In this document: positions 1 to 46,662 of the stretch, piece after piece | Position numbering within the stretch: position 1 is the first letter of the stretch | Layout: every line of letters starts with the position of its first letter | The notes under the pieces: model-generated | Database searches by the model: none | The model's input: the letters and a program-made list of their open reading frames with translations, nothing else | What the model was told of the DNA's origin: nothing | NCBI GenBank assembly: GCA_964515115.1 | Contig: CAZESB010000005.1 | Coordinates: 1-46,662 of the forward strand | Direction of reading: 5' to 3' | Source of the DNA: an uncultured Pseudomonadales bacterium | GTDB lineage: Bacteria > Patescibacteriota > Microgenomatia > UBA1400 > PJMF01 | Length of the DNA stretch: 46,662 bases | Made by a program: the position numbers and the translations under genes

Positions 1-54
1 TAGAGCAACTGCCTTCTAAGCAGTAGGCCGCAGGTTCGAATCCTGCTTGGCGCA
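1..54 (+). tRNA. tRNA-Arg (anticodon TCT), 5' part cut by the window edge
   Basis: Anticodon stem actgc/gcagt with loop c-t-TCT-a-a. T-arm gcagg-ttcgaat-cctgc, then acceptor 3' strand ttggcgc plus discriminator a ending at 54. Confidence 0.85.
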
Positions 55-155
55 CTCAGAAACTGTTCCCAACCCATCGTCGATCTCTCATCTATTATTT
101 TTCTCTTACAAGCTTCTGCGGTTGAGTTAATTATCCTCGCTTATAGTTAGGACTC

Positions 156-503
156 ATGAATAGAAGAAGAACGACCTCACACACGGAAATCAAGCACTGG
201 GCGACCGAAAGAGGAGCCAAGCCTGCTTTGTCATATGTTTTGACTCAACAAGAAGGCGGAAAGCTAGAAAAAGAGTTGGTGTTTGTTTTTTCCGACTCAA
301 TTTCAGAATCGGCGGCTCTAAAGTTTTTAGACTGGGATAAGTTTCTCAGAATTTTTGATAAGCAAAGGTTATATTTACTTTACGACGAGGTGGAGCAGAA
401 AAGTGACTACTACAGTTTTGAGCAGTTAGAAAATCTTGAGAGTTTTTACGCTGATAATAGCAAAAATTGGCAGCAGAGAACTAAAACTATGGTTTATAAA
501 TAA
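156..503 (+). CDS. small conserved hypothetical protein
   Basis: ATG ORF of 115 aa. The N-terminal TTSHTEIKHWATERGAKPA stretch recalls a widespread small bacterial protein family of unknown function (recognised from memory, not searched). Confidence 0.55.
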   Translation: MNRRRTTSHTEIKHWATERGAKPALSYVLTQQEGGKLEKELVFVFSDSISESAALKFLDWDKFLRIFDKQRLYLLYDEVEQKSDYYSFEQLENLESFYADNSKNWQQRTKTMVYK

Positions 504-586
504 AAGTAAAAGCTAACCAACTAATTGATGCAAGGCGGAAATTTAGCCGTTGCTAGATTCCCCATTTTTGTTACGATGGTTCGGCT

Positions 587-1051
587 ATGGAATTAAAGAG
601 CCGCTATTATCTCAAGGTACCCAAATCAACAATTTTACTTACTTTTTTTGCTCTTTTTAATTTAATCGCTTTAAGTATCTATCTTTGGCTATCAGCCGCT
701 GCCATTCCACAATACTTGTTTTTTATTCTTTCTTTTGCCGGATTTTACATCGGTTTTTCGATCTTCAAAATCATCTGGTGGAACGTGTTTAGTCGCGGAT
801 GGCTGAAAATCACTTCGGAAAAGATCTCTTTCATGAAATACTTTTCGGCCACCACTATCAATATCGAGGATATTCTTGATATTAATATTCCCGGCCTGGA
901 TGATTCGGCGCCACTTTCCGACTGCATTAATATTTCGGCCATTGCTTCACATCTGCAGCAAACCACTTTTCAGATAATTATCCCCATGGTTTTCTTCCCT
1001 TTGGAGGACCAGGAATTACTGCCACTTCTCCTCAGCAGCGTGACAAAATAG
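587..1051 (+). CDS. hypothetical membrane protein
   Basis: ATG ORF of 154 aa with two N-terminal hydrophobic helices (ILLTFFALFNLIALSIYLWL and LFFILSFAGFYIGFSIF). No recognisable catalytic motif. Confidence 0.5.
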   Translation: MELKSRYYLKVPKSTILLTFFALFNLIALSIYLWLSAAAIPQYLFFILSFAGFYIGFSIFKIIWWNVFSRGWLKITSEKISFMKYFSATTINIEDILDINIPGLDDSAPLSDCINISAIASHLQQTTFQIIIPMVFFPLEDQELLPLLLSSVTK

Positions 1052-1067
1052 CCTGGTTTAGTATAAT
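1040..1067 (+). promoter_or_regulatory. putative sigma70-type promoter for tRNA-His
   Basis: GTGACA (1040-1045), a 16-nt spacer, then TATAAT (1062-1067), about 20 nt upstream of the tRNA 5' end. Confidence 0.4.
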
Positions 1068-1086
1068 ATAACTTCCACGTGTCGAT

Positions 1087-1161
1087 GGTGGTATTAGCTC
1101 AGTTGGTTAGAGCGCCTCCCTGTGGAGGAGGAGGTCGCCGGTTCGAGTCCGGTATACCACC
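1087..1161 (+). tRNA. tRNA-His (anticodon GTG) with extra 5' G(-1)
   Basis: Acceptor gtggtat/ataccac preceded by G-1 opposite discriminator C. D-arm gctc-agttggtta-gagc. Anticodon stem cctcc/ggagg with loop c-t-GTG-g-a. T-arm with ttcgagt loop. Confidence 0.9.
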
Positions 1162-1236
1162 CAGACTTTTAGCATGATTACCCCCCCCTAGCGAGAATCA
1201 AAGTGATTATTGCAAATCCATCTGAGTAGTAATTAT

Positions 1237-1245
1237 TGCTATAAT
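1237..1245 (+). promoter_or_regulatory. extended -10 box (TGcTATAAT) placed for a leaderless ANT(6) transcript
   Basis: TGCTATAAT at 1237-1245, with 6 nt between the hexamer and the ATG at 1252. No Shine-Dalgarno sequence. Confidence 0.45.
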
Positions 1246-1251
1246 TTGCCT

Positions 1252-2088
1252 ATGAATACTTCAAAAGATTTGGTTATAGAAAAATTAAAAAAGTGGGCTG
1301 AGGTAGAAGAAACAGTATTGGCATCAATCTTAACTAGTTCAAGAGCTAATGCTAGCTCTAACGTGGACGAGCTCTCTGATTATGATGTGGCGCTGTATGT
1401 TAGAGATTCAAGTAAATATCTTAATGATGACTGGTTAACTACTTTTGGAGATGTTCTGATCAAATGGCCAGAGCAACCTCAGACAACTTTCGACAAAAAT
1501 TGGATCACAAGGTTAGTTTTATTCCAAAACAAAACAAGAATAGACTTTCAAATCACGACTAATGCATTGATTCCCCCTTCTGACTATGATTTTGGTTACC
1601 AAGTTCTAGTAGATAAAGAAAATATAGCTACAAACTTTCCCAAAGCAACTTTGAGTGAGCAAATTATCAAAAAACCTACGCAAGCTGAGTTCGCTACTCT
1701 TATCAACGATTACTATTGGGATAGTACCTATGTAATTAAAAACATAATTAGAGGCGATCTTTTTTATGCAAAATATATGTTTGATTCAGTAATGAGGTTT
1801 GAATACTTTGAAAAAATGATTGAGTGGTACATTGGTTCAGCAAATTCATGGAGTGTAGGAACCAATAAGCACGGTCGAGATTTTCAGAAATATCTGGATC
1901 AGTCCACCTGGGATGAGATACAACAAACATTCGCTGGTGCTGACTTACAGCAAACTAAAACTGCTTTTTACAAAATGAATGAGCTTTTCAATAGGTTAGC
2001 AAAATTTGTTGCTAAAGATCTGAACTACAAATTTCCAGATGATTTAGTCGAACATATGAATAGATATTTTAGTTCGGTCAATAAATAA
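1252..2088 (+). CDS. aminoglycoside 6-adenylyltransferase, ANT(6)/AadK family
   Basis: Collinear resemblance to B. subtilis AadK (recalled from memory). Matching stretches are SDYDVALYV; RIDFQI; EFATLINDYYWDSTYVIKNIIRGDLFYAKYMFDSVMRFEYFEKMIEWYIG; and YKFPDD near the C-terminus. I prefer the ATG at 1252 over the TTG at 1210 in the ORF track. Confidence 0.8.
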   Translation: MNTSKDLVIEKLKKWAEVEETVLASILTSSRANASSNVDELSDYDVALYVRDSSKYLNDDWLTTFGDVLIKWPEQPQTTFDKNWITRLVLFQNKTRIDFQITTNALIPPSDYDFGYQVLVDKENIATNFPKATLSEQIIKKPTQAEFATLINDYYWDSTYVIKNIIRGDLFYAKYMFDSVMRFEYFEKMIEWYIGSANSWSVGTNKHGRDFQKYLDQSTWDEIQQTFAGADLQQTKTAFYKMNELFNRLAKFVAKDLNYKFPDDLVEHMNRYFSSVNK

Positions 2089-2134
2089 GTAATTTTTATA
2101 TCCTGATGGCTGATATTTGTGAGATTTCATTAAG

Positions 2135-2259
2135 CCTCAACCTAACCAACCCCACCTGCACCGCATCATCAAAAGCTGATAAAATACGCTCAATAGACTT
2201 GATAATACCCGAGTCCAGATCTAAACTTGTATTTCTGGGTATTGGACCCATTGCTTTTA
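2135..2259 (+). repeat. cassette-boundary repeat R1
   Basis: cctcaacctaaccaacccc-ACCTGCACCGCATCATCAAA...AAACTTGTATTTCTGGGTATTGGACCC-attg-CTTTTA. The 96-nt core spans 2154-2249. Same orientation as R2-R5. Confidence 0.9.
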
Positions 2260-2375
2260 AGCCACAACTTGTCCCCCTTACTAATACTTGTAAGTAACTT
2301 CATTCCTCAATGATTTCGCATTGGACTGATACAATAAACGCAATTGTCAAAAACTGAGTAAAATCAGGAAGATCT

Positions 2376-2831
2376 ATGAGAATAATCCACCGCACTATAG
2401 TTGCTGCTCTCATTTTTTCTAAAGATGGCAAATTGCTCATTGGAATGAAAGACCAAGCCAAAGGTGGCGTATATACTGATTGTTGGCACATCCCGGGAGG
2501 TGGTATTGACGAAGGTGAAGACAAAATTACCACTCTGAAAAGAGAATTGGTAGAAGAAGTTGGTCTTGATATAACAAACCAGAAGATCAGCTTAGTGAGC
2601 GAAGATGGTAAGGGAGAAAGCGAAAAAACACTCGCAAATGGGGAGAAAGTACTTTGTGAAATGAGTTTTTATGTTTATAGGGTGGATCTAGATCAAGATG
2701 CTATCGTAGTACAAGTTGAACTTAATGATGACCTAGTTAAAACCGAATGGGTAAACTTGGATCAACTCTCCAACTATAAGCTTACGCCACCTTCGATTCA
2801 ACTATTCACAAAACTTGGCTGGCTTGAATAG
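2376..2831 (+). CDS. Nudix hydrolase
   Basis: Nudix box GGGIDEGEDKITTLKRELVEEVGL (GX5EX7REUXEEXGU). AGGAAG Shine-Dalgarno 6 nt upstream of the ATG. Confidence 0.85.
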   Translation: MRIIHRTIVAALIFSKDGKLLIGMKDQAKGGVYTDCWHIPGGGIDEGEDKITTLKRELVEEVGLDITNQKISLVSEDGKGESEKTLANGEKVLCEMSFYVYRVDLDQDAIVVQVELNDDLVKTEWVNLDQLSNYKLTPPSIQLFTKLGWLE

Positions 2832-2856
2832 AATAAAGTTGTCTTATCTCAGTAGA

Positions 2857-2980
2857 CCGTAGCCTCACCACCCCAACCTGCGCCGCATCATCAAAAGCTG
2901 TTAGAATTCGCTCAATAGAACTTGTAATAACCGAATCCAGATCTAAACTTGTATTTCTGGGTATTGGACCCATCCTTTTA
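2857..2980 (+). repeat. cassette-boundary repeat R2
   Basis: Aligns without gaps to R1 at an offset of +722. The core spans 2876-2971, with about 11 mismatches in 96 nt by hand count. GGACCC is followed by atc-CTTTTA. Confidence 0.9.
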
Positions 2981-3097
2981 ACCTGAAACAAGATACCCTG
3001 ACTGATAATTACAAGTATTCTTCCTCTTTAAATTGGTGGATTTTTAACTTAATTTTCAGAACCAAGAAAAGCAATATTTTGATATGATGTATGTAAT

Positions 3098-3925
3098 ATG
3101 AAAATACTAGTTATAGGTGATATACACATTGGTGATTCTAGAGAATCCACAACTCATCCAGGTATCGTTAGACAAGCAAACACACAATCGGAAAAAACTC
3201 TAAAAGATTTAATTCCAAAACTTAATAATTTTGGTTTTGATCTAGTTGTTCATTCTGGTGATGCATTAAGGGATACATACGAAAAAGAAGTTGATGAGAC
3301 AAACCTCACCAAGACACTTACCTTATTAAGTGAACTGAAAGTGCCAACAATTCATCTAATTGGAAATCATGAACTCAGGGCATTCTCAAGAAACGAGGTT
3401 GAAAACATTTATAGAAAAGCAAAAATAGATCCCATATTCTATGGCATGCAGGAGTACTCCGATTTTCGCATTGTATGGTTAGATATCGAGTTGGATAGTA
3501 ATGATAAAGCATATTTACCTAAAAACACACTCGAATGGCTTGACACGCTACCCAAAGATAACAAGCCATCAATTATTTTTTCTCATTACTCATTAATACC
3601 GATAGATGAAAAAGGCACTTTTTACTTTGAGAAACAACCAGAAACCATGCACCTAGAAAATGCTACTGATGTTCGAACAGCTCTCGCCCATATAAACCCA
3701 CTGATTCATATTAACGGCCATGTGCATTTACTTACCCACCAACAAGAAAACAAAACCCACTATATTTCAGCTCCGTCTTTTTCTGAAAACATTGCGGGCG
3801 AAACTCACTTAGACAACAATCCAGGTATCTATTCAGTTTTAGAAATAAAGGACACTACTTTTGTTTTTTCCACTTACAGCGGTCAATTTACATTTGCAAA
3901 AATTCAAGGAGAACTAGAAAAATAA
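3098..3925 (+). CDS. metallophosphoesterase (calcineurin-like)
   Basis: Motifs GDIHIGD, GDALRD, GNHE and GHVH appear in canonical order. Confidence 0.8.
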   Translation: MKILVIGDIHIGDSRESTTHPGIVRQANTQSEKTLKDLIPKLNNFGFDLVVHSGDALRDTYEKEVDETNLTKTLTLLSELKVPTIHLIGNHELRAFSRNEVENIYRKAKIDPIFYGMQEYSDFRIVWLDIELDSNDKAYLPKNTLEWLDTLPKDNKPSIIFSHYSLIPIDEKGTFYFEKQPETMHLENATDVRTALAHINPLIHINGHVHLLTHQQENKTHYISAPSFSENIAGETHLDNNPGIYSVLEIKDTTFVFSTYSGQFTFAKIQGELEK

Positions 3926-3935
3926 GGAAGAAAAT

Positions 3936-4286
3936 ATGCCATTAAAGTTTCAAATTAAACACATTTCACAAATTCCGTTCGAAGGAACCCATGCATTACC
4001 AAATACTAGGCAGACTCTTGCGACAAAAGATGATGTTGTTACTGACAACATTGATGCACTCACCAAAGGTGTTTTACCACCCGGAAAAGTTTGGGATTGG
4101 CATAAGCACGAAGAACATGATGAGCTCTGCATCGTATTGAAAGGTGAAGGGAAGTTCTTTTGGGAGGATGAAGTCGTTGACTACAAACCAGAAGATGTGA
4201 TTATTATTCCTGCTAACAGCACACATAAAATTGAAGCACTTGGCGATGTTAATAATGAGTTTTATTTTGTAAGAATCAAAATTTAA
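3936..4286 (+). CDS. cupin domain protein
   Basis: Cupin motif 1 WDWHKHEEHDELCIVLKGEG and motif 2 IIIPANSTHKIEALG. AAGGAAG Shine-Dalgarno upstream. Only 10 nt after the preceding gene, so probably one transcription unit. Confidence 0.8.
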   Translation: MPLKFQIKHISQIPFEGTHALPNTRQTLATKDDVVTDNIDALTKGVLPPGKVWDWHKHEEHDELCIVLKGEGKFFWEDEVVDYKPEDVIIIPANSTHKIEALGDVNNEFYFVRIKI

Positions 4287-4327
4287 CATCAACTAGTAAT
4301 AGTATTGATTGCAACTATCTCACCCAG

Positions 4328-4392
4328 TCTCAATCTCACCAACCCCACCTGCACCACATCATCAAAAGAATCAGTAAAACTCGGATCAATAG
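4328..4392 (+). repeat. cassette-boundary repeat R3 (left half only)
   Basis: tctcaatctcaccaacccc-ACCTGCACCACATCATCAAAAG...CAATAG matches the first ~60 nt of R1/R4. The match then stops abruptly at the TTGACA of the TA promoter. Confidence 0.8.
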
Positions 4393-4426
4393 TTGACAAA
4401 CTGTAGTTTATAACCTACAATACAAT
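4393..4426 (+). promoter_or_regulatory. consensus-like promoter plus palindromic operator of the TA cassette
   Basis: TTGACA (4393-4398), exactly 17 nt, then TACAAT (4416-4421), followed by a second overlapping TACAAT (4421-4426) 6 nt from the ATG at 4433. The imperfect palindrome tgtagtttataacctaca (4402-4419) spans the spacer and -10. Confidence 0.6.
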
Positions 4427-4432
4427 TGTATC

Positions 4433-4744
4433 ATGGAAATCCTAAAAACAGACAGCTTCGATAAGTGGTTAAAGAAATTAAAGGATAAAAAAGCTAAAGC
4501 AATTATCCAAGTAAGCATCAACCGCTTGATCGAAGAAAATATAGGAAAAACAAGATCTCTAGGAGAAGGAATTCACGAAAAGAAAATTAATTATGGACCT
4601 GGATACAGACTATATTTTATAAACCACAACCAAAGCATAATAGTTTTGCTTTGTGGAGGAAATAAATCAACCCAACAAAGTGATATTAAACAAGCGAAAA
4701 TCATAGCTAAAGAAGTAAATATAGAAATGAAAGGAAAAATATGA
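4433..4744 (+). CDS. addiction-module killer protein (RelE/ParE superfamily, HigB/Gp49-like)
   Basis: FDKWLKKL...YRLYF...IIVLLCGGNKSTQQSDIKQAK is the signature of the 'putative addiction module killer' family. The stop overlaps the next gene's start by 4 nt (ATGA). Confidence 0.8.
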   Translation: MEILKTDSFDKWLKKLKDKKAKAIIQVSINRLIEENIGKTRSLGEGIHEKKINYGPGYRLYFINHNQSIIVLLCGGNKSTQQSDIKQAKIIAKEVNIEMKGKI

Positions 4745-5013
4745 AAATCACAAAATACAACGCAACCGATTATCTAAAAACAGAAGCAGATATCAAAGAA
4801 TACCTCAACGCTTCTTTTGAAACTGGAGACAGCAAACTAATTGCCAGAGCACTTGGCGATGTAGCCAAAATTAAAGGCATGAGCAAAGTTGCTAGGGCTA
4901 CTAAATTAGACAGAAGTAGTTTGTACAATTCCCTTACAACCGAGGGTGATCCAAAATTAAGTACTTTAACCAAACTCATTGAAAGCTTTGGGTATACTTT
5001 TTCAGTTAAATAA
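4741..5013 (+). CDS. addiction-module antidote protein (HigA-like HTH)
   Basis: YLKTEADIKEYLNASFETGDSKLIARALGDVAKIKGMSKVARATKLDRSSLYNSL is the typical antidote HTH. Translationally coupled to the killer gene. Confidence 0.8.
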   Translation: MKITKYNATDYLKTEADIKEYLNASFETGDSKLIARALGDVAKIKGMSKVARATKLDRSSLYNSLTTEGDPKLSTLTKLIESFGYTFSVK

Positions 5014-5032
5014 TGTTGCTGATTTCTGCTAG

Positions 5033-5172
5033 TCGCAACCTCACCAACCCCACCTGCACCACATCATCAAATGCTGTTAAAATCCGCTCAATAGACTTCG
5101 CAACAACCGAGTCCAGCTCTAAACTTGTATGTCTGGGTATTGGACCCCAAACTTTTATCTTCGGTTGAGTTA
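5033..5172 (+). repeat. cassette-boundary repeat R4 (with downstream CGGTTGAGTTA box)
   Basis: Aligns without gaps to R1 at an offset of +2898. The core spans 5052-5147, with about 12 mismatches in 96 nt. GGACCC is followed by caaa-CTTTTA. The 11-mer cggttgagtta at 5162-5172 recurs at 118-128. Confidence 0.9.
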
Positions 5173-5253
5173 CCTTAACCAATAATTAAAAGAAGCTTAG
5201 TAAGCTAGGCTGACTATGATTGTTAATTCACAATAATCTGTTATTCTAAATCT

Positions 5254-5679
5254 ATGATTACAATAAATCCTTGGGTTAATTTCAACGGTAATGCTGAAGA
5301 AGCATTTAGCTTTTATAAATCTGTTTTTGGGGGAGACTTTTCAAAAGTCATACGCTTCAAAGATATCGCAACGGAGGAATTTCCTGTAGCAGAAAATGAA
5401 GCAGAAAAAATAATGTACATTGCATTACCTATTGGGAATGGTGCGATGATGATAGCCAATGATGTCCCAGAAGTTTTGGGGCGAGTCAATGAACGCGAAA
5501 ATCGTAGCAAAATTGTGGTAAGTACTGGAAGTAAAGAAGAAGCAGACAGATTATTTTCTGCCCTTTCTGCTGGAGGAGAAGTAGAAGGACCGATAGGTGA
5601 CAGTCCCTGGGGTTCGTATGCGGGTATGTTTCGAGATAAATACGGTATTGAGTGGATAATTGAATTTACCCCAAACTAA
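5254..5679 (+). CDS. VOC/glyoxalase-fold protein (PhnB-like)
   Basis: INPWVNFNGNAEEAFSFYKSVFGG...ANDVPE...DKYGIEWII is the typical PhnB / 3-demethylubiquinone-9 3-methyltransferase-domain pattern. Confidence 0.75.
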   Translation: MITINPWVNFNGNAEEAFSFYKSVFGGDFSKVIRFKDIATEEFPVAENEAEKIMYIALPIGNGAMMIANDVPEVLGRVNERENRSKIVVSTGSKEEADRLFSALSAGGEVEGPIGDSPWGSYAGMFRDKYGIEWIIEFTPN

Positions 5680-5740
5680 TAGAGTCAGAGCATACACACA
5701 TTTTTTTTCAGATCTGCTTGAGATTTTTGATTTCGTTTAA

Positions 5741-5856
5741 TCGCAGATCAACCAGCTCAAACTGCACCGCATCATCAAACACTGCCAAAATACGACTAAC
5801 ACACCGAGAGATTACTTCATTAAACTGTTCATTTGTAATACTTGGTGACGGACCCC
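5741..5856 (+). repeat. cassette-boundary repeat R5 (divergent copy)
   Basis: AACTGCACCGCATCATCAAAC...AAAATACG on the left and TTTGTAAT...GGTGACGGACCC on the right. The core spans 5760-5855 and is exactly 96 nt as in R1/R2/R4. The central ~30 nt is essentially unrelated. About 60/96 identical to R1 by hand count. Confidence 0.7.
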
Positions 5857-5898
5857 AGGTAATCGCGTTTCATTATGACAAACTAAAAAACAAGACCC

Positions 5899-6786
5899 AT
5901 GACAGACGAATCACTGAGATTACCACAAGCATTACAGTGGGAAAAAATTACTTCTGATAACCGAGAGCTTTCTCCCGAACAACAGGAGAAGTTTGCTCAA
6001 GTCATTGGTCGGACATTAGCATCATCGGAAGTTCTTAGACTTCAAGCCCAAGAGCAAGGTATCAATATCTCAAAAGATTCAATTCAAACAACTTTTATTT
6101 TGCTTGCTGAGGTCATATACGACCTTTTAGAAGCCTCCTCAATAGACACTATTCCCTACATCATTCCTGTTCCTAACCTGGATGAAAAAAAGATTGCGGC
6201 TTACACTAAAGACCTTGAAACAGGTCGGCATCTCATCATTTTTAGCTCAAAGAAAATTGCTCAAGCTGCACAAGTTTTAGAAGATGCAGCAAACGATACC
6301 CCTCCTATACAACTCACTACAGATGAACTAGCTGAGGCAGTATATGCAATCGCTCACGAAATGGGACACCTGCGTCAGAGTGAAAAACTTCCATATTTCC
6401 ATGAAAAAGAAGCTCATAATACAGGCAATTGGGAACATACCCAAGAAAATCTTATGGCATATAATAATGACTTAGCAGAAACAAATGCCCATGCTGTAGC
6501 CATTCGTTATCTCAAAGCAAAAAAACAAGCGGAGCAACAAAGTCCGCTGTGGCAAGCGTTAGATTTTTCTAGAGTGATAGGTCGTACTATAGAAATACAA
6601 GGCAGGCACAAAATGTTAGCTGATATTCTCAAAGTTAACAAAATTATCGATGAAAGAGATGAAACTATAGATTCGGAAACCTATACGAGATTGCAAAAAA
6701 GAGCAAAGTTATTGGTGGAAAGGATTCAAAGTAGCTACGCTAGACTTGATAAAGCTCATGAGAAACTTGGGAGTACGACACTCTAA
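5899..6786 (+). CDS. hypothetical protein with HEXXH zinc-metallopeptidase-like motif
   Basis: ATG ORF of 295 aa. The only recognisable element is AIAHEMGHLRQSE (HEXXH). The rest is helical and charged, and I cannot assign a family. Confidence 0.55.
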   Translation: MTDESLRLPQALQWEKITSDNRELSPEQQEKFAQVIGRTLASSEVLRLQAQEQGINISKDSIQTTFILLAEVIYDLLEASSIDTIPYIIPVPNLDEKKIAAYTKDLETGRHLIIFSSKKIAQAAQVLEDAANDTPPIQLTTDELAEAVYAIAHEMGHLRQSEKLPYFHEKEAHNTGNWEHTQENLMAYNNDLAETNAHAVAIRYLKAKKQAEQQSPLWQALDFSRVIGRTIEIQGRHKMLADILKVNKIIDERDETIDSETYTRLQKRAKLLVERIQSSYARLDKAHEKLGSTTL

Positions 6787-6821
6787 CAAGCTCCCGTGAT
6801 CTGCTCCCAAGTGTTTTTTTT
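6765..6821 (+). terminator. putative intrinsic terminator
   Basis: acttgggag (6765-6773) pairs with ctcccaagt (6804-6812) and is followed by g plus eight T (6814-6821). The loop is long (~30 nt), so this is only moderately convincing. Confidence 0.4.
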
Positions 6822-6916
6822 CGAGAGTTTCAGGCACTCATTAACATGCGTTGAAACCATTAGTGTCTGTTACAATTATTGTATTATCAAACTACTCTAA
6901 AATACTTGATGTCGCT

Positions 6917-7132
6917 ATGCAACTTGGCACCTACAAACACTACAAAGGCAAATATTACCAAGTGATTGGGATCGCCAAGCATAGTGAAACTGAAGAAGAC
7001 TTAGTTGTGTACTTCTGCCTTTATCCTAATAAAAAAGGACAGATCTGGGTACGACCACTAAAAATGTTCCAAGAGACAGTAAGCATTGGCGGCAAAGAAG
7101 TGCCAAGATTTCAACTACAAGCACGCACTTGA
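6917..7132 (+). CDS. DUF1653-family small protein
   Basis: GTYKHYKGKYYQVIGIAKHSETEEDLVVYFCLY...IWVRPLKMF is the characteristic DUF1653 pattern. I prefer the ATG at 6917 over the TTG at 6851. Confidence 0.7.
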   Translation: MQLGTYKHYKGKYYQVIGIAKHSETEEDLVVYFCLYPNKKGQIWVRPLKMFQETVSIGGKEVPRFQLQART

Positions 7133-7180
7133 TTGGGTTAACAAAAAAGCAAATCAAAGAAATCAACTCACAATCAAAAC

Positions 7181-7738
7181 CTACTCATTCCCAATAATCT
7201 CAGCCAGATCTCGCCAAAAATCCGTATTATCGCGTTCAACCTCCCGACCGGTAGCTATTTCCTCAGCTATGCTAATTTGGGAACCCGGAGTCGCTATCAC
7301 TTGCAAACAAGGGGACGTGGGATGCGTGCCTCTAATTTCATTTAAAAAGTGCCTTTCACGCTTAACCACAGCTGTTTTGACAGATTTGCCATCGTGATAA
7401 GCATAATAAGAAATGAGAAAAATCCTGCGATCTTCGATACCGCGCATCAAACGCAGCCAATCTTCCGCCACCAAGAAATCATTACAAAGTTTCATGCCAG
7501 TACCAGGAAACCCTCGCAGCGCTGAAATTGACCAAGTATCGTCATTCACCAAAATCGGTTGCTGAAAATGATTGTAGGCTTGCGCCGCTTTGTCGCGAAC
7601 AATCGCGTTGCCATTGGCAGATTGAATTTCTTGCATTTCCAGACGCCGATGAACTAGTTGAATTCCATACTACTGTAAATTAATTTTTGCCGCGTTAAAT
7701 TTATCTTGATTGGTGGTGACGTATAAAATTTGACTCAT
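7181..7738 (-). pseudogene. Ham1/RdgB-family non-canonical NTP pyrophosphatase interrupted by an in-frame TAG
   Basis: The ATG at 7738 gives MSQILYVTTNQDKFNAAKINLQ (the TGNxxK-type N-terminus). Codon 23 is TAG (7670-7672). The same frame then continues YGIQLVHRRLEMQEIQS...ILVNDDTWSISALRGFPGTG (the DDSGL..AL.G.PG motif) down to 7181. Confidence 0.6.
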
Positions 7739-7826
7739 GGTTGATATTATAGTGAGCAAAAAAGGAATGTCATTCGTTAAATAACTTAACGCACCAACCA
7801 AAATCAAATTCTGCTACAATCACCTC

Positions 7827-8381
7827 ATGAAGACTCCTCCTCATACCATCACCTGCAAAGACATAGAAGGCAATACCTACCAAGTTCCGGCAAACGAGCT
7901 GGCTTTCCGTCCCGCGGTATACGCGGTGATTATTAAAGATGGTCAGATTCTCATGTCCAAACAGTGGGATGGCTATGACTTTCCTGGCGGCGGCATTGAA
8001 CTCGGGGAACCCACAGAGAGCGCCTTAATCAGAGAGGTAAAAGAGGAAACTGGTGTTGATGTTGTGGTCAACAACATTATTCAGTGCCAGGATTCTTTTT
8101 TTAAACTGCCTTTTAGTGGCACCTTCGTTCACTCAATTCATTTGTATTATCAGTGCCAAATAATGGGCGGCGAGCTGAGCGCTGAGTTTCTGAACGAACA
8201 AGAAAAACAGTACGCTGGCGAACCAGAGTGGTTGGAGCTGAATAAAATTAAGAATGTGAAAATATACACTTCCGCCGATGTTGATAAGCTTTTGGAGAGT
8301 TTTTATTCTGAAAATTTGGAGCAGACCGGGAGAGCCGCCAGCCCCCTCGGACGAGATACTAGAAGATCAGAAACAAGATAG
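7827..8381 (+). CDS. Nudix hydrolase
   Basis: Nudix box GGGIELGEPTESALIREVKEETGV. Confidence 0.8.
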   Translation: MKTPPHTITCKDIEGNTYQVPANELAFRPAVYAVIIKDGQILMSKQWDGYDFPGGGIELGEPTESALIREVKEETGVDVVVNNIIQCQDSFFKLPFSGTFVHSIHLYYQCQIMGGELSAEFLNEQEKQYAGEPEWLELNKIKNVKIYTSADVDKLLESFYSENLEQTGRAASPLGRDTRRSETR

Positions 8382-8397
8382 CTTCCTTGACAACCGT

Positions 8398-8426
8398 TTG
8401 ACAATCACTCAAAAATGTCCTATAGT
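8398..8426 (+). promoter_or_regulatory. putative promoter of the nuclease gene
   Basis: TTGACA (8398-8403), 17 nt, then TATAGT (8421-8426). A second TTGACA lies at 8387-8392. Confidence 0.45.
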
Positions 8427-8458
8427 AAATTATAGGAGCAAATTAAGAAGATTGAGTA

Positions 8459-9535
8459 ATGAAAAGCAAGCTGTTGGTGGGAATTGGTTGGTTGAGCGGA
8501 GGTTTCTTAGCGCTGCTTGGTCTCGGTGCAATGATCACCGGCGATACATTAGCAGCCATGTCTGTTCTAGCTCTGGCTTTTTTAGTTTCACCCTTAGCAA
8601 ATCGTTATTTGTTTAGCAAATTGCAGTTTGTCGTGCCAGCGTGGGGCAAGATACTTTTAGGTATTTTGCTTTTCTTTGCTTTTGCCGATAACCTCACACC
8701 AACAGAGCCAGCAGCCGAGCAGGAGCAAATCGAAGAGCCGGCTGTAGAAACTCAAAAAGAAGCTAATTTCGCGGAACCGGAAACAATTTATTACCAAGTG
8801 GCCAGTATCACCGATGGCGACACCATCAAAGTTATCATTGGAGATAAAACTGAAACCATTAGGTTGGTCAATATCAATACTCCGGAAACTGTCGATCCTC
8901 GTCGACCGGTAGAATGCCTGGGCCGGGAAGCCAGCCAGAAAATGACCGAGCTGGTGAGCGGTAAAAAAGTTGAGCTTGAAACCGATGAAACTCAAACCGA
9001 TCGCGACCGTTACAATCGCCTGTTGAGATTTGTTTTTTTGGAGGACGGTACTGATGTTGGGTTGGAATTAATCAAACTTGGCTTTGCTCAATCAAGTCCT
9101 TACGGCAATTCACCTCACAAATATCTTGAGCAATACGAAGCGGCACAAAAAGAAGCTCAAGACGAAGAGCTCGGCTTGTGGAATCCAAGTGCCTGCGTTG
9201 TAGCAGCACCTCCCGCTCCGGTTGCCCCCGTAGTCGTGCCTGCATCTACACCCACGCCTGCATCCACACCTACATTTGCGCCAACTTCAACCCCGGTTCC
9301 AGTTCAAAAACCACCAGCAAACTCAACCGGTGGATCAGCTGTTGGTGCTGCCAGTGGAACCACCGCGCCAACCCCTCAACCAACCGCCGCCACAGGCACT
9401 TACGTCTGCAATTGCCAAAAAACCTGCCCCCAAATGTCCTCTTGCGCCGAAGCCCAATACCAACTCAACGTTTGCGGTTGCAAGGCCAGAGATGGAGACG
9501 GCGACGGCATTGCCTGCGACGCTCAGTGCCAATAA
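8459..9535 (+). CDS. membrane-anchored/secreted thermonuclease (SNase) with C-terminal Excalibur Ca-binding domain
   Basis: N-terminal TM helices. SNase core DGDTIKV...IRLVNINTPE...ECLGREAS...DRYNRLLRFVF. A Pro/Thr/Ala-rich linker. A Cys-rich C-terminus ending ARDGDGDGIACDAQCQ (Excalibur DxDxDGxxC). Confidence 0.85.
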   Translation: MKSKLLVGIGWLSGGFLALLGLGAMITGDTLAAMSVLALAFLVSPLANRYLFSKLQFVVPAWGKILLGILLFFAFADNLTPTEPAAEQEQIEEPAVETQKEANFAEPETIYYQVASITDGDTIKVIIGDKTETIRLVNINTPETVDPRRPVECLGREASQKMTELVSGKKVELETDETQTDRDRYNRLLRFVFLEDGTDVGLELIKLGFAQSSPYGNSPHKYLEQYEAAQKEAQDEELGLWNPSACVVAAPPAPVAPVVVPASTPTPASTPTFAPTSTPVPVQKPPANSTGGSAVGAASGTTAPTPQPTAATGTYVCNCQKTCPQMSSCAEAQYQLNVCGCKARDGDGDGIACDAQCQ

Positions 9536-9539
9536 ACTC

Positions 9540-10256
9540 TCAAATTATCAACAATAAACCAGAAACAATCACCATCAAATAAATGAGATAGCGCAGCCAA
9601 AGCGAATTGAGTTTTCTGAATAATTTTGCCCCCACAAAAATACCCAGCACCAAAAAAGGCAGCGACAAAACGCTGTAAGTAATCACAGTTCCGGTAACTC
9701 TGCCGGCAAAAGTATGACCAATGACAATAAATACTCCCGTTACAAACATGTAGGTAGCAATGATGTCCTTGCGTTTGACCGCAGAGTTGCGCTTGTTATT
9801 AGCGGCATGGATACCGAGCAACGGGCCGTTAATATTCAAGGTAGCCCCAAAAAATCCGGCAATAAAGCCAACTGTCGCTCCCACTCGTTTCTTCTGGTAG
9901 GGGATTGGTATTTTTTTGGCGAACAAACTGCAAACCGCCACCAAAATCAGCATGATTCCTAAAATTATCGCCAATAAACGATCATTGATTGAGCCCAAAG
10001 ACATCAACCCAAAAGGAATGCCTACCAAAGAACCGCCAAAAAGCGGCAACAATAATTTGCTAAGGCCATTGGTTTTAGTTTTGTAAGCCACAATAGCGGT
10101 GGCAATCAAAGAAATAATAGCTACCAGCGGAATAACCGTTTGTAGAGGTAGAATAAAAGGCAATAACGACATGGAAATAGTAGAAATACCAAAACCAATC
10201 AGCTCCGCGCCCATACCGGCAAGAAAAAAAGTCAGCGCCAGGAAAAGTAGTTCCAT
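9540..10256 (-). CDS. TauE/SafE-family (DUF81) anion exporter membrane protein
   Basis: Polytopic; MELLFLALTFFLAGMGAELIGFG...G.FGG motifs are typical of TauE/SafE. I prefer the ATG at 10256 because the longer ORF start would overlap mgtE. Confidence 0.7.
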   Translation of the reverse strand: MELLFLALTFFLAGMGAELIGFGISTISMSLLPFILPLQTVIPLVAIISLIATAIVAYKTKTNGLSKLLLPLFGGSLVGIPFGLMSLGSINDRLLAIILGIMLILVAVCSLFAKKIPIPYQKKRVGATVGFIAGFFGATLNINGPLLGIHAANNKRNSAVKRKDIIATYMFVTGVFIVIGHTFAGRVTGTVITYSVLSLPFLVLGIFVGAKLFRKLNSLWLRYLIYLMVIVSGLLLII

Positions 10257-10272
10257 CCGTCCAGTATAGCGG

Positions 10273-11289
10273 TTACAACATGATTGTGGCCACACTCAAA
10301 TAAATGGCAATGCTGGCGATATCCAGCAAAATAGTAGCAAATGGCCCACTGCCATTGGCGGGATCTTGGCCCAGTTTATTCAAAAGATAAGGAATGGTAA
10401 TTGAGATAAAAGTCGAAAAAATGATGGCAATCATGCCAGCTAGACCCACCACCATTCCCAGATAAGCCGTCTGCCACAAAATAAAAATCGATAAATAAAT
10501 CAGCACACCGCAAAGTAGAGCAATCAAGCTGGTAATAACGATTTGTTTGAAAAAATAAATCAACATGGGGATTTTGGTTCTCATTACCAAGTCTCTGATA
10601 AAAAGAGTTTGGGTTTGATTGCCGACAGCCGCGCTAATGTAAACAATCAGGGGAATAAAGGCAGCTAAAATCAAATTCTTTTCAAGTGTCTGGGCAAATG
10701 AGCTAACAATTTCTGCTGCCAAAAAACCACCAAATAAACCAATGACGATCCAAGGCGCTCTTTTCCCAAACGAACTCAGGATTGATTCACTCAAAGTGTC
10801 GTGATGTCCGGCTTCATAACCCAAAATACCGGCCGATTTATAAATATCCTCTCGATATTCTCTCTGAAGAATTGCCAAAATTTTGTCATTGGGCACTACC
10901 CCGAGAAAATTGTTCTTATTATCTACAATAGGGACTGATTTAATGCCGTGTTTAAGAGCAAAGTTGGCCACTTTTTCTTGGCTAACTTGCGGACTGCTAG
11001 AGTGAACTGAGGCGATCATCACTTCACTGACGGGCTTTTCCGGTGGTTCAATCAATAATTTACTAAATGAGAAAACACCGGTTAATTTGTTGCTTTTGGT
11101 TAAAACATAAACATAATTGATGCTATCGTGATCTTGAATTTGATTGATAATACGAGCCCGAGCCTCACCAATGCTTTCGGCTGAGTAAGCTACTGGAATC
11201 GTGGTATCAATATGATGGGCAGCCGCGTCCTTTGGCAGCTTGAGATTTTTGAGATTTTGCTTGGCGTGGCTTAACCAGTTATTTTCCAT
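10273..11289 (-). CDS. mgtE: magnesium transporter MgtE (CBS pair plus TM domain, short N-terminus)
   Basis: CBS-pair region followed by APWIVIGLFGGFLAAEIV...AAFIPLIVYISAAVGNQTQTLFIRDL and ...GQDPANGSGPFATILLDI, the MgtE channel motifs. Confidence 0.85.
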   Translation of the reverse strand: MENNWLSHAKQNLKNLKLPKDAAAHHIDTTIPVAYSAESIGEARARIINQIQDHDSINYVYVLTKSNKLTGVFSFSKLLIEPPEKPVSEVMIASVHSSSPQVSQEKVANFALKHGIKSVPIVDNKNNFLGVVPNDKILAILQREYREDIYKSAGILGYEAGHHDTLSESILSSFGKRAPWIVIGLFGGFLAAEIVSSFAQTLEKNLILAAFIPLIVYISAAVGNQTQTLFIRDLVMRTKIPMLIYFFKQIVITSLIALLCGVLIYLSIFILWQTAYLGMVVGLAGMIAIIFSTFISITIPYLLNKLGQDPANGSGPFATILLDIASIAIYLSVATIML

Positions 11290-11342
11290 GCTTTAATCAT
11301 ACCTAATTGCTAAAGAATAAGAAATGCTGTTATGCTAATTTT

Positions 11343-12596
11343 ATGAAAATCATCCATATTACGGCTTACGAAATCATTGCCTCAGGCGGCTATCCTACCG
11401 TTGAGGCGGTAGTAGCGCTTGATACCGGTCATCTGGGCAAGGCTTCGGTGCCATACGGAGCCTCTGCCGGCACCCATGAAGCAGCGGTGTTAACAGACGG
11501 GGATGCCCATCGGTATCAGGGCAAGGGCGTATTGAAGGCGGTGGCCAATGTTAAAGAGCTTATCGCCCCGGCGCTAGTGGGCAAATCTCCTGAGGATCAG
11601 AGTGAAATTGATGGGATTATGTTGGCGCTGGACGGTACTGAAAATAAAGCTAAGTTGGGGGGGAACGCTATTTTGGCGGTGTCGCTGGCAGCCGCCAAGG
11701 CGGCAGCAGCGGCCAAAAAACAATCATTTTTCCAACATCTGCGCCAGACTTTCAACATCACCACGCCGCCGCGGCTGCCCAACCCCATGATGGTAGTGAT
11801 TGAAGGCGGCAAACACGCCCACAACACCACTGATATGCAAGAGTACTGCATGACCGCTGTCACCAACGAAAGCAGAGCGGAAAACATTCGCAAGGTCCTC
11901 GAAAGCTACCATCAACTCAAGCAAGTCCTGCAAGACAATAGTCTTTCCACCAATGTCGGTAACGAAGGCGCCTTTGCACCAGAAAACATCTCATCCAATG
12001 AGGCACCGTTTGCATATGTTTTGCAAGCTATTGAAAAAGCCGGTTATCAGCCAGGAAAAGATATCAGCCTTTCTCTTGATCCAGCTGCCAGTGAGTTTTA
12101 TCAAGACGGTAAGTATCACCTCAAGCTTGAAAACCGCATCCTCACTGCCGCGCAGCTCAAAAGCTATTATGAAAGCTGGCTTAATCAATACCCGATTGCC
12201 ACTCTGGAAGACATGTTTGCCGAAGACGACTGGCAAGCTTGGATCGATTTTCTGCCGCTCGCGCAGCAACATAACGTCCCCCACATTGGCGACGATCTCA
12301 CTGTCACTGACGTTAAAAGACTTGATGAAGCCATTCAAAGAAAAGCTGCTTCCGGTATCTTGATCAAGCTCAACCAAATCGGTACTCTCACTGAAACTGT
12401 AGCCGCCTGCAAACTAGCCAAAGAACACAACCTCACCATCGTTCCTTCGCACCGCGGCGGGGGCGAAACCAATGACACCAGCATGGTGGATCTAGCCGTC
12501 GCGGTTGGCGCCGATTACATCAAAGTCGGACCAACCAGAGGCGAGCGGGTTTCTAAGTATAACCGCTTGATGGAAATTGAACGGGAAATGGCCTGA
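11343..12596 (+). CDS. eno: enolase (phosphopyruvate hydratase)
   Basis: MKIIHITAYEIIASGGYPTVEA...GASAGTHEA...DDLTVT...IKLNQIGTLTET...SHRGGETNDT is full-length enolase. TGtTATGCT extended -10 lies 6 nt upstream of the ATG at 11343. Confidence 0.95.
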   Translation: MKIIHITAYEIIASGGYPTVEAVVALDTGHLGKASVPYGASAGTHEAAVLTDGDAHRYQGKGVLKAVANVKELIAPALVGKSPEDQSEIDGIMLALDGTENKAKLGGNAILAVSLAAAKAAAAAKKQSFFQHLRQTFNITTPPRLPNPMMVVIEGGKHAHNTTDMQEYCMTAVTNESRAENIRKVLESYHQLKQVLQDNSLSTNVGNEGAFAPENISSNEAPFAYVLQAIEKAGYQPGKDISLSLDPAASEFYQDGKYHLKLENRILTAAQLKSYYESWLNQYPIATLEDMFAEDDWQAWIDFLPLAQQHNVPHIGDDLTVTDVKRLDEAIQRKAASGILIKLNQIGTLTETVAACKLAKEHNLTIVPSHRGGGETNDTSMVDLAVAVGADYIKVGPTRGERVSKYNRLMEIEREMA

Positions 12597-12597
12597 C

Positions 12598-13041
12598 TCA
12601 TCTGCCAAACTGCCCAGTAACTGACGCTTCAGCCAACGAATACTGTTGCATCGCCTCTTCTAAGTGATGTTTTTCCGAATCCTCACTCAAGCCAATTGAC
12701 TTAGTATTGACTGCATAAATCCGAAAGCGATAACGGTGAATTTCCCCCTCAGGAGGGCAAGGACCAGTATAATGATTGCCACCAAAATTATTTTTACCTT
12801 CGACTACATAAGATGGTACTAAATTATCCCCGATGTAATTTAAAATACTCGGATCGAGATCCCAAAAAAGCCAGTGCGCAACTTCATACGGCGTATCCAA
12901 ATCGTCCATAATCAAGGCAAGCGATTCCGTACCCATGGGTAAATCATAAAATTCAAAAGGTGGATTAACATTTTCTCCCGCACAAGTATATCTTTCGGGA
13001 ATCATACTACCATCATTAAAAGCTGTGCTAACTATCCTCAT
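12598..13041 (-). CDS. YbhB/YbcL-family PEBP (Raf kinase inhibitor-like) protein
   Basis: IPERYTC.GENVNPPF...DDLDTP...HWLFWDL...GPCPP.GEIHRYRFRIYA. Confidence 0.85.
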   Translation of the reverse strand: MRIVSTAFNDGSMIPERYTCAGENVNPPFEFYDLPMGTESLALIMDDLDTPYEVAHWLFWDLDPSILNYIGDNLVPSYVVEGKNNFGGNHYTGPCPPEGEIHRYRFRIYAVNTKSIGLSEDSEKHHLEEAMQQYSLAEASVTGQFGR

Positions 13042-13180
13042 AGTTAACCAACTTTAGGCGAAAATTGTAATAATAGTGTGAAATATAGGCAATAACTGTT
13101 GTTGCTACTTAACAACCAGATTAAGTATTCGCTATACTAGATTTTGCGCTGGCATCAAACTGTCAAGCAAGCATTGAATT

Positions 13181-14557
13181 ATGGCTAAACAAAAAGACCT
13201 GCCCAAACCAATTAGCTTATGGCAAACCCTCGGGCCTTCGTTTATCTTGTTGGGTTTGGCTCTGGGAAGCGGCGAGCTGATCTTATGGCCCTACCTAGCC
13301 GCTAATTACGGCCTGGGCTTGCTTTGGGGAGCGCTTTTGGGCATTAGCTTTCAGTTTGTCCTCAACACCGAAGTAATGCGTTACAGCCTGGCTTGGGGTG
13401 AAAGTGTTTTCATGGGCTTTCGGCGGTTGAGTATTATTATTACCATTTGGTACATTATTTCTACCTTTATTCCTTGGTCTCTGCCTGGTTTTTCCAGCGC
13501 CGCCTCCAATGTTTTAGCCACCCTTTTCCCCTTTATACCGGAAAAACCCGTGGCTATCGCCCTTTTATTACTCACTGGTTTATTGCTTTCGGCCGGCAGC
13601 ACCGTCTACAAAACCATGGAAACCTTTCAAAAAGCCATCATTTTTATTGGTTTGCCATTCATGCTGGTGCTGACCTTGCTGCTAACTGGTAAACAGGATT
13701 GGATTGAAGCCGGCTGGGGGCTGATTGGCAGAGGAGACGGCTGGTGGTTTTTCCCACCCGGCGTGGCGCTGGCAGCATTCTTGGGTGCTTTTGCTTATTC
13801 AGGCGCCGGTGGCAACCTCAACTTAGCTCAATCTTACTACATCAAAGAAAAAGGCTTTGGCATGGGGCATTATATGGATAAAATTTCCTCCTTGTTCTCT
13901 GGCCAAGCCAAAGCAACCAAGATGGAAGGCGAAACTTTTGCCTCTACCAAAACCAACCGCAATCGCTGGCAAAGTTGGTGGCGGTTGGTCAATCTGGAGC
14001 ATTTTATTATTTTTTGGGGTCTGGGTTTTATCACCATCATGATCTTGGCGGTGATGGCAAAAGCCTTGGTTTTCGGTACGCCGGCCGAAGAAGGGCTGTC
14101 TTTCCTTTATGCAGAAAGCACCGCCATCTCTCAGTCGCTGACTCCTATTGTCGGAGTATTTTTCCTGCTGGTCTCGGCGCTGATGCTTTTTTCCACCCAA
14201 GTAGGAGTATTGGAGTCTTCTTCTCGGGTAATTTCTGAGAATGTTTTGTTGCTTTTTTATCGGAAGGGCAAAAAAATGAACATGTCCTTGGCTTTCTATG
14301 CCGCGCTCTGGGGGCAAATTACGCTCGGAATCGTCATCTACCTCCTGGGTTTTCAGGAACCAAGAGTGCTATTAACCTTGAGCGCGGTCCTGAATGCCGC
14401 AGCTATGATGATGTCATTCTTGTTTGTCTATCTCCTTAATAGAATGAGGTTACAGCAAAATTACCAGCCTAGCAAAATCAGAGTCATCATTATGCTGGCT
14501 GCTTTTATTTTCTTCGCCTACTTTTTGACCATTCTTTTTAAAGATGCTTTTCTTTGA
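13181..14557 (+). CDS. Nramp-like divalent metal transporter family membrane protein
   Basis: 458-aa polytopic protein. LGPSFILLGLALGSGELILWPYLAANYGLGLLW...NTEVMRYSL resembles distant Nramp/MntH-type transporters. Confidence 0.6.
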   Translation: MAKQKDLPKPISLWQTLGPSFILLGLALGSGELILWPYLAANYGLGLLWGALLGISFQFVLNTEVMRYSLAWGESVFMGFRRLSIIITIWYIISTFIPWSLPGFSSAASNVLATLFPFIPEKPVAIALLLLTGLLLSAGSTVYKTMETFQKAIIFIGLPFMLVLTLLLTGKQDWIEAGWGLIGRGDGWWFFPPGVALAAFLGAFAYSGAGGNLNLAQSYYIKEKGFGMGHYMDKISSLFSGQAKATKMEGETFASTKTNRNRWQSWWRLVNLEHFIIFWGLGFITIMILAVMAKALVFGTPAEEGLSFLYAESTAISQSLTPIVGVFFLLVSALMLFSTQVGVLESSSRVISENVLLLFYRKGKKMNMSLAFYAALWGQITLGIVIYLLGFQEPRVLLTLSAVLNAAAMMMSFLFVYLLNRMRLQQNYQPSKIRVIIMLAAFIFFAYFLTILFKDAFL

Positions 14558-14572
14558 TGTATAATAAAGAAA

Positions 14573-15133
14573 ATGAATCATATCCAGACGGACTGGATTA
14601 AACAATTTCCGGTCCAAAATTTTCCCCCCAATAAAATTGTTCTTAACCCAGGAACTAAGTCTCACCAAGTTTATGCCATCACTAAGGGTATTGTGAAAAT
14701 GTATGATACCGGAGCAAACGGCAATCGGATCCTGCTGTCACTTTTTACTGTTGGTTGTATCATTCCTATGCCGGCGGCTCTTCTGAAAAGAACTAACAAT
14801 TACACTTTCGAAACCCTTGACGAAGTAGAGGTTCACGTCATCCCGGTAAAAGAATTTCAAAATTATTTACGCCAACATCCTGAATCTATGGAAGAGGTGC
14901 TACTCACCTTTTTGAGAGCCTTTTTAGTGCTGACAGAACAAGTTTCCGCCTTAAAATTAAACGTAGCAGAGGATAAGATCAGCGTTGTCATTAGACAATT
15001 GGAGTGCAAATCTAAAAGGGCCAACACTCATTCTTTGATTCAAAAACTCACTCAGCAAGAAATCGCCAACCTGGCTGGAGTTTCCCGGGAAACGGTTTCT
15101 CGCAAACTTTCCAAAATTCTCAAAACCTTGTGA
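14573..15133 (+). CDS. Crp/Fnr-family transcriptional regulator
   Basis: N-terminal cNMP-binding-like beta-roll. C-terminal HTH TQQEIANLAGVSRETVSRKLSKI. Confidence 0.8.
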   Translation: MNHIQTDWIKQFPVQNFPPNKIVLNPGTKSHQVYAITKGIVKMYDTGANGNRILLSLFTVGCIIPMPAALLKRTNNYTFETLDEVEVHVIPVKEFQNYLRQHPESMEEVLLTFLRAFLVLTEQVSALKLNVAEDKISVVIRQLECKSKRANTHSLIQKLTQQEIANLAGVSRETVSRKLSKILKTL

Positions 15134-15179
15134 TTGGGGTCACTGCATAATCAGGAAGAAGGTACTATACTGCGGGCGT

Positions 15180-16001
15180 ATGCTCAACCGTGCTGAAGAA
15201 AGGTGGCCTAACCCTGAAGTGTCAATAAGTACCAAGCAACCTGACCAGTTGACGGTAGAAATATTGGCGAGAAGGTGTTTGGGTAGTAACAAGGTAAATC
15301 AAAAAGATTTGTTATCTTTCTGTAAAGAGCTGGGTTTAATAATTGAACCTAGAAGCGGCTTAGTTCTTCCCGCAGAATCTCCACAAAACGATTTTCCATC
15401 AAAAGTTGCTAGAGATGCAATTTTTCTTCAAGCAGCAGATTCTATTTGCCCTCCAGGTTTAGAAGCTGCAGGGTCTTATAGAGGAAACAATGAACTATTA
15501 GCCAATTTATGCCAACTGCTGAAACAACAACAAATTGCTGATCCCGAACCAACTCTACTGCTTTCTGAAAACAATTTATCTCATCCAAATTCAACCATGC
15601 AAATCATGACTCAAGTACCGGGACTTACAATGCTGCACGATAGCGATGGAGTTACTCACCTGGTTTTCGTTAACCCCACAAAAGGAAGCTCTCTCTGGCT
15701 TACCGAAGCTGATAATGGTCATCTAATTGGCAGGTTATCATCATCAACGTTTAGGATTATTCCTGGTTATCCAAAATCATGGATGTATACCACTGATATG
15801 GATCAATCAAGTTGGACGCCCATGACACCTAACCAGGCTCGGCAAGAAGCAGAGCAAATTTTGTGGCGACTTAGAGGTTGCTCTAGTAAGTATCAAGAGA
15901 TTTTTCCTCCTTGGACTCCTCCAAAACAAGAGCAAGAAGTAGGGTCAACACCATCGTGTAGAGAGCTAATTGCAAATATTAAGACTCGTAAATCAGACTA
16001 G
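15180..16001 (+). CDS. hypothetical protein (ORFan-like)
   Basis: ATG ORF of 273 aa with no recognisable motif. Locally lower GC than its neighbours. Confidence 0.5.
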   Translation: MLNRAEERWPNPEVSISTKQPDQLTVEILARRCLGSNKVNQKDLLSFCKELGLIIEPRSGLVLPAESPQNDFPSKVARDAIFLQAADSICPPGLEAAGSYRGNNELLANLCQLLKQQQIADPEPTLLLSENNLSHPNSTMQIMTQVPGLTMLHDSDGVTHLVFVNPTKGSSLWLTEADNGHLIGRLSSSTFRIIPGYPKSWMYTTDMDQSSWTPMTPNQARQEAEQILWRLRGCSSKYQEIFPPWTPPKQEQEVGSTPSCRELIANIKTRKSD

Positions 16002-16003
16002 TC

Positions 16004-16567
16004 TTAACCCCTGGATACATAAGTCTTGGTGGCCGTATCAACAATGAGCTTATCACCTTTGTTAATGAAAATCGGTGCCTGGACTTTCAAACCGGTTTCC
16101 ATCACCACTTCTTTGCGCGCTTGTCCTTGAGTGTTACCCGCTACAGCCGGATAAGCCTCGACTACCTCAAGAGTCACTTTGGGCGGCAAGCTCACACCAA
16201 TAGCTTCACCCTCATAGAACATGATGTAGACCTTAACATCAGGAGTGAGTAGTTGAGTTTGCTCTTCAACCAGCTGCCTGGGAATTTCCACCTGCTCATA
16301 AGAGCGAGGATTCATAAAAACCACGCTGTTGGCATCCTGATAAAGATACTGCATCTCTTGACTGCTGATTTCTAGTTCTTCAACACTCTCGGTGGATTTG
16401 TAAGTAAATTCCTGAGTACTGTCTGTTTTCACGCTCTTGAGTTTTATTCGCATGAAAGCAGAGCCTTTGCCCGGACTCATAAAATCAGTTTTGGTGACCA
16501 GAAACGGCTGGTCCTTGAACTTGAGGTACATTCCTTTTCTGATATTTCCGGCTTTGATGGTTGACAT
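16004..16567 (-). CDS. efp: translation elongation factor P
   Basis: MSTIKAGNIRKGMYLKFKDQPFLVTKTDFMSPGKGSAFMRIKLK, with the conserved Lys in the PGKG loop. The ATG at 16567 is preceded by TACAAT 7 nt upstream. The longer ORF-track start is unlikely. Confidence 0.95.
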   Translation of the reverse strand: MSTIKAGNIRKGMYLKFKDQPFLVTKTDFMSPGKGSAFMRIKLKSVKTDSTQEFTYKSTESVEELEISSQEMQYLYQDANSVVFMNPRSYEQVEIPRQLVEEQTQLLTPDVKVYIMFYEGEAIGVSLPPKVTLEVVEAYPAVAGNTQGQARKEVVMETGLKVQAPIFINKGDKLIVDTATKTYVSRG

Positions 16568-16580
16568 GGGGTATATTGTA

Positions 16581-17639
16581 TTACTGCTCCTCTGGAAAAG
16601 CAAAGACATCCTGAATGGGGAAGAGTAGAGTATCGGACACAGAAGCAACATCAGCAAAAAGCATCACCAGCCGATCAACCCCCACCGCGATCCCGCCTGT
16701 TGCCGGCAGCCCCATTTCTAAGGCTTCAATAAACTCTTCATCCAAAGCAAATTCTGTCTTACCCAGATTTTTCCGCTCCTGGAGTTCCTGGAGCATGCGC
16801 TCTTTTTGTTCGACCGCGTTTGTGAGTTCTGAGAAAGCATTGCCCAGCTCCAAACCGGCTAAATAAAACTCAAACCGCTCGGCAAATCTAGGATCACCAA
16901 CTTTTTTTCGAGAAAGAGCAGCTTGTGAAGCCGGATAATCATAAATAATTGTCGGCGCGGTCTGGCCCAAATTCGGTTCAATCTCATTTAAAAACAACTG
17001 ATGATAAGCCTGCTCCCAGGTGTGGTTATCGGTCAATTGATAGCCTTTTTCAGCGACTGCTGCAAGCAATTTTTCTTCGGACAACATGGTGTCAACATCA
17101 ATGCCGCAATACTTTGCAAAAGCTTCAGCCACCGAAATTCTTTCCCAAGGTGAAGAGAGATCGTACTTCCTGCCTTGATAAGTCAAAGTGTTGCCGGCAG
17201 CAGGGCCATTGATTTGCCGGTGCAAGTGAAGCAACAACTGCTCACAATCCTCCATAATTACCTCATAATCTGCTTCAGTCCGATACCACTCGAGAATGGT
17301 GAACTCCGGATTGTGAAAAGAGCTCAATCCCTCCTGGTTGCGAAAGCTTTTGCAAATTTGAAAAATATGGCCAAAACCGGCGCTGAGCAACTTTTTCATT
17401 GCTAATTCCGGACTGGTAAGCAAAAAGCCCCGCCTAGAACCCACGCCCGCTACTTTCAACTCGGTTTCAAAGACTTCCAAATAGGGCTCTGTGCCCGGAT
17501 GTTGCACCAAGAGAGGAGTTTCCACTTCGTGAAAACCTTGTTGTTTAAAAAAAGACCTGATGGCATCCACCACTTTTTCGCGAATCAGTAGCCGCTCTTT
17601 AAAATCAGGGTTGATAGCTGCCTGGCGCCAATTACTCAT
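16581..17639 (-). CDS. epmA: EF-P--(R)-beta-lysine ligase EpmA (GenX/PoxA, LysRS class II paralog)
   Basis: Class II aaRS core without an anticodon-binding domain: FFKQQGFHEVETPLL, FRNQEGLSSFHNPEFTILEWY, ATGGIAVGVDRLVML. Sits directly upstream of efp. The ATG at 17639 overlaps the upstream stop (ATGAGTAA). Confidence 0.85.
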   Translation of the reverse strand: MSNWRQAAINPDFKERLLIREKVVDAIRSFFKQQGFHEVETPLLVQHPGTEPYLEVFETELKVAGVGSRRGFLLTSPELAMKKLLSAGFGHIFQICKSFRNQEGLSSFHNPEFTILEWYRTEADYEVIMEDCEQLLLHLHRQINGPAAGNTLTYQGRKYDLSSPWERISVAEAFAKYCGIDVDTMLSEEKLLAAVAEKGYQLTDNHTWEQAYHQLFLNEIEPNLGQTAPTIIYDYPASQAALSRKKVGDPRFAERFEFYLAGLELGNAFSELTNAVEQKERMLQELQERKNLGKTEFALDEEFIEALEMGLPATGGIAVGVDRLVMLFADVASVSDTLLFPIQDVFAFPEEQ

Positions 17640-18306
17640 ACTGCTCCTTAAAGACTTTGATGCTGCCGTTGCTATCATCCAAAATAACGTAGTGGGCCGT
17701 GCCTTGCTGAAACGCCCCCAGACTAATAAACCGGTTTTTCCGGTCATCAATATTTTGGTGAGAATGCCCGGCAATCAAAATTTGATTGTCTTTTAGTTCC
17801 TCAAGAGCGTACTGGCCAATTTTTCTCATCATAGCCCGGTAATGAAAATTTTTGAGATAAGTGTAAACTCTCCCAAACAACAGCTTGCTTTTATGCAAAT
17901 TAAAAATCAGGTGGTAATGATGCTGAAACCGCTGGGTAATTTTAGGGAAAGTGTCGTCAAACTCGGGAGCTTTAGTGTGGCCGTGAATAAAAATAATTTC
18001 TTGATTACCAAACTTCATTTCGTAGCAGTCGGTTTGGATTTGGGAAAAAAGTTTGGCTTTATCTCCCACCAAATACTGCGGGTCGTGGTTGCCGTACACA
18101 AAAACAGTTTCTTTTTTCAGCAGCAGTGGAAACAAAAGACTCCAGCCGGAATTAACAAACTCATCAACGTTAGTAATATAGCCTTCAAAAAAATCGCCGT
18201 TAATGATCACTCTATCCACCTCACTAATCAAGAACACCAACTTCTTGAAAAGCTTGGGTTCAACTAAATCAGTCAAATGAGTATCGGAAAAAACTAGCGT
18301 TTTCAT
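17632..18306 (-). CDS. metallophosphoesterase
   Basis: MKTLVFSDTHL, INGDFFEG, YGNHD, IHGH and GHSH motifs. ATG at 18306. The 3' end overlaps the epmA start by 8 nt. Confidence 0.75.
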   Translation of the reverse strand: MKTLVFSDTHLTDLVEPKLFKKLVFLISEVDRVIINGDFFEGYITNVDEFVNSGWSLLFPLLLKKETVFVYGNHDPQYLVGDKAKLFSQIQTDCYEMKFGNQEIIFIHGHTKAPEFDDTFPKITQRFQHHYHLIFNLHKSKLLFGRVYTYLKNFHYRAMMRKIGQYALEELKDNQILIAGHSHQNIDDRKNRFISLGAFQQGTAHYVILDDSNGSIKVFKEQYE

Positions 18307-18316
18307 AATTTGTAAT

Positions 18317-19450
18317 TTAATGCTGATGCTTGTGAGTAGTTTCTGCAGTAACAACCTCCCGACCGCTGGCCCAGTAAGCCGCGAAGGCAGTACTAAGTGG
18401 TACCGCCGCTACCAAACCAATAGAGCCCATCAAGGTACGCACTACTTCTTCCGCGATTAGCTGATTGTTGAGAATCACCCAAAGGGGAGTGTCAGCGCTC
18501 AGAGTAAACAGCAGAAAAATGGGCAAATTAGCGCCGGCATAGGCCAGCACCAACGTATTAACCAAAGAAGCCACGTGATCTTTGCCCACCCTCATACCAC
18601 GTTGGTACAAATCTTGAAAGGAAAGTTTTTTATTGGCCCGCCTCAACTCAAAAACTGTAGCAACTTGAGCAATAGCAATATCATCCAAAACACCCAACGC
18701 ACCCAGCATAATGCCACTGAGTAAAAGACCTTGCAAGTTAATCTTGGCAGTTGCGCCCACTTGCAAAAACGCTGCCTCCTCACTGCCAAAACCAGTCAGG
18801 TGGGCTAAATCAAGATACCAGGCAGAAAGCAAAGTCACACCCAAAAGAGTAGACAAAATCGAAGCCAGAGCAATATGAGACGAAGCCTTAAAACCATGAG
18901 AAAGATAAATGGTAATACCAGCAATCATGACAGCGCCGATAAGAGCCACCACCACCGGCTGAGCGCCATTGAGAATTTGCGGCACCACGTAACTGCTCAA
19001 AACCATCAGGCTCAAAAACATGCCGCCAATAGAAAATAAACCTTTAAATCCCGCCACCGACATCACGATCAAAAAAAATCCGGCCAAAAGCCAGGCCAGA
19101 ATTGGTAGTCTGTAGGTATCGGCCACTACTTGCTCGCTGTCACCTTCCGGCATGATTTGCTCCGCCACCACGATGTTGTCGCCTTTTGCCAGCAACTGGG
19201 TGCCACTGAGCGGCTGGAACTCGGAGCCCATCACCACTTCAGATTCCACACCGTCCCGCGATCTTACCAGCAGTTTTTGAACATAGAATATTTCAGCATC
19301 ATAAGTAAATTCCTGTTGTTCCAGCACCTCAATCACCTGGCCGGTAGAGTAGTGAGGTTCGGCCGTAACAAGCTCTGCTTGAGCGGAAATACTGAGCGGA
19401 AAAATAAAAAAGCTGGCAAGGAAAACCAAGCTAAACAGCACTTTCAACAT
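18317..19450 (-). CDS. YibE/F-family membrane protein
   Basis: Signal/anchor plus a soluble N-domain, then about 7 TM helices. GALGVLDDIAIAQVATVFEL resembles the GAxMDVAMSIAS motif of YibE/F. Confidence 0.6.
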   Translation of the reverse strand: MLKVLFSLVFLASFFIFPLSISAQAELVTAEPHYSTGQVIEVLEQQEFTYDAEIFYVQKLLVRSRDGVESEVVMGSEFQPLSGTQLLAKGDNIVVAEQIMPEGDSEQVVADTYRLPILAWLLAGFFLIVMSVAGFKGLFSIGGMFLSLMVLSSYVVPQILNGAQPVVVALIGAVMIAGITIYLSHGFKASSHIALASILSTLLGVTLLSAWYLDLAHLTGFGSEEAAFLQVGATAKINLQGLLLSGIMLGALGVLDDIAIAQVATVFELRRANKKLSFQDLYQRGMRVGKDHVASLVNTLVLAYAGANLPIFLLFTLSADTPLWVILNNQLIAEEVVRTLMGSIGLVAAVPLSTAFAAYWASGREVVTAETTHKHQH

Positions 19451-19486
19451 ATGCCATAGTATACCTTATGTGCTATAACAACAGTT

Positions 19487-20167
19487 ATGAAGAAAAGTTT
19501 TCAAATTGCCATTGATGGTACAGTTGCCGCGGGCAAAGGCACAGTTTCCCGAATTGTGGCTGAAAGATTGGGTTTGCTTTATATTGATACCGGTGCTACT
19601 TACCGCTGCACCGCGCTTTTGGCCCTTGAAGCCGGTATTAATCCAGAAAACGAACAAAAAGTTTTAGAAAAGCTCAATCAGCACACAATTAACATGCGCA
19701 TGCCCAATGAGGAAGAAAAAGACGGCCGCTTGGTCACGGTTTTGCTTGACAACGAAGATGTTTCCTGGAAAATTCGCACTGAAGAAGTTAGCCAAACCGC
19801 TTCTATTGTGGCTCAGCTTAAGGGAGTGAGAAAAAAGCTAGTGGCCCTCCAGCAACAAATTGCCGCTGAGAATGACGTCATTATGGAAGGGCGGGACATT
19901 ACTCACACCGTTTTGCCCAATGCTCAAATCAAAATTTATCTCGACGCTGATCCAATGGTGAGAGCCAAAAGAAGGCAGGAAGATCTGCTGGGGAGGGGCA
20001 TTGATGCGCAGCTTGTTGAAGTTCTTGATGAGTTGAATGCTCGTGACGAGCGCGATTCTAGAAAATACCTCAAAAAAGTTCCCGGCGTGTGGGTGATTGA
20101 TACTACTGCTTTGACAATTAGTGAGGTGGTGGAATTAATCACTGCCAAGGCTGAGCAGGTTCGGTAA
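19487..20167 (+). CDS. cmk: cytidylate kinase
   Basis: IAIDGTVAAGKGTVSRIVAERLGLLYIDTGATYR P-loop and CMP-binding pattern. TGcTATAAC box 7 nt upstream of the ATG. Confidence 0.9.
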   Translation: MKKSFQIAIDGTVAAGKGTVSRIVAERLGLLYIDTGATYRCTALLALEAGINPENEQKVLEKLNQHTINMRMPNEEEKDGRLVTVLLDNEDVSWKIRTEEVSQTASIVAQLKGVRKKLVALQQQIAAENDVIMEGRDITHTVLPNAQIKIYLDADPMVRAKRRQEDLLGRGIDAQLVEVLDELNARDERDSRKYLKKVPGVWVIDTTALTISEVVELITAKAEQVR

Positions 20168-20207
20168 AACTATTATCAAACAATTTTACATTCATTTGTT
20201 GCATGTA

Positions 20208-20282
20208 TGGAGCGGGTGAACGGAATCGAACCGTCATCTTCTCCTTGGAAGGGAGATATACTAGCCGTTGTACTACACCCGC
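20208..20282 (-). tRNA. tRNA-Gly (anticodon TCC), CCA encoded
   Basis: Reverse complement is gcgggtg-ta-...tctcc-cTTCCaa-ggaga...ttcgatt...cacccgc-t-cca, a cloverleaf with anticodon TCC. Confidence 0.9.
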
Positions 20283-20348
20283 ACGCATAAGTTAACATTC
20301 TACTGGAAATGGCAAAAAACGTAAATACTGGTGTTATAATACCTTGCA

Positions 20349-20431
20349 GCCGAAGTGGCGGAATGGCATACGCGACAGACTTAAAATCTGTTGGCCGCAA
20401 GGCCTTGTGGGTTCAAGTCCCACCTTCGGCA
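20349..20431 (+). tRNA. tRNA-Leu (anticodon TAA), long variable arm
   Basis: Acceptor gccgaag/cttcggc. Anticodon stem acaga/tctgt with loop c-t-TAA-a-a. Variable arm ggccgcaaggcc. T-loop ttcaagt. Confidence 0.9.
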
Positions 20432-20454
20432 CTCGGAATTGTATAAACACGAAA

Positions 20455-20528
20455 CGGGGAGTAGCTCAGATGGCTAGAGTGCGCGCTTTGGGAGCGTGAG
20501 GTCGCAGGTTCGAGTCCTGTCTCCCCGA
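20455..20528 (+). tRNA. tRNA-Pro (anticodon TGG)
   Basis: Acceptor cggggag/ctccccg. Anticodon stem cgcgc/gcgtg with loop t-t-TGG-g-a. T-arm gcagg-ttcgagt-cctgt. Confidence 0.9.
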
Positions 20529-20641
20529 CTAAAAGAGCAGTTAATGACTTACTTGTTGGGCATTCCCTAGTTCCAGACTAAACTTTCTAGAATTTCTGAT
20601 TTTTTTGCAATTCTGCACTATAAACTTGTTGTGCTTAAATA

Positions 20642-22066
20642 TTATTTGTTAGCTAAATCATTCAACAACAATTGGGCTTCGGTTGTTTTCTCTTCAGAGT
20701 ATTTCCTTTGCTGACCCACTGCTCCCCATGGATCATCACTGTACACGGGCATTGTGTCATTTTTTAGTCCATTTAGGATAAATTGTAATTTCTGATATAA
20801 GGCTTGCTCCAATTGCCCATTGGCTTTAGTAAGCAGATCTTTCAAAGCTGTTAATATAGAAGTGAATAATTCTAAATTAATGATACCCTGCGGAGCAATA
20901 TCAAGCATCTTGATGATTCCGCCTACGGTGGCTTGCAATGGAAGTTGTTCACTTTTCCATATAACCCAATCAAACATAGATTGTGCACCAGATTCCATAT
21001 TTTCCCGAGATACAATTCCACCATAATCAGGCTTCTCAAGCATTGATTTCGCAGTATTCAAAGCATAGATAAGTTGCAAAACAGATGTTGCTTCTGTAAA
21101 AAAAAGAGCGGTGCGCTCATCAAAGCCTTGTTCTAAAATTGCACTAGCGTTGTTTAGACCCTGATCGGAGTTACCGGTTGTAAGTTTTTTTTCTAAGTTA
21201 ACCCATTTATCTAACCTTGATAGCTCTATGTCGATTATGGCTAGTAAAGTTTCCTCTTTTATATCTAAAACTGTCAGTAAATGTTTTTCAATAAGTGTGC
21301 TTACAAGTGATGCGAGTCTTAAATTTGAATGCACTTCTCTATCCATAGTTTTTAAAAATGTAGGGTCTCCGATAGAAAGAACTGTTTCTGTTCGTTTTGC
21401 AATAAGCAAGCAATATGCGTGTGGTCCGGGGATATCATCCATAAGAGTGTTGCCGACTGGAAGCAGCACTGTATCTGTTAGGGATCCTGATTCATCAATT
21501 TGTTTTAGTCGGTCATAAATAGCTATTGCAACCTTCGTAAAGTGCCGACAAATTCCGTGTTTTTCTACAAGCAACTTGTCAGCTGATTGAGTGTTAGCAG
21601 CCATTGCCTTTTCACCTGCAGGATTTTGTTCCATTTCTTCGTCAAAAATCATGAAGTGTTTAGTGATTGCATATGCAAGAGTAGCAGCAACTGCAGGGTC
21701 TAAATTTTTTATGGAGCTGATATCTAATTCTCCTACAGTCCCAGATGACTCTTGAAAATATTTTAAAATAAATTCATCAATAGAATCCCAGTCTGTATCT
21801 TGGAGCGAATACATACTATTACTTCCTTCAAGCTCTCGAAGTGAGAATGCTTGTTCATATTGAGCTTGATCTTTAGGAATCTCTCTTTCTTCTCCACTAA
21901 AAGTACCTTCCGCTCTTAAAAGGTTGAGGTCAGCAATAACTACATTGTCTTCAATAAGCGCAAGTTCTTGACTGAGTAGGGCTTCTACTCCTTCTTTCTC
22001 TCTTTTATTTTTTTCTTTCAGAAATTTATAGTAGGAGTCTGTTGGTCCTGCTTGGGTTTCAGCCAT
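20642..22066 (-). CDS. transglutaminase-like (Cys-His-Asp) domain protein, otherwise unknown
   Basis: 474-aa ORF. KHGICRHFTKVAIAIYD (Cys), GPHAYCLL (His) and IGDPTF (Asp) occur in the order and spacing of the transglutaminase-like cysteine peptidase core. The flanking ~300 aa are helical and unassignable. Very AT-rich (about 28% GC in a 60-nt line I counted). Confidence 0.55.
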   Translation of the reverse strand: MAETQAGPTDSYYKFLKEKNKREKEGVEALLSQELALIEDNVVIADLNLLRAEGTFSGEEREIPKDQAQYEQAFSLRELEGSNSMYSLQDTDWDSIDEFILKYFQESSGTVGELDISSIKNLDPAVAATLAYAITKHFMIFDEEMEQNPAGEKAMAANTQSADKLLVEKHGICRHFTKVAIAIYDRLKQIDESGSLTDTVLLPVGNTLMDDIPGPHAYCLLIAKRTETVLSIGDPTFLKTMDREVHSNLRLASLVSTLIEKHLLTVLDIKEETLLAIIDIELSRLDKWVNLEKKLTTGNSDQGLNNASAILEQGFDERTALFFTEATSVLQLIYALNTAKSMLEKPDYGGIVSRENMESGAQSMFDWVIWKSEQLPLQATVGGIIKMLDIAPQGIINLELFTSILTALKDLLTKANGQLEQALYQKLQFILNGLKNDTMPVYSDDPWGAVGQQRKYSEEKTTEAQLLLNDLANK

Positions 22067-22215
22067 ATTCTAGCCACCAGTCAGCTTCTGCCATAACTAC
22101 CGGCACCTTTCATTATCACTTTATCATAAAAAGATGGTGCCACAAGCAAGTAGCCCAAGCTTGTTTCCAAGCACCAAAGTTTGCTCCCCACCTCCTTCTC
22201 AAGTAAAATACCACC

Positions 22216-23175
22216 ATGCGCACAAAATTTACTATTGCCGGTTTGGGTGGTACTTTCGATCATTTTCATCAAGGCCACGAAGAATTTCTCAAATTTGCCG
22301 CTACAGCCGCTGATTACTTAATCATCGGTATTACCACGGAAAAAATGCTGTCTGGTAAACCCTTGCCAGAGTTAATCCAGCCCTGGCATGAACGAGTCAA
22401 GCAGGTGAAGCGTTTTTGTCAAAATAACCATATCGCCTGCGAAATAATCGAACTTAATGATCCCTACGGCCCGACAATTGAGCCGGACACGCGCATTGAG
22501 GCCATCATCGTCACTGAGGAAACTGCGAGTGGAGCAGAGAAGATCAATGCAATCCGCCGAGGGCAGAACCTCAGCCAGCTGCCAGTTCATGTTTTCCAGA
22601 TGATCAAAGATGAAAGGGGCGAGGACCTTCATGCTGAAAATATCCGCGCTGGCCTGGTGAGTAGAAGTGGGCGCTATTTTCCCGGCGCGATTGAAAATGG
22701 CCTCACTTTAGCTGAAAAACAAAGAAAGTTTTTCTCCGAACTGCAGGGAAAATTGGTAAAGGCTCCCACTGTCAGGGCCGACAGAATTTGCCTAGTGGGC
22801 GACTATACCCTGGAAGCTTTTTTGTCGTTTCAATGGCCCTATGACCTGGCGATTTTCGACAACCAAACTCAGCGCGGCACTTACAACTCTCCCTTGATTG
22901 CCAAGTTGGAGATTGAGCACCAGGTGAAAAATCCCGCCAGCACTATTGCTCCGGCGCTAGTGACCTTGCTGCAGGCTTGGCAGCCAGGTACTTTTCGCCA
23001 TGTTTTTGTAGATGGAGAAGAGGATTTGGCCACAGTTGCTCTGGTTTTGACTTTGCCACTTGAGTCAGTGATTTATTACGGCCAACCAGACAAGGGTTTG
23101 GTTGAATTGAAAGTGACGGAAAAGATTAAAAACCGTTTTTATGAAGCCTTAGTTCCGAATCTTTCCCAAACATAA
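22216..23175 (+). CDS. fusion of archaeal-type phosphopantetheine adenylyltransferase and DUF359 GTP-dependent dephospho-CoA kinase
   Basis: N-terminal half: cytidylyltransferase fold GGTFDHFHQGHEEFL (HxGH). C-terminal half: LVGDYT...IFDNQTQRG...VDGEEDLATVALVLTLPLESVIYYGQPDKGLVELKV, the hallmark VGD / GEEDL / YGQP pattern of DUF359. Confidence 0.7.
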   Translation: MRTKFTIAGLGGTFDHFHQGHEEFLKFAATAADYLIIGITTEKMLSGKPLPELIQPWHERVKQVKRFCQNNHIACEIIELNDPYGPTIEPDTRIEAIIVTEETASGAEKINAIRRGQNLSQLPVHVFQMIKDERGEDLHAENIRAGLVSRSGRYFPGAIENGLTLAEKQRKFFSELQGKLVKAPTVRADRICLVGDYTLEAFLSFQWPYDLAIFDNQTQRGTYNSPLIAKLEIEHQVKNPASTIAPALVTLLQAWQPGTFRHVFVDGEEDLATVALVLTLPLESVIYYGQPDKGLVELKVTEKIKNRFYEALVPNLSQT

Positions 23176-23196
23176 AAAAACTGCTACATTAAAAAC

Positions 23197-24387
23197 ATGT
23201 CACTTCTAGCCACACAAGTCAGACCGGACAATCTCGATGATTTTATCGGGCAAAAACACCTGGTGGGACCTAATAAGCCGCTCAGGATCGCTATTGAAAA
23301 AGAGCACGTATTTTCGATGATTTTTTGGGGGCCTCCGGGTGTGGGCAAAACCACGCTGGCCAGAATTATTGCTACCAAACAAAAACGCGAATTTTACGAA
23401 CTTTCAGCCGTTTCCGCCGGTAAAGCCGATATCAAAAAAATCATTGATAGCACCCGCGCGCAAAAAGGTTTGCTCGAGTCATACCGAGCGCCGGTGTTGT
23501 TTTTAGACGAAATTCACCGCTTCAACAAAGCTCAACAAGATTACTTGCTACCTTTTGTTGAGGAGGGCGAAATTATCCTCATCGGCGCTACCACGGAAAA
23601 TCCCAGTTTTGAGGTTAATTCGGCTTTGCTTTCCCGGTCAAAAGTTTTTGTTCTGAAAGAATTGAGCGAAGATGATCTGGTTGAAGTAGTTGATAGAGCA
23701 GTTAAATACTTGAAAGAGCAGTTTGGTAGCAAGGTGAAAATCGCCAAGCCAGCTAAAGAATGGTTGGTCAGGTATGCCAACGGTGACGCTCGTCGCGCTC
23801 TTAATCTGATTGAAACCACTTTTGAGCTTTACGAGAATCTTGATTTGAAGAACCTAAAAAACACCCTGCAGTCCTCGCACCTTAATTACGACAAAAAAGG
23901 TGAGGAACACTACGACACTATTAGCGCTTTTATCAAGTCCATGCGGGCCAGCGATACCAACGCGGCTTTGTACTATTTGGCCAGAATGGTGGCTGCCGGT
24001 GAGGACCCTAAGTTTATTGCCAGACGAATGGTGATTTTTGCCAGTGAGGATATTGGTCTGGCTCAGCCTACGGCGCTGGTGGTAGCTAATGGAGTTTTTG
24101 AAGCGGTGCACAAAATCGGTTATCCCGAGGCGCAGATCAATTTGGCTCACGGGGTGGCTTATCTTTGTCAATGCAAAAAAGATCGCTCGGCTTATGATGC
24201 CTATTTCAAGGCCCTGGATGATGTTAAGGCTTACGGAAATCTGGAAATACCCCTGGAGTTGCGCAATGCTCCAACCGAGTTGATGAAAGAGCTGGGTTAT
24301 GGCAAAGGCTACGAAAAGTATCCCAAAAATAAAAGCTTGTTGCCCAAGTCACTGAGTGGCAAAAAATATTTGCGAGAGCGGCAGTAG
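23197..24387 (+). CDS. rarA: replication-associated recombination protein A (AAA+ ATPase)
   Basis: FWGPPGVGKTTLARIIA Walker A, LFLDEIHRFNKAQQD Walker B/sensor, and the C-terminal MgsA domain (ALYYLARMVAAGEDP..IARRM). Confidence 0.9.
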   Translation: MSLLATQVRPDNLDDFIGQKHLVGPNKPLRIAIEKEHVFSMIFWGPPGVGKTTLARIIATKQKREFYELSAVSAGKADIKKIIDSTRAQKGLLESYRAPVLFLDEIHRFNKAQQDYLLPFVEEGEIILIGATTENPSFEVNSALLSRSKVFVLKELSEDDLVEVVDRAVKYLKEQFGSKVKIAKPAKEWLVRYANGDARRALNLIETTFELYENLDLKNLKNTLQSSHLNYDKKGEEHYDTISAFIKSMRASDTNAALYYLARMVAAGEDPKFIARRMVIFASEDIGLAQPTALVVANGVFEAVHKIGYPEAQINLAHGVAYLCQCKKDRSAYDAYFKALDDVKAYGNLEIPLELRNAPTELMKELGYGKGYEKYPKNKSLLPKSLSGKKYLRERQ

Positions 24388-24440
24388 GCAATGCTGCAAA
24401 TACTACAGTTAATGCAAGCTTGCTGAAATATGCTGGCCGC

Positions 24441-25883
24441 ATGACGCCTCAGCAGACGCTACAAAAATTCTTTGGTTATCCAGATTTTCGCGAAGGCCAG
24501 TTGGAGGTGATTGAGCCACAACTACACGGCCAAGACACGCTAGCAATTCTGCCTACCGGAGGCGGTAAGTCCATTTGTTTTCAGGTTCCGGCTTTGATGT
24601 TATCTGGGACTACTATTGTCATTTCGCCCTTGATTTCCCTGATGCAAGACCAAGTAGATAATTTACTGAAAAATGGTATTGCCGCTACTTTTTTGAACAG
24701 TGCTCTGGAGGAAAAAGAGTACCAGCTTCGTCTGAAAAATATGGCTGAAAACCAGTACCGGCTTGTGTATGTTGCGCCAGAAAGATTACTCAATCCAGAT
24801 TTTATCAAAGTAGCGATAAAAATAGCCGTGCCTTTGATTGTGATTGATGAAGCGCATTGCATCAGTGAGTGGGGTAATGATTTCAGGCCAGCCTACAAAA
24901 AGATTCCTGAGTTTGTAGCCCAGCTGCCAAAAAGACCAACTATTTCTGCCTTTACCGCCACTGCCACACCGGCAGTGAAAACGGACATTAGCCAGTCGCT
25001 CAAGCTGCAAAGTCCTCACCTGTTTCAGCAAAGTTTCCGGCGCACCAATCTCAGCTTGCAAGTGCTTCATACCCCTAGCCGACAACTGCAAGAATTTCTG
25101 CTCATGCGGCTGATTAAAAAGCACCAACACGACACTGGCATTATTTATACGGCTACCAGGTCGGCTGCTGAGTACGTGAGCGAGATGATCAATTACTTTG
25201 CCGGAGCTAAAATTACTGCCGCTTATCATGGCGGTTTAGACAAAGAAATCCGCTCAAGCATCCAAGACCAGTTTATGAGTGATCAAAAAAGAGTTATTGC
25301 TGCCACCAATGCCTTTGGTATGGGAGTGGACAAAGCTAACGTGCGTTATGTGATTCACTATCATCCCAGTACCAGTATTGAAAATTATTATCAAGAAGTA
25401 GGCCGGGCCGGGCGCGATGGTAAAGAATCGAACTGCTATTTGCTTTACAATCCTTACTCGCTGGTTATTCATCATGGACTGATCAACAAACAAGAGCCTG
25501 AAACCCAAAAAAGAAATCAGGCAAAGCTGCAAGCAATGATTGATTATGCCAAGCACCAATCATGCAGAATGAAATTCGTGCTTAATTATTTCGGCGAAAC
25601 TGCCGATCAGTGCCACAACTGCGATTATTGCCACTGCCAAATTGAAGAATCTTCGCATCCTTTACTACAGTTGGCTGAGAAAGAGGAGAAGGAACGGATC
25701 AAGCGCTTGCTTGATCTGCGGGAAAATCTTTCCAGAAAACATCAGTGTCATCTCACCGAAGTCATGAGTGATTCGGTGCTCTGCAATATTGCTTTACATC
25801 AGCCTAAAAATAATCAAGAGCTGCTGAGAATACCTGGCGTAGGTTTAGGCTGGGTGGAAAGATGGGGCAGCGCCATATGTTGA
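24441..25883 (+). CDS. recQ: RecQ-family ATP-dependent DNA helicase
   Basis: FGYPDFREGQLEVI, PTGGGKS, DEAHCISEWGNDFRPAY, ATNAFGMGVDK, QEVGRAGRDG, a Zn-binding Cys cluster, and an HRDC-like end. I prefer the ATG at 24441. Confidence 0.9.
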   Translation: MTPQQTLQKFFGYPDFREGQLEVIEPQLHGQDTLAILPTGGGKSICFQVPALMLSGTTIVISPLISLMQDQVDNLLKNGIAATFLNSALEEKEYQLRLKNMAENQYRLVYVAPERLLNPDFIKVAIKIAVPLIVIDEAHCISEWGNDFRPAYKKIPEFVAQLPKRPTISAFTATATPAVKTDISQSLKLQSPHLFQQSFRRTNLSLQVLHTPSRQLQEFLLMRLIKKHQHDTGIIYTATRSAAEYVSEMINYFAGAKITAAYHGGLDKEIRSSIQDQFMSDQKRVIAATNAFGMGVDKANVRYVIHYHPSTSIENYYQEVGRAGRDGKESNCYLLYNPYSLVIHHGLINKQEPETQKRNQAKLQAMIDYAKHQSCRMKFVLNYFGETADQCHNCDYCHCQIEESSHPLLQLAEKEEKERIKRLLDLRENLSRKHQCHLTEVMSDSVLCNIALHQPKNNQELLRIPGVGLGWVERWGSAIC

Positions 25884-27715
25884 TAAAGTAGGCCATCTGC
25901 AAAACCTTTTTTGCGGTAGTATTCTTTGGTGCCGATAGCCGAAATGACGGCAATTTTTTCGTAACCGGCAGCGGCGCTGAGTTCACGAGCCTTGGTAATT
26001 AATTGAGTGCCGAGCCCTAAATGCTGAGCCTTGCCCTTGGCTTTTTTGCCGATTCCTACCACTCGCCCATAGACATGAATTTCTCTGATTATGGCCGCGT
26101 TTTGCAGCTCATCAATAAAGTTTTCAACTTTGGGTAGGCTGAGGCGCAAAAAGGCCACAATTTTGGTACCGCCGGTTTTGGCGTCCGGCACTACATATTG
26201 CAAAAATTTTTCACTGCTGACGTTAGTTTCATACTCAACGATTTCCAGTTTTAATTTTTTGTCATCAATCTTGTTGTTGCGAATTTCCCGAGCGCGGATA
26301 TCGATAGATTTTTTCCCGGCCTTAGCTAAATGAATTTCAGCGATTTGCCGGAAGTTGGTTTTTTTATTGCCTTCAACTATATCTGTTGAGGGAATATCGC
26401 GAATTATTCTGGTAAGACGACAGTATTCCGGCGTTTGCAAAATACAAGCCGACAAAACTTGCAGCAACTCTTCATGGGTGTAGGGTCGCCACAAACCTTT
26501 TTGAAAGTATTGCATTAACTCAGCGCTATTGATAAGCGAGCAGGGATAAATTTTTAGCTCGTCCGGATGAAAGTCCTCACCAGTGAATAACTGCTGAAAA
26601 TCCGCGACATCGGCTTCAACTGATGAGCCATAAAGATTAGCCATCCAGTGAGCATGAATTTTAAATCCAGCTTGACGCAGCAACTTGAAAGCGCGGCGGC
26701 TGGCTGCCACGTCGTGACCACGGTGGTTCTTTGCCAACACGCTGTCCTGCAAACTTTGCAAGCCAATTTGCGCCTTGGTGCAGCCCAGCCGCCTCATCCT
26801 CACTACCTCTGCTTCAGAAATATTGTCGGGCCGAGTTTCCACCACCAACCCCACACTCCGGCACTCGGCCGTTTCATTCTTCTGCTGCTCTCGCTCAAGT
26901 TCTTCCCAAGTAGACTGTTGATAATCGCCAAAACCACCCAAGGCCTCAGGCGCCACATATAACTCGGACACAGCTTGATTGTAAGATTTTGCCAAAGACG
27001 CACCCTCCACCATCTTGCCAGCCAAACGACGCTGATTTTCCTCCGGCAAATTACTGGGCGCGTGCAGCTGCATTGCCTCCAACCGGCGCCGCATCTCTTC
27101 ATAATGTTTTAGCACTGCAGCTCTGCCATCAATCCGACCAAAGTCATTCAGTGCCCGAAAGCACTCCTTAATAAACCAAAGCTGATATTGCTCAGGATAG
27201 TAAGACCAAGTACCGCCAAGCACAATCAGCTCAACTTTGTCCACCGAGTGGCCAATATTACTCAGTGCCTCCAGCCTAGTATAAGTCTGCAAATAAGGGT
27301 CAAACCAGTTTCGTTCAGCCCGCTGCGCTCCTGGTTCATCAGCCAGGTAGCTTTTGGGCATCCGGACGTCATTGGGACAAAAAATGCATTTGCCCGGGCA
27401 AGGAAAAGGCTTAGTCAGTACCGTCACTGGCGCCACACCGGACACCGTCCGCACCGGCTTCATCCTAATGTGCCTAATCACCGCTTCAGAATACGGCTGC
27501 AAGCCATTGGTACCGGCCAAACTGCGATAGGCTTGCACTAATTCATCTTTGGAAAAAACATCACCATTTTCTTTAGTATGCTTTTTGACTAGTTTAGCTA
27601 GCTTGTCGGCTGAACCAGCCTGCCAATGCTCGATAGTTTGCAAAATCGGGACCAGCTGCTCAAGATAATTGGTATAATCAAAAGGCCTGTTCATGAGTGA
27701 CTCATTATACTGCAT
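25814..27715 (-). CDS. elp3: bacterial Elp3 homolog (radical SAM plus GNAT acetyltransferase; tRNA U34 cm5 modification enzyme family)
   Basis: Radical-SAM cluster region PCPGKCIFCPND. Elp3-type central domain. C-terminal GNAT REIHVYG...GKAQHLGLGTQLI...YYRKKGF. Confidence 0.8.
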   Translation of the reverse strand: MQYNESLMNRPFDYTNYLEQLVPILQTIEHWQAGSADKLAKLVKKHTKENGDVFSKDELVQAYRSLAGTNGLQPYSEAVIRHIRMKPVRTVSGVAPVTVLTKPFPCPGKCIFCPNDVRMPKSYLADEPGAQRAERNWFDPYLQTYTRLEALSNIGHSVDKVELIVLGGTWSYYPEQYQLWFIKECFRALNDFGRIDGRAAVLKHYEEMRRRLEAMQLHAPSNLPEENQRRLAGKMVEGASLAKSYNQAVSELYVAPEALGGFGDYQQSTWEELEREQQKNETAECRSVGLVVETRPDNISEAEVVRMRRLGCTKAQIGLQSLQDSVLAKNHRGHDVAASRRAFKLLRQAGFKIHAHWMANLYGSSVEADVADFQQLFTGEDFHPDELKIYPCSLINSAELMQYFQKGLWRPYTHEELLQVLSACILQTPEYCRLTRIIRDIPSTDIVEGNKKTNFRQIAEIHLAKAGKKSIDIRAREIRNNKIDDKKLKLEIVEYETNVSSEKFLQYVVPDAKTGGTKIVAFLRLSLPKVENFIDELQNAAIIREIHVYGRVVGIGKKAKGKAQHLGLGTQLITKARELSAAAGYEKIAVISAIGTKEYYRKKGFADGLLYQHMALPHLSTQPKPTPGILSSS

Positions 27716-27736
27716 GCCCCGCTACTGACCGCGCCA

Positions 27737-28489
27737 ATGAAATTAACCACCATCAAGAAGCTCAACGCTCTCAACCAAAAGTTTTACCAAAATGTGGCCG
27801 AGCCTTTTAACCGCAGTCGCCAGTTTTATTGGTTGGGTTGGGAAAAACTGCTACCCACTCTCAAAAAACACTTTTACAACAACCATCAGCTTAAGGTCTT
27901 GGACCTTGGCTGCGGTAATGGCCGGTTTGGTAGTTTTCTCACCGAAAATTTCGAACAAAAAATCAATTATCACGGCCTTGATTCCAATCTCGAACTGCTT
28001 AAACTAGCAAAAAAACGATCGGTAAATTTTTCATTTTCCCACTCCGACTTCATTGATGACCTCCTTCACCATCGCTTTTTACAAAATTTTCCCCAAAACT
28101 CACAAGACTTAATCGTCATGTTTGGCGTTTGGCATCATCTACCCTCAAGCAAACTCCGCCAACAACTACTCCAAAAAATAACGGCGTTTCTCAACCAAAA
28201 CGGCCTACTCATTTTTACAGCCTGGCAGTTCTACGAATTAGAGCGCTTCAAAAACAAAATCATCAATCCCGAACTGGCCGACATCAACCCAACTGAACTG
28301 GAAACCAACGACTACCTCATCAGTTGGCAGCGGGGCGTAGAGTCCCACCGTTACTGCCACTATTCACCAGACTCGGAAATTCAGGAGCACCTCAAAAAAT
28401 CCCCCAGCATAAAGCAAATTGCCTCTTTCAGCGCGGATGGCGAGCAAGATCGCAGTAACAATTACTATATTCTAGGTAAAAATCAATAA
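27737..28489 (+). CDS. class I SAM-dependent methyltransferase, Trm9/ALKBH8-MT-like
   Basis: SAM motif I VLDLGCGNGRF. Later NDYLISWQRG...HRYCHYSPDSEIQEHL resembles the Trm9-family ...W....RYYH.F...EL block (pattern recalled, not searched). Divergent from elp3 with a 21-nt gap. Confidence 0.6.
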   Translation: MKLTTIKKLNALNQKFYQNVAEPFNRSRQFYWLGWEKLLPTLKKHFYNNHQLKVLDLGCGNGRFGSFLTENFEQKINYHGLDSNLELLKLAKKRSVNFSFSHSDFIDDLLHHRFLQNFPQNSQDLIVMFGVWHHLPSSKLRQQLLQKITAFLNQNGLLIFTAWQFYELERFKNKIINPELADINPTELETNDYLISWQRGVESHRYCHYSPDSEIQEHLKKSPSIKQIASFSADGEQDRSNNYYILGKNQ

Positions 28490-28509
28490 AACAGTGTACA
28501 ATATAGATT

Positions 28510-30099
28510 ATGAAAACTGCACTGGGGCTGCTTTATATCGTGCTAAGTATCATTGGCATCGCTGATGCGGGTTACATTACCTATACTGAATACCTGAAGC
28601 CGGGAGGCGAGGTAGTTTGTGGCCCTGGGTTTGACTGTAGTTCGGTTCTCGACAGTCCTTACGCCTACATCGGCCCATTTCCCTTGGCATTTTTGGGGCT
28701 GATTTTTTACTCGACTGTTTTTATCCTGGGAGTTTTGAACTTTCTAGATATTGATGTCCGCCCGTTTTTCAACAGACTAGCAGACAAACTCAAGCTCAAC
28801 CAACTCAACCCCCTCAGGTTTATTACCACCCATGAACTACTAGTCTTTTTAACAATTTTCGGAGCCTTATTTTCTCTTTATTTACTCATTATCATGGGCT
28901 ACGTGCTTAGAGCCTGGTGCCAATTTTGTCTTCTCTCTGCGGTCACCTCAATGTCACTTTTCCTGATTAGCATTTTATACACTATCTTAGCACAAGATCG
29001 TTCACTTTTTGTACTCAAACATCTTAATTTCCAAATTTTTAGTTTCTTGTACAAAAATGTGCTCAAGCCCGTCCTGTTTTTGTTCGACGCTGAAAAAGTT
29101 CACAACAGTTTTGCTGATTTTGGCAAAATTCTCGGCAGCTTTAGCTTGACGCAAAAACTTACTCACGCCAGTTTCGCTTTCAAGCACCCAGTTACTGCCA
29201 AAAAAATTGATGACATTATCTTCCCCAATCCTGTGGGTTTGTCGGCTGGTTTTGACTACAACGCCTTACTTACTGGTATCTTGCCCGATGTCGGTTTCGG
29301 TTGGCACACTATTGGCACTATTACTTATGAACCCTACGAAGGCAATCCCGTCCCTCGGCTCAAACGGCTGCCAGAATCAAAAGGGTTGTTGGTCAATAAA
29401 GGTCTCAAAAATATTGGCACTAGAGGTATTATTCAGAAACTTGAGGGCCGAAAATTTCGCATTCCTACCGGCATTTCCATTGCTAGCACTAATAAATTAT
29501 TCAAAAACACCAAAGAACAAATCATCGACATTTTGATGTCATTCCAACTCTTTGAGGAATCGAGGGTAGATCTCAGTTATTACGAATTAAATATCAGCTG
29601 TCCCAACACTTTTGGCGGCGAGCCTTTCACCACTCCCCAGCGCTTAAAATTGTTACTCACGGCCTTAGATAAGCTGGCTATTACCAAACCAATATACGTA
29701 AAAATGCCCATAGATCAATCAGCAGAGGAGACGCTTGAGTTGCTCAAAGTAATTGACAAACATCATATCCAAGGTGTCATTTTAGGCAATCTCACCAAAA
29801 ACAAAAATAATCCCGCCGTTTCTACAACTGAGAGAAAAATTTGGCAAGAAAGTAGGGGAAACGTTAGTGGTAAGGCCACCTGGGAGCTTTCCAATAACCT
29901 CATCAAATTAACCAAGAAAAAATATAAAAAGAGATTTACTATCATTGGTACCGGGGGAATTTTTACAGCCGAAGACGCGGATGAAAAACTTAAACTAGGT
30001 GCAGATCTGGTGCAACTAATTACCGGCATGGTTTTTGAAGGCCCGCAGCTGCTGGGAAAAATCAGCCACCTTCAGGCAAGAAAAAAATTAACGAATTAA
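28510..30099 (+). CDS. pyrD: fusion of VKOR-family domain (N-terminal) and class 2 dihydroorotate dehydrogenase (quinone)
   Basis: Residues 1 to about 165: four TM helices, loop cysteines VCGPGFDCSSVLDSPYAYIGPFPLAFLG and the TM4 redox motif WCQFC (VKOR signature). The rest: NPVGLSAGFDYN, YELNISCPNT, GTGGIFTAEDA, LVQLITGMVFEGP (DHODH type 2). Confidence 0.8.
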   Translation: MKTALGLLYIVLSIIGIADAGYITYTEYLKPGGEVVCGPGFDCSSVLDSPYAYIGPFPLAFLGLIFYSTVFILGVLNFLDIDVRPFFNRLADKLKLNQLNPLRFITTHELLVFLTIFGALFSLYLLIIMGYVLRAWCQFCLLSAVTSMSLFLISILYTILAQDRSLFVLKHLNFQIFSFLYKNVLKPVLFLFDAEKVHNSFADFGKILGSFSLTQKLTHASFAFKHPVTAKKIDDIIFPNPVGLSAGFDYNALLTGILPDVGFGWHTIGTITYEPYEGNPVPRLKRLPESKGLLVNKGLKNIGTRGIIQKLEGRKFRIPTGISIASTNKLFKNTKEQIIDILMSFQLFEESRVDLSYYELNISCPNTFGGEPFTTPQRLKLLLTALDKLAITKPIYVKMPIDQSAEETLELLKVIDKHHIQGVILGNLTKNKNNPAVSTTERKIWQESRGNVSGKATWELSNNLIKLTKKKYKKRFTIIGTGGIFTAEDADEKLKLGADLVQLITGMVFEGPQLLGKISHLQARKKLTN

Positions 30100-30609
30100 A
30101 TTTTGCTCAACCAGAGCCCCGAGAAAATACGCCACCAGAGCCGCAATTGAGCCGACCGCCAACATTTCCAGGCCATTTTTCCACCAAGGCCGGTGTAAAA
30201 TGACACTCCTCATGCTGCCCACCACAAATAAAGTCACCCCAGTAGCCAAGATGGAGAGAGGAAATTGCGCGGCTGGATCCAGCGGCACTCCAAGATAACG
30301 CACGAAATATGGCAGCAAAGGCATACTGCCAGCCGCCACAAACGACAAAAAATTTACCATTCCCGGCTTCCACAAATCATCGGGAACTTGCTTGCCGTTT
30401 TGCTGCGATTTATAAATTTCCTCCGACCGCTCACCTAAATAATCGCCCAAGCCCATACTCAAACCATCAGCAATCATGTTGGCAATACCCAAAATAACAA
30501 TGATATCAGAGCTCAAGCCCGCTCCGGCCACACCAGCCACCACCGCGAAAGTAGTAATAATGCCATCAATAGCACCTAGGACACCAGATTTAACGTATTT
30601 TGTGTTCAT
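30088..30609 (-). CDS. VIT1/CCC1-family iron/manganese transporter
   Basis: GAIDGIITTFAVVAGVAGAGLS and later TM helices are typical of the VIT family. I prefer the ATG at 30609. The 3' end overlaps pyrD by 12 nt (convergent). Confidence 0.75.
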   Translation of the reverse strand: MNTKYVKSGVLGAIDGIITTFAVVAGVAGAGLSSDIIVILGIANMIADGLSMGLGDYLGERSEEIYKSQQNGKQVPDDLWKPGMVNFLSFVAAGSMPLLPYFVRYLGVPLDPAAQFPLSILATGVTLFVVGSMRSVILHRPWWKNGLEMLAVGSIAALVAYFLGALVEQNLIR

Positions 30610-30730
30610 AACCAACTTAGCTTCTCATAAAGTAATTGTTGAAAATAGTAGGAAAATTACTTGTCTTTGACCATTTTCTTACAATCAATCGATAAGATGA
30701 GCGAGTGTGATTTTAGGATAAAAAAATTTA

Positions 30731-32464
30731 ATGAATCAAAATAGATTGACGATCCCACCGTTGCAACATTATAAGGCCATCATAGAATCTTCAAACGACG
30801 CCATCATTGGCAAAAATCTTGCGGGAGTGATCATGTCGTGGAATCCGGCTGCAGAAAAACTGTACGGATTTTCCGTCAATGAAGCAATTGGTCAACACAT
30901 TACCCTGCTTTTTCCACCCAGCAGAAATAAAGAGTATCAAAAAATCATGGACAAGATTAGCAATGAAGAAAAAATTGACAACTTTGAAACTGTCAGAGTT
31001 ACAAAAGAGGGCAAGTATATTAATGTCTCACTCTCAATTTCACCGATCAAAAACCAGAGCGGCAAAATTATTGGTGCTTCTACTATTGCTTCAGATTCAA
31101 CCGGAATTATCAAAAATATGCTGGCTAAAGATTTGTTGATTAAAGCAGGGAAAGTTTTGGCTTCTTCTCTTGATTATGAAAAAACCTTAAAAAATGTTGC
31201 TAAGCTGTCTGTGCCTAAAATTGCTGATTGGTGCAGCATCGATATTTTGGATCAAAACAATCAAATCAAAAGACTGACTGTGGCCCATGTTAATCCTGAA
31301 AAAGTGAAGTGGGCAAAGGAGCTCCAAAAAAAATACCCCATTGCTACCAACGAGAAAACCGGTGTGCCTGAAGTAATCAGAACCGGTAGAACGGAATTTT
31401 ATCCGGAGATAACCGAGGAGTTGCTCTTGAATGCAGATCTGGACGAAGAGCAGATTAAGTTGATCAAAAAAGTCGGCATGAACTCAGTGATTATTGCTCC
31501 CCTTACTTCGAGGGGGGAAACTTTTGGCGCCATTAGCTTTGTCGCCTCAACCAGGGGAAAATACTTTGGTGAGGTTGACCGTGATCTGGCTGAAGAACTA
31601 GCCAGACGAGCTGGAACAGCGATTGATAATGCCAAATTATTTGGAGAAATTACCACCCACAATCTTGAATTAGAGCAGAAAGTTCAGCAACGCACTCAAG
31701 AACTTTCACATGCTATTGCCGAACTCAAACGCAGCAACCAAGAATTGGAAGATTTCGCCAGAGTGGCTTCCCACGATCTTCAGGAACCACTGCGAAAAAT
31801 TCATACTTTTGGTAATTTGCTACAAAGCCGGTATGGGCATCAAATTGATGATCAATCACAAGAGTATCTTGAACGCATCATTTCCGCCACCAAAAGAATG
31901 CGTAATTTGATTGAAGGCTTGCTTACCTATTCTCAGGCATCAACCAAGCAGCAAGACTTTAAATATGTTCATTTGACAAAAATTATCAAGGAAGCTTTGA
32001 AAGATCTTGAAGTAGTTATTGAAAATTCTCACGGGGAGGTGGCGGTGGATAAAATGCCTAAAATTGAAGCTGATCCGCTGCAAATGTCGCAGGTGTTTCA
32101 AAACCTAATCGGTAATTCGCTTAAATTTCATCGGCCCGGCATCCCACCGCAAATTAGAATTTATAGTAAAGCAGCAGGAGACAATAAAACTGCAGTGCAA
32201 ATTATTGTCGAGGATAACGGAATTGGCATTAAAGCAAATCATTTAGACAGGATTTTTACAGTTTTTGAAAGGTTACACACTAAGACTGAATTTGCCGGTA
32301 TGGGCATTGGCTTGGCAGTAGTCCAGAAAATTATTGAGCGCCACTGCGGAGAGATTGTCGTCACTAGCAAACCCAAAAAGGGAACAAAATTTATCATTAC
32401 TCTACCTAAGCATCAGACGAAAAAAGAAGTAGAGGCAATTGCTCAGCGGCTGGCGATTAATTAA
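30731..32464 (+). CDS. PAS-GAF sensor histidine kinase
   Basis: PAS (SNDAIIGKNL.GVIMSWNPAAEKLYGF). GAF-like middle region. Coiled coil. H-box FARVASHDLQEPLRKI. N/G boxes of HATPase_c (NLIGNSLKF, DNGIGI, GMGIGL). Confidence 0.85.
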   Translation: MNQNRLTIPPLQHYKAIIESSNDAIIGKNLAGVIMSWNPAAEKLYGFSVNEAIGQHITLLFPPSRNKEYQKIMDKISNEEKIDNFETVRVTKEGKYINVSLSISPIKNQSGKIIGASTIASDSTGIIKNMLAKDLLIKAGKVLASSLDYEKTLKNVAKLSVPKIADWCSIDILDQNNQIKRLTVAHVNPEKVKWAKELQKKYPIATNEKTGVPEVIRTGRTEFYPEITEELLLNADLDEEQIKLIKKVGMNSVIIAPLTSRGETFGAISFVASTRGKYFGEVDRDLAEELARRAGTAIDNAKLFGEITTHNLELEQKVQQRTQELSHAIAELKRSNQELEDFARVASHDLQEPLRKIHTFGNLLQSRYGHQIDDQSQEYLERIISATKRMRNLIEGLLTYSQASTKQQDFKYVHLTKIIKEALKDLEVVIENSHGEVAVDKMPKIEADPLQMSQVFQNLIGNSLKFHRPGIPPQIRIYSKAAGDNKTAVQIIVEDNGIGIKANHLDRIFTVFERLHTKTEFAGMGIGLAVVQKIIERHCGEIVVTSKPKKGTKFIITLPKHQTKKEVEAIAQRLAIN

Positions 32465-32492
32465 AGGTTAAAAAATCAGCTATAATGGTCGT

Positions 32493-33125
32493 ATGCGAAG
32501 ATCAGAAAAGTTTTCTTTAATTTTAATTCTGGCTACTTTTTGCCTGGGAATAGCGCTTTATCCGCGGCTACCGGACCAGATGGCAGCGCACTGGAATTTT
32601 GCTGGCAACGCCGATGGCTTTATGCCCAAACTTCCCGGTACTTTCTTCTTGCCTTTGACTATGTTAGCCGTTTTTGGCCTTTATCAATGGATGATCACTG
32701 CTGATCCAATGAAAAATAATATCGTCAAATCAATTAAGCAATTTCATCATTTCTTAATCTCAATTTTCATTTTCTTCTTTTATTTGTTCTGCTTAATGAT
32801 GGCTTGGAATTTGGGTTATCGATTCAACATGACCCAATGGATCGTTCCGGCAGTGAGTATGATTTTTATTGCTATTAGCCATATTATTAAAGATATCCAA
32901 CCAAACTGGACCTTGGGCATCAAAACTCCCTGGACTTTGTCTGATAAAAAAGTTTGGCGAGAAACTCATCAGTGGGGGAGTAAGATGTTTAGGGCAGCCA
33001 GCATGGTGATTTTGGCTGGCGTTTTTCTGCCTCAATACCTGCCGTATTTGTTTATAGCAGCCATTCTGCTGGCTGCCCTGGTACCCACCGTTTATTCCTA
33101 CTGGAAATACAAACAACTTAACTGA
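32493..33125 (+). CDS. DUF1648/SdpI-family membrane protein
   Basis: LPDQMAAHWNFAGNADGF (DUF1648) followed by the SdpI-like TM bundle (NWTLGIKTPWTL...W). TATAAT lies 6 nt upstream of the ATG. Confidence 0.7.
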   Translation: MRRSEKFSLILILATFCLGIALYPRLPDQMAAHWNFAGNADGFMPKLPGTFFLPLTMLAVFGLYQWMITADPMKNNIVKSIKQFHHFLISIFIFFFYLFCLMMAWNLGYRFNMTQWIVPAVSMIFIAISHIIKDIQPNWTLGIKTPWTLSDKKVWRETHQWGSKMFRAASMVILAGVFLPQYLPYLFIAAILLAALVPTVYSYWKYKQLN

Positions 33126-35289
33126 TTGCCAGCTGCTGCAAAACCTGATAAAGCTGGGAAGGATTGGCTAACCGGTACTTGGCTTTAGTCGAACCCGAAC
33201 CGATCTTAACTGTTAAGGCCGATTCCTGATCACGCAACACCGCAAACATTTCTTCATCCGTCACATCATCTCCGGCCGCGAAAATAAAATCACCTGGCTT
33301 ATTTTCAACCAACAGCCTGACAGCCGCGCCTTTGTTAATTCCCGCGTTTTTCACTTCTAAAACCTTGCTGCCTTCAAGAACTTGAATATTCATATTAGCA
33401 ATTAGATGCAACAGTTCATGCTTTAGTTCATTGGCTGCTGGTTTAGCCTCTTCCGGCTTCGAGCGCCGATAGTGCCAAGCCAGAGCATAAGCTTTTTCTT
33501 CAATGAATGATTTTTTTACTCTCTCCGAGTATTTTTGCAAAATCGGTCTGATTAGCGGTTTCCATTCAGACGTTAAGTTGGGAGCGTTTTGCCATTTACC
33601 ATTAATCCGAGTGATGGCCCCATGCTCAGCCACCAGCATAACCTTGAGTCCGCCAAACCAAGTCTCCATGGTCTCTTGATCTCGACCGGAAATAATAACA
33701 ATCCGGTTTTTTCGATTTTTAGCTAAGTTTGATAGCAGCTTTAGTATCCTCTCATTCGGCTCGGCTAACTCTGGCTTAGGAGCAAAGTCCGACAAAGTCC
33801 CATCGTAATCTAAAAAAATTAACCGCTTTGAAGATTTTTTCAACTTTTCATTTAAGATACTTTTACCCCGATTCAAAAGACTGGTTTGTTTAACATATTT
33901 GGTTTTAACTTTTTTCATTTCCTGAAAAATTTCTTCAAACCACCGACTGCTGGTGTTTTTCTTCAACCGAGATTGCATTTCAGTATTTCGCCAAATTTGC
34001 TCACTTTCAGGCATAGCCAAGGCAGTAGCGATAGCCTGACCCATCTCGGCAATACTATTGGGATTAACCAACAATGCTTGCCTTAACTCTTTAGCCGCCC
34101 CAGTCAATTCACTCAAAATTAAAACTCCCTTACCAGCTTGCAAGCTAGCCACGTATTCTTTAGCTACTAAATTCATCCCATCGCGCAGAGGCGTCACCAA
34201 GCAAATGTCTGCCAGCTGATACAAGGCCACCAATTCCTCCTGGCTAAAAGAGCGGAGTTGATAGGTAATCGGCAGCCAACCAATAGTCCCGTAACGGCCG
34301 TTGATCTCTGAAACCAAACGACTAATTTGACTCCGCATTTCTTTGTACTCAGGAATTTTGGTCCTGGATGGCACTGCAATCAAAATCAGCGAAACCTGAT
34401 GATGGTAATCAGGATAATGATCCAAAAAATAGCTAAAAGCCTGTAGGCGATTATATATTCCCTTGGTGTAATCCAGCCGATCTATAGAGATAATAATTTT
34501 CTTACCGGCAAAAATCTGCTTGAGATCAAAGAGAGCTTCTTGGACAACACCGGCAAAACTCTCATAATTAATACCCAAAGGAAATGATTGCGTTTTCACC
34601 AAACGGTTATTGTACAAAACGGTGCCAAAACTGTGGGTAAATCCAAGGATTCGGAGTACACTATCAAGAAAATAATGCCCATAATCATCAGTGTGCATGC
34701 CGATCAAATCCGCCCCCAACAGTCCCTCCAAAATCTGCACTCTCCAGGTTGAGGGCAGTATTCTGAATATTTCATAGGCAGGAAAAGGGATGTGGAGAAA
34801 AAAAATAATCTCCGCATTGGGAATTTTTTCTCTCACCAACTGAGGAACTAACATCAACTGGTAATCCTGAATGAAAATCAAGTCGCCTGGTTGGTAGTTT
34901 TTAATTATCTGATCCGCAAACCGCTGGTTAGCAACTCGATAGGCTTGCCAATAATCGTCGTCAAAGCGGCACTTATTGGGGAAATAATGAAAAAGAGGCC
35001 AAATTATCTCGTTGCAAAAACCTTCATAAAACTCTTTTTGCTCTTGTTGAGTGAAAAAAACGGGTACAGCTTGGTATTTTTTCCAGACCAGATTCTTTGC
35101 CGCCACTTTTTTGCTCTCACTAATCACTCCGCCAGGCCAACCAATCCAGAGATAATCCATCTTTTTGGTAAGCAGAAATTTTTCCAAATTCTGAGCTAAA
35201 CCACCAATACTGATTTTGGCCGCCAGTTTTTTATCCTGCTGAGAGAGAGTTACCGGCAATCGGTTGGAAACTACAATTAATTTTGACAT
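33118..35289 (-). CDS. otsA: bifunctional trehalose-6-phosphate synthase / trehalose-6-phosphate phosphatase
   Basis: GT20 domain (LIVVSNRLPV, IWPLFHY, FLHIPFP, LRDGMNLVAKEY) followed by a HAD phosphatase (LIFLDYDGTL, GDDVTDEEMF). ATG at 35289. The longer ORF-track N-terminus runs through tRNA-Gln and is rejected. Confidence 0.9.
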   Translation of the reverse strand: MSKLIVVSNRLPVTLSQQDKKLAAKISIGGLAQNLEKFLLTKKMDYLWIGWPGGVISESKKVAAKNLVWKKYQAVPVFFTQQEQKEFYEGFCNEIIWPLFHYFPNKCRFDDDYWQAYRVANQRFADQIIKNYQPGDLIFIQDYQLMLVPQLVREKIPNAEIIFFLHIPFPAYEIFRILPSTWRVQILEGLLGADLIGMHTDDYGHYFLDSVLRILGFTHSFGTVLYNNRLVKTQSFPLGINYESFAGVVQEALFDLKQIFAGKKIIISIDRLDYTKGIYNRLQAFSYFLDHYPDYHHQVSLILIAVPSRTKIPEYKEMRSQISRLVSEINGRYGTIGWLPITYQLRSFSQEELVALYQLADICLVTPLRDGMNLVAKEYVASLQAGKGVLILSELTGAAKELRQALLVNPNSIAEMGQAIATALAMPESEQIWRNTEMQSRLKKNTSSRWFEEIFQEMKKVKTKYVKQTSLLNRGKSILNEKLKKSSKRLIFLDYDGTLSDFAPKPELAEPNERILKLLSNLAKNRKNRIVIISGRDQETMETWFGGLKVMLVAEHGAITRINGKWQNAPNLTSEWKPLIRPILQKYSERVKKSFIEEKAYALAWHYRRSKPEEAKPAANELKHELLHLIANMNIQVLEGSKVLEVKNAGINKGAAVRLLVENKPGDFIFAAGDDVTDEEMFAVLRDQESALTVKIGSGSTKAKYRLANPSQLYQVLQQLAIS

Positions 35290-35370
35290 TTTAATACTGC
35301 CAAGAGTACAGAAAAATAGTAATAGTTCAATGAAAAATCGACCTAAGAAAGGTAAATAAGAAAAGTAAGG

Positions 35371-35441
35371 ATGCCCCGCTTGGATTCGAACCAAGATTAA
35401 CGGCTTCAAAGGCCGCTGTCCTGCCGTTAGACGACGGGGCA
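35371..35441 (-). tRNA. tRNA-Gln (anticodon TTG)
   Basis: Reverse complement is tgccccg-tc-gtct-aacggca-ggac-a-gcggc-cTTTGaa-gccgt-taat-cttgg-ttcgaat-ccaag-cggggca-t. Confidence 0.85.
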
Positions 35442-35545
35442 AAACAATAACTCTGTACAAGGCGGTATTTTAGCAGATTCGCCCATAAGAGTGAAGTTGA
35501 CATACAACATATAAAAATTGGCTTCTATCTGTATATAATAGTCAT

Positions 35546-37504
35546 ATGTCGAAATTTTTATCTAAAGTTTTTGGTACCCTGATTGTATTTTTAGCGGCTG
35601 GGTTTGGGCTGAATTCTCAGGCTCTGGCTCAATCTTACAGCTTGGAACAGACCGATGTTGAAGCCGTGGTCAATCAGGATGGTTCGATGACTGTCGTTCA
35701 AAACAGAACTTACGATTTTGATGGCAACTTTACTTTTGCTTATCTCACTGTTAATAAATCTCCGAATCAGCTTTATGAGCCTGGTAGAACAGAGCCATAT
35801 CTACTGAGTAATTTTTCTGTTTGCGAAAATTCAGTTTGTTATCGCCAGTTGGAAGAGGAGGAGATTTCGCTGGCTGAAACTGATAGGCCAGCGGGGAGTT
35901 TTTATGTTTTAGATGAGGGCAGCCGGTACTTCATCAAGTGGTTTTATCGCGCTAATTCAGAGGTAAAATTGTTTGAAATTTCCTATCTGGTAGAAAATGC
36001 TGTCACCTTGCATGAAGACACAGCGGAATTGTACTGGCAGTTTGTGGGCGATGAGTGGGATTTGCCTCATCATCAAGTGGCAGTAAAGATCGATCTCCCG
36101 GAAGAAGTGGTTGATAACGAAGTCCAAGCTTGGGCGCATGGGCCGCTTGACGGCGTGGTAGCAATTCCGGATCCTAAAACCGTGACTTTGACTGTGGATA
36201 AACTCGAACCAAGCACCTTTTTTGAGGCCAGAGTGTTAATGCCAAAGACTTGGTTTGAGGGTGGCGCCGCGGGCACTTTTACAGCGGCCACTATTCAAGA
36301 GCAAGAAAACCGGTTCATAGCCGAGACTGAAAAACAAAAGCGGCGCCAAAACCTCTACATCCAACTACTTTCAGTTGCCTCCGTCGCTCTCTCACTAGCC
36401 ACCATTTATCTACTCATCAAACAAAGTAAAAAATTCCTTACTCATGGTAAAGATTTGCCTTTGCCTAAAGTTAATCAATCCGGCCGACTCTGGGAGCCCC
36501 CGAGCGACATTGACCCGGCTCAAGTTCAGCAGCTTCTCATCGCCAACAAAAATATAGAACCGAGTGCTTTTACAGCTACTATCTTGTCCCTCATTCAAGA
36601 CCGACATTACAAAATCCAGCGCAGCGATCAAAAAGAAGGTTTAATCTTCAAAAAATATCATTACTATTTAGTGCCACAAAAAAACGCTGCTAAACAGCTC
36701 TCTTCCATTCAAAAATATGTCAATAATTACCTCAAGAAAATCGGTTTCAAGCCCACTACCCTTCAAGGAAAAAATGTTGAGGCTCTAGCTCTCAACCACA
36801 TCGTCAAATGGAGTAAAACTCACCAAACCACCAGTTATGAATTCTTCAAGAAATTTCCTGAAGTAGTGCATCAGGAAAATCTGGCTGAAAATTATTTCAG
36901 CCAAGAATCAGATCAAGCTGCCAAACAAGCAGGTTGGAGCATCGCGGCGGCAATCTTAATTCTGATCCTGCATTTTTTTATAATTATCCAAGGCACGACC
37001 TTGCTCAACCCAACCGCCCTTGCTTCTTCTATTATCGGTATTCTGACTGCCATTATTTTGCTTTTCGTTGGCATCATCAGTAGTAGTTATGGTCAAAAGC
37101 GCACTGACAAAGGGGCAGAGGAAACGGCAAAATGGCAGGCTTTCAAAAAACACATGCAAGACTACAGCAAAACCAAGAACTATCCGATTGATTCAATCGT
37201 GCTGTGGGAAAAATATTTGGTCTATGGTACTGTCCTGGGTGTTTCTGCTAAAGCGCTGTCGCAATTGCCGATCAAATTCCCACCTGTAGATCAGGCTGTG
37301 GCTACTTCCTATTGGGCTGCTTCTGCCGGCTCTACTACCGGTATTTCGGATTTTTCCACCTCGCTGGCTGATATTTCCTCTGCCATCAGCAGTATTTCTA
37401 CCGCCGCCAGTTCAAGTTACGGAGCCTCAGGAGTCGGTTCATCCGGCAGTTCTTCTGGAGGTGGAGGTGGTGGAGGTGGAGGCGGTGGGGGTGGAGCCGG
37501 TTAA
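35546..37504 (+). CDS. DUF2207-family membrane protein with poly-Gly C-terminal tail
   Basis: Signal peptide, an extracytoplasmic beta-rich domain, TM helices and a C-terminus SGSSSGGGGGGGGGGGGGAG, as is typical for DUF2207. TATAAT lies 6 nt upstream of the ATG. Confidence 0.7.
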   Translation: MSKFLSKVFGTLIVFLAAGFGLNSQALAQSYSLEQTDVEAVVNQDGSMTVVQNRTYDFDGNFTFAYLTVNKSPNQLYEPGRTEPYLLSNFSVCENSVCYRQLEEEEISLAETDRPAGSFYVLDEGSRYFIKWFYRANSEVKLFEISYLVENAVTLHEDTAELYWQFVGDEWDLPHHQVAVKIDLPEEVVDNEVQAWAHGPLDGVVAIPDPKTVTLTVDKLEPSTFFEARVLMPKTWFEGGAAGTFTAATIQEQENRFIAETEKQKRRQNLYIQLLSVASVALSLATIYLLIKQSKKFLTHGKDLPLPKVNQSGRLWEPPSDIDPAQVQQLLIANKNIEPSAFTATILSLIQDRHYKIQRSDQKEGLIFKKYHYYLVPQKNAAKQLSSIQKYVNNYLKKIGFKPTTLQGKNVEALALNHIVKWSKTHQTTSYEFFKKFPEVVHQENLAENYFSQESDQAAKQAGWSIAAAILILILHFFIIIQGTTLLNPTALASSIIGILTAIILLFVGIISSSYGQKRTDKGAEETAKWQAFKKHMQDYSKTKNYPIDSIVLWEKYLVYGTVLGVSAKALSQLPIKFPPVDQAVATSYWAASAGSTTGISDFSTSLADISSAISSISTAASSSYGASGVGSSGSSSGGGGGGGGGGGGGAG

Positions 37505-38007
37505 ATCAAAAACCGCCTTTTATCTTCCGATAAATCAATAAACTCATCAGCTTCATTCAAAATTCTGCTGCTGGTCGTTTGTTTAAAAGCAATTACTTCA
37601 GTCCTGCGGCCGTGTCCCCGCACATAGTCAAGCAAATCAACATAGTCACCATCACCAGAAACCAAAACCACCACATCCAACAGCGGCAACAACCTCACCA
37701 CATCAATGGAAAGCCCCACATCCCAGTCACCCTTTTTAGCACCACCATGAAACACCTGCAGAGCTTTGATCCTGGTTTCATAACCCAAGTTAGTCAAAAC
37801 TTCAAAAAAATCTTTTTCTCGCCCACTTTCACTTTCGATCACATAAGCAAAAGCGCGAATCAATTTTCTATTCGCCACCGCCGTTTCCAGCAAATTTTTA
37901 AAATTTACATTGGTATTGTAAAGATTTTGCGCCGAAAAATACATATTCGACACATCAACAAAAACACCAACGCGCTGTTCCGCGTGTTTAATGGGATTAG
38001 TTTTCAT
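37501..38007 (-). CDS. NYN-domain (LabA/DUF88-like) protein
   Basis: VGVFVDVSNMY...VLVSGDGDYVDLL, the PIN-like NYN acidic residues. The stop overlaps the DUF2207 stop by 4 nt (convergent). Confidence 0.75.
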   Translation of the reverse strand: MKTNPIKHAEQRVGVFVDVSNMYFSAQNLYNTNVNFKNLLETAVANRKLIRAFAYVIESESGREKDFFEVLTNLGYETRIKALQVFHGGAKKGDWDVGLSIDVVRLLPLLDVVVLVSGDGDYVDLLDYVRGHGRRTEVIAFKQTTSSRILNEADEFIDLSEDKRRFLI

Positions 38008-38025
38008 AATCCCATCGTATCACAC

Positions 38026-39306
38026 CTATTGGGGAATAATTCTGACAATCTTATCATCGCCGCTGCGAACGTTACCTCTGCCATCTTGATTGCTGGTAGC
38101 AAAATACAGGTGGCCATCAGGCCCCATCACTAACTCCCTAATTCTACCAAAATCATCCAGCGGTAGTTTTTCATACATCAAAATTTCTTCAGGATTTTCC
38201 GGATTGATCACAAAACGCATGATTCCTTCGCCCACCAACAAACCGGCAAAAAGATTATAGCGAAACTCGGGAATGTGCTCAGAATCATAGAAAAGTACCG
38301 AGGCAGGGGCGATGGCGGGAGTAAACACTACCAGTGGATCTACCATACCTTGAGCAGAGTTTTGATGAGAAACGCGCGGCCAGCCATAATTTTCACCGGG
38401 TTTGATTAGATTGATTTCGTCACCGCCACCCGGGCCATCAAATCCGGACGGACCATGCTCAGAGGAGTAGAGAGCTTCACTGCCAGGATACCAAGCAATT
38501 CCTTGAGGGTTGCGATGGCCATAAGACCAAACCCGGCTACCAGAAAAAGGATTATCATCCGGCACGGAGCCATCAGCATTGACACGCAAAATCTTCCCTC
38601 CTAAATTACCTAAATCCTGAGCAATTTCCCGATTAGAAGCATCGCCAGTGGTAATGTAAAGTTTGCCATCCGGCCCAAAACCCAGCTCGCAACCGGCGTG
38701 ATTATTAGCAGCCGGAATATTGTCCACCACTATCATGCTGTCACTCAGTCCTTCGCCGGTATCAGTAAATCTGGCCACCCGAGCCATCATCGTGCCAGCC
38801 GGCGTAGTGGCATAGCAAACATACAAATATCTATTAGTCGCGTAATTTGGATCCAAAACCAGACCCATTAAACCGGCTTCACCTCGAGCGGTAATTTCGG
38901 TAAATTCGTACAGCGGCTCATTCTGCAGCTCTCCACCGATAATCTCTCTGATTCTACCTGTTCTTTCAGTCACTAAAATTCTCTCAGGGCTGGTAAAAAC
39001 CACCGACCAAGGCACTGCTAAACCTTCTACAAAAGCTTCAGTTTTGTAAGCAATATTGCTGGCTTCGACGATAGCAAATTGGCTAGTGGGCAAGAGCGGA
39101 TCAGCGGCCAAACTAGTTTCATTTTCATCTTGAGCACCATTTAAATAAACCGGTTGGCCAGAATTGACATTTGCGAACGGCCAAATGGCTAAATAATCAA
39201 GAATCAGGGCAGAAATTAAAATTAAAGCAATTAAGACCAAGCCTAAACCTAAGCGTGCTTTTGTAAGCATAGTTTTTATTCCCGTTTTGTTGACATTACC
39301 AACCAT
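38026..39306 (-). CDS. PQQ-dependent sugar (glucose/sorbosone) dehydrogenase, membrane-anchored
   Basis: PWSVVFTSPERILVTERTGRIR, GLMGLVLDPNY, HAGCELGFGPDGKLYITTGD, GHRNPQGIAW, EHGP..GDEINLIKPGENYGWP. Confidence 0.85.
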   Translation of the reverse strand: MVGNVNKTGIKTMLTKARLGLGLVLIALILISALILDYLAIWPFANVNSGQPVYLNGAQDENETSLAADPLLPTSQFAIVEASNIAYKTEAFVEGLAVPWSVVFTSPERILVTERTGRIREIIGGELQNEPLYEFTEITARGEAGLMGLVLDPNYATNRYLYVCYATTPAGTMMARVARFTDTGEGLSDSMIVVDNIPAANNHAGCELGFGPDGKLYITTGDASNREIAQDLGNLGGKILRVNADGSVPDDNPFSGSRVWSYGHRNPQGIAWYPGSEALYSSEHGPSGFDGPGGGDEINLIKPGENYGWPRVSHQNSAQGMVDPLVVFTPAIAPASVLFYDSEHIPEFRYNLFAGLLVGEGIMRFVINPENPEEILMYEKLPLDDFGRIRELVMGPDGHLYFATSNQDGRGNVRSGDDKIVRIIPQ

Positions 39307-39321
39307 TTATAGTCGAGTAGG

Positions 39322-39356
39322 CAAAAAAGAAGGAGTAGGGCTGCTTCTACTCCTTC
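39322..39356 (-). terminator. intrinsic terminator after the glycosylase gene
   Basis: On the minus strand, gaaggagtag-aagcagcc-ctactccttc is followed by tttttt. That is a 10-bp perfect stem, an 8-nt loop and a T-tract. Confidence 0.75.
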
Positions 39357-39459
39357 CGTACCTATGCGTGAACAAGTTTTGTTAACTTGTGACATAGATC
39401 ACAATATTATCAATAAATAATGACATTGTATAGGACCAGTAAGAATATGGTAAGAAAAG

Positions 39460-40044
39460 CTATTTTCTAGAAATAAAGCGGTTGTTCCTGATGTAAAAGC
39501 GCAATTTTTCCTCGACAGCCTTGCTAATTCCCACCCGCGTAGTAAAAACAATCTCCTCTTCAGTCACAAGCTTAGAGTCCTCATCTTCAGCAACATAAAG
39601 CTGACTTGAAAATAGGCTCTGACCATCATGGCTTTTGTCGATACCCAAAGCCTGTGTTAGCCTGGCCGGACCACTGCAAAGTAACTCCAGCCTCTTTTGC
39701 TGCCGACGCTGCCTCATTACCTCAAGACCAGACAAAGGTTCCAGGGCGCGCAAGAGCACTCCTTCGCCAATGCCTTCGGTGTAAGTGGCAACATTGGCAC
39801 AATAATGCAGGCCATAACTCAAGTAAACATAAATTGTTCCCGGAGCGGCAAATAAAGATTTATTTCTTGGAGAAATGCCACCATAAGAGTGGGCGGCCGG
39901 ATCATCTTGATGATAACTTTCCGTTTCCACAATTCTACCGGCCACCAAGCCTTCCGGCAATTCATGTACCAGAATTTTTCCCAATAAATCCGGCGCCACC
40001 TCCTGTGTTTTTCTGGCAAAAAATTCTTTAGTGAGTTTTTGCAT
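39460..40044 (-). CDS. DNA-3-methyladenine glycosylase (MPG/AAG family)
   Basis: FFARKTQEVAPDLLGKIL...GRIVETESYHQDDPAAHSYGG.SPRN..LF..PGTIYVYLSYGLHYCANV. Confidence 0.9.
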   Translation of the reverse strand: MQKLTKEFFARKTQEVAPDLLGKILVHELPEGLVAGRIVETESYHQDDPAAHSYGGISPRNKSLFAAPGTIYVYLSYGLHYCANVATYTEGIGEGVLLRALEPLSGLEVMRQRRQQKRLELLCSGPARLTQALGIDKSHDGQSLFSSQLYVAEDEDSKLVTEEEIVFTTRVGISKAVEEKLRFYIRNNRFISRK

Positions 40045-40055
40045 AGTTAGAGCAT

Positions 40056-40979
40056 CTAGGCACCATATGGCTTACTACTTTGGAGCAAAACTTTAAGCCT
40101 ATTCATCATTTTGTGAAATTCATCAATATCTTTATATTCAAAATAGAAAAATTTACCTAGCCTAATGAAGCGCATAATTTGGTGCAGTCTCAGCTCGGCT
40201 TGATTGATTCGTTTCCCATAACCTTCCTCCAAAATAGCAAGAATGCTCTCATTGAATCTGTAGGTTATGCTCGCAAAATCTCTCAAAGGCGGACCAGCAA
40301 GCGAATCTACCCAGTCAATCAAAATCGGATTGCTGTTTTGCCACATAACATTACCATTATTGGCATCATCATGAACCAAAGTTGAGTTTGTCCACTTAAA
40401 ATTATTAAGATTTTCAAGAACTAACTCTTTGGCTTGGTCAATGAGTTGCTGTGCCCACAAATACTCAGGGGGCAGGCCATTAAAATCCTGTTCTTCCAGT
40501 TCTGCTGTTGCCAACTGTTTAAAACTATCAAACCTGTTTTCTTTTTCATGAAGTGAGCCAAAATAGTCAAATTTAATTTGATGTACCTGTTTTAACAGCA
40601 TGCCTAGTTTGATTAAATACTCTTTATTATTCCAAAGTTTCTTGTTTTTCAAGTCTTTCACCGTTCCTCCAGGAATGTATCTGCTTAATTGCCATCCATA
40701 CTTAAATACCGGATGGTTGTGGGCAGAGTGGAGGATTTCTTCGTGAGGGATATGATGAGTACTCAATAAATCATGAACATATTCCAATTTCCCCATAGGA
40801 GGCCAATATTCAAAACGGAAAATTTTGCCTACATATTTATTCTTTTCGCTTTCTAGCAGATAGGAATAACTATCAGCAGATTGAAATTTTTGGACAATTT
40901 TCAAATCAACCTTGAAGATATCCTCAGCAGATTTTTTCAACTCAAGTGGTAGATAATCCTCAAATACGAGTTCCGGCAT
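40056..40979 (-). CDS. aminoglycoside-phosphotransferase-fold (APH/choline kinase family) kinase
   Basis: Catalytic loop LVHDDANNGNVMW (HxDxxxxN) and metal-binding LIDWVDS. TAAAAT lies 6 nt upstream of the ATG. AT-rich. Confidence 0.7.
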   Translation of the reverse strand: MPELVFEDYLPLELKKSAEDIFKVDLKIVQKFQSADSYSYLLESEKNKYVGKIFRFEYWPPMGKLEYVHDLLSTHHIPHEEILHSAHNHPVFKYGWQLSRYIPGGTVKDLKNKKLWNNKEYLIKLGMLLKQVHQIKFDYFGSLHEKENRFDSFKQLATAELEEQDFNGLPPEYLWAQQLIDQAKELVLENLNNFKWTNSTLVHDDANNGNVMWQNSNPILIDWVDSLAGPPLRDFASITYRFNESILAILEEGYGKRINQAELRLHQIMRFIRLGKFFYFEYKDIDEFHKMMNRLKVLLQSSKPYGA

Positions 40980-41063
40980 AGAGTAATTTTACATCTTCTG
41001 CCAGAAAAAAGGTAAAAGATAATTTGGAGGTGTGGCAATTTGAGAGCCAAGTACGATTGCAGA

Positions 41064-41348
41064 CTAAGGCAAAATAGCTGCAAGTACCCACAAGGGAAGT
41101 GACAAAAGAATAACCGCACCTAGAACTCCCAACTTATTTCGCTTTAGAACCACCAAAGAGCCAATAATTCCTAAAAGATCTAATGGGTACGTTACATAAT
41201 TACAATATAGACTGCACCATTGGTGTGGTCTATGAAAAATATTTGTAAAGGAGCTATGAATTTCGAAAGTTTGTAAAAGATCTCTAATGAAATGATAAAG
41301 CGAGAAAATGAAAATAGTTATAAAGAGAGATCGCAAAAGCGGTTTCAT
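41064..41348 (-). CDS. small hypothetical membrane protein (about 3 TM)
   Basis: 94-aa ORF with hydrophobic segments LFITIFIFSLYHFI, LLGIIGSLVVL and GAVILLSLPLWVLAAIL. The start overlaps the upstream stop (ATGA). Confidence 0.5.
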   Translation of the reverse strand: MKPLLRSLFITIFIFSLYHFIRDLLQTFEIHSSFTNIFHRPHQWCSLYCNYVTYPLDLLGIIGSLVVLKRNKLGVLGAVILLSLPLWVLAAILP

Positions 41349-41788
41349 ATACTGATAGTTGGATTTAATTCTCTGTATCTACGTATATATATCTCTGCAC
41401 TTTTTGGATCATCATAAGTTGGAGTATTTTCGAATCCAAAGCAGAAATCGACAGCTTGTAATTGTGATAAAAACTCTAACCGATCAATAAGGATATTAAA
41501 TGGTCTGGAAATTCCTTTATTCAATTTAACAGCTGCGTCATTTTCAACACCAACAAAAAGCAGATCCCCTGCTGACTTTGCAGAACGAAGGTAAGCCAAA
41601 TGACCATTGTGTACCACATCAAACACTCCTAAAGCAAGAATGGCTCTTAGACCCCCGTTTCTTGTTTCTCTAATTTTCGAAACAGCTGCGGAATAGGCTA
41701 GTATTTTTCTTTCAAATCCTCCTAATTCTGGATTACTAGTCTTTCGATGGTCATTTATTGTCACTTTATATTTATTTTTGTTACACAA
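41345..41788 (-). CDS. cytidylyltransferase-like (HxGH) nucleotidyltransferase
   Basis: LALGVFDVVHNGHLAYLRSAKSAGDLLFVGVENDAAV, a TagD/RfaE-domain-II-type fold. TTG start overlaps the Fic stop by 8 nt. The exact start is uncertain. Confidence 0.6.
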   Translation of the reverse strand: MCNKNKYKVTINDHRKTSNPELGGFERKILAYSAAVSKIRETRNGGLRAILALGVFDVVHNGHLAYLRSAKSAGDLLFVGVENDAAVKLNKGISRPFNILIDRLEFLSQLQAVDFCFGFENTPTYDDPKSAEIYIRRYRELNPTISI

Positions 41789-42839
41789 CCTTATATTTCA
41801 CAGCTCGTCCTTGCCCCAACCGCTCAATTTTCTTAAGAGCAATGAGCTTACTTGTGACCTGGTTGATGGTGGGACGGGGAATATTCAATTTTTCTGATAA
41901 TTCCATTGGAGTTGCTTCTTTCTGCCGCTGCAAATACTCCCAAACTTTAATCTGAGTAGGTGAGAGTAATTTTTCGAGGTTTTCAGTTGTAAGTAATCCA
42001 ATAGCATACTGTGACTGCTCTAAAACTACGTCTAAAAAGAAATCCAACCAAGGTATAACTGTTGGATTCTTAGTTGCAAATGTTTTTTGGCTTTGTCGCA
42101 ACGACATGTAGTAATCTGGTTTATTATCTTCAATAATTTTTTCGTGAGAAATGTAAGGTATATATGCATAACCAGCTTGGAGTAAGAGCAGATTAGTTAA
42201 GATACGTGATAGTCTGCCGTTTCCATCGCTAAAGGGATGAATTTGTAGAAATTGGACGATAAAATGCCCAATAAGCAGTAGTGGGTGATATTTGCCACTG
42301 GCGAGCTCTTGAGTGGTCACTGTGGTCAACTCTGCCATCGCCATTGGTGTCAAATATGCTGGGGTTGTATCAAATAAAATCCCAACTGATTGTCCAGCCT
42401 CGTCAATCATATGGACTTTATTTTCCTGTTTTTTATATTCACCACGATGAAGTTGATCTTTATCTACATATTTGAGTAATTCCTGATGGAAATGTTTGAT
42501 CAAATTTTCTGAAAACCGAAGCTCATCCCAAGAGTTAAACACATTTGTCAACAGTTCAAAGTAGCCTTGCACTTCTTGTTTGTCTCGATTTGCAAATTGT
42601 TGAATAGAAATTCCTTTCATCAGTTTTTCAATGTCATCGTCAGACAATCTTGCACCCTCAATTCGGGTAGACGCTCCCGTAGAAGTCACAATAACTGACT
42701 TTTTCAAACGTCCAAGTACCTGAGGGTTAAGTTTGGCTCCACCAATCCATTGTCCTTTCAAGCCATCAATTTCAGCAATTTTTTGCCAGATTGAACTCGG
42801 AAGATTGTCTAAAAGTCGGTTAAGGGTGGATAAAGTCAT
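41781..42839 (-). CDS. Fic-family protein (AMPylase-type) with C-terminal winged-HTH
   Basis: Canonical Fic motif HPFSDGNGRLSRILTNLLLLQ (HxFx[D/E]GNGRxxR). Fic N-terminal helical domain. C-terminal wHTH-like ATPMELSEKLNIPRPTINQVTSKLIALKKI. Confidence 0.85.
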   Translation of the reverse strand: MTLSTLNRLLDNLPSSIWQKIAEIDGLKGQWIGGAKLNPQVLGRLKKSVIVTSTGASTRIEGARLSDDDIEKLMKGISIQQFANRDKQEVQGYFELLTNVFNSWDELRFSENLIKHFHQELLKYVDKDQLHRGEYKKQENKVHMIDEAGQSVGILFDTTPAYLTPMAMAELTTVTTQELASGKYHPLLLIGHFIVQFLQIHPFSDGNGRLSRILTNLLLLQAGYAYIPYISHEKIIEDNKPDYYMSLRQSQKTFATKNPTVIPWLDFFLDVVLEQSQYAIGLLTTENLEKLLSPTQIKVWEYLQRQKEATPMELSEKLNIPRPTINQVTSKLIALKKIERLGQGRAVKYKVV

Positions 42840-43122
42840 ACTTTTCTTATATTTTGACTATATAAGATTATATAAGAAAATACAAGCTCATTTTCAAAAG
42901 ACGTCACTAAATACTTTTCGAAAATGCATAACGAAGTTCTCTATCTGAGCTCTCAACTTTGCAATAAATAGTCAAAAATCTATCATCATTTTCTACTCTG
43001 AAGAGAGTGCTTGGATTTAAAAAATACAGAAAAATCGTTTGATGAGAAAAAAGGTCGGCTCGAACCTAAAAATAGCTTGATAACAAGGGATAATCAGGCT
43101 TTTTCGCCTGCTCATTCCCGTT

Positions 43123-43197
43123 TGGAGCGGGAAACGGGGTTCGAACCCGCGACCTCCTCCTTGGCAAGGAGGCGCTCTACCACTGAGCTATTCCCGC
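43123..43197 (-). tRNA. tRNA-Gly (anticodon GCC), CCA encoded
   Basis: Reverse complement is gcgggaa-ta-gctc-agtggta-gagc-g-cctcc-tTGCCaa-ggagg-aggtc-gcggg-ttcgaac-cccgt-ttcccgc-t-cca. Confidence 0.9.
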
Positions 43198-43324
43198 GAA
43201 CTTACATTTACTTGTTAAGCAAGGCATATTGTACACAGCAATCTCAAAATTGTGAAGCGTTTAGCACTGATTGCAAACGCCCGTCATCCCAGCTTTCACC
43301 TACACTAGTGTATAATTCCCCCAT

Positions 43325-43483
43325 ATGATAAATTCATCTTTTCTGAACACTCCGGAATTCAAGCGCGCCAGCACCAATGCCGCCGACAGCTTCGTCAAAA
43401 CTTTTTTCAAGTGGCTTGGCATCGGCATTGCCAGTATTGCCAATTTCATCAAATCGATGATCATGATGGCGATTGGAAAATAA
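43325..43483 (+). CDS. possible small membrane peptide (52 aa)
   Basis: ATG ORF not in the supplied track (<60 aa): MINSSFLNTPEFKRASTNAADSFVKTFFKWLGIGIASIANFIKSMIMMAIGK, with one hydrophobic helix. Its stop lies 3 nt before the next ATG. Coding status is unproven. Confidence 0.3.
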   Translation: MINSSFLNTPEFKRASTNAADSFVKTFFKWLGIGIASIANFIKSMIMMAIGK

Positions 43484-43486
43484 AAT

Positions 43487-43843
43487 ATGTCTCCACAAAA
43501 TTCCGAAAGAGAAATTTGTAGTGAAGCTATTTCAAAATTTGAAATCCGTTTTGGGACTGTCTATGAACCAGCAGATTATCCCGACTCACGCTATGTCGTC
43601 GTTGACTTAGGAAGGGATTGCTTCTTTGGTGCTTCTTGGGTGTATCAAGATAGTCAGGGTAAAACTCGTTTATCTATACCCGGAACACACTATACAGGAC
43701 GTATTGGAGAGATTGTAGGTTTTATGACACTTGAAGAAATGCTGGCTGCAGCAAAAAACAGTGGTTGGCAAAGCAAAGAAATGGAAGAACTTTTTCGAAC
43801 TGAAGCGGAAAAACCATCCAGATTTTTAACAGAAGAAATTTAA
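43487..43843 (+). CDS. hypothetical protein
   Basis: ATG ORF of 118 aa with no recognisable motif. Confidence 0.5.
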   Translation: MSPQNSEREICSEAISKFEIRFGTVYEPADYPDSRYVVVDLGRDCFFGASWVYQDSQGKTRLSIPGTHYTGRIGEIVGFMTLEEMLAAAKNSGWQSKEMEELFRTEAEKPSRFLTEEI

Positions 43844-43848
43844 CCTTC

Positions 43849-45033
43849 TTAATGCTTTGAAGCTTTATTAGTCAGAGCCGCAATCATCTTCACCCCGGAA
43901 AAATAAACTAACATCAGTGCGAGCAGTAGAATAGCAAAATAGTGAGAAAACCACCTCACTCCCAAAATATCCATCTGCGCGCCAATCACTCCAGCTAAAA
44001 TCACATATGGAATTTTCCGCAAAAGTTCATATGAAGATATAGTCACAGCCCGAATACGTGAGGGAGTGTTGTGGTTCAAAAGTTCAGATACCGCACTTTG
44101 TCTGAGGGGACTGTAAAACACACGCATAAAGAAGAGCGCCACCCAAACAAGAGCAGGAATCCAGGGTGAGAAAATGTAGTTAATGATTATAAAAATCGCA
44201 CTTGCAGCAATAATATTTTCAAGTTTAAATTTCCGAGAAAATCGCTCATATAAATAGCTGGCAGGTATGGCAATTAGCGTCGCTCCGGCATAAATCAAGC
44301 CAATTTGGGTGCTGTTAAAACCCCAATCAACTACAGCTGCGTCATCAAGAATTTCATACTCAACCACCATAAAAGCTCCAATAATAAACAGGAGTAGAGT
44401 GCTTTTGATCATTGAGGGCTGAAAAAGCTGACGCAAGCCTTGGGAATTTTGTTTGATAAAGTTGCGCAAAGAAAAGACCTCGGTATCGACAGGTGGCTCC
44501 ACCAACCAAAGTGACACCACCAAACCAACAAGTCGGAAAACACCACTCATCACAAAGGGCATGAGCGGCCAAACCGCAAACATCAATCCGCCCGCAATGC
44601 TCGCAAAAGCAATGCCGCCATTTTCGAAGCGCTGCATTTTAGAAATTACCTTTGGATATTCATTCTCTTTACCCTCTGTTACCAGATTGTCATACATAAA
44701 AGCTTCCATGGCACCGGAATAAAAGCTGTAACCCAAATTCACCATCACCCAGATGAACACAAATTGCGGGAAAGTATCGGCAAACACCCAGGAAAACTCA
44801 GCAATTGCGGTAAATAGAAAAGATAAAATGAGCGTTTTTTTCTTGCCGATCAGGTCTGACAGTGCGCCGGTGGGCAACTCAGCAACAACCGATGTTACTA
44901 AACCGATTGCTTGCAACAGTGCTGCTTGACTTAAATCAAGAAAATTAAGTAAATACAAAAGCCAAGGTGCATACCAAAAATAGGTGCTGTAAAGCGCCAC
45001 CAAAATGTAACCAAGCTTAAGATTTTTGTGCAT
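43849..45033 (-). CDS. MFS transporter
   Basis: Twelve-TM pattern with the MFS loop motif GALSDLIGKKKT between TM2 and TM3. I prefer the ATG at 45033. Confidence 0.8.
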   Translation of the reverse strand: MHKNLKLGYILVALYSTYFWYAPWLLYLLNFLDLSQAALLQAIGLVTSVVAELPTGALSDLIGKKKTLILSFLFTAIAEFSWVFADTFPQFVFIWVMVNLGYSFYSGAMEAFMYDNLVTEGKENEYPKVISKMQRFENGGIAFASIAGGLMFAVWPLMPFVMSGVFRLVGLVVSLWLVEPPVDTEVFSLRNFIKQNSQGLRQLFQPSMIKSTLLLFIIGAFMVVEYEILDDAAVVDWGFNSTQIGLIYAGATLIAIPASYLYERFSRKFKLENIIAASAIFIIINYIFSPWIPALVWVALFFMRVFYSPLRQSAVSELLNHNTPSRIRAVTISSYELLRKIPYVILAGVIGAQMDILGVRWFSHYFAILLLALMLVYFSGVKMIAALTNKASKH

Positions 45034-45124
45034 AGTGAAATAGGCAATAGCAGTATTATAGGTGAAACTTTCTTTCCTCACACAAGCAATCACCTTCACC
45101 CCAGCAATGCTACAATGCTTTCAC

Positions 45125-45940
45125 ATGATTAAAAGGATAGTCAAAAAATTGGCATTGCCGCTCGTGTTCATACTGGCATTTTCTGCTCTTGTTTCTTTTT
45201 ACTATTTTGGCAACGAAAACAACAGCGCCGCTATTAGCACTATTACCAAACCTACAACCAAACACCAAGAGAAAAAAAGTCCTACTAAAATTAATCTCCC
45301 AATTATCATGCCAGTTGCCACAACACCGCCAACTCCAAATTCAAAACCTACTAAACCCGACCCACCTCCGGGCACTAAATTAACCAGGGCCTCAATTTTT
45401 TGGGTTGGCGAGGCAGCAGACGAAAGCAATGCCTTTATTCCCAACGATAAAAGTGCCTGGGATACCCAGTGGCAAGAACGCTACGGTGGTATAGATTCTC
45501 CGGATGATCGCTGCAGCTATCACCCCTGCGCTTTCACCCCCCAAGAAAACCCTTTTTATTTTGCGCTGCCATACAATGACCTTGATGCTAGGGGTCAAAG
45601 AAAAGCTTCAGCAGAGAAGATTCCTTGGTTTCAAAGTTATCAAAACGAAAAAACTGTCCTCAAAAACCGCTGGGTATCAATCACCTTTGAGGGCACAACC
45701 TGCTATGCTCAATGGCAAGATGTTGGGCCGCTGAAAACAGATGATTTTGCTTATGTCTTTGGCAATGGCCAACCCACCAATACCTTTGGGGTTAAGGCCG
45801 GGATAGATGTTTCACCAGCGGTGCGGGACTGCTTGGGTATGAGAACCAATGAAATAGTAGCGTGGAAATTTGTTGCCGATCACCAAGTTCCCCCAGGTCC
45901 CTGGAAAGAAATTGTTACTTCGTCGGCAGTTCATTGGTAA
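45125..45940 (+). CDS. secreted/anchored protein of unknown function
   Basis: N-terminal signal/anchor (KKLALPLVFILAFSALVSFYYF), a Pro/Thr-rich linker, then a conserved-looking globular domain (IFWVGEAADESNAF...NPFYFALPYNDL...WQDVGP...GIDVSPAV). A double-psi beta-barrel-like fold is only a guess. TGcTACAAT lies 8 nt upstream. Confidence 0.55.
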   Translation: MIKRIVKKLALPLVFILAFSALVSFYYFGNENNSAAISTITKPTTKHQEKKSPTKINLPIIMPVATTPPTPNSKPTKPDPPPGTKLTRASIFWVGEAADESNAFIPNDKSAWDTQWQERYGGIDSPDDRCSYHPCAFTPQENPFYFALPYNDLDARGQRKASAEKIPWFQSYQNEKTVLKNRWVSITFEGTTCYAQWQDVGPLKTDDFAYVFGNGQPTNTFGVKAGIDVSPAVRDCLGMRTNEIVAWKFVADHQVPPGPWKEIVTSSAVHW

Positions 45941-46662
45941 CTAGGTTATGGCCAAAACTAAGGTGGTGCAAGTTCGCGTCACCACGTTTGAGCACTTTAT
46001 TCCAAAGCATCTCGCTCCCCTCAAGAGCCCTGACAATGCTGGTAAACACCACATAAAAAATCACGCTTCGATAAAATATCCGCTGGAGTGGCAGCCAGAG
46101 TAAAAGTCGGCGTTTTTGGTCTTCTTTTACAAAAGCAAGGAGGGCATAAATAAGATCTATCAGAATAAAGATAGCAAAAAGAAACCAGAGTTGATTAAAG
46201 AAATTAAAGGCCAGCCAACTCAAGAATAAGACATCCATCAGCGGGTAGAGAAGTGGCAAAAAGAGAGTGAAAATCATAGTGTTAGGCAGTACTATCAAAC
46301 CCAAACTATTCAGCCGAAGCGAAAAGAGGTGCGAGCGATACTTAATCAGACACTGAATGGTACCAAAAATCCAGCGGGTGCGCTGTCTGATAAAATCCCG
46401 GAACCGAAAAGGTGTTTCTGTGTAAGCTACTGCTTCTGGTTCATAAATAACTTTTTTGCCACTCGCAAGCATGGCGAGAGTCATATCCTGATCCTCAACC
46501 AAAGTATCACTCGAATAACCGCCAAGCTTGATTAGATCAGCTTTCCGCCAAGCCCCTACCGGGCCAGGAACAACACCGACAGCATTGAGATAGCTAAAGG
46601 CTTTTTTATCAATATTTTGCGAGATAACGTACTCAAGGTGTTGGAATTTGCTAAAAATACTG
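45915..46662 (-). CDS. processive family-2 glycosyltransferase (cellulose/chitin/PNAG-synthase-like), N-terminus outside the window
   Basis: The frame stays open to the window edge: ...FQHLEYVISQN...VVPGPVGAWRKADLIKLGGYSSDTLVEDQDMTL...IRQRTRWIFG (ED and Q(R/Q)xRW motifs), followed by C-terminal TM helices. The 3' end overlaps the convergent gene by 26 nt. Confidence 0.8.
   Translation of the reverse strand, partial: SIFSKFQHLEYVISQNIDKKAFSYLNAVGVVPGPVGAWRKADLIKLGGYSSDTLVEDQDMTLAMLASGKKVIYEPEAVAYTETPFRFRDFIRQRTRWIFGTIQCLIKYRSHLFSLRLNSLGLIVLPNTMIFTLFLPLLYPLMDVLFLSWLAFNFFNQLWFLFAIFILIDLIYALLAFVKEDQKRRLLLWLPLQRIFYRSVIFYVVFTSIVRALEGSEMLWNKVLKRGDANLHHLSFGHNLVTNELPTK

Follow-up and report, generated by a model that had tools for sequence, protein, structure and literature searches.

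Small gene cassettes stacked at a tRNA-His 3' end and delimited by detached coding tails of a large serine recombinase gene in a candidate-phylum bacterium

How does a row of co-directional genes of unrelated function, kept apart by copies of one ~128-bp direct repeat, come to be assembled in the genome of a candidate-phylum bacterium? In the window analysed here (the whole 46.7-kb contig), such a repeat is present four times in full and once as a half, always in the same orientation, at 2.1-5.9 kb. The parts of the array, including the segments assigned to a large serine recombinase (LSR), are as follows.

1088..1162, plus strand: tRNA-His (GTG) gene (ARAGORN; Rfam 68.6 bits); 3' end ..GGTATACCACCC, core ACCC at 1159-1162
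1163..2249, plus strand: cassette 1, with leader, ANT(6) aminoglycoside nucleotidyltransferase gene (1210-2088; Pfam PF04439, E 2e-63) and repeat R1; bounded by the tRNA core at the left and the R1 core ACCC (2246-2249) at the right
2099..2251, minus strand: R1, detached C-terminal coding segment of an LSR (MGPIPRNTSLDLDSGIIKSIERILSAFDDAVQVGLVRLRLNEI..) plus the element-side (P) arm of the attachment site; matches residues 487-531 of the LSR of locus L009 (tblastn, E 1e-9)
2250..2971, plus strand: cassette 2, with leader, Nudix hydrolase gene (2376-2831; Pfam PF00293) and repeat R2, core ACCC at 2968-2971
2809-2973, minus strand: tail ORF of R2; LSR residues 489-530, E 3e-11
2972..5148, plus strand: composite cassette 3/4, type-1 leader first; genes called with Pfam
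3098-3925, plus strand: metallophosphoesterase gene of cassette 3/4 (Pfam)
3936-4286, plus strand: cupin gene of cassette 3/4 (Pfam)
4292-4372, minus strand: truncated tail of R3 (repeat extent 4316-4392)
4393-4421: candidate TA promoter, a match to TTGACA-17-TACAAT
4433-4744, plus strand: Gp49-like toxin gene (Pfam)
4741-5013, plus strand: HI1420 antidote gene (Pfam)
5009-5149, minus strand: tail of R4; LSR residues 489-530, E 2e-10
5149..5856, plus strand: cassette 5, with leader, gene for a glyoxalase/PhnB-type VOC protein (5254-5679) and tail R5
5711-5857, minus strand: tail of R5, class B; LSR residues 488-531, E 3e-7
5857..7150, plus strand: distal flank, with a 295-aa ORF (5899-6786) and DUF1653 (6851-7132)

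The chromosomal attachment site at which the stack begins is the 3' end of the tRNA-His gene, a starting point (1088-1162) that was missed in the original prediction, which had correctly described a one-way stack. Its gene calls (ANT(6), Nudix, metallophosphoesterase, cupin, toxin, antidote, glyoxalase/PhnB and DUF1653) were recovered with Pfam, except for the 295-aa 'HEXXH' ORF, to which the Pfam search gave no match, and the promoter ascribed to the TA module corresponds to the match at 4393-4421. The GC contrast was overstated: the array is indeed low (34-39%), but the rest has 41-48%, and the enolase region has about 48% instead of the 57% given. Moreover, the repeat does not close every unit as claimed, since the last one (HEXXH ORF and DUF1653) ends without it; there nhmmer found no repeat and tblastn no relative in the other loci, and this flank is not assigned as a cassette because no recombinase tail follows it.

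In-register copies of the repeat start at 2123, 2845, 4316 (left half only), 5021 and 5729, with nhmmer E-values from 1e-10 to 1e-41, which bears out the five same-orientation copies proposed before, and the profile search with nhmmer found no further copy in the 46.6-kb window. Over 128 in-register positions, R1, R2 and R4 are pairwise 80-84% identical, and R5 is 60-62% identical to them at equal length, in agreement with the earlier figures (R1, R2 and R4 close, R5 about 60%). Class A repeats are mutually 80-96% identical, and R5 represents a divergent class B. All unit boundaries coincide with the motif ACCC(C)A, which the repeat end has in common with the 3' end of the tRNA. Truncated tails also occur, namely R3 in the window and partial copies in the related loci L001, L008 and L012.

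The repeat had been described as lying in the gaps between genes, and coding on its minus strand was overlooked; it is not a non-coding site. On that strand it encodes the last ~47 residues of a Patescibacteria LSR, a 3' coding end that has become separated from the rest of the recombinase gene. The third-codon-position entropy of the repeat is 0.875, compared with 0.58 and 0.48 at the other positions (permutation p = 0.0002). Where codons differ by a single base, the change is synonymous in 60% of cases (control frames: 16-20%), and the indels across 27 repeat copies are of 12 or 15 nt. The parent gene is represented by the L009 ORF 4378-5991, which encodes 537 aa with Resolvase, Recombinase and Zn_ribbon_recom domains and the C-terminal end ..RESWGPLPRNTSVIITRSIDRILMAFDDAVQVGLVKLRTTEIKSL; the repeats of 25 loci and of the window all match residues ~487-531 of this LSR and no other part.

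In the relatives, the reading frames show that the gene is split upon integration. Among 120 homologs, 41 end no more than 5 residues away from the W/L-G site, 44 continue as antisense tRNA (..WGGIPDSNRRPPLPQSGALTN) and about 12-18 keep a helical tail; the LSR ORFs of L027 and L029 extend into tRNA-His. When the L027 body (10001-11473) is joined to the tail at 606, which lies 10.8 kb off, an unbroken ORF of 543 aa results that aligns to L009 residues 1-530. Full elements with cargo convergent on the tail are found in L027, L029 and L030, and a small Resolvase ORF adjoins the LSR in L027 and L030.

In 12 related loci the distance from tRNA-His to the array downstream of it is 0-9 kb. In five independent cases, the sequence that comes after ..CCACCC(C)A at the tRNA-His gene of one genome also comes after ..GGACCC(C)A at a repeat of a different genome. 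Window positions 5144-5855 are 100% identical over 712 bp, core to core, to 14076-13365 of L001 (Patescibacteria bacterium UBA1396), where the matching cassette is the first after tRNA-His, and the flanks of this cassette do not align between the window and UBA1396. In addition, the whole block of cassette 3/4 is 93.6% identical to L008 12162-10000, which directly follows tRNA-His there, so that metallophosphoesterase, cupin, R3 and the TA genes form one 2.2-kb block and not two units divided by R3 as had been supposed. Seven units lie between tRNA-His and the Ham1 gene in L001, at the same site and with entirely different cargo; instead of the fixed gene order in relatives that the original prediction had named as counting against it, the presence or absence of single units varies at one site. 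The left boundary is exact at the core in every unit, to the right of which a leader follows and not recombinase coding sequence, and the type-1 leader (~40 nt) is common to unrelated cargos. Besides the identity of the repeat and the splitting of the gene in relatives, the analysis establishes exact junctions, identity of cassettes between genomes, conservation of the site and cassettes as discrete units.

We consider it likely, with a probability of about 0.8, that the array is a stack of small integrative cassettes inserted serially at the tRNA-His 3' end by a Patescibacteria LSR family. The crossover core ACCC(C)A sits within the LSR gene, ~47 codons before the stop (its reverse complement gives the W-G codons TGGGGT), so that the circular element would carry an intact gene. 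Integration at the tRNA-His 3' end would fuse LSR residues 1-490 to the tRNA in antisense, and the 47-codon tail with the element-side (P) arm would stay at the far end of the insert beside the cargo that converges on it; the window's five repeats are tails of this kind. Each unit, from core to core, would consist of leader, cargo gene(s) and tail, and such recombinase-less units would most likely be moved in trans by an LSR from an intact copy elsewhere. New cassettes would enter at the tRNA-proximal core, and the newest would therefore lie beside the tRNA with the older ones pushed outward. As had been noted before, the window contains no recombinase gene, and no LSR gene was found within 10 kb of most arrays; catalysis by an LSR in trans is therefore inferred for this genome, and it is likewise presumed that cassettes enter a site already occupied and that they did so in the order given. 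To our knowledge, characterised LSRs do not integrate into occupied, attL-type sites unless they have special properties. Only weak dyad symmetry is seen around the core, with 7.7 matches of 22 where the background gives 5.9, no circular cassette junctions were seen, and no relatives were found in viral contigs. Units whose tail is truncated or absent (R3; the last unit) count against the cassette model. So does the length of the repeat: a binding arm should need only ~25 bp, whereas ~128 bp are conserved in a protein-coding pattern, which could simply be an inheritance from full elements. Both alternatives offered before, another cassette-capture chemistry and stacked mini integrative elements, fit these findings.

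An unlikely course of events is that full LSR elements were integrated at tRNA-His and then lost the recombinase body and backbone by deletion, which would make the units decay remnants and not mobile cassettes; the tails would keep a coding signature only because they belonged to working genes until recently. In L027, L029 and L030 there are full elements whose ends are built alike, the truncated tails would be in keeping with decay, and codon-level conservation would be explained without any function of the tail in the cassette. However, every left boundary is exact at the core and followed by a leader, the type-1 leader recurs with unrelated cargos, and identical or nearly identical core-to-core units at differing array positions between genomes are not expected from independent deletions.

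It is rather improbable that the repeat is an independent small gene of ~50 aa per unit, for example a regulator, with only a secondary likeness to the recombinase tail. Its coding signature is strong, gene callers list 24 small ORFs (47-90 aa), and AlphaFold predicts a confident long helix; but the start codon, which the neighbouring cassette provides, varies at the junction between ATG, TTG and TGG, the N- and C-terminal extensions are unrelated from copy to copy, conservation starts exactly at the recombination core, and both in L009 and in the L027 gene as reconstituted the segment continues the reading frame of a recombinase body of 490 residues. Equally improbable is growth of the array by homologous recombination or duplication between ~130-190-bp repeats without a site-specific recombinase. 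Class A repeats are similar and long enough for RecA-dependent exchange, and internal rearrangements such as the difference between L012 and L013 do not map cleanly to cores, yet tRNA-His and the repeat end share only ~10 of 22 bases (hand count) with joins precise at ACCC, and the boundaries of the class B repeat R5, at ~60% identity, are equally exact. Finally, an ordinary chromosomal integron array or CALIN with attC sites and a tyrosine integron integrase encoded elsewhere, suggested by the co-directional cassettes and the sedentary-integron-like cargo (TA pair, small enzymes, aminoglycoside-modifying enzyme), has a negligible probability and is refuted on structure and boundaries, since neither strand of any repeat folds beyond shuffled controls (z -1.24 to +1.95; no attC-like hairpin, as foreseen in the original prediction), the boundary is ACCC|A instead of G|TTRRRY, the repeat is a serine-recombinase coding fragment, and a phmmer search of the ORFs of at least 80 aa in 345 kb (window and L001-L025) with IntI1 and XerD queries gave no tyrosine recombinase.

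Compared with integrons, the proposed LSR cassette stack has in common a fixed capture site, one-way stacking of small accessory cassettes (promoter-poor or self-promoted), a conserved recombination element at the cassette end, TA modules and strain-to-strain variation; it differs in the lack of a tyrosine IntI and of a single-strand attC hairpin, in the boundary motif, in the capture site, which is a tRNA 3' end, and in its chemistry, presumably that of a serine recombinase on double-stranded sites. No described system had been known to the original prediction, but several do come close, namely the SCCmec/psiSCC composite islands, the Dehalococcoides ssrA islands, accretion of cis-mobilizable elements and the archaeal self-splitting integrases. 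Neither a serine recombinase that splits its own gene nor stacks of single genes like these were found in published reports. The SCCmec/psiSCC islands of staphylococci are integrated at the rlmH 3' end by the large serine recombinases CcrAB/CcrC. They share with the present array an LSR as integrase (the likeness to Ccr is by description), integration at the 3' end of a conserved housekeeping gene that is left intact, a tandem stack between direct repeats including recombinase-less pseudo-elements, and accessory and resistance cargo. Here, however, the target is a tRNA gene, the units have 0.7-2.2 kb and one to four genes instead of tens of kb, a stretch of ~128 bp of recombinase coding sequence forms the direct repeat in place of a ~15-18-bp core, and the recombinase gene spans the attachment core and is split on integration.

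In Dehalococcoides, ssrA-specific islands with the CcrB-like serine recombinase DsiB lie in tandem downstream of the tDNA-type gene ssrA; a ~540-residue serine recombinase, encoded on the reverse strand, adjoins attL and has another, small one beside it, some islands without integration module are proposed to be cis-mobilizable, and a 20-bp direct repeat of ssrA is present, with no splitting of the recombinase gene described (PMC3146451). The tandem stack 3' of a tDNA and the small Resolvase ORF beside the LSR in L027 and L030 are similar, but those islands are large, and here the target duplication is near nil (ACCC(C)A) and the long repeat is recombinase-derived. The archaeal 'suicidal' integrases (SSV1/pTN3/pT26-2-type) carry the attachment site in the recombinase gene, which is partitioned by integration at a tRNA gene and intact only in the circular form; they are tyrosine recombinases, stated to be archaea-only (PMC8371274). 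Splitting at a tRNA gene is common to both; there it removes the catalytic C-terminal part, whereas the bacterial serine recombinase loses only a ~47-residue non-catalytic helical tail. In mycobacteriophage integration-dependent immunity, attP lies within the 3' part of the repressor gene, so that integration into a tRNA gene by a tyrosine integrase removes C-terminal residues and changes the protein of the integrated form (PMC4557955). The C-terminal end of an element's gene is likewise cut at a tRNA gene in the present case, but what is cut there is the repressor and here the recombinase itself. On the reading favoured here, genes are stacked in this candidate-phylum bacterium in much the manner of an integron, but by a different enzyme chemistry.

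The array begins directly after the tRNA-His gene, which is intact in the window according to ARAGORN and Rfam, and consists of genes of different kinds delimited by five copies of one repeat (R1–R5), all in the same orientation. The features are as follows, with in-register starts for the repeats.

1088–1162: tRNA-His gene
2123: repeat R1, after an ANT(6) gene
2845: repeat R2, after a Nudix gene
4316: repeat R3, left half only, after metallophosphoesterase and cupin genes
5021: repeat R4, after genes for a Gp49-like toxin and an HI1420 antidote
5729: repeat R5, divergent (class B), after a glyoxalase/PhnB gene
beyond R5: 295-aa ORF without Pfam match, then DUF1653
7181–7636, minus strand: Ham1-like ORF, distal flank of the array

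A profile built from the five copies recovers those five (E 1e-10 to 1e-41) and no further copy in the 46.6-kb window. R1, R2 and R4 are 80–84% identical to one another over 128 positions, and R5 has 60–62% identity to them with its length unchanged. The gene assignments between the repeats in the original prediction were confirmed by Pfam; however, the last unit (295-aa ORF and DUF1653), taken there to be closed by the same repeat, has no closing copy, and the enolase region has about 48% GC instead of the claimed 57%. The window contains four recombinase-less units with tails. The GC content is 34–39% in the array and 41–48% in the rest of the window. An Rfam scan of positions 1–9000 (E <= 1) matched only two tRNAs and no RNA family over the repeats. 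The 295-aa ORF (HEXXH-like), DUF1653 and the two ORFs in the spacer between tRNA-Arg and tRNA-His had no tblastn match in any of the loci. The Ham1-like ORF, with a length of 151 aa and a match limited to positions 38–127 of the 186 in the profile, may be truncated at its N-terminus, since the syntenic genes in loci L001 and L015 encode 184–187 aa. Elsewhere in the window, a stretch of low GC (36–37%) at 40000–43200 adjoins a tRNA-Gly gene (43123–43197, minus strand) and holds, by eye from the translation, an aminoglycoside-phosphotransferase-like ORF (40056–40979) as well as one carrying the Fic motif HPFSDGNGR (41781–42839); it may be another tRNA-linked island.

The repeat is protein-coding sequence. 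Its minus strand is open in every copy and reads ..(W/M)GPIPRNTSLDLDSVIxKSIERILTAFDDAVQVGLVRLRLxEI... Among 27 distinct copies compared at the codon level, variability is highest at the third codon position (entropy 0.875 vs 0.58 and 0.48; permutation p = 0.0002), the synonymous share of single-base codon differences is 60% in this frame vs 16–20% in control frames, and the indels are of 12 or 15 nt. The start of the ORF is not conserved (ATG, TTG or TGG at the junction), and outside the conserved 45 residues the flanking sequence is unrelated between copies. Four of the peptides, those of the window, had no match in Pfam, and an RHH-type DNA-binding fold was ruled out, AlphaFold giving a single long helix. 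The viral contigs scanned held no relative, and a metagenome scan gave 7 loci only.

A database search with the peptide profile returned short ORFs only, and the parent gene was reached only with a serine-recombinase query, which matched a 537-aa protein in locus L009 whose C-terminus is the peptide. This protein contains the domains Resolvase (PF00239, residues 4–147, E 1e-32), Recombinase (PF07508, 171–258, E 3e-16) and Zn_ribbon_recom (PF13408, 273–331, E 1e-6), and is therefore a large serine recombinase (LSR). All repeats, in the window and in all other loci, match its residues ~487–531 and no other part; the window holds only the last ~47 codons of such a gene, here called the tail, and no recombinase body.

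How the tail became detached can be seen in 120 homologs of the L009 protein. A stop lies within 5 residues of a conserved W/L-G position (~491) in 41 of them, and another 44 read through into antisense tRNA (one such end, ..WGGIPDSNRRPPLPQSGALTN, corresponds to tRNA-His backwards), so that 85 of the 120 end at the W/L-G position or run from there into antisense tRNA; the helical tail is retained in about 12–18. The LSR ORF continues into tRNA-His in loci L027 and L029. In L027 the missing tail was found at position 606, 10.8 kb from the body, with tRNA-His abutting LSR residues 1–490 and the tail abutting the flank; when body (10001–11473) and tail are joined in silico, an unbroken 543-aa ORF results, colinear with L009 residues 1–530. 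The integrated element is thus bounded by hybrid sites whose recombination would give back attP and attB. The interval between its two ends holds cargo genes as well as a conserved module, composed of HTH_36, DUF6884, a small Resolvase ORF and the LSR. The LSR gene is thus split on integration, which places the attachment core, ACCC(C)A, inside the recombinase gene itself: read in the LSR frame, CCA appears as its reverse complement TGG (W) and ACC as GGT. The cassette leaders of either class (type 1 or type 2) showed no convincing similarity to the recombinase coding sequence upstream of W491.

Locus L026 has three serine recombinase genes within 21 kb (1–3354, 10001–11554 and 19410–21028): one, encoding 633 aa, shares its reading frame with a class-A tail and adjoins cargo abutting tRNA-Cys; the second (P0028) is cut at W-G and joined to neither tRNA nor tail; and the third, only 21% identical, adjoins tRNA-His. 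In the LSR element of L030 (7023–8829), ORFs with Zn_ribbon_DnaG (primase-type) and AAA_25 lie upstream of DUF6884, the small resolvase and the LSR, a gene content which suggests that full elements, with LSR body, cargo and tail, replicate as plasmid-like circles.

The same site is occupied in other genomes. In 12 related loci the repeats lie 0–9 kb downstream of tRNA-His, and full elements and cassettes share this one site in L015, L026 and L027. One of the 12, L001 (Patescibacteria group bacterium UBA1396), has seven repeats, with tRNA-His on one side and a Ham1-like gene on the other. The window shares this flank, but the cargo of L001 is entirely different: glyoxalase; a 422-aa protein; YecM, dCMP deaminase and HD; 2-hydroxyacid dehydrogenase; Nudix and GNAT; metallophosphoesterase and methyltransferase; and Exo_endo_phos (units 1 to 7 in this order). 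Other arrays carry APH, GNAT, AbiEii, EamA and MFS genes. The site is therefore conserved, and its content varies unit by unit. On the other side of tRNA-His, the distance to tRNA-Arg (partial, 1–54) is about 1 kb in the window (55–1087, with ORFs at 156–503 and 587–1051 lacking Pfam matches), only 20–40 bp in L004, L006, L008, L012 and L013, and filled by 1.2–1.5-kb inserts in L010 and L027; the tRNA-Arg 3' end may be a second insertion site.

The unit boundaries were mapped by aligning the tRNA-His 3' ends with all repeat ends and their downstream sequence. In five independent cases, the sequence following ..CCACCC(C)A of one genome's tRNA equals that following ..GGACCC(C)A of another's repeat: the L001 tRNA matches the window after R4, the L008 tRNA the window after R2, the L012 tRNA L017 and L007, the L017 tRNA L001, and the L006 tRNA L015 and L012. 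Every boundary mapped by cross-genome comparison is ACCC(C)A, to which the crossover is narrowed. The same core-to-core cassettes occur at different array positions across genomes: window 5144–5855 is 100% identical over 712 bp, core to core, to the first UBA1396 cassette, with flanks lacking any alignment, and window 2968–5150 has 93.6% identity to the block directly after tRNA-His in L008. Since this block spans R3, the half repeat is internal to a composite unit. Many unrelated cassettes open with a ~40-nt leader, (A)TCCTTTTAACCTGAAACAAGATACCCTGAC.., and others with AAGCGGAACTCTGGTTCCGG... LSR attachment sites span ~40–50 bp and are imperfectly dyad-symmetric about a 2-bp crossover; across the core, gap-free dyad matches average 7.7/22 vs a background of 5.9 (type-1 leaders 9–11/22), a weak symmetry. 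At window 2236–2250 and 2958–2972, the core palindrome TGGGTATTGGACCCA and the T-rich run after it are flagged as terminator-like on the cargo strand. The total number of such sites is not above chance, but transcription of the cargo could still be terminated in this way where one cassette meets the next.

The toxin-antidote pair with its tail (window 4385–5147) recurs at 83.6% identity in L012 (7696–8453) and L013 (4234–4991), where it comes after an APH gene with no repeat between, and in the window and L008 it comes after the truncated tail R3; with such differing upstream contexts, this module seems not to have used the core to join its units. Locus L015 (from 13373 onward) is 98.8% identical to L016 through the array and then diverges at a non-core point, past which L015 has HTH and type I restriction-modification genes resembling those of the L030 LSR element, and L016 has an adh_short gene.

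The array is not an integron. It shares with integrons the stacking of small cassettes. In attC sites, imperfect inverted repeats (R''-L''/L'-R') give a hairpin of single-stranded DNA; the folding of R1, R2, R4 and R5 on both strands is not better than that of shuffled sequence (z -1.24 to +1.95 vs 200 shuffles), the sole recurrent element being a 5-bp stem TGGGT..ACCCA. The mapped boundaries lie at ACCC(C)A and not at GTTRRRY. No IntI-type recombinase adjoins the first cassette, which abuts tRNA-His and has only tRNA-Arg and two ORFs without Pfam match upstream, and phmmer with IntI1 and XerD queries, a search of limited sensitivity, found no tyrosine recombinase among ORFs of at least 80 aa in 345 kb (the window and L001–L025). 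The non-integron cassette stack proposed in the original prediction is thereby borne out. A classical tDNA island of the Islander type has a tyrosine integrase and a direct repeat of tens of bp that is a displaced tRNA fragment, but the repeat in the array shares with tRNA-His only ACCC(C)A and about 10/22 nearby bases (hand count) and is 128 bp of recombinase coding sequence, so it is not a displaced tRNA fragment. The possibility that the repeat is the displaced 3' end of a chromosomal gene resident to the right of R5 was ruled out, as no ORF continues upstream of R5.

The array is a real feature, a tandem series of serine-recombinase integrative elements, unusual in two respects: the recombinase causes its own gene to be split, and the single-gene cassettes are of integron size and end in recombinase tails. 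As to its formation, the site of a circular unit would combine the P arm, which encodes the tail, with the core and the leader, and the LSR would join it to the tRNA-His 3' end, restoring the tRNA up to the discriminator base. We infer that the LSR acts in trans and that insertion takes place at the occupied site: a subsequent unit would enter at the same tRNA-proximal core and displace earlier units outward, which would set the insertion order. Full elements would shed their recombinase tail upon entry, and recombinase-less cassettes would rely on an LSR from an intact copy elsewhere. The core-to-core cassette that is identical in two genomes bears only indirectly on such excision and circularisation in trans.

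A broader reading, to which we give a probability of only about one third, is that Patescibacteria possess a serine-recombinase counterpart of the integron, in which a self-splitting LSR captures cassettes at tRNA-His and the tail is a switch. A single-gene cassette would then comprise a leader (P' half-site), cargo and a recombinase tail (P half-site). The 47-residue tail, being detachable, would serve as a built-in switch, integration truncating the enzyme, and a cassette landing between the tRNA and a split recombinase would supply a new tail and re-arm it; L009 and L026 would show this arrangement. If the tail is such a switch, the protein-level selection on cassette tails would be explained, and the LSR would be the first recombinase to partition itself that is neither archaeal nor of the tyrosine family.

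Patescibacteria have tiny genomes and few recognised mobile elements. The locus provides a concrete route by which they can gain and shuffle genes one at a time at a fixed site, including genes for resistance, detoxification, nucleotide housekeeping, defence and toxin-antitoxin systems. Integron-like cassette stacking appears to have arisen convergently on serine-recombinase chemistry, and self-splitting now takes in a large LSR family of bacteria, in which at least 85 of the 120 sampled homologs are split. For engineering, these are natural LSRs whose attB sites at tRNA-His are defined and whose C-terminal tail can be removed. In the searchable literature, which is incomplete, we found no LSR with attP in its own gene, no tRNA-His cassette arrays in Patescibacteria and no report of integrons in this group.

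Among known systems, the closest in operation are the SCCmec/psiSCC composite islands, with their CcrAB recombinases, and the ssrA islands of Dehalococcoides. SCC-type islands, accreted cis-mobilizable elements and the array in the window are alike in that tandem elements lie at the 3' end of an intact conserved gene and include members that lack the recombinase but have the same end repeats. The Dehalococcoides ssrA islands are likewise tandem, some without an integration module, and have a CcrB-like recombinase adjoining attL plus a second small serine recombinase (PMC3146451). The cutting of a gene's C-terminus by integration resembles the integration-dependent immunity of mycobacteriophages (PMC4557955). 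With the archaeal 'suicidal' integrases the LSR shares an attachment core inside the recombinase ORF and the partitioning of the gene on integration; however, those enzymes are tyrosine recombinases of the SSV, pTN3 and pT26-2 families, and a 2021 review confines self-splitting tyrosine integrases to archaea (PMC8371274), whereas the enzyme described here is a serine recombinase of Patescibacteria. In its mode of action it resembles a suicidal integrase, without belonging to that family.

Follow-up and report, generated by a model that had tools for sequence, protein, structure and literature searches.

Bacterial oxidative protein folding is thought to rely on the respiratory quinone pool, yet members of the CPR/Patescibacteria encode VKOR or DsbB together with many secreted and pilus proteins, with no quinone synthesis or respiratory chain seen. 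What a VKOR module does in one polypeptide with a dihydroorotate dehydrogenase (DHODH)-like flavoenzyme in such an ultra-small cell is the question raised by the gene at 28510..30099 (+ strand) of contig CAZESB010000005.1, whose 46,662 nucleotides constitute the window analysed here. An earlier note on this DNA had described the gene as a VKOR-DHODH fusion with no known characterised example; a full-text literature search found no paper on such a fusion or on orphan DHODH in CPR.

The gene is a single continuous reading frame (529 aa plus stop codon) devoid of internal stops, in which the profiles PF07884 (VKOR) and PF01180 (DHO_dh) were both detected above their cut-offs by profile search. 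An assembly or annotation artefact uniting two genes, betrayed by a frameshift or stop between the halves, was the failure that the earlier note had foreseen. Some relatives do keep separate, overlapping VKOR and DHODH-like genes (loci L082, L083 and L085), but the frame is intact, records of the identical protein come from 4 contigs, both domains are present in all 120 of the best homologue clusters, and dozens of independent fused orthologues exist (45 of the 80 loci surveyed from GTDB species representatives). In addition, the full-length AlphaFold2 model (pLDDT 94.9, pTM 0.92) is rigid and confident over the VKOR/DHODH junction, and the chance of an artefact is negligible. When the library was searched with residues 1-230, only ~10 of the best 150 cluster representatives had a length of at least 480 aa.

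The VKOR module (28531..28974, +), delimited with PF07884 and Foldseek, comprises four transmembrane (TM) helices (residues 2-29, 59-78, 107-133 and 138-161) and a predicted extracytoplasmic loop. Residues 8-154 match profile positions 2-133 of 134 at 88.7 bits (cut-off 27.5; 88.7-90.1 bits across searches). The AlphaFold2 model of the domain (pLDDT 84) was compared with the PDB using Foldseek, and the top 14 matches were all VKOR structures (4nv6, 4nv2, 3kp9, 6wv3), with a probability of 1.00 and TMq up to 0.65. The loop cysteine pair C37 and C43 lies in VCGPGFDC (CGPGFDC: 28618..28638, +) and is followed by S49 and by the CxxC redox centre C137-Q-F-C140 in WCQFC (28918..28929, +), at the predicted outer end of TM4. 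C43, C137 and C140 are invariant in 120 homologues, C37 and S49 are kept at 90% or more in the same set, and all four cysteines are retained in 43 of the 45 fused species representatives. By its profile, four redox cysteines, loop serine and four-helix bundle, the module is confirmed as a member of the VKOR family, and the complete module that the earlier note had read from the letters, motifs included, stands.

The Pfam family, the four-helix fold, the loop cysteine pair and the CxxC are common to the Synechococcus VKOR-thioredoxin protein (3KP9, 4NV2/5/6) and to the VKORs of M. tuberculosis and Actinomyces oris, the last of which re-oxidises MdbA. The Synechococcus-type partner domain is thioredoxin-like, periplasmic and placed after a fifth TM helix, whereas the partner in the fusion is a C-terminal FMN enzyme, predicted to be cytoplasmic, that follows TM4.

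This flavin module is built on a class-2 DHODH scaffold. The FMN TIM-barrel of the DHO_dh family (29200..30066, +; residues 231-519) scored 161.3 bits with PF01180 (cut-off 27; 161-163 bits across searches), and Foldseek showed the module to resemble the class-2 DHODHs 6b8s, 1f76 and 8ofw (TMt 0.86-0.90). Residues ~167-222 (29008..29175, +) form helices 167-189, 194-210 and 212-222 in the model and align with the N-terminal helical (quinone-tunnel) domain of 1F76, 8OFW and 6B8S. The class-2 N-terminal domain is therefore retained, with the VKOR added ahead of it, and the VKOR does not replace the membrane anchor in the way that the earlier note had supposed. The quinone-tunnel residues H198 (E. 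coli His19) and R286 (Arg102) are invariant in the 120 homologues, the FMN Lys398 and the NISCPN active-site loop (29590..29607, +) are invariant or nearly so, and the equivalents of E. coli Asn172, Asn177 and Asn246 are kept.

The same note had considered the DHODH motifs to be all present, which holds for the His/Arg tunnel and the FMN lysine but not for the substrate pocket. In the alignments, Cys364 of the NISCPN loop, itself invariant in homologues, takes the place of the catalytic Ser175 of E. coli, and Tyr250 of the GFDY motif (29248..29259, +; alignment to 1F76) that of Lys66. The Asn111 position is occupied by Val295, the Asn being displaced by one to 296, while Thr247 is replaced by Leu428 and Tyr318 by Ile. 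We take Lys66, Asn111 and Thr247 to be orotate/FMN contacts (1F76, 1D3G). Tyr250 is kept at 90% or more in the 120 homologues. It is diagnostic for a paralogue clade specific to Patescibacteria ('type III'); the fusion protein falls in this clade, throughout which the replacements of Lys66, Asn111 and Thr247 are conserved. None of the NCBIfam quinone-DHODH equivalog cut-offs was reached (best scores 266.7 against 448, and 250.1 against 267).

Compared with the class-2 PyrD proteins of E. coli (1F76), M. tuberculosis (8OFW), H. pylori (6B8S) and human (1D3G), the flavin module thus has the fold, the His/Arg quinone domain and the FMN lysine in common, but differs in its Cys base, altered orotate contacts, Tyr318 replacement, sub-threshold equivalog scores, linkage to VKOR or DsbB and, in most hosts, in the lack of a pyrimidine pathway; it has a class-2 scaffold but lacks several hallmarks of a class-2 PyrD. 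Nor does it fit class 1A. A Cys base in an N(I/L)SCPN loop is shared with class-1A DHODHs such as the fumarate-dependent PyrDa of Lactococcus lactis, in which this cysteine also serves the reduction of the second substrate at the same site, but these enzymes are soluble, have no N-terminal quinone domain and match the fusion weakly (E ~1e-8). Judged from residue conservation, both the VKOR and the flavin modules look functional.

The intact scaffold, FMN residues and quinone tunnel would suit an ordinary quinone-dependent DHODH for pyrimidine synthesis or salvage, with the VKOR as a mere anchor or with two quinone reducers side by side. The source genome (G000; 96% complete) was searched for the pathway: pyrF and pyrB were absent, as was any credible pyrE. 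Among the 19 type III genomes of a 401-genome sample, pyrF is missing from 16 and present in 3, and 11 of the 14 type III genomes tested, the source genome included, have no clear pyrB, pyrE or pyrF. Genome G241 speaks for a pyrimidine role, with pyrE, pyrF and the type III enzyme as its only DHO_dh protein; so do canonical-type patescibacterial PyrD genes adjoining pyrF (L031-L033), which also have a Cys base, so that such a base need not mean loss of DHODH activity. Both pyr-complete genomes G380 and G107 carry a second, class-1-like DHO_dh gene, located inside the pyr cluster in G380; because these second genes are divergent and score below the cut-off, the fused protein could still serve as PyrD in these two.

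Weighing against a pyrimidine role are the general scarcity of pyr genes and the pocket changes, which are themselves conserved. As for the anchor, the earlier note would have accepted it had the VKOR cysteines varied among fusions, but they are conserved, and unfused type III members have no TM segment and so need no anchor; two parallel quinone reducers would face type III genomes in which no re-oxidant was found. We consider the whole reading distinctly unlikely. Dihydroorotate, from which the earlier note had drawn the electrons, is a doubtful physiological substrate, since pyrB, pyrE and pyrF are missing from the source genome and most paralogue-bearing genomes. Given the missing pyr genes, the remodelled pocket and the second DHO_dh genes of pyr-complete genomes, the flavin module is probably not the biosynthetic PyrD and most likely serves the disulfide machinery.

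The earlier note had expected an organism without a respiratory chain and had suggested examining the genome for quinone biosynthesis and DsbA-like proteins. Searches of the source genome found no MenA/UbiA, cytochrome bd, heme-copper oxidase or NuoH, and no SdhA/FrdA, DAO/GlpD or NDH-2, the sole Pyr_redox_2 protein being TrxB; this agrees with the expectation and sets the host apart from known VKOR systems. The single UbiA-family gene was discarded as a MenA/UbiA candidate, because it encodes a decaprenyl-phosphate phosphoribosyltransferase and sits in a cluster of cell-envelope genes. Likewise, MenA and COX1 were not found in the 19 type III genomes, none of which showed quinone synthesis. 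The source genome encodes three DsbA-like PF13462 proteins, all anchored by an N-terminal TM segment and bearing a CPAC, CPFC or CIYC motif, as well as the components of a separate reductive route (TrxB and a CcdA-like protein). DsbA/MdbA-like partners are thus available, as for other bacterial VKOR homologues, and VKOR genes adjoining MdbA-like genes have been noted in CPR before (Meheust et al., 2019; PMC6744442).

The association of the two modules extends well beyond the window. Every VKOR fusion lies within the type III clade (support 100/99), where fused and unfused members are interleaved, implying that fusion or fission took place at least 3 times. Among loci of species representatives, ~55 of 60 type III loci are fused to or adjoin VKOR, but none of the 20 type II loci does so. 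Unfused type III genes adjoin a stand-alone VKOR gene at 9 loci, some with ATGA overlaps, and in some genomes they adjoin DsbB instead; DsbB is present in 3 of the 4 type III genomes without VKOR and, in G181, lies 53 bp upstream of the type III gene on the same strand. VKOR or DsbB occurs in 18 of the 19 type III genomes, versus 145 of the 343 other genomes (42%), both counts being uncorrected for phylogeny. Comparative genomics thus supports a functional coupling between the VKOR and DHODH-like modules: fusion and fission recur, unfused genes are translationally coupled or adjacent, and DsbB serves as an alternative partner.

Part of the co-occurrence could come from a shared need for scavenged quinone. 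At the extreme, the two enzymes would depend on the same host-derived quinone and exchange no electrons, the fusion holding a scarce quinone nearby or producing quinol as a membrane antioxidant. The quinone searches above are compatible with this, as are the type II paralogues: 36 of the 39 genomes that encode them also have VKOR or DsbB, though without physical linkage. The idea is nevertheless very unlikely: it leaves unexplained the repeated fusions, the ATGA-overlapping pairs, the adjacency to DsbB and the clusters that are shuffled but maintained, and it makes the dehydrogenase an orphan, with neither substrate supply nor quinol re-oxidation.

We favour a reading to which we assign a probability of roughly 0.45, somewhat short of even odds: the two modules would work in series through quinone, the VKOR oxidising the DsbA-like partners and the flavin module handing electrons to the cytoplasm. 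The fusion would then be a two-module membrane redox enzyme for extracytoplasmic disulfide-bond formation, and not for pyrimidine synthesis. The VKOR module, with its N-terminus inside and its cysteine pair and CxxC outside, would oxidise the membrane-anchored DsbA/MdbA-like proteins and use the electrons to reduce a membrane quinone that is presumably scavenged. On the cytoplasmic face, the C-terminal DHODH-derived FMN enzyme, with the class-2 quinone tunnel kept and the substrate pocket rebuilt, would exchange electrons with the same quinone and deliver them to a cytoplasmic acceptor, probably not orotate. A cell free of a respiratory chain would thereby have a self-contained electron outlet for oxidative folding. 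The series arrangement is suggested by turnover, because two net quinone reducers could not cycle unless another quinone-reactive enzyme were present, and the VKOR would be expected to run oxidatively because DsbA-like partners exist beside a separate TrxB/CcdA-like reductive route. By the predicted topology, the VKOR site would lie on the outer side of the membrane and the DHODH tunnel on the inner side, so the single shared quinone site of the earlier note is unlikely, and a quinone shuttling between two sites is more plausible.

The proposed logic resembles the E. coli DsbA-DsbB-quinone system, in which electrons pass from DsbA to a membrane quinone and on to a quinol-oxidising enzyme, and DsbB itself stands in for VKOR as the type III partner in some genomes. 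The E. coli pathway drains into terminal oxidases or anaerobic reductases, whereas in the fusion's host, where no respiratory chain was seen, the downstream enzyme would be a flavoprotein derived from DHODH and dedicated to the disulfide generator, to which it is fused or beside which it is encoded. With the flavin-dependent sulfhydryl oxidases Ero1 and Erv/ALR, the use of flavin as electron outlet is a functional analogy only: these are unrelated to the fusion in sequence and fold, have the flavin by the CxxC on the same membrane side and use O2 as acceptor.

The energetics constrain the series model. The orotate/dihydroorotate couple lies at about -258 mV and menaquinone at about -74 mV; transfer from quinol through FMN to orotate would be uphill, so the model requires another acceptor or unusual cofactor potentials. 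Electrons might flow the other way, the flavin module oxidising a donor in the cytoplasm, either a dihydroorotate-like compound or reduced flavodoxin, and reducing quinone, and the VKOR reducing extracytoplasmic disulfides, either as a reductive or isomerase pathway or as a fermenter's disposal of reducing equivalents outside the cell. On textbook potentials, dihydroorotate to a DsbA-type disulfide is downhill overall, but the step from quinol to disulfide is uphill with menaquinone or ubiquinone, and a cell without pyrB has no source of dihydroorotate. The dependence between the modules is one-way, the DHODH-like protein being nearly always accompanied by VKOR or DsbB but not conversely, as would be expected if these were the outlet that the flavin module needs. 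A type II or III protein was found in only 54 of the 199 sampled genomes having VKOR or DsbB, so most Patescibacteria VKORs would work without one, a point that counts against the series model. The flavin module also clusters with a fermentative L-lactate dehydrogenase (14 of 80 loci), a Crp-family regulator (11 of 80) and flavodoxin (4 of 80), which hints that it helps to balance redox in the cytoplasm and would fit such a disposal route. Characterised bacterial VKOR and DsbB enzymes, however, run from thiol to quinone, the source genome already has its TrxB/CcdA-like reductive route, and reduced DsbA-like proteins would counter oxidative folding. We hold reverse flow to be unlikely, if less so than the readings discarded above.

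A broader proposal, leaving the direction open, is tentative and in our view rather doubtful as a whole: a DHODH-derived FMN enzyme, with a substrate other than orotate, may have been recruited in CPR as the dedicated cytoplasmic partner of VKOR or DsbB. The pair would form a minimal transmembrane conduit through a bound or scavenged quinone, taking the place of a respiratory chain in draining or feeding thiol-disulfide chemistry outside the cytoplasm. A link to fermentative redox balance may exist via the lactate dehydrogenase, flavodoxin and Crp-family genes clustered with the enzyme in some lineages. If true, a core pyrimidine enzyme would have taken on a new role. The conserved flavoenzyme, whether fused, translationally coupled or adjacent and with its VKOR/DsbB partner swappable, is a concrete and cloneable candidate for the missing electron step. 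Type III genes, publicly named 'dihydroorotate dehydrogenase (quinone)', should not be taken to indicate pyrimidine synthesis when CPR metabolism is reconstructed.

Several features of the surrounding loci were also examined. Oxygen sensing of the FNR type was rejected for the Crp-family regulator, which has no conserved Cys cluster. The methyltransferase gene upstream of the fusion was dismissed as a quinone methylase (UbiE/MenG), having generic class-I methyltransferase matches only and scoring far below the cut-off for UbiE. The Elp3-methyltransferase-fusion-VIT1 linkage is found at 37 of the 45 fused loci, all in close relatives, and is absent from distant fusions; it was read as lineage synteny, and the methyltransferase was rejected as a partner. 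Finally, an apparent 0.75-kb insertion at three loci (L084, L088 and L093) proved to be a Crp-family gene lying between separate DHODH-like and VKOR genes.

The gene at 28510-30099 (+) is a single open reading frame of 529 aa without internal stops, and its product carries both a VKOR domain (PF07884, residues 8-154, 88.7 bits) and a dihydroorotate dehydrogenase (DHODH)-like flavin domain (PF01180, residues 231-519, 161.3 bits; Pfam), as the earlier note had proposed. The VKOR motifs quoted there were also present: across 120 homologues (51-88% identity), C43, C137 and C140 were invariant, and C37 and S49 were at least 90% conserved. An AlphaFold2 model, computed from the 120-homologue alignment, was of high confidence throughout, including the VKOR/DHODH junction (pLDDT 94.9, pTM 0.92). 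In this model, four transmembrane helices (residues 2-29, 59-78, 107-133 and 138-161) are followed by the class-2 N-terminal helical domain (residues 167-222) and then by the barrel. With Foldseek, the barrel part resembled the class-2 DHODHs 1f76, 6b8s and 8ofw (TMt 0.86-0.90), and all 14 top matches of a separate model of residues 1-175 were VKOR structures. From charge distribution and known VKOR topology, the N-terminus and the flavin module are predicted to be cytoplasmic and the two cysteine pairs extracytoplasmic.

The fusion is not an artefact, since the identical protein is present on four contigs and both domains are carried by all 120 best homologue clusters. The named homologues belong to the Patescibacteria/CPR (Pacebacteria/Paceibacterota, Woesebacteria, Microgenomates and Cerribacteria). 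No published description of a VKOR-DHODH fusion was found by full-text literature search; VKOR adjoining MdbA-like genes has been reported in CPR, with DHODH not mentioned (Meheust et al., 2019, PMC6744442).

The DHODH half was mapped by aligning it with class-2 enzymes of solved structure, among them E. coli PyrD (1F76). The residue roles used here (quinone/FMN side, pyrimidine pocket, base) follow the literature on 1F76 and 1D3G. On the quinone/FMN side, His19, Arg102 and Lys217 of E. coli are retained as H198, R286 and K398, and Asn172, Asn177 and Asn246 as N361, N366 and N427; all six are invariant in the 120 homologues. The pyrimidine pocket has been rebuilt by conserved changes: the base Ser175 is replaced by Cys364, Lys66 by Tyr250, Thr247 by Leu428 and Tyr318 by Ile504, and the Asn111 position is occupied by Val295, with the Asn shifted to 296. 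The fusion reached none of the NCBIfam quinone-DHODH equivalog cut-offs. The claim that all DHODH motifs are present was therefore not upheld.

In all, 401 genomes of the phylum were sampled; about 65 contained a close homologue, and about 70 sequences were typed. Type I is canonical-like (motifs GFDK, INRxGxNN and TNT) and directly adjoins pyrF in three loci (L031-L033), type II carries GFDK, V[YN]YGLKN and GNL, and type III carries GFDY, VNKG[FL]K and GNL. In a maximum-likelihood tree, all eight sampled fusions belonged to the type III clade (support 100/99), where six unfused members were interspersed among them; this topology requires fusion or fission to have happened at least three times. 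Unfused members lack a transmembrane segment, their sequence starting at the class-2 N-terminal domain.

The type III enzyme is probably not the pyrimidine enzyme. In the genome holding the window (G000; 881 kb, 45 contigs, about 96% complete), the fusion is the sole VKOR gene and the sole DHO_dh gene; pyrF and pyrB were not found, and the search for pyrE returned only weak phosphoribosyltransferase-motif matches. The pyrF family PF00215 was matched above cut-off in 3/19 type III genomes, 19/39 type II genomes and 141/401 of the whole sample, and 11 of the 14 type III genomes checked for pyrB, pyrE and pyrF had no clear match. Two pyr-complete genomes (G380 and G107) each possess a second, class-1-like DHO_dh gene, located in G380 within a pyrF-pyrE-...-pyrB cluster; because these second genes are divergent, they are only suggestive evidence against the type III enzyme being PyrD in these two genomes. 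G241, which has pyrE and pyrF and a type III gene as its sole DHO_dh gene, is a counter-example for which we offer no explanation.

In co-occurrence, the dependence of type II and III enzymes on VKOR or DsbB runs one way. VKOR was found in 15 of 19 type III genomes, 22 of 39 type II genomes and 95 of the remaining 343; for VKOR or DsbB the counts were 18, 36 and 145, respectively (types II+III versus rest, nominal Fisher p 3e-14, a value that ignores phylogeny and is hence overstated). The background pyrF and DsbB tallies include one unpublished genome (G154, in the remaining group), the removal of which shifts counts by one; none of the specific claims depends on it. Conversely, only 54 of the 199 sampled genomes with VKOR or DsbB encode a type II/III protein. 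DsbB was present in 3/4 VKOR-less type III genomes; in G181, it is encoded on the same strand as the type III gene, 53 bp upstream. In G179, it lies 153 bp downstream of a type II gene. Among 80 loci surveyed in GTDB species representatives (about 60 type III-like, 20 type II), 45 of the type III-like genes were fused, nine were unfused with an adjoining stand-alone VKOR gene and one fused gene was truncated at a contig end; stop/start overlaps of the ATGA type occurred in L082 and L085. Linkage to VKOR was seen in 0/20 type II loci.

The earlier note had considered a respiratory chain likely to be lacking, and the G000 search agrees: cytochrome bd, heme-copper oxidase, NuoH, SdhA/FrdA-type flavoproteins and the DAO/GlpD family were not found, the sole Pyr_redox_2 protein is thioredoxin reductase and the sole UbiA-family gene encodes decaprenyl-phosphate phosphoribosyltransferase. 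MenA and COX1 were found in 0/19 type III genomes; the genomes searched were mostly at least 90% complete. G000 also encodes three membrane-anchored DsbA-like CxxC proteins. With a further, separate protein, CcdA-like and fused to a cupredoxin-like domain, the cell already has a route for thiol reduction.

Provided that the cell has no quinone-reactive sites other than these two modules, net quinone reduction by both is impossible, and they must operate in series. In VKOR and DsbB enzymes that have been characterised, electrons pass from thiol to quinone. Given this direction and the separate reductive route, the most economical model is an oxidative series, to which we assign a probability of about 0.45: electrons would pass from a DsbA-like partner to VKOR, then to quinone, to the FMN of the DHODH-like module and finally to a candidate cytoplasmic acceptor. 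We regard reversed electron flow as the less likely alternative. In the oxidative series, orotate is an improbable acceptor on two grounds, the rebuilt pocket and thermodynamics.

Recurrent neighbours, each confined to some lineages, bear on the cytoplasmic side. An NAD-dependent L-lactate dehydrogenase gene (LDH; TIGR01771, 340 bits, cut-off 303.6) adjoins the module in 14/80 loci with shuffled gene orders (L071, L074, L075, L077, L079, L080, L084, L086, L088, L090, L091, L093, L097 and L098), and in L090 the VKOR, LDH and DHODH-like genes overlap in an operon-like arrangement. This clustering suggests that the module is connected with fermentative redox balance. A Crp/Fnr-family regulator (cNMP-binding domain and HTH_Crp_2), in which no conserved FNR-type cysteine cluster was found, occurs near the module in 11 loci: directly upstream of the fused gene (L074, L075, L077, L079), between the DHODH-like and VKOR genes (L084, L088, L093), and likewise beside the module in L086, L091, L098 and L116. 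In four loci, the LDH-Crp-VKOR-DHODH-like cluster includes a flavodoxin gene (PF00258, 74 bits, L084 7282-7734 (+); also L086, L091 and L093), a possible cytoplasmic electron partner. A gene for a 5-TM protein overlaps the 3' end of the fused gene in three loci (L075 5503-6174 (+), L077 5448-6083 (+) and L070); the L075 protein gave a sub-threshold ferric-reductase/MsrQ-like match (PF01794, 24.7 bits, cut-off 28).

Other observations were made in the surveyed loci. On a Gracilibacteria-titled contig, the gene of an 8-TM DoxX-domain protein (L103 3084-4007 (+); PF07681, 28 bits, cut-off 23.6), another membrane family associated with quinone and thiol chemistry, precedes and overlaps a type II DHODH-like gene. 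Many of the contigs on which the CPR-type DHODH-like gene was found bear titles such as 'uncultured Pseudomonadales', 'Gammaproteobacteria', 'Vitreimonas sp.', 'Methylococcaceae' or 'Limisphaerales' (L039, L041, L043, L083 and many others); these are probably mislabelled bins, and record titles are therefore unfit for the taxonomy of these loci.

Elsewhere in G000, the CcdA-like membrane protein (L160 1303-2376 (+), contig C2, outside the window; DsbD_2, PF13386, 111 bits) has its cupredoxin-like domain at the C-terminus (PF13473, 48 bits), an unusual combination in which a thiol-reductant transporter is joined to a copper-protein fold. The decaprenyl-phosphate phosphoribosyltransferase gene (L003 1408-2364 (+), contig C14; NF008978, above cut-off) is flanked by MraY/WecA-like and PMT-like glycosyltransferase genes, a neighbourhood that hints at a cell-envelope pathway of arabinan-type polyprenyl sugars in this CPR bacterium.

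Just upstream of the fusion, a radical-SAM Elp3-like gene (25814-27715 (-)) and a class-I SAM methyltransferase gene (27737-28489 (+)) are divergently oriented, and had separately been flagged as a possible tRNA-modification pair; together with a VIT1 gene they accompany the fusion in 37/45 closely related fused loci but not in distant ones. The window also encodes a 780 aa protein in which trehalose-6-phosphate synthase (Glyco_transf_20) is fused to trehalose phosphatase (33118-35460 (-)), and a 319 aa protein (22216-23175 (+)) that combines a cytidylyltransferase-like domain with DUF359, the archaeal-type dephospho-CoA kinase family; the latter protein may be a bifunctional archaeal-style enzyme of late CoA synthesis in a bacterium.
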